From: Catajapyx aquilonaris
Lineage: Eukaryota
Assembly (NCBI GenBank): GCA_000934665.2
Contig: JYFJ02002897.1
Coordinates: forward strand, 1-49,199
Length of the DNA stretch: 49,199 nucleotides
Direction of reading: 5' to 3'
Shown: piece by piece, positions 1 through 49,199 of the stretch
Position numbering within the stretch: the stretch's first letter is position 1
Layout of the letters: every line of letters starts with the position of its first letter
Made by a program: the position numbers and the translations under genes
The notes under the pieces: model-generated
What the model was told of the DNA's origin: nothing
What the model saw: only the letters and a program-made list of their open reading frames with translations
The model's database searches: none

Positions 1-97
1 TGGTTCAAGGTGACTACGTCGAAAAGTCTTAATAAAATTTTGACCATCAAACGTGTCTTTCAACATCAGGCTCAGAACTTATTGGACGACCCTCGTA
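1..97 (+). mobile_element. 3' end of a mariner-type DNA transposon (truncated by window edge)
   Basis: Positions 3-32 read V-Q-G-D-Y-V-E-K-S-stop, the typical mariner transposase C-terminus, followed by AATAAA. The terminus, reverse-complemented, reads TA-CGAGGGTCGTCCAATAAGT, a mariner-like TIR, with TA at 96-97. Confidence 0.75.
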
Positions 98-706
98 CTT
101 ACGAGATCTGGGAAAACCCTATGAATGTGTCTGGAACCATTTTACTCGTCTAGAAGTCCCTAAATTAATTTCCAAAAAAGGGCTATAATAACTCGAAATT
201 GGACTACTGCCGCCCAACTTTTAGGCTGATTTGATTATGAAATGCGTGAAAATATGCGGAATAACAACTTTGAGAACCATACCAGAGGAATTTGCTGAAA
301 TCGTCGTCCTTTGCGAGAAATTAATTAATACTTATTTGCGGCTTTCTGGCACTTCGGAAAACTTCGGAAAACTCCCAAATTTATTTCTTTCTCATGAAGT
401 ACGACGATTTCAGAAAATTCATCTCATACTCATTTAGGAGTTTTCCTAAGTGCTAGAAAGCCGCAAATAAATATTAATTTATTTCTCGCAAAGTACGACG
501 ATTTCAGCAAATTCCTCTGGTATGGTTTTCATGGTTGTTATTCCGCATATTTTCACGCATTTCATAATCAAATCAGCCTAAAAGTTGGGCGGCAGTAGTC
601 CAATTTCGAGTTATCATAGCCCTTTTTTGGAAATTAATTTAGGGACTTCTAGACGAGTAAAATGGTTCCAGACACATTCATAGGGTTTTCCCAGATCTCG
701 TAAGTA
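96..706. repeat. Long foldback inverted repeat (arms about 280-290 bp, high identity)
   Basis: tacttacgagatctgggaaaaccctatgaatgtgtctggaacc... from 96 is the reverse complement of ...ggttccagacacattcatagggttttcccagatctcgtaagta ending at 706. The match continues inward to about 380/430. Confidence 0.92.
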
Positions 707-759
707 TAGCTGTTATTATTTGCAAAATATATTGTCTGTATCTTCGGAGTACGCGTAAG

Positions 760-804
760 CCAAAAAGTGTGTGGTTCGGGCCGATCTGGGGCCGAAGGGG
801 TTAA
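760..804. mobile_element. Possible piggyBac-like terminus
   Basis: Ends ...ggccgaagggg-TTAA (801-804). The reverse complement TTAA-CCCCTT resembles piggyBac termini. The partner end is not in the window. Confidence 0.4.
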
Positions 805-975
805 TTGTAAGTGTAACAACATACTTTGCAGCCTTTATACCCTCTTTAGATTGCTACATTGGTCTTTATACCCTGAATTTCAAATGTAACACCAGCTTAC
901 AATAATGGAATTCCCTACTATCAAATACATCTTGCAAGATACTTGATTATACCTTGCCAAATAATATTATATTAC

Positions 976-3378
976 CTGCACAGCATCAGCAGCACATTTG
1001 TTGGCCACATCAGCAGCTAGGCACTTGGCAATAGATGCATAATACGTGTTCCTCCTTCCCTGGTCTATTTCCCAGGCAGCTCTCTGCCAGGCCAAGCGAG
1101 ATGTTTCAATCCCAATGGCCATGTCAGCAAGCATGAAAGCCACTGCCTGGTGATTAATGATCTGTGTACCAAAGGTCTTTCGTTCTAGGGAATACTTAGC
1201 TGCTTCATCCAAGCAGCGTTGGGCCAGTCCGCAAGCAGCAGATGCAACCTAGTAAAAATTCAGATATTAATATTTACTAGGTAGGATTTCTTTTCGTTTG
1301 GCTATGTATATGCAATAAATAACGTACAGGAGGTCTTGTGATATCAAATGCTCCCATGGCTATCTTGAACCCAGCGCCTTCTTCAATCAGCACATTCTCT
1401 TTAGGCACACGCACATCCTCAAAGGTGATGCCACGAGTGTCGGAGCAGCGTTGCCCCATGTTGATCTCCTTCCTGCCTGGGGTCACTCCAGGGGTATCCC
1501 TGTCCACTATAAAACCAGTGAAGGCCTTGTTTGTAGGAGCCTTTGGATCTGGATTGGTGCGGGCAAGCACAAAATACCAGTTGGCCACCCCTCCATTCGT
1601 GATCCACATCTTTTGCCCATTTAATATGTACTCATCACCCTTCTTCTCAGCCTTGGTTTTAATGCCTGCGACATCAGAGCCAGTGCCAGGTTCAGTCACA
1701 CCATAGGCCTGCAACACAGCATCTCATGATTATTCTCAGACTGTACTCCTGAGCCCTCAAGTGGAACTATTTTTGTGGGTGACTTTTTAATCGTAAAATA
1801 TGGGTGTGATGAGAGCAACACACAAATGAGTGTTACATAGCGAAGGAGATGCAATATTAGGTATCTTATCTCTCAATTAACTTACAGCAACAAGTGGCTC
1901 CTCCAAAAGCCTTCCCAAATACTTCTTCTTTTGTGCATCATTTCCAGCAATTATAACTGGGGCTTGCTGCAAGAAATTTAACAATAATCAGCACTAGTGT
2001 CCAAAAGGTTGACCACAAGAGAAAAAAAATACTACACAATACATTAGATCAAAGGTTCCCAAACTGTGCTCTGCGAAGCTTCTCCAAGTGCTCCACGAAG
2101 AGGTTGGGAAAAAAAGGAATTCTTCAATAAGCTATACCCATTCAAATCTCTCAGTTGCTTGTGTGACCTTGAACCCAATTTTTTCTTCGCCCGCGGCGCC
2201 CTTTCGCCCCTCACCTTCCCATTTTACTAATTTGGCGGCGCGATGCCAGAAAATAAGCTAGTGTTGAGGAAGCTTTAAAAATTAGGTTTCACAAAACTGA
2301 TGATATCACAGTTGCACAATGGGGGTAATGCAACGGGATACCAGAATGTACACATACTAACTCAATTAATATTTGAGTGAACAATAATTATGCAACTCCA
2401 AAAACTATCAATTTTCTCTCATTTCCTTAAAAAACCAAAATATTGAAAGATGGGCCTATGGCATTTGAAAAAATTGAAGATTCGCGATTTGCAAATCCAG
2501 ATTTTTCACATGGAGATTTTGGAAGGGAAAAATCCTCGTTTAACTTTTTTGTCCAATATTATTGGGAACAATCTCACTAAATTATTTCTAGCCATGCCCA
2601 AAGTGATCTTTGAACAGATTTGTATGGCATTAGTACAAAAATTACATACAGCCAAATTGCTGGCTTCCATAGCTGTCATGACTCCAGTGCAAGCATAAGA
2701 CAACTCCTCAGCAGCGAGACAAACGTCGAACACTCCCAATCCCAGCCCACCAAGCTCTTTTGGGACATGAAGGTTAAGCATTCCGAGCTCAAACGCCTTC
2801 TTGAGAATTGGCCACGGGTACTCCATTGACTTATCAAACTCAGCGGCCTGCGGAAGGACTTCCTCACGAGCAAATTTCCGAACCATGTCCTGGAATGCCT
2901 TCTGGGTGTCAGACAAATCTAAAATGTAAAGAAACCGTATACAGTAAGTATCACACCATCCAAGAAAAACCTTCGTTACAATGCATCACATAAGCTAATG
3001 CTTTCACAAAAACTTGAGCCAGCTTATTCAGTAACTTGAATACTTTGGCTATTTTGGTTTGTTGAAGTGCGATGTAATAAAATACAGAATTGTCCAGGTT
3101 TGCTTAATGCACTAAATTTTGTACACATGACAATAGTTTATTTGCAGCCCTTGCCAGATCATGGCAGTACTTCAACCGGGGCCTGTCAGTTGTCACTGTG
3201 TAAATGAGCTCATTGAACATCTCTTGCAATGGGAGGCTCAAGTGCAATATGACACCCTTGACTTATTGTTACCAAAGGACATAGTTCCCGCGGCCTCTCC
3301 GCTCTCAGCAGTGGACGCATGGGTGCTGAGCCCCCTGGCTCCGATGCTCATGGCACGGCACATCTGCCCACCAACAAG
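976..3378 (-). CDS. ACADM: Medium-chain acyl-CoA dehydrogenase, mitochondrial (3'-partial). Exons 3378-3273, 2918-2650, 1966-1886, 1708-1328, 1248-976
   Basis: Motifs [60 protein letters not shown]. All introns are GT-AG and phase-consistent. Exon 3378-3273 encodes a transit-like peptide ([17 protein letters not shown] at 3363). The last exon (expected IFGG...YEGT) is not in the window. Confidence 0.93.
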
Positions 3379-3422
3379 CTGTGGGATACATACATCCTTG
3401 GATTAATTTATTCACCTGTTTA

Positions 3423-3904
3423 TGAATATTCATACGGTAATATCTCTGCATTAGTCGGCCAAGCTTACCCTGATGAGTGCTGCCATTGCTAGTTTGACAG
3501 CTGGGGTCGGTCAAGCAGGAACAGTCGATGGTCATGTACAGGGGAGCAGGTCAGGAGTGATGGGAGACTGAGGGTGTCTGTCTGGACCGGTGATGCACCC
3601 AATGAACCCCACGAAATCTAGCGCATCTGATCAGCAGGGTGAGGAGATTATAAAAAACCAGCCAACGGCGCACCAGCTTGGGGCCTGTCACGTCACATGC
3701 TGGATTCCGGACGACAGGTGGCGGGACTGAGCCCGGTACATTGCAAGGGGATGGAGCAGTTCTAGTCCTGGTTGACAGATGGCGGAGGTGGGCAGGACTC
3801 GTGCGCCATCACCCGACCACGTGTGACACTTGTGTCTTATACAAATAATGCGGGACCACGCGCGGGACATACGGCGTGGTTGGGCTTCCTCTGTGTTGAT
3901 CACA
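3423..3904 (+). mobile_element. Possible solo LTR
   Basis: GC-richer segment of about 480 bp bounded by TG...CA, with TTTA on both flanks and an internal TATAAAA near 3648. No coding evidence. Confidence 0.25.
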
Positions 3905-4629
3905 TTTAATTCCCTGGAAGTAAAACTAGCAATTAAAATTAAATTCCACTTTCCCAATGGTCATCAAGAGCTAATAACAGTTATTAGCTCTTGATGTCAT
4001 CCTTGGTCAATTTGTCACATCCAAGAGTTGAGGTCAAATCACAAGGCACAAAATGTCACCATCCGGCAGCCAAAATGTGTTCTCTAGTGTCTCAGAGCAT
4101 TAATATTGATTTATTGATACCAACACAATATTTGTTATACATTTCTTCAGCCGTCACTATTTAGTTGTGTGTAGGACGCTGCAGGCTGCCTTTTGCAGTG
4201 GACCTCTTAAGCGTTGCTCCTTTTCTTGCCATGGGAAGTTGCAGAGAAGTGTCACTTGCACTGCAGGCCAAATCACTTACGTGGTATCACATGTTTGTAA
4301 AATTGTACACGTTCTTATACTGCTAGCACTGCACATCCATTGGTGAAATACAAATCAAGCCAGTGTTGGAGACATTTGTTATTTTACTGGACACACAAGT
4401 TTTACTGTGGAGACACTGAGGGACACAAGATTGTGGAATATATCTATGGTAAGTCCATATGGTAGGTTTGGCGGGGGCTACAACTGAGATACGGTACGGT
4501 TGGGCTAGCTCCCTACCTTTTTTAACTGGGGCAGTTCTTCTTTCAGTTGTTGCAGCACCGCCTTTTGAAATGTGCATGCACTTGCTGTTGTGTACTCTCA
4601 ACAATTGCTGGTGATGCAGCTCTTACGCT

Positions 4630-4990
4630 TCATCCTGCTGGAAATATCACGAAAGTACACCATAAACGGATGCACCGTTGCTTGTGAATGTTCCCAGCGA
4701 TATCCCAGGGTGTGTCCTGAATTACCAAAGTGTAATTTTCCGCAATGTTTCCTTGCATGATGACTTCATTAACTGGGATGGTATCCTTCAGATCTGCGAG
4801 GTACTTTGACTGGGCTTCTGCGGTGAAGTGGTACTGAGTTAATTCCACCAACATGTCGGCAAAGTTCTTGAGAAAGACCTCACTGCTCTTGATAATTCTC
4901 ATCAGAGTAATCTTGTCTGTTGTGATCCATTGCTTCAAACTGCATCTCTTCCAAGGAGTGATCATTGGCTGCCAGTCCTCCATCACCCAA
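4630..4990 (-). pseudogene. Degenerate DNA-transposase fragment, Sola2-like
   Basis: KQWITTDK...HFTAEAQSKYL...GNIAENYTLVIQD, then after a frameshift GYRWEHSQATVHPFMVY. This matches the remembered QWxTTDR..DFxENY..QD..HW..QATxHP pattern of arthropod transposases; the superfamily label is from memory. Confidence 0.6.
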
Positions 4991-5443
4991 GATCCTTCGA
5001 TCCCCAGGTCACTTACATTTTCTCATCATACTTACATGCTTCCGATTCCAAACTGCACACTGTTTTACCCAAGCATCCAGACAGCAATATAGAGTGGGTG
5101 ATGGGCCAGCATGAATTTAACATTATGAGGTACACACACAGACTGAATGTGTACTTTGAGAAACTGTGAGGATGCACGAGGGCAGCGAAAGTAATATTCT
5201 TCAATATCCTTTTCCAAACTAAGTTGTTGAGCAGTTGAAATAAATCCCAATTTTCAGACTAATCAAAAAATGTAGAGTGACATTCTGGAACATTTTTTGT
5301 TTTATCTCATGGACTTGTTAATGAAACTTATGCCATGTCATATATATGCTTGAGACATTGGTAATGGTTAAGCCACCATTATGACTGTTAAGTTATAATA
5401 ATAAAAAATCGATGTACCAGTAATATGTACAGAGCTCTGAGGC

Positions 5444-7638
5444 TCAGTATCGTTTGAACTGTTTTTTGAACTTCTCATAATGGTAATCGTCTGTTGCCTT
5501 CTCTCCTAACTCCTTAACTCGCTCCACTTTCTCTCCAGGTTCTGCCCCCACAACCACAATAGCCCTCTTCCTCTCTTCCTTCCTTTCCTTTTTCCTAGGA
5601 GGCTCAGGATCCTCAATGTTGACTATTGAAAGAGAAATAAAAAGCCACCATTTAACTTTCATGTGCCACCTGACGAAAATAAGCAAACACATTGTGACCA
5701 ACTTACATCGGTTGTGCTGAACAAAATTGACAGCCATATTTGTAGGTACAAATTGGGATGGTCCCTCCTTCTTGCTAAGCCTTTCCTTCAACAGACGCTG
5801 CTTAGCCTCCTCAGTTGCCTCAATGTTCTTAATTTTAGCTCTGCAAAGACATACAGCTGTTATTCTAGGGCTATAAAGGTGCTTTTTAGGGTGAGTCACA
5901 AATATAAAAAGTAGTATTTACTTATGCTACAACTACTTTTGATTTGTGACATCGACTGGAATGGTGTTATAATGGGGTCCTAGCCTACATTTTGCAAACC
6001 CACGTAAAAAATCATCCTGATTTTTAAATGAATTTTTGTGCTGAAAAGTGGTGGTTTGGTTTGGTTTATTAATAAGAAGCCAAAGCAACTATGGCTATCT
6101 GGCTATAGAAGAAGCAAAGGTGGGACAGATGGAGAGAGAAACGAAGAGGGAAAAGAAGAGAGGAAAGACTGGCCTCTCTCTTAGTCTGTCTCCTATCACA
6201 AAGACCTGTCTGGCTTGGGTGGCCCTACCAGTAGACAAACCTGCCACCGGCATACCTCTTGGGGTCACGGGAAAAGTGGTGAAATGCATGTTTATAGACT
6301 GCATGGTTGAACTATTTGTGTACAAATTTCCGAAATCCCAGGCCAAGGCTAGAACCCCATTATAACAGAAATAGTAACTACACTGTACTCCTGATTATCC
6401 GGGCTAATGGCTGCACGGGTGTTGCCAGATAATAATAGGAAAACACTGATAATCGGAAAAGGGACCTAGATACCGTAAAATGAGCTCGTCACAGGTTTTT
6501 AATGAACGACTGTACATACTGTTTCTGCTTTAAATGAGATTTAATCAAAATTAGAAAATTTTCCATAGATTCGTCCATAGTTTTTCTAGGAAAAGTCTGA
6601 AATTACATTTCTTTGCTTGCAAGAAAAATTGACACTATTTTATTTTGTTTTAGCCATGCATGGATAATCCGCACCTGGATGATCGGGAGTACAGTGTATG
6701 TCCTTACAACTTTGTTCATATCAGGGATGAGGCTATACCACCTGCAACCTCTGCATCAATATGTTAAACTCACTCTATTCCCAAGTCAACTTCTGGGATC
6801 CCACTGAGCATCTGATTGGACAACATCTCCTCAGACTTCTTGGAGGACGACTTCCTGAGCTCCTCAGGTACGGCCAGAAGGGCTGCTTCCTCTGTGCTGA
6901 CATGCTTCTTGCTTCCCTCCTGACCTTCGGACTCTTCGTCATCCCCTTCCCCTTCCTCACCCTGCCGTCCTCCCCTGCTCCTGCCCCCTGCTCCGCCGCC
7001 TCCATCCCCTCCCATCCCGCCTCCTCCTCCCATTCCCTTCCCGGTCTTCTTGGCCACCTCCACCTCAATGTACTTCATCATCTCCGCATCCTCATCTCTC
7101 GTGTTGGTTTCTGCCGAAAACTGGGTACCAATCCCAGTGTCATAAGCATCGTCCGCTCTCTTCATCTTACCACCCATCAAGGCCTTCATGTCCACCATCC
7201 CGCCAGCCTTTGGATTGTACCCATCCTTCTGTTGGTACACGAGGGGAGCATATTAGGTGTGTTCTCATTACTAAAAATAGTTTCCATGAGATGTCTACGA
7301 ATAAGTTCATACCGAGTACCCATCATTGGATGCTCCAGACCTGTTTCCAGAGGAGAGGGCCTCTACGCTGACCCCCTTCTGCCTCCTCCTGAGCTTCTGA
7401 AGCTCCCTGGTTTCCCCCACAATTGACCTGGAATGGAACAGAGCGCGTTACTTTCAATCCCTGATGCAACCCAACATTGTAACCATTGTCCTTACGCGAT
7501 GGCCAGCGCCTCCCGGTTCGTCCCCTTGTCCGCTCGTCCCCCATCCTCCTCCTCGTCCGAAGACGACTTCCTCCTCTGCCTCAGCTGCTTCTTTCTCGAA
7601 GACTTGAACTTCACAACACTCTGCTCAGAATCAGACAT
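5444..7638 (-). CDS. C9orf78: C9orf78/TLS1 (HCA59-family) spliceosome-associated protein. Exons 7638-7496, 7427-7313, 7228-6774, 5840-5707, 5622-5444
   Basis: Motifs FSAETNTRDEDAEMMKYIE, EEMLSNQMLSGIPEVDLGIEAKIKNIEATEEAK, FVPTNMAVNFVQHNRF, EKATDDYHYEKFKKQ. Splice phases are consistent. Confidence 0.92.
6381..6696. mobile_element. TA-flanked MITE (pogo/Tc1-type) in a C9orf78 intron
   Basis: TA-cactgtactcctgattatccggg ... cctggatgatcgggagtacagtg-TA: imperfect TIRs of about 23 bp with a TA duplication. Confidence 0.75.
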
Positions 7639-7764
7639 TTTTTCCAACTGTCTGCCGCTATCGACTATTTCCCTACACAACTTTTATTGCGATGGTGATG
7701 TGATGTCGATAGGACAGCCAGTTCGATACGATCTTCCTGACACATGACCAAAAGTTTGAGCAAC
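7639..7764. promoter_or_regulatory. Bidirectional promoter region between C9orf78 and FPGS-1
   Basis: Only 126 bp separate the divergent ATGs (7638 and 7765). Contains DRE-like partial motifs (tatcgac, gtcgatag, tcgata). Confidence 0.6.
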
Positions 7765-9692
7765 ATGACGAGTTGTTATCAGGTTTGATTACATGTTTTC
7801 ACGACTAATATTTATGGGGATTGTAAAGGGAAAATATGCGCGTTAAGACGGTCTGTTCATGACCCAATAATTAATTCCAGCACGTGATACATTCACCGTG
7901 CGATTTATTTTAAACCACTTGAGACTGCAAGACTATGTCTGATAGTAAATTTAAAGCTTGTAATAATTTGAAGGTTCCAATACAAAAGTCCCTTTGCAGT
8001 TTTCAAGTTGGGGGTAGGATGAAAAGTTGCTGAATGTTTGCCCCAGCAACCAGTTCATTTGGGTGATGTTGACTTCCCTCTTTTATTTGCTGAAATAATT
8101 GCGCTGGAAAACTGGACAAATGTTGACCCTGCTCATTCCTGTTACCTACCATATAGGATGCAGTGAGGACCCTCAACTCCTTCCAGTCAACTCCAGCAAT
8201 GAGACAACTTAGGAAGAGTTCAGCGCCAAGTAATGTCAACATGACCAAACATTACTTGGACTTGCTTGGGATAACGACAGATGATTTGGACTCGCTAAAG
8301 ATCATTCACGTATCTGGGACCAAAGGGAAAGGGTCCACCTGCGCCTTATGTGAATCAATGTTGCGGCACAGGGGGTTGAAGACGGGGATGTTCACCTCTC
8401 CTCACCTGGTGTCGGTGAGGGAAAGGATCAGGATCAACGGGAAGCCTCTCAGCCAACAACAATTTGCTGGTTACTTCTGGGAAGTGAAGAAGAAACTTAG
8501 CTGCAGCGATTCCATGCCAGCGTACTTCATGTTCTTGACTGTGATGGCGTTCTGGGTTTTTGTTTCTGAGAAGGTTGACGTTGCTATTGTCGAGGTTGGG
8601 ATTGGTGGGACCAATGACAGCACCAATGTCCTTAGACGTCCGGCTGTTGTTGGCATTGCCTCTCTGGGGTTAGACCATGTCGCCACACTTGGAAATACAA
8701 TTGAGAGCATTGCTGCACACAAGGCTGGGATCATGAAACCTGGCGTGGTTGCAGTGACCTCACCCCACCAACCTGAATCTGCACTCCACGTCCTGCGACA
8801 ACATGCAGCTAAAACTGGTGTGAGTTCTGAGTTGTACTTGCAATCATAAGCCAGTGCAATATGCGAGAGAATAAGAAACAGGCCTTAATGGCATACCGAG
8901 TTTTGATTCAGCTTGTACTTGTACAATAAAATTTCTGTTCTCATTTTCAGTGTGAACTGCATGTAGCTGCTGAACTGATTTCACTTGCTGTAAAACTGGA
9001 GCTTGGGATAGAAGGTGATGTGCAGCAACTGAATGCAGCCTTGGCCTTGGAACTGTGTCACCGCTGGCTTGGTATTCCACCAATGGAAGTCACGAGTGAT
9101 GATGTCACGGCTCTGAAGCTATGCAAGTGGCCAGGGCGATGTCAAGTCCTGAAATATGGGCAACTCTCTTTCTATTTAGATGGAGCGCATACTATTGAGA
9201 GTATCCAGCACAGCGTTAACTGGTTTTCATCATCTGTCACCAATTGTGAAGCACCCAAACTGTTGATTTTTCATGCGACACGTGGTCGTGATGCACACTC
9301 TCTGTTAACGCCAATTGCCAAATGCCAGTTTCAGGCCACTATTTTCTGCACCCCAAATGCAAGCGACGACATCAGTGCAAGTTCAGGTGATCATCAATTC
9401 TCGATCGTCCACTCTGTAACACTTGCACTTGTAACTGATCTAAATTTCTCCCACAGATAATGCTGATCTAACTGTGACACTACAAGATCAACTCCGAACT
9501 TGCCAAATCCAACAAGATGCCTGGGTGTCACTAACATCTGATCCAAAGTCAATGGTGATCAGCAGTGCAGGGAGAGTTATTGAATGGATTCAGTCAGAGT
9601 ATGGTCACTGTAATCAAGCGCATATATTTATCACCGGGTCACTCCATTTGGTTGGGACATTTTTGGCAACCTTAGATTCAACAAGACAGTGA
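7765..9692 (+). CDS. FPGS: Folylpolyglutamate synthase paralog 1 (short, no leader seen). Exons 7765-7782, 8157-8819, 8951-9386, 9457-9692
   Basis: MTSCYQ|DAVRTLNS, IIHVSGTKGKGSTCA P-loop, FTSPHLVSVRERIRING, EVGIGG, WPGR, YLDGAHT, ITGSLHLVG. GT-AG introns are phase-consistent. Confidence 0.9.
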
Positions 9693-10621
9693 TATAACTA
9701 TCCAATATGAAACAATGTCCATGACGAAGTAGTACATATGAATATATGAAAATACATAATTTTTACACATCTAAGCAAGTCCTTTATCACCCAAACGTCA
9801 CCAAGTGACCTAATTGCTAGATTATAAATATGTGACTCAAAGTTTTTGGAACTAGCCCTTTTAAAATGTGAGTCATTAAAATAGCTTATTGAGCTGAGAA
9901 TGAGTGCTAAAACTGCTAAGTAAAAACCTTGCGTACTTGGCCAGTTTTTATAGCTTGCTATCCAGACTTGAATGATCATATAAAATACCAAATCACAATT
10001 TAACGCATACGGATTGGTCCACGATCAAAACCTAATTTGTTATATATATATATTTTTTTTAAACAGTTGAGAATTACTTGCATCATTATAGTGTGTGAAC
10101 AGTAATTTTTTTTCTCACTCACTATTGATGGCTGATCCAAATAACTATCTATTCATTAAAAAGCACACTTCTTTGATTTGTTTGGCTGAATTAAATTATA
10201 GATTGCATGCAAGGGACAAAAAATGTTCAAGGGTCTTCCCTTCAAGCCCAGACATGGAAAGTGTTTGACCTTTTTTCAATGGTAGGAATGTGAACTTTAC
10301 TATTACCCTTGCACATCTTGCAAATGTGCGAAAAGAGAACGGCCATGATTAACTTAAGAGCTGCTCACTGTTTCATCACAACTTTTAGTTCTATTACAAC
10401 CAGTAACTCACTACACAATATCTCACCCATACCTGAAATCCACTTGCTTAATTAATCTGTGCATAAAATAAAACTATTGCACGGCCCATGTAATACCAGT
10501 CCCAGTTCATACAAATGGAAGGTAATTTCATGGAGTAAATACAGACATTTCAATTAAAAATTACTTAATCTTCTACCAGAATGACTGTTCAACAACACCT
10601 GCGACTAAATAAGGAGTCCTG

Positions 10622-13600
10622 TTATGGCGTTCCAGGAGGTCTGTTCATCTGGTTGTCTGCACTCTCCTTCCAGTAGGACTTGATTGCATGGGCTACTGAT
10701 CGGGAGCGTAGTGGTGCGTCACCACTGGTGATGTCAGGCTGGATCACCGCCAATACACCCCCAACTAAGTGTAGTGAACCCATAACTAGGATCTGCGTGT
10801 GGTCAAAATCTTCCTTCATCCACCGGGGCCTCTCCTCGTCATCTTCACTGTCACCTAGCCACTCAAGGGCAGCGCTTATGGACGGCATTGTTGTCACTGA
10901 TTGGTGACACCTATTGTTTGCTCTGCTCTTATCATCCTCATCTTTGGACAAAAGCTCCATCCAGACCTTTCCTTGCAACTGGCACCGATGAAGTTGGTAC
11001 TGCCTTGACACAGTCATGTTAGCTTGGTCTGTAATATATACAAATGAAATTATATGCCTCGTCAACTTCACAAAGTTGGCGGAAAAAAATGCAACTGACC
11101 TGAATCATCGGTAACGACAGTGTCCACATTGTTGGTGCAAAACACAACTGCATTGAACCCGCAGCTGATGAGTCGATGCAGCAAACTCCTGGCATCCCTG
11201 TCTCCTGTGCTGTTGAAGAGCAGGCATCTGGCTACCTTCTTGTGCCCATGACTGGCTGCCTTGCTTGCCTCCTCAAACCACTCTACTCCGGCCTCAACAC
11301 TCTCCACTGTGTGAGCTCCATCCAAGAAATAAGTGATGGGACCTTTCGAGATGACCTGGGATCTTCCAGGCCAGTTGCATGATTGGAGACCACGGACAAT
11401 CTCCGACCCCACCTTGAAAGGTTTGCCAAGGCGATCACAAGCTTCACTTTCCGGCCTCCTGAGGCTTTCCAACATGTCATCCTGCAGCCAGAACTGGCAC
11501 AGTTGAAGTGCCAGAGCCGCGTTCAGTGCCTGCACTTTGCTGCTCAGTTTAATGGATTGCCGTCCCCAATCGTAAGCCTTGAAAGGAGGTGCCAGGTAGA
11601 GATTGACTGACTTCTCATCAGCCACCTTCTGAATAACTTCGAGAGCCTCAGGTGGCTGCCCTGGAGTAGTAAAAGCTGGAGCACCAGACTTGATTATGCC
11701 TGCCTTGTGAAAGGCTATTTCCTCAATGGTGTTTCCTAACAGTTTTGTGTGGTCTAGTCCAAGGGATGTTATGCCAACAGCCACAGGCTTTCTGCAATAA
11801 TAGAGTTGTGGTGGGAAAATTGATGTCACTGGACAAAAATGAGAGGATGTTGGACATGGTTGGAAGTAACACATGCAGGTGAGTCTTGAAATGGTTAAAG
11901 AAAATTGAAAATGCCAATTTAGCCTTACCTGATGACGTTGGTGCAATCATACAGTCCACCAATTCCAACTTCAATGATGGCTACATCAACTTTCTCAGTG
12001 CTGAAGATGTATAAAGCCATGATGGTGAGGAACTTAAAGTATGCTGGCATTGTTTCTGCGCCACTTCCATGAATCCTGCCCATGACTTCCCAGAAGTATG
12101 TCGCAAACTGGGCTTCCCCTATGGGGACCCCATTTATCCTGATTCGTTCCCTGACTGACACCAGATGAGGCGAGGTAAACATCCCTGTCTTCAATCCACG
12201 TTGAAGCAGCAATGATTCACAAAAGGCACAGGTGGATCCCTTGCCTTTAGTTCCAGACACATGTATTATTTTCATGGAATCCAGGTCATCCATGGTCACG
12301 CCGCAGGCTTCAAGGAACTTGGCCGACTCGGGCACATTTAAGTGAGGCTTGCGCACATGAGCAGGGCTAGCAAGGGTCTGGGCATTAGTCTGGAGAGAGT
12401 TAAGGGCCTGGATTGCATCCTGGAAACAAACACATCTTTTACTCCACATTGCATTGTGTAGAAGAATTGAGATGAGAGCAATAACAATAGTAATGAAGTC
12501 AAAAGCACATGCCCTGGAGTTCTTTAGCAGAGGAAGCACTAATCAATTCACATATGGTGTGGTGCTAGTATCAAGAAAGAATATAAGAATTAACACATCA
12601 TTATCACATAAGGTGACCCATAACTTAGGGGATAATCTAGAGGTGATATGACTGTAATAAACTAATAATGGACCTCACATAGGTGTGTATACCAAATCAC
12701 ATTATTATATCAGTAAAGTTCAAAGGCTTTACGGCCTTGACGAAGAATGAGTCAAGATTATGCAACTGGTGTCTGGGGACATGGGATTAAAAAGATATTA
12801 AGTCTTGTCAGTGGGAACTGAGGCTAGGTTGATAAATAGAGGTTTCTGGGTTGAGAAATGAATTAGGATGAATAAGTAACATCAAGGTAACATGTGATCT
12901 AAGTCAAATCAATCAGCTGGATAACAGGATACAGCTTAGTATCAATAGTGAGGGTAAATTTAAATCTGTGTATCATGAGTTCATGACTATTGTGTGACCA
13001 TCCATTGGATCAGTTGAATATGGAGATTAGCACAGTTAAGAAAGATTTGAGTAGAGGCATAGATTTGATTATTGCATAAATATTACAATTACATGACTTT
13101 GGCAGGTCAATGTATAGTCCTGCTGTACTGAGGCATCTCTAAATGCAGCTACCATCCTTCACAAATTAACATCTTTCCTGTTTTGTGCCCCGAGTTACAT
13201 AAGTAGCAAAGCAGTAACAATACACCAGGGCCTACCAAAATTCATTCATGGTTTTTATCATTCACTTAGCGTACTCATCCACATGCAAAATACATCACAA
13301 ATTGTGGAGAATGTATCACAACATTACTACATTTCTGTTGTGAAAGGGATCGCAAGAGCTTGTTAGGCAAAAATAGACTAATTTCTGTTGTAAGACAACA
13401 GGACAATTTCCAAAGTATTGAAATTGATTTCTTGTTGCCGTTGTGCATGATAGAAATTAGTAATAATGACCTCTGTGACCACCTACTAAAATTAATATAA
13501 CATATTAGTCTTGCTCTCTAGCCAAATTAGCCAAAATGTAGTTCTCAAAATCCACAATTTTCTGCACACTCATTGTACAACATTGCTCGCATGTTCCACA

Positions 13601-14273
13601 TTACATAACGGGTAATAGCATGCAACAGTTTAATTAGTGCGTCTTTCAGAAGCATTCTTAAGTAAATTTATTTGTAAATATTTTTTTTGATGCTGTATAA
13701 TATTTCACTTGAATTCGGATATAACAGACAGGCCGGTCCCCCCATACTTCCACAAGGCCCTGGTGTATTCGTCTATAACAGACCTTGGTTATAACAGACT
13801 TGTTTCCTCTGTCCCTTGAAGTCTGTTATGTCTTAATCCAACTGTATGCAGTGTTAGCAAAAAATGTTGTTGAAAAGTGTTTTTTGAAATTATTATCAGT
13901 GTATGTTAGGTGAGTGGTCACACATTGGCATGATGGTGACCCAGAGACAAGCTGACTTGATGAGAAGGGCAAACAGAAATGAGGAGTGTCTGATGTGCAC
14001 ACCGCAATGGTCCTGTGGGCGTACCTTGTACGAGGAGGGTCGTCTGTGGTCCATGCTGCTGCTGGTGTCGGGGGCCAGCAGCCCTTCCCTCCTGGTCCTG
14101 CAGCTGTGGGTGCTCCTGCTGATCCCTCGGGAAAGCATGCTCCCTGCTCCTTCCCGCCTTCTTCCCTCCACCGTCGACGCCACTGGTCGAGCCAATCCGG
14201 CCAATCTGGAGGCCAGTCCGCAGCCTCGACAGCCAATCCCCACCAACCCCTTCGCCATCGTCATCGTCACCAT
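10622..14273 (-). CDS. FPGS: Folylpolyglutamate synthase paralog 2 with N-terminal mitochondrial-type leader. Exons 14273-14025, 12419-11929, 11791-11100, 11028-10622
   Basis: DAIQALNSLQTN, IIHVSGTKGKGSTCA, EVGIGGLYDCTNVI, WPGRSQ, FLDGAHT, MGSLHLVG. Exon 1 is Arg/Ser/Gly-rich, ends SSYK|gtacgc (phase 0) and has an in-frame downstream ATG at 14054. Exon 1 assignment is less certain than the core. Confidence 0.88.
13706..13844. mobile_element. Degenerate pogo/Tigger-like MITE in FPGS-2 intron 1
   Basis: Left end cacttgaattcggatataacagac versus reverse complement of right end cagttggattaagacataacagac; internal ataacagac repeats; TA on the right flank. Confidence 0.55.
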
Positions 14274-15306
14274 CGCCGCCCCGGAAGAAGATGACGACGG
14301 ACGGACGGACGAGCGATTTGCAAGTAAACAAACACTAGATTACGCCCGGTCGGTGTTGCTTTAACAGAAGGAGACGGGCAACAACACAGCAGCACGTGCA
14401 CCACCACACACGGCCTCAGCCGCAGAGCAACGTGCACACACAGCGCCACCGCGCGTAGTGCAGCGCATGTTGTTGCACGGACACACTGCACTTGCGACAC
14501 ATGGGGACAGGTGGCGGGAGTCGCTCAAGAGCCGCGCTTTGCAAACGGGGGCCATTCACACGCCGGGAATGGGGAAACCGGACCCGCTCCGGAACAGGCC
14601 CCGGTTGCAAAGGACGGCGTTGCCAACTCATACTGCTGATCTGTAGCCAACAGAATTCATCCAAAATGGGTTGGCTACATAATTTTTGTCCCGTGCACTG
14701 TCCCACGAAACTTCCACCCACTGTCTCTACTAACAGCACATAGTGGGCCAGTTCCAGAACGGGTCCAGTTTTGAAATGATACAGTGGAGCTGCAGTGCTC
14801 ATGATCCCCAGGTCAAGAGAATGAGAGGCGGAGTATGCATTTGAAAATCTCGGATGTCGCTGGTTACCTTTTATGTAATTACTACTAACCTCGCAAATCA
14901 CGTCAAGCTTGGCAAGATGAGTGCATTGCAATGTCGCCTACAATGCAGCCTCGTGGTGACTGTCCTGTAGAAATAAACCGAGAGAACGCAGCAGCACCAT
15001 CACAACAAAAAAAAAACAGTGATCTATCCTTGACCAAGAACGTAAGGAGGATCAGATACCCTTTGCTTAATTGAGGGGTTCAAGGTTGGTATTACACAAC
15101 CTGAACTTATGACGCCACATGTTTGCTTAAAAGAGATTTCCTATACAGTCAAGCAAGTTATGGTACAAAAACAGTGGTTTAATTACTGGCAGGTTTATGA
15201 CCTCCAATAGGTCTTTGGAAAAATACATGTTGCACAAAAATTATAGCAGAATCTTTTATCAGCCGCACATGCTCTACAGGCCACCGTACAGCTTGATCAT
15301 GGAAAT

Positions 15307-16338
15307 TCATTCATCATCCAACACCTCAAGAGGGAATTGACTTTTGGCCACCTCAAATGTCTCTGCCACATGAAACACAATAGCTTCTCCTGTAGTCTCC
15401 AGCTCATATTCACACATGATGTCCTCATGTACTATAACTGCCACATCATCCAGGCCGTGCTTCTTCTTTACGTGTTCTGTATATCTGTACTTACGATTTG
15501 TTCCATACCCGCACCTCTCACAGACAAATGCATAGTCCTTGGTATGAATAGATGACACATGACTCCGCAACAGTTTGGGGAGGGAAAATGCCTTTCCACA
15601 GATGTGGCACGTGTGTGGCTTGATCCCGTTGTGAGTCCGCTTGTGATCAGCCAGATGAGATGAAGTGTAGAATTTTTTAGAGCAAACGTCACATTCGTAG
15701 CGACGTAACTTCTGATGCACAAGTATTACATGTTGCCGCAAACTGTTGTGGTGTTTGAAGTCCTTCCCACATTGGTTGCACATTAATACACGCTCACCTG
15801 TGTGAATACGTGCATGCTCCTCATGGGCTTGCCTGGAAAAATGACACTGGTTATAAACTTGTACTGTAACAGCAACTCAACATAACAAATGGCCAATATT
15901 GAAGTTAACGATGATTTGAGAGTCCTTTTGGCATCCTCACATTTTCAGCTTCAATTTATACAAAGTGCTGCTGATATTTCCCATCTTACTACCTCTGGAT
16001 GAATACCCCTAATTCATTTATAATATTGTCATTCACCATCAATGTACTTGACTTTTGCTCGGACTCAATTTGCATTTACTCCCAGCCATGCTTCCTCATT
16101 TTATTACTTGCCTGTGATGAAAGCCTTTGCTGCACACCTCACACTGATATCGGTACTTCCCCTCGTGTGCTTTCATGTGGTTGCGGATTCCTGCAGCAGA
16201 ACGCAAGACCTTTCCACACACGTGACAGACTTGTGGTCCTGGCTCCTTGCGAGGCCGAAGCTCCTTATTGCGATGAGAATCTAAGGTTTTCTTGGTCCTA
16301 AACATACGCCCACATAGGTCACACTGGAAGCTGCGGAC
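15307..16338 (-). CDS. C2H2 cassette D (7 fingers), putative alternative terminal module of the ZAD-like gene. Exons 16338-16112 and 15832-15307
   Basis: Acceptor ttacag|GTC CGC AGC TTC CAG TGT (phase 0) and no own N-terminus. An internal GC-AG intron restores GFHHR-QAHEEHARIHTGE. Confidence 0.82.
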
Positions 16339-17261
16339 CTGTAATTAATGCAACATACAATTAACATCAGGAGTCACTGTGCCATGACTCGTAACTGAAT
16401 AAGAACTCTCACCATTGACATATTTAAATGGAATGTAGGGCATTTGCTCAGTGCCTTTCCCTCTCTGATCATTCGATATGTAATATGATCAGACCAAGTC
16501 ATTAACAAATTGGGAAAACTGTGTAAAAAGCATTACTTGGTTAATGTTCAATGTAGGCACAGCATACCATAAATGACATCCATGTACACTTTTTATCCCT
16601 GGTTAGTTTTCCTTCACAGCAGGTTATTTCTCCCTGTAAGTGTTCTACTACTAGTATGGTAGGTAGTGAGTTATACAAAAAAACTCAAGTCCAGAAATAG
16701 ATGACACACTTTATGTACACAAGCACATACTGGTAAATACTCTACATAATTATGTCTGTAACTGTGTATTAATGCTACGAGTAAATACATCAGCCAGCCA
16801 TTCAAATCATATACATCTGTCAATCTGTCATGTACATTGACATTTTATTCTCTCAGGACCACAAAGTAATTCAAAAATTTAGGTAACAGTACATGTCTTC
16901 TTCTTCAGGAAGCAGATTTCATTTGCTACTCTTACAGCAACATTGCATATTATGGTGTGATGTCATTAAAACTTCCAATTATAAAATATAAATAATTAAC
17001 TTATCATCTTTACATAAATATTTTCCTGGTATATTAATGGCCCACAAGCTATTAAGCTGGAGGGGAATTTTTCACAAGTGTTACGAGGATCTCCAGTGTA
17101 ACAGCAAGTTATTTTCCATGCTATCAATGTGCAAGTTCCAGCTCCATGCTCGACTCACCACCCTGCACTTCCAGTACCAATGTGAGCAAAAAATACACAG
17201 GATAGCAAATATCCATGTAAAGTACATCCAAAATAAACAAAAAACATATCTTGTTGATGTA

Positions 17262-17472
17262 CCCCCGCGAGCATAAAGATAGAGACGACAGGCCATTTTT
17301 TGACCTTTCTTTATCCGACTGAAATTAATGAACTCTTTTTGGACCGAGTTAGCTGCTTCAGGCGTGTGTTCATGTATTTATGACAGTATATTTGATACTG
17401 TAATTGCTGAGATTGGCAGAGCAGCCTGCCGAAGGTGAGGGCCTGCCGTCTCCATCTTTATGCTCGCGGGTG
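17262..17472. mobile_element. TA-flanked MITE (Tc1/mariner-type)
   Basis: TA-cccccgcgagcataaagatagagacgacaggcc ... ggcctgccgtctccatctttatgctcgcgggtg-TA; TIRs of about 33 bp. Confidence 0.8.
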
Positions 17473-17952
17473 TACATACTAAGCCTTGTCACATGCCTTA
17501 CTTATTCTCACATCGATTGATTTCAAAATCAACACACAGTCATTCACTCACATTGACAATATTTGGTCAATCAAATGCATGCCAGTCATATTATTCAATT
17601 AATGAAACCCTGCAAGTAGCAAAGTAATTGAAAATCACTGTAGTTTGACATTAAACAAAATATTCACAAAACTTTTAAATGGCATTAACGTTTCTTCCTG
17701 TGCCATTACCAAAATCCCCACTGTAGCTTTACTTCCCAAATAATAAATAAAGAAGCTTGTAATGGAGACATAATCGGCAGATAGAAAAGTTTTAAACCTA
17801 TTCTGAACTTCTCCAAACACAAAATTAGCATGACTTGCCCTGCCTTTGATGCCATATTTGCATAGGTCCTACCGGATCCTAATTAATACAGTACAGCTAA
17901 ACTGCCCTAAACTGTAGAAATCAGTCAGGCAGAGCACATGTAACTTTTGTCA

Positions 17953-19128
17953 CTAAGCAACAGTGGTCTCTGGTTCCACCAAAGTTGACTCGCCCCCTTC
18001 TTCTGGCACTTGCACTAGCACGATGCTATCTCCAATCTCCAGATTGGCATCACCAAAATCCACAATCACCTCCGTGCCCTCTGCAATGCCTCCATCACTG
18101 CCCACAATCACCTGCTGCTCTGTTGCGAGCATGTCTCCTTCGCTGTCCGCATTTTCCACCTCTTCCACTCTTCCTACTTTTATGTCCCCGTCCCATTCTT
18201 CCGTTATTTGTGCATCATCTTCCACGCCATGCTTTTGCTTCATGTGCTGTAAGAATCGGTTGCGGCGGTTGTTGCGGTGGTCACAGAGTTTGCACTGGTA
18301 AAGGTACTCTTCAGAATGGACCTGCATGTGTCGCTTCAGAGTACCAGAGCGTGTGAAGGTCTTCCCACACAATCCACATGCATACTGCGGGCCGGGTAAA
18401 TGGGTCTTCTCATGCGCCCGCAGGTGAGAATTCACGAAGTAGCGCTTACCACACTTGTCACATGGGTACACACGCTTTCCTTTCTCATGGTTGATGTTCT
18501 TATGTTGCCAGAGCGATGCCACGTGGCGGAAGGTGCGACTGCATATGTCGCATTTGAAGGATTTCTCTCCAGTATGTATGTAGCGATGTGATAACAGTGT
18601 GTTCCGTGCCATAAACCCAGCACCACAGATGTCGCAGGTAAATCTGAACTGCCCCCGGTGCTCATTCACATGGTTACGAATACCGGATTCAGACCGATAT
18701 ACTTTCCCGCACACTTCACATATGTGGCCAGCAAGACCTTGATGTACAGACCAGCGATGCTTACGTAACTTTGCATGGTAACTGAAAGTCTCCCCACACA
18801 TGTCACAAGGGTATGACGTCCCCCCTCCTTTTCGCTGCTCACGTCGCATGTGCACATCAAATGCCTTTTTTGTTGCTAAAATAGCGCCGCAGTGGTGACA
18901 CTGGTACTGCAGGTCGTCCTGTCGTGACTCAGGCAGGCAGAAGGTATGGTCAGTGTGACGACCAGGTGGTGATTCCGGCGAAGTGTGATCCTCGCTCCTG
19001 ACGGCAACCGTGCCTTTTCCTGACTTCCGCAGGGTGATGCTGACCCTCTTCCCCTCACTCGTCTTCCAGGGGAAAGTGACTATGCTGCTGCCCCGACGGC
19101 GTAATCCCATTTCTGGGTTCTGATCGCT
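17953..19128 (-). CDS. C2H2 cassette C (8 fingers plus acidic tail), putative alternative terminal exon
   Basis: Acceptor tttttag|AGC GAT CAG at 19128 (phase 0), in frame with ORF 17953-19110. HTGEK linker present. Confidence 0.85.
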   Translation of the reverse strand, partial: SDQNPEMGLRRRGSSIVTFPWKTSEGKRVSITLRKSGKGTVAVRSEDHTSPESPPGRHTDHTFCLPESRQDDLQYQCHHCGAILATKKAFDVHMRREQRKGGGTSYPCDMCGETFSYHAKLRKHRWSVHQGLAGHICEVCGKVYRSESGIRNHVNEHRGQFRFTCDICGAGFMARNTLLSHRYIHTGEKSFKCDICSRTFRHVASLWQHKNINHEKGKRVYPCDKCGKRYFVNSHLRAHEKTHLPGPQYACGLCGKTFTRSGTLKRHMQVHSEEYLYQCKLCDHRNNRRNRFLQHMKQKHGVEDDAQITEEWDGDIKVGRVEEVENADSEGDMLATEQQVIVGSDGGIAEGTEVIVDFGDANLEIGDSIVLVQVPEEGGESTLVEPETTVA

Positions 19129-19519
19129 CTAAAAATCACAAACAGAAAAGGTGTTAACATGGCCATTAGGACAATAACAACACGTGTAACCAACAAGAAT
19201 TTATTAGGCCGAAGCACCCAGTCAGTCTGGTACAATAGCCCTACTTACATATTCACAAACTATAAATATATGGCAGTGTTGTGAACCAGAGATTTCTAAT
19301 ACTCGTCACTTGCTAAGTCAATGATTGTGACAACTTTTGCAAACTGTAGTGGCTTGTTGCCAGAGGAAGAAATGCTGTTAACGCCTATCCTGTTATTTAT
19401 GGGAGTAATGGAAATGGTACCATACCATAATTAAACACAAATAAAAACAGGAAATTAATAAAAATTTAATATATTACCTACAATATTTACATTGCCTGTA
19501 ACCCTGACATGACAACTGC

Positions 19520-20626
19520 TCATTTACGCTTCACTTTACATAGGTTGACCTCTCCAGGATCATTAACTCCATGTACTGCCTTCAAATGCTGACTCATTCT
19601 CCCTCGACGATTGGTCCCAAGCTGACATTGTGTGCACCGATACAAGTACAACCCTGTGTGACGTGACACATGATCTTTCAACACGTCTCGCCTAAAAAAT
19701 GATTGTGAGCAGAATTCACATGGGAAGGGCCGGTCTGCAAGGTGGCTCCGTTTGTGCTGCGCTAAGTGAGAGCTCACACCATAAGCCTTTCCACACACAT
19801 CACACATGAAGCGCTTCTCACCTTGGCCATGTATAAGCCGCGAGTGCACAAGCAGTGAGCTGGCTTGTCTGAAAGTTTGTCCACACCTCTCACAAACATG
19901 CCGTTTCTCCCCGGTGTGTATGGCGCAATGTTCCTCGTATCCCTCTCTAGCAAAGAAACCCTTTCTGCACACCTGGCAATGATACTTGAACTCGCCTCGG
20001 TGGCGGGCTTGATGCATTTGGAACCCTCGCCATGTCTTTAATGTGCGGTCACATATTTTGCAGTGGTTGGGTCCAACTGATTTCTGGAGATTCTTCTCCC
20101 TGGTGTGTATGGCGCAATGTTCCTCGTATCCCTTTCTGGCAAAGAAACCCTTTCTGCACACCTGGCAATGATACTTGGACTCGCCTCGGTGGCGGGCCTG
20201 ATGCGTTTGGAACCCTCCCTGTGTCTTGAATGTGCGGTCACATATTTTGCAGTGGTTGGGTCCAACCGATTCCTGGAGATTCTTCTCCCCAGTGTGTATG
20301 GCGCAATGTTCCTCGTATCTCTTTCTGGCAAAGAAACCTTTTCTGCACACCTGGCAATGATATTTGAACTCTCCTCGGTGGCGGGCCTGATGCGTTTGGA
20401 ACCCTCGCCGTGTCTTGAATGTCCGGTCACATATTTTGCAGTGGTTGGGTCCAGCTGATTCCTGGTGATTCCACTGATGCTCCAGGCGCTGAGAGTCACT
20501 TGCAAACCTTTCCCCACATATGCTACATTTGTACGGAAACAATGGATGACTTCTCTTCTGGTTCTTCGTATCGCAACGGGAATCCAAAGAAGGACCTCTC
20601 TGCATGTCTTGCTTGCTTGACTTTCG
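19520..20626 (-). CDS. C2H2 cassette B (11 fingers, internal triplication), putative alternative terminal exon
   Basis: Acceptor ttccctttccag|CGA AAG TCA at 20626 (phase 0); open to the stop at 19520. Confidence 0.85.
   Translation of the reverse strand, partial: RKSSKQDMQRGPSLDSRCDTKNQKRSHPLFPYKCSICGERFASDSQRLEHQWNHQESAGPNHCKICDRTFKTRRGFQTHQARHRGEFKYHCQVCRKGFFARKRYEEHCAIHTGEKNLQESVGPNHCKICDRTFKTQGGFQTHQARHRGESKYHCQVCRKGFFARKGYEEHCAIHTREKNLQKSVGPNHCKICDRTLKTWRGFQMHQARHRGEFKYHCQVCRKGFFAREGYEEHCAIHTGEKRHVCERCGQTFRQASSLLVHSRLIHGQGEKRFMCDVCGKAYGVSSHLAQHKRSHLADRPFPCEFCSQSFFRRDVLKDHVSRHTGLYLYRCTQCQLGTNRRGRMSQHLKAVHGVNDPGEVNLCKVKRK
19905..20465 (-). repeat. Three tandem copies of a 189-bp (63-aa, two-finger) unit
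   Basis: atgt(g/c)cggtcacatattttgcagtggttgggtcc recurs at 20041, 20230 and 20419. Confidence 0.95.
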
Positions 20627-21802
20627 CTGGAAAGGGAAGGAACTTGCTAGTAATGCAAGATCTGTGGTCCAAAGCATTTTTATGCCATCCAGTTGCAATT
20701 TGGGGACATCTGGACATGTCACCACATCAAAGGAGAGATGAAACTGCAGAAAAATTGGCACAAACTAGCAACTAAATTGAAACTATTTTTAAGTTTCTTC
20801 TGAGTCTCATTAAGTTCTTGGGAGCTACTACAGATTGGCAGGCTTTTACTTCACACTGATTTTGAATTTTGTGTGTGGATGGATATCAGTTTGAAATAAA
20901 TACCACTTAGGAAATAAACAATAATAACCAACCAAAACACGGTACATGTGATATTTAATTTCTCGTGGGGTTCAAAATACAATATTCTCATTCTTACATC
21001 ACACTGGAATATAAATCCTACCCTAAAAATATGTGAACTTTATGCAAATTGAAGGAAGCATTTGTCTTGCGCACACAAGCATCACACACAACTAAATGTG
21101 ACTGTCCAAACTCAAAAGACTAATATAATTGTGCTTGCAAGTCATTTCAGTGAAAGCTACATTACCAACTTCTCTCGTGGTGGTGGCCACATCATGCCAG
21201 ATAGCCTTTATCGCTTCGGCTCCCCCCAACCAACCAACCATAGCTGCTTTATGTGATGAAATGCGGTCTTTATTGCAACTGCACAGCAGCAAAGGCTGGC
21301 ACAATACTACCATCATTATTGAATGATTTCATACACTTAGGGATTGCCACTCCAGAAAATAATCAGTTTCTAACACCTAAAACCAGCTCCTTGGTTGCTG
21401 TGCACATGCACGCATTATTTACATTTCCTGCGCAGAAGCTGTGACCAAATCACAACAGTACCCCACTGCATGCCATTGCAAGATTAAATTTTGCATTCCT
21501 TCACATCAAGCTAAAATGGCCTGAAGAATTTATGTTACGCACATGATAAAAGAATCAACCATTTCCATAACCTGCAGGCCGGTTGGTCATTGTAACAAAC
21601 TGGAAGCTACCATCACTTGGCTTTTAGAAACAGTGGCTGTAGCTTCACTACACAACTGTATCAACAAGCTTGGCATTATTAATGTGCACAACTCTGCACT
21701 TACATTAGGTAAGCCTGTACTTAGGCTCATATTCACTGAAGGTGCAATCCAGAAAAAAGGCCAAAACGTGAAAACCACCACAAATTTACCAACGATGGCA
21801 CT

Positions 21803-23038
21803 TTAACTTGTGTACACGATGCTGTGCAGCACATTCCCACCCTCCCCCTGTATCATCTCTAGTCCTTGAACTGCCTCCATCACTGCAGACTCCTCAATCT
21901 CAACCTTGGAGTCAACGTCAGTAGCATCAATGATGACTGTGGCACCATGCTCAAACTCCTGCTCTTCAATGACCTGTCCCTGAATCACGTTCACGTAAGT
22001 CTCAGTCACTTCTCCATTCCCAATCTCCAGGCTCTGCCTTATCTCATCCATCTGCTGCCGGAAGGTGCTCACATAGTTCCCAAAAGCTCCCTCGTCCTTA
22101 AGTACGTTTGGATCCACCTGGTGCACGTTCTGGACGTGGCAAGCTGCCCTGTACTTCCTATTGCTGCGGAATTCACACATTCGACAGTTGTACACGTATC
22201 GCTTGGTGTGGGTGCTCATGTGCAGCTTGAGGGACGTATGGCGTGTGAACCTCTTGCCACACTGGTCACAACCATAAGGCTTGACCTCAAGGTGACTCTT
22301 CTTGTGTGCTGCCAAGTGATTCGGTAACTGGTATTCTTTTCCACATATGTCACACCGATATTTTCGCTTGGATTCACCATGAATTAAGATGCGATGTGAC
22401 CACAGGGATCCATAGTGTCGAAACTGCTCGTTGCACAGATTGCAAGTAAATGATTTTTCACCAGTGTGTATTGCACAGTGCGACTGGTAGTTCATCCTCT
22501 GACTAAATCCTCGGCCACAGGTTTCACATCTGTAGCGATACTCGCCACGGTGCCATGCAATATGATTCTGCAACCCCGTTTTGGACTGGAACAGCTTCCC
22601 GCATACTTCACAAACATGTCCGCGCATACCTGAATGTGCCCACTCATGCTTCTGCCACTGCGCCTGTGAACGAAACTGCTCACCACAGCGCTTGCATTTG
22701 AACACAGTCCCCTTTTCCCGCTGAACGTGCTGAGTCAGCGCACGTGACGATCCAAAACACTTGCCGCAAGTCTCACACTGAAATGCATTTCCACTGTCAC
22801 TAGTTTTAGTTGAATTGGAGGCTGGCTTGCGCGACTTGGTGCTCCTGCCCTTTTGAAGTAGTATGGCCATAGCTTCCTTACGAGACGTGCTTGGATCTGG
22901 GCACATCCTCTGAATTATCCGATCCAGCTGGGTTTCAGCAATGTCAGCAGTAACGAGTGGATTGCCCTCCGATGTCTTGGTGGCCCCGCGTTTTGATCTG
23001 GTCATGCCTTGCCGGGCAGGTGGATGAGAGGACCTCAC
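21803..23038 (-). CDS. C2H2 cassette A (8 fingers plus acidic tail), first terminal exon of the ZAD-like gene
   Basis: Acceptor ctccccacag|GTG AGG TCC at 23038 (phase 0), in frame with ORF 21803-23056. Confidence 0.87.
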   Translation of the reverse strand: MRSSHPPARQGMTRSKRGATKTSEGNPLVTADIAETQLDRIIQRMCPDPSTSRKEAMAILLQKGRSTKSRKPASNSTKTSDSGNAFQCETCGKCFGSSRALTQHVQREKGTVFKCKRCGEQFRSQAQWQKHEWAHSGMRGHVCEVCGKLFQSKTGLQNHIAWHRGEYRYRCETCGRGFSQRMNYQSHCAIHTGEKSFTCNLCNEQFRHYGSLWSHRILIHGESKRKYRCDICGKEYQLPNHLAAHKKSHLEVKPYGCDQCGKRFTRHTSLKLHMSTHTKRYVYNCRMCEFRSNRKYRAACHVQNVHQVDPNVLKDEGAFGNYVSTFRQQMDEIRQSLEIGNGEVTETYVNVIQGQVIEEQEFEHGATVIIDATDVDSKVEIEESAVMEAVQGLEMIQGEGGNVLHSIVYTS

Positions 23039-23670
23039 CTGTGGGGAGGGAACCAAGAGGAATCCTGCAATTATGTTCCATCCCCATTTGTTGCTTCATA
23101 ACTAGGCAGTATGACTCCCTCGGACACATGCAAAATAATTGCAGGATACCTAAGGTCCCTCCCTTGCAATTTTCTCTCCCTCAACAATACCATATATTAA
23201 GAGAGCTAGCCTGCACTCATACAAACAAAAGATGCTCCCATCCAGTAAGCCTCACAAGAGATGCAGCATTACCCAGGGATCCTAAGCTTCTATGTTCTAT
23301 GATGGGGGAAAATTAGTACAGCCTTGGAAAAAAGCTCCAGAAGGTGACGAAGGTCTCATCATGCCTTCCATGTGGTGTTTAATCTTGCTAGTGCCCTGGT
23401 TTAACTTTAAATGACTTGATTCGCTCCTATCTCACAAGCTTGCCAACCCAAGTCAGGACTAATGATGGCACACCTTCAACAAAAACCTCATAGTTTGGCT
23501 CACTTGCCATATTAAAAATGCAAGTTAAGGCTGCAATGAGTCTACCGCTGCTCCTGTGAGGCTAGGTAGATAGCATCTGCCCGTCCACACTAACGAAAGC
23601 CAACTCAATGTGCACCAGAAATACACCCCTCACCACTTACATTAAATTTCAACATTAAAATGATTCTCAC

Positions 23671-24829
23671 CTCTGACTTATCGGTTGTTCCAGCCGAGGC
23701 AGATGCTTCTGAAGCATCGGGGATGTAATCGGGGTCGTCAGGATCATTGTCAACAACAGTGACATCCTCATGGTATGTTGCATCAATCTCTTCCTCTTCC
23801 TCCTCCACCCCTGTAGCTTCAACCTCTTCTGACACCACTGTCTCTTCCTGAGCCACCTGGGGGTCTGTGAGGGGATCCTGCTGCACTACTTCCTCCTGCA
23901 CCACAGACTCTGTATATGAAAAAAACCAAAATTAGAAACTGAAAGTACACATTATCAGTCCTAAATTTATATGTCTCAATTTGACGGTAAATTTTCCAAG
24001 TGTGACTAGGCATTACAATACAAAATGCATCCAAATTGCAGCAGTGTACATGCGAAACACACACTCCTATCAGGCAGGACACGCTAACTTGCCATTGACA
24101 TCATAGTTTTGTTTACCCACTCCTAGTCAACAGGAATCTACCGAACACAACCCCGGATCCTCCCACTTTTCAAGTTTCCATGGAGATGTCCTCACACAAC
24201 AATATAATTATGGGTAAACAGTGTCGACAAAAGGAACACCGCTCATGTGAGGGCATCGCCATGGGAACTAGAAAAGTGGGAGGTCCCAAGGGTGTGCGTT
24301 TGGCAGATTTCCATCGACTCTAACCAAATCGATGACGTCAATGGCAAGTTAGTGTGGCCTGCCTATAACAAAACTTTGTACCTTCTTCCACAACCACAGG
24401 CTGAAACGCAACCTTCTTTTTCCTCCTCTTGGCAGGCGGTTCCTGCACCTCCACCCTGGACACCTCATGCCGCTGACTGGCACCAGGAAACACCGTGTGC
24501 GTCTCAATCCTGCTCTTGGCCACCAGCTGGTCCCTCACTTCATCCTTCAATGTCTCCAACCCTCCTTCCAACCGGTCGATGGTGTTCAGGAGGACAAAGC
24601 ACTTCCGACAGACAGCATCAGAGTCTGACGCAACGATCACAAGCTGATCCGCAATGTGCCCAATCTTCTCCACCAATTTGGTCTTGGACGTCTGCGTCTC
24701 ACAGCTCAGCAGCTCATAACTCTGCAGCTTCGAGGTGATGGGCTTACGGCATATGAAGCACTCGGTGGCCACCCGAGAGGACGTCGATGTGGTCACCACA
24801 ACAGCTGGCATTCCTTTCTTCCGCTCCAT
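23671..24829 (-). CDS. Common 5' exons of the ZAD-like zinc-finger gene: 24829-24382 (C4 ZAD-like domain, basic NLS-like stretch) and 23909-23671 (acidic linker)
   Basis: CFICR...VCRKCFVLLNTIDRLE has the CxxC...CxxC plus helix layout of a ZAD; PPAKRRKKK is NLS-like. Phase-1 junction EEG|AG. The linker has DPDDPDYIP and ends with a strong phase-0 donor GAG|gtgaga. Confidence 0.8.
24124..24322. mobile_element. Degenerate inverted-repeat element (MITE-like) in an intron
   Basis: Imperfect arms of about 75 bp: ...cctcccacttttcaagtttccatggagatgtcctcaca versus tgtgagggcatcgccatgggaactagaaaagtgggagg... Confidence 0.65.
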
Positions 24830-25261
24830 TTCTGCTGACTGCCTTTTTTCCCCCTGTGGAACATTGTTTCTTTTAGTAACCGTCACCTCATTACAAGTAC
24901 ATTGTACTTGTTAAGACACTCGGGCATTATAATACTGTTCCGTAATCACACACTGAACTTCTGAAGGTCAGCTAATTCAGGTCAGCTTCAGGTAAAGAAG
25001 GTCAAAAATTCCATAGCGTTCGAATAAAAATTCTGATCCGGCTTGTTCTATTTCCAGCCTATCATTCCCCCAAATCCCCCAACTTACTATCGACGTGTGG
25101 TCCTCTGCCGCTGCTCCGACTATTGCTAGACTCGTGCTGACCCCTCAGGTCAAGAGTCAGGGACCGTAATGCGTCCGATGGTCACAGATTTTCGAACGGC
25201 CGCAAACTCGAAAGAAAGTCGCCTTCCTTTTGGCGCATCCAAAATGGAAGCCGCAAACCGT

Positions 25262-25277
25262 CCCGTGACGTCACGGG
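25262..25277. promoter_or_regulatory. Perfect 16-bp palindrome containing a CRE (CCCGTGACGTCACGGG) in the divergent ZAD/MADF promoter region
   Basis: Seen directly; TGACGTCA is the CREB/ATF consensus. Function is inferred from position only. Confidence 0.45.
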
Positions 25278-25793
25278 TTTGACCGGGGAAAAAAATTGAA
25301 TTACTTGTGCACACAATATGATACGTGTTAAATTATTTTAATAATTAAATATGCTAAAATTATTAACCGCACTGGCAGTCTTGGCTTAATCGTCAAAGTA
25401 CGGTTCGGACAGCGCCACCTGCGCTTCATTCGTTAAAGAGTTGGAATAATTGTGTATTGTTAATTGTAATTATTATATTTGCACTTTAGCCGTGTTTTAA
25501 AATGTCTCGTTAATATTTTGAGACTCGGGGCAGCCCAGGGGCCATTGAATCATGATGGCCCCCGTTGCACCACTCTAGTTGATACACTAGTTGATACAAG
25601 ACGCTCCGGATTTTTTGCGAACAAGTTTTGGCGCTTTTATGTTCATAAAATATGACTCGTTCAATACATTTGTTACTTCAACACTTTTGCACTTTCGGAT
25701 TTCAATAAGTAGACCGCCACAAGAAGGAAAGATCTGAGCCTGCTTGTGTTGTGCCGTAGTGTTATGTGACAGCGGAGACACTTTAAGAGGAAG

Positions 25794-26617
25794 ATGGCCA
25801 GTCTGGACGAGAAGCTGATTCAGGTGATGAAGCTGTACCCTAACTTGTACAACACTTCGTCGAGGCTGCACCGTGACAGCGGGATGAGGGAGACCAGCTG
25901 GCTCAACGTGGCACAGGAGCTGGAGATCTCAGGCGAGTACATGCTGAGGCGTGTACAGGCCGATTGTGCGAGCGGATCAGTTGTCCCTTGCAGTGTTGGA
26001 CGCACAGCGCAGATGGAAGAACCTGAGGGACCGCTTCACCAGGGAGAGACGCTTGCTGTTGCGGAGGCAGACTGAGAGCGACCCGAACTCTGTATGCCGG
26101 TGGCCGCTCTACGAGTCCATGCATTACTACTCGCAGTACTGCATGCTCCGGAAGTAAGCTGTCTTTAAGATCACTGGTTGTAGTTCCACTGCGACTGCTC
26201 ATTTCCAGATATCCGGGTGTAACTGATACTCCTGACCACAGAAAGGTGAAGAAGTCAGATGAAACGTCTGTGAAGGATGACCCAAGTAGCGATGCCGAGT
26301 CCACTGAATCGACTGAGGTTGCATCCCACGATGTTCTGTCACGGATGAGCACTCCTTCCCCTGAACTTTCCGAAGTGAGGCCATCGTCCGAGTCAAGCCG
26401 GGGCGGAGGTGACAAGCGGAAGGCAAGCAGCATCGCAGGCAGCAGCAGCCTGGAGCTGGACCTGTTGAGAGATCTGAGAAGACTGAGGGAGGACGACTCG
26501 GAGCTGTTTGGACGCCACGTTGCAGCCACCCTTCGAAGTCTCCCTATGCACAAGAGTGCACTGGCAAAGCTGAGAATACAGCAACTCCTGTATGAATTTG
26601 AGGTCAATGGTGAATAA
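25794..26617 (+). CDS. MADF-BESS transcription factor. Exons 25794-25932, 25994-26153, 26209-26617
   Basis: MADF pattern LIQVMKLYPNLYN...W..VAQEL...RRWKNLRDRFTRE...WPLYESM; BESS-like C-terminus DSELFGRHVAATLRSLP...AKLRIQQLLYE. The first intron is modelled as GC-AG. Confidence 0.87.
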
Positions 26618-26980
26618 ACGTTCGTGTTCAGTCTTTTCATGCTGGTTTTATGCATTATGTGCAGTACGAAACCTGTATTTAGGTGTTTTCAAGCTTGTTA
26701 GGACTCAGGTTCATGAGTGAGTAAAGAGGAACTATTGCAGGTACATTTATTGCTTTCTCCGCTAGTCATCCGATAATTAATTGTACAGTAGGTACACAGG
26801 TAATTTATTTATATCAGGTGGGAGAGATGCTAGATTGAGCTCTTTTGACAGGAGATTGGCTCTGGAGCTTAGCATGGAAGACAACCCTGAAGATAATGTT
26901 CTGTATTACGATGAACGATACTCCCGACATACATACTGGTCAATGAGCTTGCGAAAGGGCCAGTGCTACTCGCTAATAAT

Positions 26981-28085
26981 TTAGAGACAACCTGTGGGAT
27001 AAGGAACAGTGTCCAGGCACATTGGAGGTACGAGGTCTCCACTGCCGAGCACATCTGAAAGCTCAAATGGCATGGGAATAAACTCATCGTCCTGCTCCAA
27101 GCCTGGAGTAAAAATATCATTCTCCAGTGTAGCATCCTCTAACTTGATGATCTTCCTCTCCTTCTTCAGGTGTGTCTTCCTGTGCTTCAAAAGATGCCAA
27201 CTGGTTGTACTGAATTTACCGCAAGTCTCGCACTGGTATGTCTTTTGTCTCTTCCCATGATGCAGCATGTTGTGTGTCCACAACGATGCGGCTTGCCTGA
27301 ACCTCCGTCCGCACAGCTCGCAGACTATTGGCTTCTCCCCAGTGTGGATCAAGCGATGCGCATCGTATGCTGCACGTGCAACAAAACCATGCCCACACTC
27401 AGCGCATGTGTGTCTGAACTCCCCACGATGTATGCTCAAGTGCGCTTTAACCCCACTTTTGGAGCGGTACACCTTCCCACAGACCTCGCACACAAAGCTG
27501 CTCATCCGGCGTTCCTCAGGCCTGTTGATGGCACGTGGCCGGATCTGATCGTCCAGCTTGTTGCGTATGGACCGCTTCAATGTTGCAAGACTATTTTCCA
27601 TGCGGTCAATGGTGTTGAGCGACCTGCAGCACCGGCGGCACACGCTTGCCCCAGGGCGCACCTCGACCTCACCTACGTCCGCAACTACTTCAGCCAGTCT
27701 CCTTCGACTGGCTGATGCCGGAGTGTCCATCGGGATCATCTCCGGTTCAGTCTCACGGCAGATGAAGCACCGTTCCGGGCTGTGAAAACACATTTGTTTA
27801 GAGCATTGTTTGGTTCCATGTATGTATGTATGTGGTTCACCTCTTTTCCTCTTCCTTGCCCCTGTGTCCAGGCCTCCTCCGTCCCGTCCTCTGTCCCATC
27901 CCACCCCCGCTGTCCTGTCCCAGTATCTGCTCCCTGTCCCTCTTCCAGTCGTACACTCTCTGTCTGGGCAGACCAAACTCCAGGGCAGTCTGGTTCCCGT
28001 TGCCATTCAGCTCGTCCAGCCGGCGGAGGACCCGCATCTTCAGCTCCAGGCTGTACAGACGCTGCTTCGTCCCTGTCTTGCCCAT
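26981..28085 (-). CDS. Brinker/CENP-B-type HTH + ZAD-like + 4 C2H2 finger protein. Exons 28085-27841 and 27779-26981
   Basis: Exon 1 YSLELKMRVL...GNQTALEFGLPRQRVYDWKR resembles BrkDBD/pogo HTH. Phase-2 GT-AG junction AG|C joins it to SPERCFICR...VCRRCCRSLNTIDRME and four C2H2 fingers. Confidence 0.82.
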
Positions 28086-28299
28086 GGTTTGGATCGCGGT
28101 ACGGCCTTCTACATGATGCTACACAATCATTACAATGCGGTACAGAGCAAGACCAGATGGCGCGATGGAATGCGGCGAATTGTTGCGGCGACGGCGAGGG
28201 AAACACTTCCAAGGGTTTTTTTTCTCCCTTAAGCGGGCGGCGCGAGAGCGGGACATACAAATGGAGAACCGCCAAATATTGATTTCATAATCGCAGCTT

Positions 28300-28715
28300 G
28301 CAATTACATAAATTATTATTATTGCAATATTATTTTAAACATATCCTTAGAGCCTCCTGAAGTATTTTTCGAATAAATTTACTTTCATAAATTACTCTCA
28401 TAAAACCGTTTCATGAAATAATATTAGGCCTACTCTCATTAAAAAATTTCATAAAATTACTGACATAAAATTGCTTCATAAAAATACTTTCATAAATTAA
28501 TTCACCGGTACAGTACAGTGCAGTACAGTACTGTAAATTACTTTCATAAATTAATTACATAAATTAATCAAATAAAATTGTTTCATAAAAATTACTCTCA
28601 TTATTGCAATATGATCCGAAACCTACGGCTGGAATAAATTTTCGTCCCACTGCACTGCTATAGAACTTAGAGCCTCCTAACAAAGTATTTTTCGAATACG
28701 TAAAATTACTTTTTT
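28300..28715. repeat. AT-rich degenerate minisatellite (aaattact(t/c)tcata units) with a flanking direct repeat
   Basis: Many aaattactttcataa-like units; ttagagcctcct...aagtatttttcgaata occurs near 28347 and 28667. Confidence 0.6.
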
Positions 28716-29783
28716 TCCAATTAAACCCATAATTAGCATTGGAAATATTAAAATATTATTACGATCATCGCGCGCATTTCAGGTCTCCAAATAACTCTGA
28801 CCGTGCAATTTTTCACCACTTGTTCCTTAGGGTCATTTAAGTCGAAAAATAATCGTCAGTCAATAGCAACGTGCTGGGCCAGGCGCAAAATACAATCGGC
28901 AATAAAAGGCCTGCAAATTAGTCGTGTTCTTTCGCCGCCCAATTTCTTTGACAGCATTTTTTGGTGGGTGGGAGCGAAAAGAAATCCAGCAGCAAGAGGT
29001 GAATAGATTTAACAAGTTGATGGATCGATCCGAGTGACGTGACACGGAAGGAACAAGTTACGCTCATTGATTAGAGGGAATCAAGGGAGGGAGAGAAGGT
29101 ATATAGGCGGGTATATAGCGTGGATGAAGGTTCCGTGCTCTTTCAGTCAAGATGAGGCGGCGGTCTGGGCTGCACAGTTCGCTGCCCCTCAGTCTAGTAG
29201 TTGTACCCACTTGAGCTGACACCACAACGTATACTACTGAGACAACCACCTGCATATACATTACCCCTACGTACACATTCCTGCTGACCTGGTGAGTGCA
29301 TTTATGCCTGCTCGTGATTTAAACGCCACTTCTTGCTGGTTGGGCCCATGGGAATATTCGGCTGTGGACCTGCTGATGGTCTCACGCAAAGGCTCACTCG
29401 GAGTTAATATTCGATATACAGGCTGCATTTCCTGGTTGGGTGAACCATTCATGCCTCGGATTGTACAAGGCGATGTGTGCACTTACGGCCCAATAATGAC
29501 ATGTATGTAGTGACACAGAGGCCTGCATTGTTTGGATGTCGTGCGGATACCGGGATTTCATGCTGTCTGGCGTATATTTCCCAAGAAATCGGATAGTCAG
29601 TGGAAGCCAATTTTGGCGATATAAATTCACGGGGGGCCATTTGAGTGCAACTGCATGTGGCATTTTCATAGGGATATAAATCAACAACGCTATTTTGGAT
29701 CCATCAGGCTAACAGTCATGACACCCAAATGCGATAACTCAGGGCAATAAGACGCTCGCAAAAGACGAGGATCTGGCGTATAC

Positions 29784-30208
29784 CAGGGTGTATCTGAACT
29801 CAGTGCCCCGACGTATATGACTGCCTTCCTAGCCACCAGAGGATTGATTTAAGTATAGGAGTCATATGTCTGGGCAGCCTCATTACTGAGATACACTCTT
29901 TAGCGATTTTTGCCTAATCGCTCCTTCTGACTTTTAAATAGAATTTTCTGGTGTAACTAGCCAAAGAGGCCTTACCACCTGTGGGCAACAAACCAACAAA
30001 GTCCCGCCCCCAGACCTTCCAGAGCCTTCTGACTGGGGGAGGGTTCGATGGGTGGCCTAACCGACAGGATATTTTGTACTACATGTTTGCGGCCAATTAT
30101 CTCCGTAATGAGGCTGCCCAGACATAATGACTCCTATACTTAAATCGATCCTCTGGTGGCTAGGAAGGCAGTCATATACGTCGGGGCACTGAGTTCAGAT
30201 ACACCCTG
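29784..30208. mobile_element. Tc1/mariner-type MITE with TIRs of about 110 bp
   Basis: cagggtgtatctgaactcagtgccccgacgtatatgactgccttcctagcc... mirrored by ...ggcactgagttcagatacaccctg-TA; arms are near-identical. Confidence 0.88.
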
Positions 30209-31554
30209 TATTGTATGTTTATCGCATTAGGATATGAAAACGAGTGTTATGACAATTCTACGCCCCAGTTGATTATTACAGTAGGCCTACCTAAAATTGT
30301 GATAAATATTAATACTTTACGGATTGTGATAATTTTCCTTCCAAGCGTGTTGCCTGTTGACAGTGGTACTGACAAGTTAGCAGTGACGAGCAGTGGGAAG
30401 GAAAGACTCGTTGTAAACAGCCTGACAGTCATGATGTTTAAATTAATAAAAATCGCGTTTTTGTAAAGTCGACTTATAACACAAATAGCAGCGTACTGTG
30501 TACTTTTTCAAATAAAATTACTCATATAAAATGAGTAGTTCGTCATTATGAAAACTATATAGGTACGAATCTTTCAGAAAACAGGAATTTCAGATTTAGT
30601 GAGATTTTTCACGACCAAGGTGACCTGGTTCACTGGGAGATTGACCATTTTGAAAATTTTCCATATATTTGAAATAGTAATTTAGAGTTAAGTTGATGCC
30701 TGCAACTAAGAATTAACACACTTTTGACAACAGCCTGGTTTTGATAATGACCTATTCAAATAAGTCAACACTGCCCCCTAAAAATGTCACGATCAGTATA
30801 CCAAACGATATTTACCCCACTCCTGATATCCATTATGTGTCAACATGATTAAAGCAGGCTGCCTATGAAAGGTTTCTCCGGGAAAATGCCCCTGGGAAGA
30901 AGATTGAGTAAGCCAACGAACCCTAACCCACACACACACCTGGACTCCTCCCAATTTCCCTGCTTGCGATCAATGTCTTTTTTTTCGCCATAATGCCTAC
31001 TTCCCGTCTGCTTGGAAACATGACTGAGTCACTAAGTAGTCTACGTCTTGTACCAGGCACAGTGTGTCTCAAAAAAAATTGGGGTTTGGGGGGGTGGATG
31101 GGGGAAATGGGGGAGCTCCCAGACTACTTTACAGGTCATTAGAGAGATGGGTGATCAAGTGGGGAGCCGTCACATTGCTACCAATCGATTTCTTACCAAT
31201 CATCAACACTCTATTTTGCTTCCGGGCATCCAAGGCCGTTCCCAAGTGATTTCCATTTGCCCCCCAAAACTCGAGGAAAGTCAAGCTTACGTAAAACCTC
31301 GGGTCGTAACCGCTGATGAATTGGGCCCGACTTTGAAAAATCGGTCGAGGAATTAATCACCCCTCCGTCACGCTGAGACCTGACATGGGCATGCCGATAA
31401 TTTTACCCTTTTTAACTCTTCGTGTCCACCCTGCCGAGCTGGGTAGAAAAGGAAGGGTTTGGACCACCTTATGCAACTGACCACAGGAGGCTGGATGATT
31501 TGTGTCACATTATTCGTTACAGTGTAAGTCATGGAATGGGGATGAAGGCCAACG

Positions 31555-34500
31555 ATGGGTTCCAGAAGCAAACTGAACCGAACCAACTCTGCGCCTCAAC
31601 TTCTTCCGACATGTCCCAACAGACCGTCCACAGCCAAAAGACCACCGCGTGTCCTCCGCAAACAGCTGTCGGTGGACGCCTCAGGTGCTGCCTCCTGGGC
31701 CAAGATCAACCCGGCTAGACCTGCAGGGCTGCCCCGGGTACGGATATTCGCCCCGGGGTCTAAGATAGGGGTGGAGGTAGATGAGGAGCCGCAGTCGGTC
31801 AGATGGTGCGGAGACAAGCGGAATGTCAAGCTGTCCACCGACACCAGCCTCAGGGTTCACAACCCGTATCTGCCTGTGCCAGGCTACGGGCGACACTTCC
31901 CACAAAACAAGGAGGTGCTGGCCAAACCCAGGGGCAAGCACAGGGAGGTACAGGTGGCTTGGGAGGACAAGGGAAGACCAGAGGAAGAGCAGGTGGTGGA
32001 CAACAAGAGGCAGCAGGATGGTGAGTTCCTGGTGGTTGCCCAGAAGGTGACACAGAAGAGGCCCTCGCTGGACGAGGAGCTGCTGTTCATCACCAGGGAC
32101 AAACCGCCGCCGGTACAGCCCACCAGGTTGAACCTCGATATTTTTATACACGACACGCTGGACGTACCCAGCGAGGACGACCGGTCGTCATCGTTCAGCA
32201 GTCCGGTTAACACGCCGGTGATGGCCGTCGCTCCAGAGCCAATCAGGCCCAAACCGGAGGTTAAGGTCAGCAAGAGGCGGGACAGGTCCATCAAGTCAGC
32301 ACCGGTACGGACCAGGCGAAAGAGCGGTAAGGAGACCAGGACCGCAGAGGAAGAGTCATCAGGAGGCGAGGACGAGGAGGAACAGCAGGCTGTCAAGGGC
32401 AAAAAGGTCCTGCATGTGGAGACAGCACCCGCCGTGGTCACAATGGTGTCACTGGTCAGCCCGACACCAAGCGACAACGAGTGTGACACATCCTGCAGGC
32501 TGGACCACCCGGTGACCGAAGGAGTGGACAAGAACAGGCTGTTTCCTCCAGGTCGAGGCCGAGCCATGATGAGAGCAAGGTTGAAGGAACATGTCACTTT
32601 CCAAGTGGACGGCGACAAAGGTAAAATGCACGTATTGCCAGCATATTGCGGTCATTTAATTTACGCAAAGTAGGGGCTAATGAGCGTATCATAAATCACC
32701 GTAATTTGATGCAGGCAACCATAATCCGGATAGTTTAAATTTTTCGGGGGTCGAATTCCGGCACCACATTTTCCCAGGCGAGGTTAGAAGGTTGCATGCC
32801 ATCGCAAAATTTGCTTTTTCTGCCGGCCAGGATCTTCCGTGCTGAATGAGGGAGGTGGTGTATACATCAGTTGGGGGAGGAAAAAGCTTGCAAAACTCCG
32901 GAGCAATGTTTGCCCCCGATGACTTTCGACAGGGGTACAGCCTTCGACCTCGACACGCGATGTTCCACTACCACCCTAATACCTCTATTCGCCAATCGAT
33001 CCTGCTGTTCGATTGTGTCCACACGGAAGCTTTAATGTGTCACCAGGGTCCAAGACTGCAATTTTGTCCCCTGACACCTGGCATGTACTCTCACTTCTAA
33101 CCTTGGCCGTGTCGATATGACCGCGATGTATCGATATTCATGGGTGGCGTATTCGCCCACGCGATTGGCCAGTTACTGGCCGTGATTGGCTGTGGCTGCT
33201 TCGACTCCTCCCATTTTTTTCAGATTAGATTGTACAGGAATCACTGCCTCGTTCAACCTTTTACAAATTTCGTTTCCATGCAGGTGACAAATTGACCAGC
33301 GTGGCTCAGCACAAAGGTTCGATGTCGTCGATGTCCCCTGGCAAGACGACACCTTCACATGGTACGAGCAGGGCCAAGGAACTGTGGAAGCAGGCCCGTA
33401 AGAAACGGGCCATCAGGAGTGCACCGGTACCACCACCCCCACCGGACAGGTAATAACCGGTAGTTAAAACACCGTAACTTTCTGACCTCTTAATTACCCA
33501 CCTCCCGAGTGGGTGTCCCCACACCGGAAAATTGGGTGAAGAAATCGGGCTTGTGCTAACGGCCTGCAAAAAAGCCAGCCCCCACCATTTTCCATTGAAA
33601 ATAAAGGCACGGCGGTCACGAAAGGGGGGGTCGTGAGACTGGCCGCATGTGTCGCCGAAATATCGGGGAAGTTCAAAGAGACCAACCTTCGAAGGTCTCT
33701 ATGCACTTGGACCGTGGGAATAATGCGGGGACATCCACGGGTCCATTTTAAACTAAATAAGTGCAGGATGGTGCCTGTACCTTTCTTGTCCTGTCCTGTT
33801 TTGATGCGTTTCAGATACATATCTGACTTAATGGCAGGGCATTCGTGACAATCAGTATTTGCATTGTAGAACACGAATTGGGGACAGTCTATTTTTTGGA
33901 CGGCTGATAAGCGTTTCCATTTATGCAGGCCGCCTGATGCCAATGTGATCGAAGAGGAGCGCAGCGAGGAACAGAGGCCCAAACCAGTCAATTTTATCAA
34001 CTCAAAGTTGTTGATGAAGGTCCGTGAGATGGAACTGGAAGAGGCGGGGGAAGATGGAAAGCCCGTGTTTCGCACAGAGAAGGAAGAAGAGTGCTGGGTG
34101 GCCTACCAGAAAATTAGACGAAAGGGCGTGTCCTTATCATTTGATACATTCCTAAGGTAAAATGCTACCTGATGTTACTATAGATTTATTTTTAACGAGC
34201 ACAACCGAGTGCACATACCCATACTCGCGCAGCTTCATTGCTCTGACAACGTTGCCAGAGTTACCAGTACCCTCTGAGGTTCGTTCCAGAGCCTTGGCAA
34301 CGTCGCAAACGTCGGCCGTTTTGTTCCAGTCCAAGCATAGCGTTGGAAATAAGTGCAGCGCTAATTGCAGAGAACTTACCAGATATAATTGGTAATTCTA
34401 ACCGTGCAAGCTGCGCGAACTGTGGTGCGCACTCTGTTGCGATTGTATTTTTAAAAAATTATCTATCCAATATTTGCCAATATATATTGTTATTTTAAAT

Positions 34501-34652
34501 TTTGGAAGACACCTGGACTAACATAATTATATTCGTCTGACCTTTTCAGGGGAATGCTGACCCCCACCGAGTACCGCTTGCTCCAAAGAGACGCACTAGT
34601 AGTGGAAATACCAAAGATGAAAGTACCTTCAGTGTCATTAGTTTCAGCGTAA
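31555..34652 (+). CDS. Uncharacterised, largely low-complexity protein with a compact C-terminal motif. Exons 31555-32620, 33284-33449, 33929-34156, 34550-34652
   Basis: Long GC-rich ORF and three phase-consistent GT-AG introns. The C-terminus reads ECWVAYQKIRRKGVSLSFDTFLR|GMLTPTEYR. The start codon is uncertain. Confidence 0.75.
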
Positions 34653-35390
34653 ACTATTCCTACCTCCAGAGGTGGCTACGTGGCGCACAAAACATATTTG
34701 CAGTATTTTCAAGCCGTAAAAAAGCTATATTTTTAACCGCCAAATATAATGTTTGACGTGCAAATAGAAGCAATAAAGAAATTTTGGTAAACACTGACAG
34801 GCTATAATTTTGTCCAGTCCCCAAAGCAGTTATAAAAAAATAAATAATGGCTACCTTTCTGAGAAATGGGGTGGGCGGTTCCTACGAAAAAATCGGTTGC
34901 CAAAAACTGGGACAAGCAGACACTTTTACGATCGTAATGGGTTCGTCTAGTGGCCAAGAAATCAAAATTGGCCCAGCATTATCCGGCTCTTCTATCAGAT
35001 AACCACCATCCAATCAATCCGGTACACTCTTCCTGTATTATACGGGATGAGATAGATCCAAGGCTGGGAAATAATCAGAAATGGCTTGCTTTTACGGGTT
35101 ACGAGGGTTATAAGACTAACCCCGTGGTGTCCTCCTTTCTGTGCGATGACCCGTTCGTGTGGTGGAAGTTGGTATCAGGCCAATAGTAAATTCACCTCAG
35201 CTTATACACGGAGGATAAAGGCATTTTGCATCGGGACACGAAAGCCTTTGGTAACATTCCCGCCACCCTTTCAGGTAGGTTGGCAATCAAAATAGTTATT
35301 ATTTCCGGGAGTCCAAAATTGCATTATTGGGATGCGCTTTTTGATTACAAGAGGATTCGTTATCTGTGTTTGATTCTTGGACGCAACTAT

Positions 35391-35521
35391 GGGTTTTCCA
35401 AAGGCGTGACCTTTGCCGATATGAAGATGTCACAGGAGCATCATGCATGTGGTAGGAAAAACCATCATTTGACATGCAGTTTTTGGGATTTTCCGATATT
35501 GAACCGATCGGGAGTATAAAA
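35391..35521 (+). promoter_or_regulatory. kappaB-like sites and TATA box of AMP gene 1
   Basis: GGGTTTTCC 35391-35399, GGAAAAACC 35455-35463, GGGATTTTCC 35485-35494, TATAAAA 35515-35521. Confidence 0.7.
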
Positions 35522-35576
35522 GAGCTCCGAACTATTTGGGACACATTACAGTTTCTAGCTTATTAGTACTCTAAAC

Positions 35577-36055
35577 ATGTCTGGTCTGAAGATCTTCATT
35601 GTCCTGGCCATTTGCTGCCTTTATGCAGTGATGGCTCAATACCAAGGTCCTCATGGAATGCACGTGGCCAGATCTGACTCGGTTCATAATGGTCGAGTCG
35701 GACAGGTGAGTTTCGACTTCTGTGTTTTCCATGCTTTGTATTAATTGAAATGTCTGTTAGCCCCACTTTAGAGTGAACGGTGGAGGTGCCGGCAACAATG
35801 GTCGCAATTATGGTGTCGGATTGGACGGATCGTTGGGAACCAAGGTTTGGCAGAGCAGGAACGGAAGGCACAGCGTTGGAGTTGGAGGGACGTACGGACG
35901 AGACTTTGGAAAGTTCCAGGTTGGTTGTCTTTCTTTCAAGTTAATGGCTTGCACAGGAAAGGGTTTATTCATAAAGATGTTATAATTTTTAGGGGCAGCC
36001 CTGGCGCAGTCAGCCAAGGTGGTCAGCTGGTGCTGGTTACCGGTTTCGCTTCTAA
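35577..36055 (+). CDS. Diptericin/attacin-C-like glycine-rich antimicrobial peptide 1 (116 aa). Exons 35577-35705, 35761-35919, 35993-36055
   Basis: Signal peptide MSGLKIFIVLAICCLYAVMA; G-domain VNGGGAGNNGRNYGVGLDGSLGTKVWQSRNGRHSVGVGGTYGRDFG...PRWSAGAGYRFRF. Both introns are phase 0 GT-AG. Confidence 0.85.
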
Positions 36056-37163
36056 GAGAGACCATAAAATGGTCCGAAAAATTTCGTCATTTTCTACATA
36101 AAATATTATGTCATTGGTATTGAAATAAACTGATTTAAAATGTACAGATGTATAAATTGTTTTTGAACCTTGGCACTTCAGGCAGCCTGATTGTTGAATA
36201 CGTGCGAATTTAAGTGTTTCCCCCCAAATAGGTTCGCAATAAGACTCATAGCAGTGTGCATTTTAGCAGATGCAAAGCATAGTAATAATTTTGCATTACA
36301 CGTACGCGATTGCTTTCATATAGCATGAACCCAGCGGCAACCGCGACTCTTCAAGATAACCTTTAACACTTTGGCATGTGTTCAATTAATTTCTTGCAAA
36401 TTAATAACAAAGAAGCTCCTCTCTTGTCAGAAAAGTCAATATTATTATGACTTGTGTTAACTCATTAGCGATCAGTTCCCAATTTTTGCCGATAGGCCCT
36501 TTTATCCTGACATCTGAGAGCCACCCGTAAACCTGCCTTGTTCGTAGGGAGGGCTGACTTCTAGGATAAAAGAACACGCAAATGTGGAACAAAAATCTGC
36601 AAACGTAGAGTATACAGCTTCTGGACAAAGAGGAGAAAGACCTGGTTAACGGTGGCATTGCAACACTTCCCACAGTGTGAATATACATGGGCGGGTACAT
36701 TTTTATACCTTGGAGAGACATGCAAGTAAACACCAGCTTGATCGCCAGAGGCTAAATGACCACTTTAAAATAAAAAGCCTGTCTGACAGCCTGGCAGAAA
36801 TAGATCAATATTCTTAATGTCTGAAAACCTGCGTGCAAAAAATTGCAAAGACAATAAATTATCGGTGAGTTGGACTCTATAAGAATGAATCGTAATATTA
36901 TTCATTCCGTTGTTAACTTTTCTGCTAACTGCAATAATAATGTATTAAGTGAGAGTGATTTGCGTACATTATACTGCAAGATAAGGCCGATCAGCTGATA
37001 AACTAACTAAACGTGACTACGGTGTGCAACGGCACATGTTATTCCCAGACTGCATGTACTTCCCCAACCGGAAAATGTTCCTTCGCATATTGCTTGGTCA
37101 TGCGGCATAATCAATCCACCGCTCGAGTGGAATACTGTACTGGAAACTACTTCGAAAGCGTCA

Positions 37164-37265
37164 GGAATTTCCTAGCCGGACCTTCCCGGACTTTCCTTCA
37201 TTCGCGGAATCAGCACCTTTCAGTTGTAACAAGTGACATTTACTGATTTCTCAGCCAATATAAAA
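37164..37265 (+). promoter_or_regulatory. Clustered kappaB-like sites and TATA box of AMP gene 2
   Basis: GGAATTTCC 37164-37172, GGACCTTCCC 37178-37187, GGACTTTCC 37188-37196, TATAAAA 37259-37265. Confidence 0.65.
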
Positions 37266-37316
37266 CATGCATTGTAGCACCCTTGAGAATTAATTCCACT
37301 ACTCTTGGAGGCAAAG

Positions 37317-37872
37317 ATGCATACCGGAAAATTGTGTCTCATCCTTCTTATTTGCTGCATTTGGTCCGCAGTGTCTCAAAAAGCAGTCGATGTCGCTGGT
37401 TCTGACAAAGTTCACAATGGTCGAGTAGGCCAAGTGAGTATTCCCATTGTTTTGAAGTTTGCATGTTACTCTGCAATGAATTATTCCACTAAAATAATGT
37501 CGCCTAATTCATTTAAAACTTGTGCATCTTTGCAACCAGAACTATCCGGTATTGTTGATATTGTGTATATCTCTCTAGCCGCATTTTGGCTTAAGCGGAG
37601 GAGGTGGTGGCAACAATGCTCGCAACTACGGGGCTTCCCTGGATGGGTCCGTTGGCACCAAGGTGTGGCAAAGTAATAATGGACGTCACAGTGTTGGCGT
37701 TGGAGGCACCTACGGACGAGATTTTGGTCGATTCGAGGTTAGTGACTGTACAATATTATGATCAAAGGTTGTGCGAAATGGCCATTAATAGTTCAATTTT
37801 AATTTTCAGGGCCAGTCGTGGTCTGGTCGACCTCGATGGAGTGCAGGAGCCGGGTACAGGTTCCGTTTCTAG
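37317..37872 (+). CDS. Diptericin/attacin-C-like antimicrobial peptide 2 (112 aa), close paralog of peptide 1. Exons 37317-37433, 37579-37737, 37810-37872
   Basis: Signal peptide; SDKVHNGRVGQ|PHFGLSGGGGGNNARNYGASLDGSVGTKVWQSNNGRHSVGVGGTYGRDFGRFE|GQSWSGRPRWSAGAGYRFRF. Exon 2 and 3 lengths (159 and 63 nt) are identical to gene 1. Confidence 0.85.
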
Positions 37873-38416
37873 TCAACATTCATCAAGCCACATGTTGTAT
37901 CGAATTGTTTTTGGTTCAATAAATAATGGGTGTTAACGGATTTTTTGTCACCTTCATTCAAAAATTCATGCCCAGTGCCCCAAATAAAGATTAGGCACGA
38001 CAATATCATCAGAAGGCACGACATTATCATGGTTTCAAACAATAATGCTTCGCTGCCTGGCGGGGATGGGCTGAATTCACAAACAATCGAAAGGGGATGA
38101 AATGCACGCTACATGTCGTTTGGCCTTGGCAGAACCGGATTACGTGCATGACCATTGAACTTCCTCGAATCCAAACTACTCAGTACAGGTGCCAGTAGCA
38201 TATGTCGACTCATCGCCTGATGTAGTCTCCACCTGTATACAGTGAGAGTGAGTTATTTTTTAACCGTCTTTTCACAGCAGCTAAGAATATTTACAACTAT
38301 TCGCTTCGCAATTTTCTATCAGTAAGACCTGAATACAATATTACAATAATTCATCTAGAACAGATGAAGTCCAGGAAAATTAGGATAAACCAGCACTATA
38401 TAATTTTACCCAACAG

Positions 38417-39076
38417 ATGGAGCTTACAAAGGCGATCACTGTTTGCATTTGCTTGTTTGCAATAACGGATACAATTCCCACCACCAGCAGCCAGGAATCA
38501 GATGCGACAGTAGGTGTTGTTCACACGCAATTCGGAAATCATGTTGTTGTTAAATAGTGGGCGTCATTAAATCATTCTCAGGAGGACCCTGGTCTAACAG
38601 AAGAGAACAACCCTGGTCCACCAGGCGGAAGAGGCAAAGGCAGAGGCAGAGGGCCACCTCTTGGACACCCTCACAAAAATCGTACTGGCCCTCCATTTGG
38701 CCACCCACACCAGAACAGGACAGGACCACCTTTTGGACACCCTCACAAAAATCGTACTGGCCCTCCATTTGGCCACCCACACCAGGACAGGACAGGACCA
38801 CCATTTGGACACCCACATCAGAATAGGACGGGACCACCTTTTGGACATCCTCATCAGAACAGGGCTAGACCACCGAGAGCTCGCGGTCCAAAAAACAAAG
38901 ATGGCAAGGGGCGAGGGTCCAAAAATAAAGGAAACAAGTGGAGAGGTCGTGGGAAAGGAAACAGGTCAGCGGAGGTCACCACACTGGAGGCAGACGGCGA
39001 GTACTCTGTGGAATATGTGAACGCATCAGAAGGAATCTCGGACGGAATTGATGGCAGGTCTGTCTCTGGTATATGA
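38417..39076 (+). CDS. Secreted Gly/Pro/His/Arg-rich repeat protein, six GPP(F/L)GHPH(K/Q)(N/D)R(T/A) units. Exons 38417-38509 and 38582-39076
   Basis: TATAAT near 38396; signal-like MELTKAITVCICLFAITDT; phase-0 GT-AG intron; exon 2 frame is open for 164 codons. This frame is missing from the ORF track. Confidence 0.75.
38651..38866 (+). repeat. 36-bp coding tandem repeat x6 with a 72-bp higher-order duplication
   Basis: ttggacaccctcacaaaaatcgtactggccctccatttggccacccacaccag occurs at 38661 and 38733. Confidence 0.92.
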
Positions 39077-39767
39077 AAAACACAGGACGACCTTGAAAGA
39101 AAGAATAATCAGAGCCGCACAATGTATTGATTTTGAAATTATAATGTGGAATATAACAGGTATTGTTGCGTAATGACTATCAAAGATGTCAACGATATAC
39201 TTAGCAATTAAAGGCTTGGGATGTCAGTGCTGTTTTAAGGCTTAATTTGCGTATCGTAGAAGATTTGAAATCTGATTATTGAACTCTCCATTATGATGGA
39301 ATATAATGTGCGTATAGGCCTATGTTTTTTTTCAAGCTTCCTCCTATGATGTTGTAATAATTTTAATCTTAATAAAACTGACATGTCTATAGGAAATTAC
39401 CTTTTGAAGATTCGATCGCGCAATGCTTAGTCCAATCTCGACAATGCAATGATGTGATTCTGATCGTTATGGGTAGCAGCTTTCCACACCAGTAAGGAGC
39501 AATAATTAATTTGGATTTGTGTTAATTCGGAGTCAATATTCCATTCCAAACTGATGAATGGAAAAGATTAACTTTGTGGCTTATAGTATTCCTACTAGAA
39601 AATCATATTTTTACAAATGGACTTGAAGTGATTGCGACTTTCAATCCAGTTGACATTGATCGGAATCGACTACAGTTCGGAATTAAATTGACCTGCGGAA
39701 TTCAGATGGCCACCATTCATTTCAAAACATGTTTGTACCACCTTGGTTTGTACTTGATGTACCGGCG

Positions 39768-39898
39768 GAAAACGAGAGAACAATCTGACGTCATCGTTTC
39801 TTCCATTGTTGCTTTTTGTTGACACTGTTTACTCATATTGTTCTGTGAGGGTATTTCCATGGAAACCTTGATGACGTCAGATCGTTCTCTCATTTTTC
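39768..39898. repeat. Short inverted repeat (MITE-like) carrying two CRE motifs and a kappaB-like site
   Basis: gaaaacgagagaacaatctgacgtcatc versus gatgacgtcagatcgttctctcatttttc; TGACGTCA at 39786 and 39872; GGGTATTTCC at 39849-39858. Confidence 0.7.
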
Positions 39899-39957
39899 GT
39901 ACATTATTCATGGAGAACTTTGGAATCAAACTTAATATATTTTTAAAACTCTTAATC

Positions 39958-40088
39958 GGTTATTTTCCCCAAGAGTAGGAAAATCCCAACTTGTTTAGAG
40001 CTATGCATTTCACTCTGTTCGGGTTATGGCAGCAAAAAAACCCAGATGTCGGCGTCACAACGAGGAAGCATGGGCGATGGTTATAAAG
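39958..40088 (+). promoter_or_regulatory. kappaB-like sites and TATA box of AMP gene 3
   Basis: GGAAAATCCC 39978-39987 (reverse complement GGGATTTTCC, identical to the site at gene 1); ttattttcccc 39960-39970; TATAAAG 40082-40088. Confidence 0.7.
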
Positions 40089-40122
40089 AAGGACTGGTTG
40101 CCAACCCCATAGAAGTGAAACC

Positions 40123-40973
40123 ATGAAGATCTTATTGATTATTCTAGCCTTAGCTGCGGTGGTGACATGTCAACGGAACATGTCATCAGACACAACCTCG
40201 CGACAGATGCCTCGACTGCACCTTCCTCCAGTGGTGTCACGACCCAGTCTTCCAAACGTACAGGTCGGTTCATGTAACATTCGACGACCAACCGTCATTA
40301 TTTTGTTGGTTTTGCGTGACCAGGTTAGTGGAGGTGGCGGTGGAAGTGACCTGAGGAACTTTGGCGGATCCTACAATGTTCGTGTGGGAAGCGATTTGTA
40401 CCACAGCCCCAACGGTCGCCATCACATATCGGGCCATGTTAACCATGGGAATAACTTCAAAGTTGATCAGGTACAGACACAACATTCCGTCATTTCTTTG
40501 CTTACGTAAAGCAGCATCCTCACACCTCACTCCATTTCAGAGACGTATATAGGGTCGAAAAAAAACATTTCACGCTGATAGAGTGCTGATGGTTATTATG
40601 CATCTACATATAGTATGTTTCAGTACAATTAGTATTAGCTCCAAAATAGCGTAACTTTGCCAGTTGAAGTTATTTCAAGTAGGCCTATATTAAACAAAGA
40701 GAAAAACACTCAATTTCTAATGTACAGATGGGTTGACGTAGCACACTTTTTGAAGGGAAGGTATAGGCCTATATACTGATGGTGATGATATATGAAGGCA
40801 AGGAGATTAAAACGCCAAGTCAGTGTGACGTCCTTTATGAATTATTACAGGCCACTGCTGGTCACTGCAACTCACCCACATGCAATTTTTTTCAGGGTGC
40901 CTGGAGGGGAAACCCATCTTATGGAGGAGGTCTGACGTACAAATTCAACCTTCCCGGGCGTCGGAAGAAGTAA
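40123..40973 (+). CDS. Diptericin-like antimicrobial peptide 3 with Pro-rich domain (121 aa). Exons 40123-40263, 40324-40470, 40896-40973
   Basis: Signal MKILLIILALAAVVTC; P-domain RLHLPPVVSRPSLPNVQ|VSGGGGGS; LYHSPNGRHHISG; GNPSYGGGLTYKFNLPGRRKK. Phase-0 introns fall at about the same positions as in genes 1 and 2. Confidence 0.83.
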
Positions 40974-42899
40974 TCTCATTGTAACTGTGTGTCTAAGAAT
41001 AAAATACTGTCCAGAGAGTGTCCCATACGTATTTAAATATCGACACACATGCCACACCGTATACACCTTCAGGGAAGAGCCGTGTTGAAGTCACGCCCGC
41101 CTTTTGAAGACGACAGTACATATTTGCTGGTAACAGTACTTTTTAAAAACCGATGTCACTTGCAGGTGAAGGTCCCAAGGCGCGTGATGAGTTTTCACTT
41201 TGGTCATTATCCGTACACAGAGGAGTGTCCGCCGCCCCCTCCTAAAAGACCGCCCGCCCCCCACGGTCAAGCACGACAGTTGAAATTCACACGCTGATGA
41301 ACATGAAGTCCTGGATACCAAGCTCTATTTTGTAAACCGGCCGTTCTCCTGGCTGTGCAGGTACACAATTTTTGTTTTTATTTAGCCCCGTATGGTCATA
41401 TTTTGGGGCTGCTGCCACAAAGAGAAGCTACGCTACACAGACCCTCATGAATAATGGCGGAGGAAACTAAGGGTCACTCATATACAAAGTGCAAGCTTGC
41501 GTATCATATTTTGTGCGACTAACTCTGAAGTAGAACATTTTTTTATTGGAGGTATACCGTACTACACTTAGTGATAATTATACAATTGCGTGTGTGCTGC
41601 GCTTCATAGGCATGTATGCTGCACGGATGCAGAATAGTGTCTATTTTATTATAGTCTTTACTATTTTATTTAATAGTTTATTTAAGAACTAATAATTAAA
41701 ATTTTACGAATAGTTGATAATTCATTTGATTTTATTTATAGCTCATTTAATGAATATTATTCGATGTTTAATATAAGTGGACATATTGTTAATTAATAAT
41801 ATTAAGGTGTTAATGACAATTATGAGGTGTTTGCAATTTAAAAGATCACATGCTTATTAAAACTTAAACAATAAAACGAAATTAAAACATATTAATAAAA
41901 TTCCATTCCAAAGGTTACGGTTAGAGTGATTTCGAAAGATCCAAACTTTCGGCCATAATAAAGTACTGTACTGCATAATTGTCGTACTGTAAATGACACC
42001 CTTGCATCTCTTTGATAGTACATCTTCTAGGGCAGAATTTTTAACATTGCTGTAATGGAAGAGTCTTTGTGCCGTAACTACAAATTTTGTAGAAAATTGC
42101 ATGCTGGAACGCTTTCCCTTTTGTTGATTAGTACGAGCTCTAATACATTGTTGCACACAGTTCATAATCTAGGTGATGAGTTAGAAAACGTGTATTAATT
42201 AGATGTCATACAATCATGACATGAAACTTTTTCTACTCTCGTACACATGACGTTTCATAAAAATATACATAGAATCAGCATAGAATAGTGTTTGCGTATA
42301 AGCAAAAAATTAATTCCAGAATATTATGGCCCATTTTAGAGACACTTGAATTTACGAGCCCCACAAAATTCTAACTGTTCAAAATAGTTTATCAGCGTGG
42401 CAGGATTCACTAAAATCTCAGTGCGTAAATTATCACAATTAGTTCCCAGTTATCGCACATTGTCAGGCCTCTCTGACAATGATCCACTTTCACTGCAGCC
42501 AAGAACCAGCTATATTACAGGTCCTTTGCACGAAATTTGAGCTTCCCAGCTTTCCACTGGCCACTATAATTAGTCGCAAAAAACGAGACAAGTACCGAAA
42601 GCAGAACAATGTGTGTCGGGCGAAAACATATGCAAAACTTTACGTGGGTGGGTGTTGGGAATGGGGGGGACACTGGCCCTGATTTTCCCACTGACCTAAC
42701 TGACACACAAGGTGCCTGGAGCGTCAATTTTTGTGAAAAATAGAGGAGCCCACTTGCTTATAAATGTGCGGGCGGAGGCCCCAGTTAATGGCATTCACAC
42801 TGTCCTCTTTCACACGGACACATCCATCTGCAGGGTATGTACAGAGTGTCGTGTGTTGTCAAGACTTGTGTGCTATTCTGTGCTTGTGTCTCTCAGAGG

Positions 42900-45162
42900 A
42901 TGAGGCTGGTGGCCAAACTACTGGTGTTCGTCATCGTGGGCGTCGTCTGTTCGCATGGGATGGACATGCCGTGGTCCAGGCATCATCATCATCAGGTACT
43001 CCACATATGAATGACATTTTGAAGGAAACGACAACCTTGTGATCCGTACATTTTAGAGCCTGCACCCACGTGGGCACCAGCACAACTATCCGCACCGTCC
43101 TGTCTGGTTGAAAAGGTCACCTCCAGGAGTGGTTGGCCGGAACACGACAACTGTGATTCCGGAAGCACAGCTGGAGTCTCCAGGGCGTTTCAACTCCAGC
43201 GATGACCGTGAAGGAAGATGTGTGTATGGGTGACATGCAAGGTGACCAGTTTGTGTGACGGCTGTCCGGTTTCCTTACAGTTCTCTCCATATTCACGGTG
43301 GTCAAGTTTGAGAACACCGAGTGTCACTCTGCGTCCGGTGACAACGGTACGTGCTTCACTGCCAAGGAGTGTGCCTGGAGAAAAGGATCGTCCAGCGGAC
43401 ACTGCGCTGGAGGGTACGGAGTCTGCTGCGTGTGTGAGTATAACATTGATCATTGTCCTTGTAGCTATTGGAACGTTGTTCAATACAGTGTCTTGTAGTC
43501 ACCAACACTTGCGGGGATGTGACGGACCAGAACTGCACCTACTTTGTGAATGGAGGGTATCCCAGTGTGTACGACGGAACCGGGTCGTGTCAACTGACTG
43601 TTCACAAGTGCGCTCCAGAAGTTTGCCAGCTGAGGCTTGATTTCGATGCCTTCTCCATCGCCCAGCCTGGAACAGACGGGGTGTGTCAAAACGACCAGTT
43701 CATAGTCGGAGGAGGCAGCTCGGTGCCCACTATTTGTGGCGTTAACACTGGGAATCACAGTGAGTTATCAGGTCCACGCTATTGCCACCAGTGTTCATAA
43801 AATGTTTCGTTGCAGTGTACATCGATGTTGGAAACGCAGTCTCTAGTCCGGTCACCTTGACTGTGGTCACCAGTGGGAACAGCTACGGTCGCAATTGGAA
43901 AATTAAGATAACTCAGATCAAGTGCAAGGGTTTATCCAGAGGTCGGTATAGCTTATATCCGTCTTGAATGATACATCTGTAACGTGATTTATTTCCAGCT
44001 CCGGATGGCTGCTTGCAATATTACACTGGCGTGTCCGGGCAGATCCGGTCCTTCAACTTTGACCTGGCGGCCGGACAACAGCTGTCCAACCAAGACTACA
44101 CCAGCTGCATCAGAATGGAGCAAAACTTCTGCTCTATACGATACACCGCATGCCAAGATCCATGTAAGAAACGCCATATTCTACACCACATTCGCATAAA
44201 TATGTGTGTTAATTCCAACAGAATTGTCCATAGTTGCTGGCAATTTTTGGCAAAATGACTTAATTTTCCGCAGCTATAATGCCCGGATCTGCCGGCACGA
44301 CCCAGCGCTCCAGGTCATTTTCATTGACCGGTGCATCCACGGCCAGTGTCGGTGCCCTCGTTGGTCCCGTCAGTTGTCAAAACGATTGGGTCAACATCCC
44401 TTGCGCCACCAACACAGGCGGGTTCAGACAGGCTGGAAACACCAGCTGCTCAGACCGGATATGCGGAGACACTTTCAACAGCGAGGCATCCACACAAGCT
44501 TCACCAGTCTTCAGTAAGTTCACAACAATGAATGGTTCACGGGATGGGGTCATACTCTTGAATTTCAGGATCACTAGAAGATCAGCTTAGAAAACAAAAG
44601 CATGATTCAGACAACGCATGAGGTGAAGGAGTTCTTATACATTTTATCACGTAGTAAATATTGCACTAAATATATTTAAAGTTGCTCGGCATATACCAGC
44701 ATAATTAGCGTAACTGGCGCAATTGGCGCAATCGACGCAATTGGCGTAATGGACGCTTCTGAAGAAGGGATCCATTCTCTTCGTAAAACTTTTGATTCAC
44801 ACATATGTGGATGGAACAACGTCAATTGCGCCAGTTGAAACACTGCACTACTCTTACTTCGATCTGTTTTCCTCTTCCGCACATACGTATGACATTACTA
44901 AACTGAAGGACAGCTGACCTGCCTCGCTTACTAACATCGGTCGCGGTCTGTCACTAATACTGGGTCGCGTTGATGACTAACCAATCTGGCGATTTACTGT
45001 GGATCCACCGGTATGTCAGTGTCCGTTTGCTATACCACAGGTTCAGTCAAGCCCTTCCGCATATACTACCACACGAACGGAAACGAGATGAACGACTCGG
45101 GGAATCGCGGTTTCTGCCTGAATTACATCCAGCAACCTTGCAGTATGCCAGCAATCGGATAA
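42900..45162 (+). CDS. Secreted arthropod-type CUB-domain protein. Exons 42900-42995, 43057-43219, 43281-43433, 43499-43759, 43816-43941, 43999-44163, 44274-44513, 45041-45162
   Basis: Signal peptide; REGRFLSIFTVVKFENTEC..NGTCFTAKEC..GHCAGGYGVCC; VCQLRLDF; ICGVNTGNHMYID; RNWKIKITQI; APDGCLQYYTG; CIRMEQNFCSI; RGFCLNYIQQPC. All junctions are GT-AG and in phase. Confidence 0.88.
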
Positions 45163-45305
45163 AAATCTTCGGACCTTGTCCCGTCCTGTTTCTTCTTCCT
45201 AAGTCTGTCAACTTGTTGGTGTTAGTGGGTTGTGGAATCTTTATATCTGGGGGCGATTCTTTTTGACATCCTGACTGAGACCGAGCCAATGATTTATTCG
45301 GAAAG

Positions 45306-45433
45306 GCCAAGTGAAGCCCTTCCGGATAACATACCACACGGATTCCAACGAGGTCAACGACGAGAGAAACACCGGATTCTGCTTAATGTACGTCCAGCAA
45401 CCTTGCACTTCATCGGGAGCAGTTTTTGGTTGA
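45306..45433 (+). CDS. Duplicated alternative last exon of the CUB gene
   Basis: QVKPFRITYHTDSNEVNDERNTGFCLMYVQQPCTSSGAVFG* parallels SVKPFRIYYHTNGNEMNDSGNRGFCLNYIQQPC. The AG at 45304-45305 gives the same phase, but the pyrimidine tract is weak. Confidence 0.7.
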
Positions 45434-48400
45434 TGATGATGACCCTTATAAAACCTGGGATTCCTTCCAGCGACCTTCGCGAAAAATTGTCTACAGAGTG
45501 ACCAAATGTTATGCCATCCAGATTGCTAGCAAATATTTGCATCGTTGTGGTACAAAGTTATTATATTATCACCTGCTTTGTAGGGTGACACTTGTGCATT
45601 GGGAGTCACAATGTTCCGTACAAATGATAACCACTTTTTAAAATCAAAATATTAAATACAGGTACATATAAATGTTATGCTGTATAATTATATAAATGTT
45701 GCAATGGATTTTGTGACACTCAGTGTACTGAATATCTACGATTGACAATATTAATGTGACTAGAACAGAAATGACTGACTGATAATATGACGGGTGTCAA
45801 CATTTTTGACAGAGTATACCTTGGACTTTCCTGTAACTATTTGTGGACTATTAAAATTAGACACCCAGTATTTTTTTACGCTCTGACAGTACTGATGTGT
45901 TGACAGTTATACCTACTACCTGATGGACAGACTGGACTGCAGCAGTAGTAGAATTGGACAAATATTTCTGTGTTTTTGTTGTATTTATTGTTGCAGCTTT
46001 TTTTTCGCCGTGTGAAATAAACATGAATGTTGTATGTGTAATGCGACTATACTTTTTGTAAGGGTTTCCAGCAGTTTAAAAAGCAACAATATTTAATAGT
46101 AACCTAAAGTGACAAAATGAATATTTAGACTTAGAATTATGATAATACTTGCAACGATTTGCAGTTACAGAGCCAGACACGTTATAAAATGGAACACATG
46201 CTCAAACATACATTGTGAATGCATATATACGTCAATTATCCCTTACGAATAACAAAGCGTGGAATTTTGCCACAGGTAGGGTTTAAAAGTACCAAATAAA
46301 TTACGCAAATTATGAGATCTGACTTCAGGTTCTGGGCCATTAGATCCGCTGTTTAAGTCGTAAGTATAGCACAATATTGTGTATGATAAGGCAGATGTAA
46401 AAAAATTCACAAAATGCGGCTAACTAAGAGTACATTAGTCCCAATAAGATAGTCACACCTACTATACAAAATGAATGAAGAGTAGCTTTCTACAAGACGA
46501 CATTGTTCACAGCTTTCATTTTTTGCCATCGCTTCTATTTTTCAAGCTTATCACTCTGTTAAATAGCAAAATGCGACCCTGAAAACAGTAATCGAGCAGT
46601 GTGGAGGCAAAATGAGACATTTCACTTGGATTCCAGGATTGCAAGATAAGCCTGCGAGCGAAAGGCAGAAGTTTTCTCTAAGTGTACCGCTATCGCATCA
46701 TCATCAGGTGAGGACGAAGCGTGTATCCAGCAATCAGAGGCAACTCACCCAAATGCTCCGACACCATGACAACAACGGGCTTATTGCCTGCCTTTCGTGC
46801 CAGATACTCCAACATGGTGACAAAAAGGCTCTGTCGAAATGTAAGGGTCCATAAGGGTCAAGTGTAATAAATATTTCTACCGGAAAATTGATTTTACCCT
46901 CAGAAAGTACCCGTAGAGAAAAATATATTTCACAACGATACCTAACTCAGTATACGTAAATCAAAATGTGATCGATTATGCATTTCAGGTGTTCACATTG
47001 AGACCGCTCGCTGTGTCAAATCAGTCCAGAATTATGACAGCAACATAAAGGTATGTTGAACAACACAAGGAATCAATACTTCGAAATATCAAACAGATAC
47101 GATCTGAAAGATGTGTGCTGTACTACTCAATTTTTTTTACCACAACACGATAAGAGTAAACTGTTTGTGTTAAAAGATCTTTCGCTTACAACAATAGGAA
47201 CACTGATATAGTCAATTTTTACGGAAAAATTATAAATACGTGACAGTTAAAGGACAGCTGTTATTATTAACCGATGAAATCTGCATTTATTGTAAAGCAA
47301 ATGACAGTTCTGATTTTTTCCATACGGTGTAACTATTACCAACATTTCAATTTCCTATAGAATGATAAGATAGTATACGTTCGTAACTTCTGAAAAGTGT
47401 TTAGTTACCTTACCATGGATAAACCACTTTATATATTGTCTTAGGGTACGAATACAACCGGCCCTCAAGGTATATGTTAATATTTTTTAAATATAGCAGG
47501 GTCCGTCATTTAAATTGTCATTTAATTTACCGATACAGGTTAAATTCACGTAACTCTACAGACCCCTAACACGTTTCCTCCAAAGGATTTACAGAGACAA
47601 CTGGAGACCAATACATGTAAACAAACAAACAAACAAATAAATAAATAATAAAATTGGTATTGATTGACTTTTTTCTTGTTGTCGCATAATTATGCAGTAG
47701 CCTATATATTCGAGACGAGAGATACTTTATAGTGCAATGGCAATAAAAATGGCAATATTCTTCTCATTGGTGTGAGGCCATTTTTAAAAATTATTCTTAC
47801 CGTGTCCCTCATTACCTTCTTCCTTATCTAAATACGCGTACAAACGCACTTTTTTCTCTGACAATAAGCTGTATGTGGTCAATATTTTTTCTAAAGGGAC
47901 AGCTCGAGTACTGTAACGAAAGTTGTTATTTTCTGACTACGTACCTGTAATTTATTTCCTGCATTCTCTGACTGAAAATGTTCTGTAATGTCTCGACATT
48001 TCGTTATAAACTTTACAAGATGATAATTTTTCTATTATTACCATTGCCACTGATAAGAAACACTTTAGATACATTAACCTTTACTTCCTTGTTATACACA
48101 AATGCGATAGGCACCTTTCCCCAGACCTTCATAATAACTATGGATATAAATAAACACCATCTGCATAATTTTACATGCTTCTAAGTGTTAATTAAGGTTA
48201 TCATTAAATTTGTATCAAATTACTGGTTCACAACATGGGGCATCAACGGAAAGAGCCCCATATTCCATTTGACATCAATGTAGTGCAACTCATGTAACAA
48301 TAGCCTGTAGTTGTTCTATTCAAAATTTCAAATACTTATTTGCCAAGTTGATTAGGCTACATGACTCGCAAATGTCAGTAATGGCCCGATATAATATCAT

Positions 48401-49199
48401 GCCACTGCTTTATTTTAAGTAAGGCAATATAAGTTTGTGTTTAATTTTTTCTTCAAAAGCATCATTTATATGAATTGATGCACTATTTGTATCGGGGAAA
48501 GTTACTGCAAGTGAACCCAACCTTATAATAAATCGTCATGAACTAACTATAGGTAATGCGGGCTTGCCGATAACGAAGTTCAAGTTTAATTGCAGAGCAG
48601 CTCGGCCTTCTTTGGAGTGGAGTTACGTGCTACTATCTAATTTTACAGCCACTAAAGCGGGTGTGTAGTGTTGCGGCATGGTGATTTTTACTGCACCTGA
48701 TCTTAATCCTGTAACCCAGATTACAACCAGGACCTAATAAAACTCCCAACTGTGGTGCCGCAATAAACTGGATCTCGGAATGGAATAACACCCCCCATTA
48801 TATACGCTCGTATAATTTATATACAGTACTCCTCTTGTTTACTAGGCAGAGAACAAGTACACACTTCGGACTTACTTCATCATATGGAGTGTTTTTGTTA
48901 ACAAAGATACAAAGTGGGCCAAAATATATATTTTTAAATGTTTCACGACTATATTCGAACCATGTAGCAGAATTTTACTGCTGAATTACTTAACTTAGCA
49001 ATTGTAATTCTTCCGCTATAATTTAATACCATTATTTTGTAAGGTGTTAGCTACCTGTAGCATAAACAAACAAACAAAAAAGTAAATAAATAATGTGACA
49101 ATTAATTGAAACACAGTGGGCGTCTGCACAGAAAAGTAATGCTATTAACAATCGCGTATAGTAGGAGCATTGCAAATATGACGTCCTCTGCTGTATGTA

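Follow-up and report, generated by a model that had tools for sequence, protein, structure and literature searches.

The question raised by this locus is whether three small genes form a cluster encoding diptericin-like antimicrobial peptides (AMPs) under Rel/NF-kB control and, if the host is not a fly, whether they bear on the origin of the diptericin/attacin glycine-rich domain (G-domain), as the original prediction had proposed. We consider it probable that three paralogous arthropod diptericin/attacin-like AMP genes are clustered in tandem in this part of the 49,199-nucleotide stretch of DNA analysed here (the window), in a non-fly host, and that they would be induced by infection and would encode bacteria-killing peptides. 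By reading the sequence and splicing the coordinates by script we obtained three neighbouring genes of three exons each, all on the + strand: G1 (35577-36055), G2 (37317-37872) and G3 (40123-40973). Their exons are listed with scores from a profile of related proteins and with the splice joints seen in contigs of sequencing run X5, both of which are described below.

35577..35705, + strand: G1 exon 1, 43 codons, signal peptide and short N-terminal region; donor used in an X5 contig
35761..35919, + strand: G1 exon 2, 53 codons, core of the glycine-rich domain; 80.8 bits (relatives-only profile); acceptor used in an X5 contig
35993..36055, + strand: G1 exon 3, 20 C-terminal codons ending GAGYRFRF, and stop; E = 3.3e-4 (relatives' profile); no RNA joint
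37317..37433, + strand: G2 exon 1, 39 codons, signal peptide; splice joint in an X5 contig
37579..37737, + strand: G2 exon 2, 53 codons, glycine-rich core; 78.4 bits (relatives-only profile); X5 joint
37810..37872, + strand: G2 exon 3, 20 codons and stop; E = 2.2e-5 (relatives-only profile); X5 joint
40123..40263, + strand: G3 exon 1, 47 codons, signal peptide and moderately Pro-rich stretch; no RNA joint
40324..40470, + strand: G3 exon 2, 49 codons, divergent glycine-rich core; 30.5 bits, E = 4.2e-8 (relatives-only profile)
40896..40973, + strand: G3 exon 3, 25 codons and stop, ending in Gly and then basic residues; weak match, E = 1.3 (relatives-only profile)

The spliced products of G1, G2 and G3 are 116, 112 and 121 amino acids (aa) long, and each coding sequence is divisible by 3 and has one terminal stop. 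All six introns are in phase 0 with GT..AG ends (55, 73, 145, 72, 60 and 425 nt), in agreement with the prediction of three co-oriented genes for secreted Gly-rich peptides with two phase-0 introns each. The intron positions had been called comparable, and we keep this word in preference to identical because in the alignment the first intron of G3 is displaced by 4 codons from its G1/G2 counterpart; intron 2 falls in one and the same column throughout. Each product begins with a hydrophobic N-terminus (10-aa hydropathy 3.4-3.6) and, with cleavage sites which were assumed without a dedicated signal-peptide program, the mature peptides contain 17-22 Gly and 0 Cys and have a net charge of +7 to +10 (mass 10.4 kDa for G1 and 9.7 kDa for G2). 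G1 and G2 are 80% identical across the mature part and appear to be recent duplicates. G3 is 33-36% identical to G1 and G2 (35% between exon 2 of G3 and exon 2 of G1) and appears to be an old divergent paralogue, moderately Pro-rich before the Gly run.

Run X5 comes from the same organism and a different study; its run type is not on record, and we treated it as RNA-like because its contigs lack introns which are kept in DNA run X1. The X5 contigs jump three of the six introns exactly (G1 intron 1 and both introns of G2), and none of these three joints was seen in X1. G1 and G2 are spliced and are present in this RNA-like assembly. The X5 contigs held no joint for G1 intron 2 or for either G3 intron, and one contig (40776-41018) passes the acceptor of G3 intron 2 unspliced. 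That G3 has fallen silent or is decaying is unlikely, if quite conceivable: its frame is intact over three exons with phase-0 GT..AG introns, it retains a signal peptide, a TATA box and an exact kappaB decamer, its exon 2 matches the relatives at E = 4.2e-8, and contigs cannot demonstrate that expression is absent. Pointing the other way are the 33-36% identity to G1/G2, the exon 3 which barely matches the profile (E = 1.3), the weaker donors (GTCGGT and GTACAG) and the contig count of none spliced and one unspliced.

We searched for relatives with a profile made from exon 2 of each of G1, G2 and G3 in a library of 1.84 billion (1.84e9) representatives at E ≤ 1e-3. There were 17 matches, of which 14 were family-like (71-228 aa, aligning end to end) and came from springtail, spider, scorpion, horseshoe crab and amphipods, together with one diptericin-type protein. 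The named sources are Allacma fusca (E = 2.8e-12), a Hadrurus scorpion, Araneus, Tachypleus and two amphipods; Allacma fusca was the best match (41-43 of 76 aligned positions identical) and the Araneus match is the UniRef entry "Attacin C-terminal domain-containing protein". The diptericin-type protein, P0014, had E = 1.9e-4 for the library as a whole and is identical with G1/G2 at 31-32 of 71 positions. Two assemblies of bdelloid rotifers also contain relatives, and several ORFs in the databases are truncated exactly at the two intron positions. The other three matches, which were short Gly-rich pieces of the profile in long repetitive proteins, were set aside: P0001 from Closterium (1478 aa, 21 stretches), P0012 of the bacterial YncE family and P0013 from Haliotis (1041 aa, 13 stretches).

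A profile built from the 14 relatives alone gave 123 bits to spliced G2, 120 to G1 and 58 to G3, with 10 bits as the best of 900 shuffles, and among 2326 six-frame ORFs it independently recovered exon 3 of G1 and of G2, which was absent from the search query. By these scores (58-123 bits vs ≤ 10 for the shuffles) G1-G3 resemble accepted members of the family (PMC10051947) across the whole mature peptide, and the earlier assignment as diptericin/attacin-like holds. No pair within the hit set comes near the divergence of G3. A family tree of 14 rows and 78 columns, from which P0003, P0005, P0015 and P0018 were left out because they were duplicates or truncated, supported only G1 + G2 (91/85) and the two amphipods, and is therefore uninformative on the host. 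A search of longer proteins by word index, with G1 exon 2 as the query, gave 18 candidates and none at E ≤ 0.01, the host's own proteins were not found in the protein collections searched (1.84e9 representatives included), and an Rfam scan of the window gave 0 families.

In a Pfam scan of the window genes that covered single-exon pieces only, none of 10 matched Attacin_C (PF03769) at E ≤ 10. Two of the 14 relatives, P0004 and P0014, scored 22.4 and 22.8 bits against Attacin_C, below its gathering cut-off of 28.8, and the other 12 gave no match to it. InterProScan assigned no domain to the published springtail diptericin; the published springtail, isopod and spider diptericins have no InterPro domain call, and the exon pieces of the window no Pfam match. 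Among language-model look-alikes in the Atlas, the top three rows were viral hypothetical proteins (0.87-0.89), and clusters of Attacin_C, Gloverin and Diptericin-D stood at 0.86-0.87; because all of these lie below 0.9 they are leads only. The AlphaFold2 model of the closest relative, made with the family alignment, had a mean pLDDT of 85.8 and predicts a signal helix followed by four to five long antiparallel strands. With this model Foldseek found no match at E ≤ 0.001, its best rows being trimeric-autotransporter membrane anchors (E 0.026-0.03, driven partly by the signal-peptide helix), and VIA-align reached a best Z of 5.8, under the tool's meaningful level, with its best rows scattered over gasdermin-like pores, pseudopilins and barrel proteins. 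The fold matches of the modelled relative are at the level of noise.

Diptericins have already been published for Collembola, Armadillidium isopods and Araneus spiders (PMC10051947). The published set includes the Araneus proteins A0A4Y2EKY6 and A0A4Y2PDN5 (PMC10051947), the first of which is also among our 14 profile matches. Like G1-G3, which are cationic with the assumed cleavage sites, the springtail, isopod and spider diptericins consist of a signal peptide and then a Cys-free Gly-rich peptide of ~90-100 aa. The blocks in common are the Gly run, KVW.S.N.RHS.GVG and a C-terminal G.G..Y.[FY]RF, and O. cincta Diptericin1 has the same motifs by eye (PMC10051947). The published springtail diptericins, like G1/G2, have no proline-rich N-terminal domain. 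What differs here is a cluster of three copies whose introns and promoters are defined; gene structure is absent from PMC10051947, in which the word "intron" occurs 0 times.

Dipteran diptericins (Protophormia/Drosophila) have the glycine-rich domain and the motif order in common with the window genes. In contrast to strict dipteran diptericins, G1/G2 lack the Pro-rich N-terminal P-domain and G3 resembles it only in part, with Pro before the Gly run at 2 of 29 residues in G1 and 1 of 25 in G2 (4-7%), 5 of 33 in G3 and 6 of 30 in P0014, and the host lies outside Diptera in the FPGS tree. Attacins (Attacin_N + Attacin_C) belong, as do the window proteins, to the glycine-rich domain superfamily. 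They are about twice as long, with two G-domains and an N-terminal domain, an architecture which is absent from the window proteins. The available part of PMC6271921 prints an 82-aa diptericin analogue with the same blocks as the window genes; P0014 has the same layout, and the fly motifs given in the original prediction agree with this peptide. Hemipteran prolixicins (Rhodnius, Cimex) are described, in the portion of PMC11180110 that was accessible, as attacin/diptericin-like, ~9 kDa, without a P-domain and encoded by neighbouring genes, and G1/G2 fit this published description (G-domain without P-domain, ~9-10 kDa). According to the same portion prolixicins have a predicted attacin-C domain, whereas the window exon pieces have no Pfam match.

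The promoter elements, read from the sequence or found by pattern matching, are as follows.

35485..35494, + strand: kappaB-type decamer GGGATTTTCC 5' of G1, exact copy, 21 nt before the TATA box
35515..35522, + strand: G1 TATA box TATAAAAG, 62 nt before the ATG, read from the sequence
37164..37196, + strand: G2 kappaB-like 9-mers GGAATTTCC (37164) and GGACTTTCC (37188), pattern match
37259..37265, + strand: G2 TATA box, read from the sequence
39978..39987, - strand: second exact copy of GGGATTTTCC, 5' of G3, 95 nt before the TATA box
40082..40088, + strand: G3 TATA box, read from the sequence

The promoters of G1-G3 carry motifs of the canonical kappaB type near the predicted core promoter, and the TATA boxes with nearby kappaB-like motifs, including a decamer common to G1 and G3, were found as originally described. 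The exact decamer, which we take to be the kappaB site of mammalian IL-6, has only 2 copies in the 49 kb window (expected 0.13 times; 0 of 100 shuffles reach 2), both at most ~145 nt upstream of family genes (G1 and G3). It was not found upstream of G2, which has the two 9-mers in its place; their pattern matches the window 3 times, a number equalled or exceeded in 9 of 100 shuffles. Degenerate kappaB patterns were not enriched in the window (GGGRNNYYCC: n = 12, reached by 17 of 100 shuffles), and apart from the kappaB motifs the three promoters do not align. This missing enrichment, the lack of an exact decamer at G2, the modest significance of the 9-mers and the putative nature of the kappaB sites are consistent with AMP genes controlled via GATA, Forkhead, JAK/STAT or developmental factors and not via these motifs. 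We consider such control quite unlikely; the placement of both decamers just upstream of family genes, in promoters which are otherwise unalignable, argues against it.

In the AMP cluster that we prefer, each gene would have a TATA promoter with kappaB-type sites, its three exons would encode in turn the signal peptide with the N-terminal region, the glycine-rich core and the C-terminal motif, and cleavage would yield a Cys-free peptide of ~90-105 residues with a charge of +7 to +10. Fly diptericins are Imd-regulated and needed against Providencia rettgeri, according to the available part of PMC6398976. By analogy with fly diptericins and attacins, we infer that G1-G3 respond to Rel/NF-kB and are antibacterial: on infection a Rel/NF-kB factor would induce the three genes, the peptides would be secreted into the haemolymph, and their glycine-rich beta-sheet domain would kill mainly Gram-negative bacteria at the cell envelope. 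It is decidedly improbable that G1-G3 are family members which encode constitutive secreted Gly-rich proteins (gland/venom, gut/cuticle peptides or symbiont control), as might be suggested by the name of the scorpion relative's record (BLTX179), by the presence of G1/G2 in an assembly from an animal without known challenge and by the family literature, in which no activity or induction data for non-insect members were found, but canonical kappaB decamers adjoin the TATA boxes, the peptides are cationic and Cys-free, and the fly family is Imd-regulated and needed for defence (PMC6398976, in the same part).

The original prediction had tied its novelty to a non-fly host, and the host phylogeny it proposed bears out a non-fly host: in the FPGS tree neither the Diptera clade (100/100) nor the insect clade of 14 rows (94/91) contains the window copies, and the host thus appears to be an arthropod outside the sampled insects, Diptera included. 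ACADM was rejected as a host marker because insects, fishes and a hemichordate all give the same range of identity (85-92%). The argument for novelty and origin fails, however, because diptericin-family genes outside Diptera have already been published (PMC10051947; PMC11180110 in its accessible portion). Since the family is already known outside Diptera, a non-fly host extends it by a single lineage and gives no cause to reopen the origin question.

Two further elements lie within the cluster, a gene named here GX and a MITE-like element.

38204..38247, + strand: GX 5' non-coding exon; contig joint 38247 to 38417, GT..AG; 44 nt seen, minimum extent
38417..38509, + strand: GX exon of 31 codons that carries the ATG and signal peptide, from sequence, X5 contigs and splicing
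38582..39076, + strand: GX last coding exon, cationic and Pro/Gly/His-rich, with six 12-aa repeats and an acidic tail
39766..39899, no strand assigned: high-copy MITE-like element with 41-nt inverted arms, 80% complementary

GX is a fourth expressed gene in the cluster and encodes a secreted Pro/His-repeat protein, whose repeats have a 36-nt period (38650-38874); it had no Pfam family and no usable Atlas match. The MITE-like element lies ~80 nt upstream of the kappaB site of G3, with a DNA depth of 26797 vs ~33 in adjacent bins.

A bolder joint reading, which we hold to be quite improbable, would have the locus preserve an ancestral G-domain gene. Under it, two fixed phase-0 introns and NF-kB control would predate the arthropod radiation, and the ancestral form would perhaps be older than the arthropods because relatives occur in bdelloid rotifers and ORFs break at the intron positions; G3 would retain the P-domain + G-domain arrangement commonly regarded as dipteran, GX would represent a novel class of precursor for proline-rich antimicrobials, and the predicted beta-meander of four to five strands would act like an outer-membrane protein or a pore.

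Only GX, as a Pro/His-repeat neighbour, and the confident beta-sheet model go beyond what was expected. The locus is a well-supported example, from an unannotated arthropod outside the insect clade, of a peptide family whose best-known members are those of flies, and it comes with promoter motifs, an exon-intron structure and partial support from RNA. G1-G3 escape both prokaryote-style ORF callers and Pfam, which makes the locus useful for annotation. It bears on, without changing, the view that the arthropod glycine-rich domain is old.

Three genes were found on the forward strand between 35391 and 40973 which are fragmented in the bacterial-style ORF list, and whose reading frames are complete once the exons are spliced by coordinates with a script:

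35577-35705, 35761-35919 and 35993-36055, + strand: exons 1 to 3 of G1, product of 116 aa
37317-37433, 37579-37737 and 37810-37872, + strand: exons 1 to 3 of G2, product of 112 aa
40123-40263, 40324-40470 and 40896-40973, + strand: exons 1 to 3 of G3, product of 121 aa

All six introns are in phase 0 and run from GT to AG, with lengths of 55 and 73 nt in G1, 145 and 72 nt in G2 and 60 and 425 nt in G3, which bears out the original prediction of three co-oriented genes, each with two phase-0 introns and broken up in the ORF track. That prediction also held the intron positions to be comparable; this stands, with intron 2 in one common alignment column across the three genes and intron 1 of G3 offset by four codons from its position in G1 and G2, so that the positions are comparable and not identical. 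When all six frames of the window were scanned with the family profile, no further family copies were found. The first intron of G3 (40264-40323, 60 nt) is open and in frame with both neighbouring exons, so a product retaining it would still be translatable.

Five sequencing runs of the same organism were found: four of DNA type, from which the window may derive, and X5, which belongs to a different study, has no recorded kind and contains 24% of the sampled words. Contigs of X5 and of a DNA run (X1) were mapped together onto the region. Intron 1 of G1 was skipped exactly in one X5 contig (depth 84.6) and both introns of G2 were skipped in a single 401-nt X5 contig (depth 8.85), whereas the X1 contigs on the region contained no intron-skipping joint for G1, G2 or GX, a fourth gene lying between G2 and G3. 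The intron-less form thus confirms 3 of the 6 predicted G1-G3 introns, and as such forms exist in X5 only, we read this run as RNA-derived. For intron 2 of G1 and both introns of G3 there was no joint among the X5 contigs, and one of these (40776-41018, depth 2.7) continues unspliced through the acceptor of G3 intron 2, so the G3 gene model is predicted from sequence and homology alone.

The three products have a strongly hydrophobic N-terminal start and, with assumed cleavage sites, mature parts of 92-105 residues containing no Cys and 17-22 Gly, with a net charge of +7 to +10. G1 and G2 are identical at 61 of 76 mature positions, and G3 is identical to them at 25-27 of 75. None of 10 exon pieces matched Pfam Attacin_C, the sole rows being two weak unrelated ones for G3 exon 2, and a word-indexed protein search found no match. 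A profile built from the alignment of the three middle exons had 17 matches at E ≤ 1e-3 in a HMMER search of 1.84 billion representatives. Three of these, short Gly-rich matches inside long repetitive proteins, were set aside. The remaining 14 are 71-228 aa long and aligned over the whole mature peptide; they come from the springtail Allacma fusca (E = 2.8e-12, the closest named relative), the scorpion Hadrurus spadix, the spider Araneus ventricosus (whose protein UniRef calls “Attacin C-terminal domain-containing protein”), a horseshoe crab (Tachypleus), two amphipods (Trinorchestia and Hyalella), two assemblies of bdelloid rotifers and six metagenome or ENA records. The Allacma relative is identical to G1 and G2 at 41-43 of 76 positions, and P0014, from one of the metagenome or ENA records, at 31-32 of 71.

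A profile made from the 14 relatives alone scored 123 bits with spliced G2, 120 with G1 and 58 with G3; the best of 900 composition-matched shuffles reached only 10 bits, so the match is not explained by glycine richness. Among 2326 six-frame ORFs the same profile picked out exon 3, which lay outside the query, in G1 (E = 3.3e-4) and G2 (E = 2.2e-5), and exon 3 of G3 weakly (E = 1.3). Only two of the 14 relatives match Attacin_C, at 22.4 and 22.8 bits, under its cut-off of 28.8, and language-model look-alikes, which serve as a lead only, fell in Gloverin/Attacin_C, Diptericin-D and Attacin clusters (0.86-0.87). The profile searches support the assignment of G1-G3 to the diptericin/attacin-like glycine-rich family, in keeping with the three secreted, Gly-rich, diptericin-like peptides originally proposed.

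Several database ORFs of the family end or begin close to an intron position: those of P0003, P0005 and P0015 end a few residues past the intron 2 position, reading on with Val as from a GT donor, and those of P0003, P0006, P0011 and P0015 start just ahead of the intron 1 position, which suggests that both positions are conserved in other lineages. The members from rotifer assemblies (P0005 and P0018 from Didymodactylos carnosus, P0011 from Rotaria sp.) lie on short contigs of 587-9391 bases; they may be genuine genes of the rotifers, may have been acquired horizontally or may be contamination from an arthropod.

The fly diptericin motifs given in the original prediction agree with a printed 82-residue diptericin analogue, in which the Pro-rich stretch, Gly run, KVW.S.NGRHS block and C-terminal aromatic motif follow in the same order as in P0014 (PMC6271921, Table 4, available part). 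Before the Gly run, Pro accounts for 2 of 29 residues in G1, 1 of 25 in G2, 5 of 33 in G3 and 6 of 30 in P0014. Being nearly Pro-free here, G1 and G2 lack the Pro-rich P-domain, in which they differ from fly diptericins; they resemble the prolixicins, described in the accessible text as having the glycine-rich G-domain only (PMC11180110). The Pro stretch of G3 partially resembles the P-domain layout, a resemblance which should not be pressed.

The host was placed by a 33-row tree of FPGS, in which the two copies from the window are sisters (support 93/91), lie inside an arthropod clade of 22 rows (93/98) and fall outside both a clade of 14 insect-side rows (94/91) and Diptera (100/100). This phylogeny supports a host other than a fly, a case which the original prediction had raised as a condition only; with crustacean, myriapod and springtail FPGS not among the rows, the host can be called only as an arthropod outside the sampled insects. 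ACADM was too conserved to be informative as a host marker, and the host's own proteins were absent from the protein collections searched. The neighbouring genes gave a weak zf-AD match and a MADF match, both of which fit an arthropod. The FPGS copies (8157-9460, + strand; 10622-12542, - strand) are convergent and 55% identical to each other, and the pair is, on this comparison, a lineage-specific duplication. A run of C2H2 zinc-finger genes occupies 15300-28300 on the - strand, with the one weak zf-AD match (E = 0.001, below cut-off), a MADF-type ORF at 25770-26075 and an ORF at 19520-20764 with internally repeated finger blocks.

Read from the sequence, the distance from TATA box to ATG is 62 nt in G1, 58 nt in G2 and 41 nt in G3. 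The exact decamer GGGATTTTCC has two copies in the 49,199 bases:

35485-35494, + strand: copy 1, 21 nt upstream of the G1 TATA box
39978-39987, - strand: copy 2, 95 nt upstream of the G3 TATA box

Shuffled windows contained a mean of 0.13 copies and none of 100 contained two. The proposed TATA boxes with nearby kappaB-like motifs, one of them common to genes 1 and 3, were recovered. Upstream of G2, GGAATTTCC and GGACTTTCC are spaced 24 nt apart, 63-95 nt before the TATA box; for this 9-mer pattern the window contains 3 matches, a count attained by 9 of 100 shuffles. Looser kappaB patterns showed no enrichment across the whole window. Apart from the motifs the three promoters do not align, so the decamer common to G1 and G3 is not a duplication leftover.

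Two further features lie between G2 and G3:

38204-39076, + strand: GX; its 5' non-coding exon ends at 38247, and the coding exons span 38417-38509 and 38582-39076
39766-39899: MITE-like element of 134 nt, in which inverted arms of 41 nt (80% complementary) flank a spacer of 52 nt

Both GX introns are skipped in X5 contigs, so this is an expressed, spliced gene. Its product is a secreted, cationic protein of 195 aa with basic flanks, an acidic C-terminal tail and six repeats of 12 residues (36-nt period) which are Pro/Gly/His-rich and each carry an N-x-T sequon. GX matched no family in Pfam and had no look-alike in Atlas; it might be a further precursor of an immune peptide. The MITE-like element, which ends some 80 nt upstream of the kappaB site of G3, has a DNA-run depth of 26797 vs about 33 nearby, approximately 800 times single-copy depth, which implies that the genome contains hundreds of copies.

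The family is under Imd control in flies, which need their two Diptericins to survive Providencia rettgeri (PMC6398976, available part). By inference, transcription of G1-G3 would be driven by a Rel-family factor that becomes active on infection and binds at the putative kappaB sites; the signal peptide would direct secretion, and the mature cationic glycine-rich peptide may then act on the bacterial envelope. The fold of the closest named relative, Allacma P0002, was modelled with AlphaFold2 from a 16-row family alignment including the three window exons. The model (mean pLDDT 85.8, and 91-93 over residues 41-110) has a signal helix followed by 4-5 long antiparallel strands (residues 41-112). 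This confident sheet came from only 16 aligned sequences, in a family for which published work states that a structural model is lacking. Structure searches with it returned noise-level matches only (best E = 0.026, best Z = 5.8), to trimeric-autotransporter anchors, gasdermin-type pores, pseudopilins and barrels, so a beta-sheet that inserts into membranes or resembles an outer-membrane protein is no more than an idea.

We take Armadillidium species to be isopod crustaceans, so that the “Myriapoda clade” of the published diptericin tree would presumably be a crustacean clade. In the available part of that report, springtail “diptericins” of 108-125 aa group with dipteran, Araneus and Armadillidium sequences, and the ten Armadillidium sequences in the tree are labelled Myriapoda (Supplementary Table S1; PMC10051947). 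Two of the Araneus accessions in this set are our relative P0007 and its cluster mate P0019, the O. cincta sequence visibly has the same blocks as G1 and G2, and the InterProScan column reads “N/A” for a springtail protein, matching the lack of Pfam calls here; the word “intron” has 0 occurrences in the accessible text (PMC10051947). The novelty expected from a non-fly host is largely removed by these published non-dipteran members (PMC10051947), which make the locus a further member of a known pan-arthropod family, to which it contributes the structure of the genes, promoter motifs and partial support from RNA.
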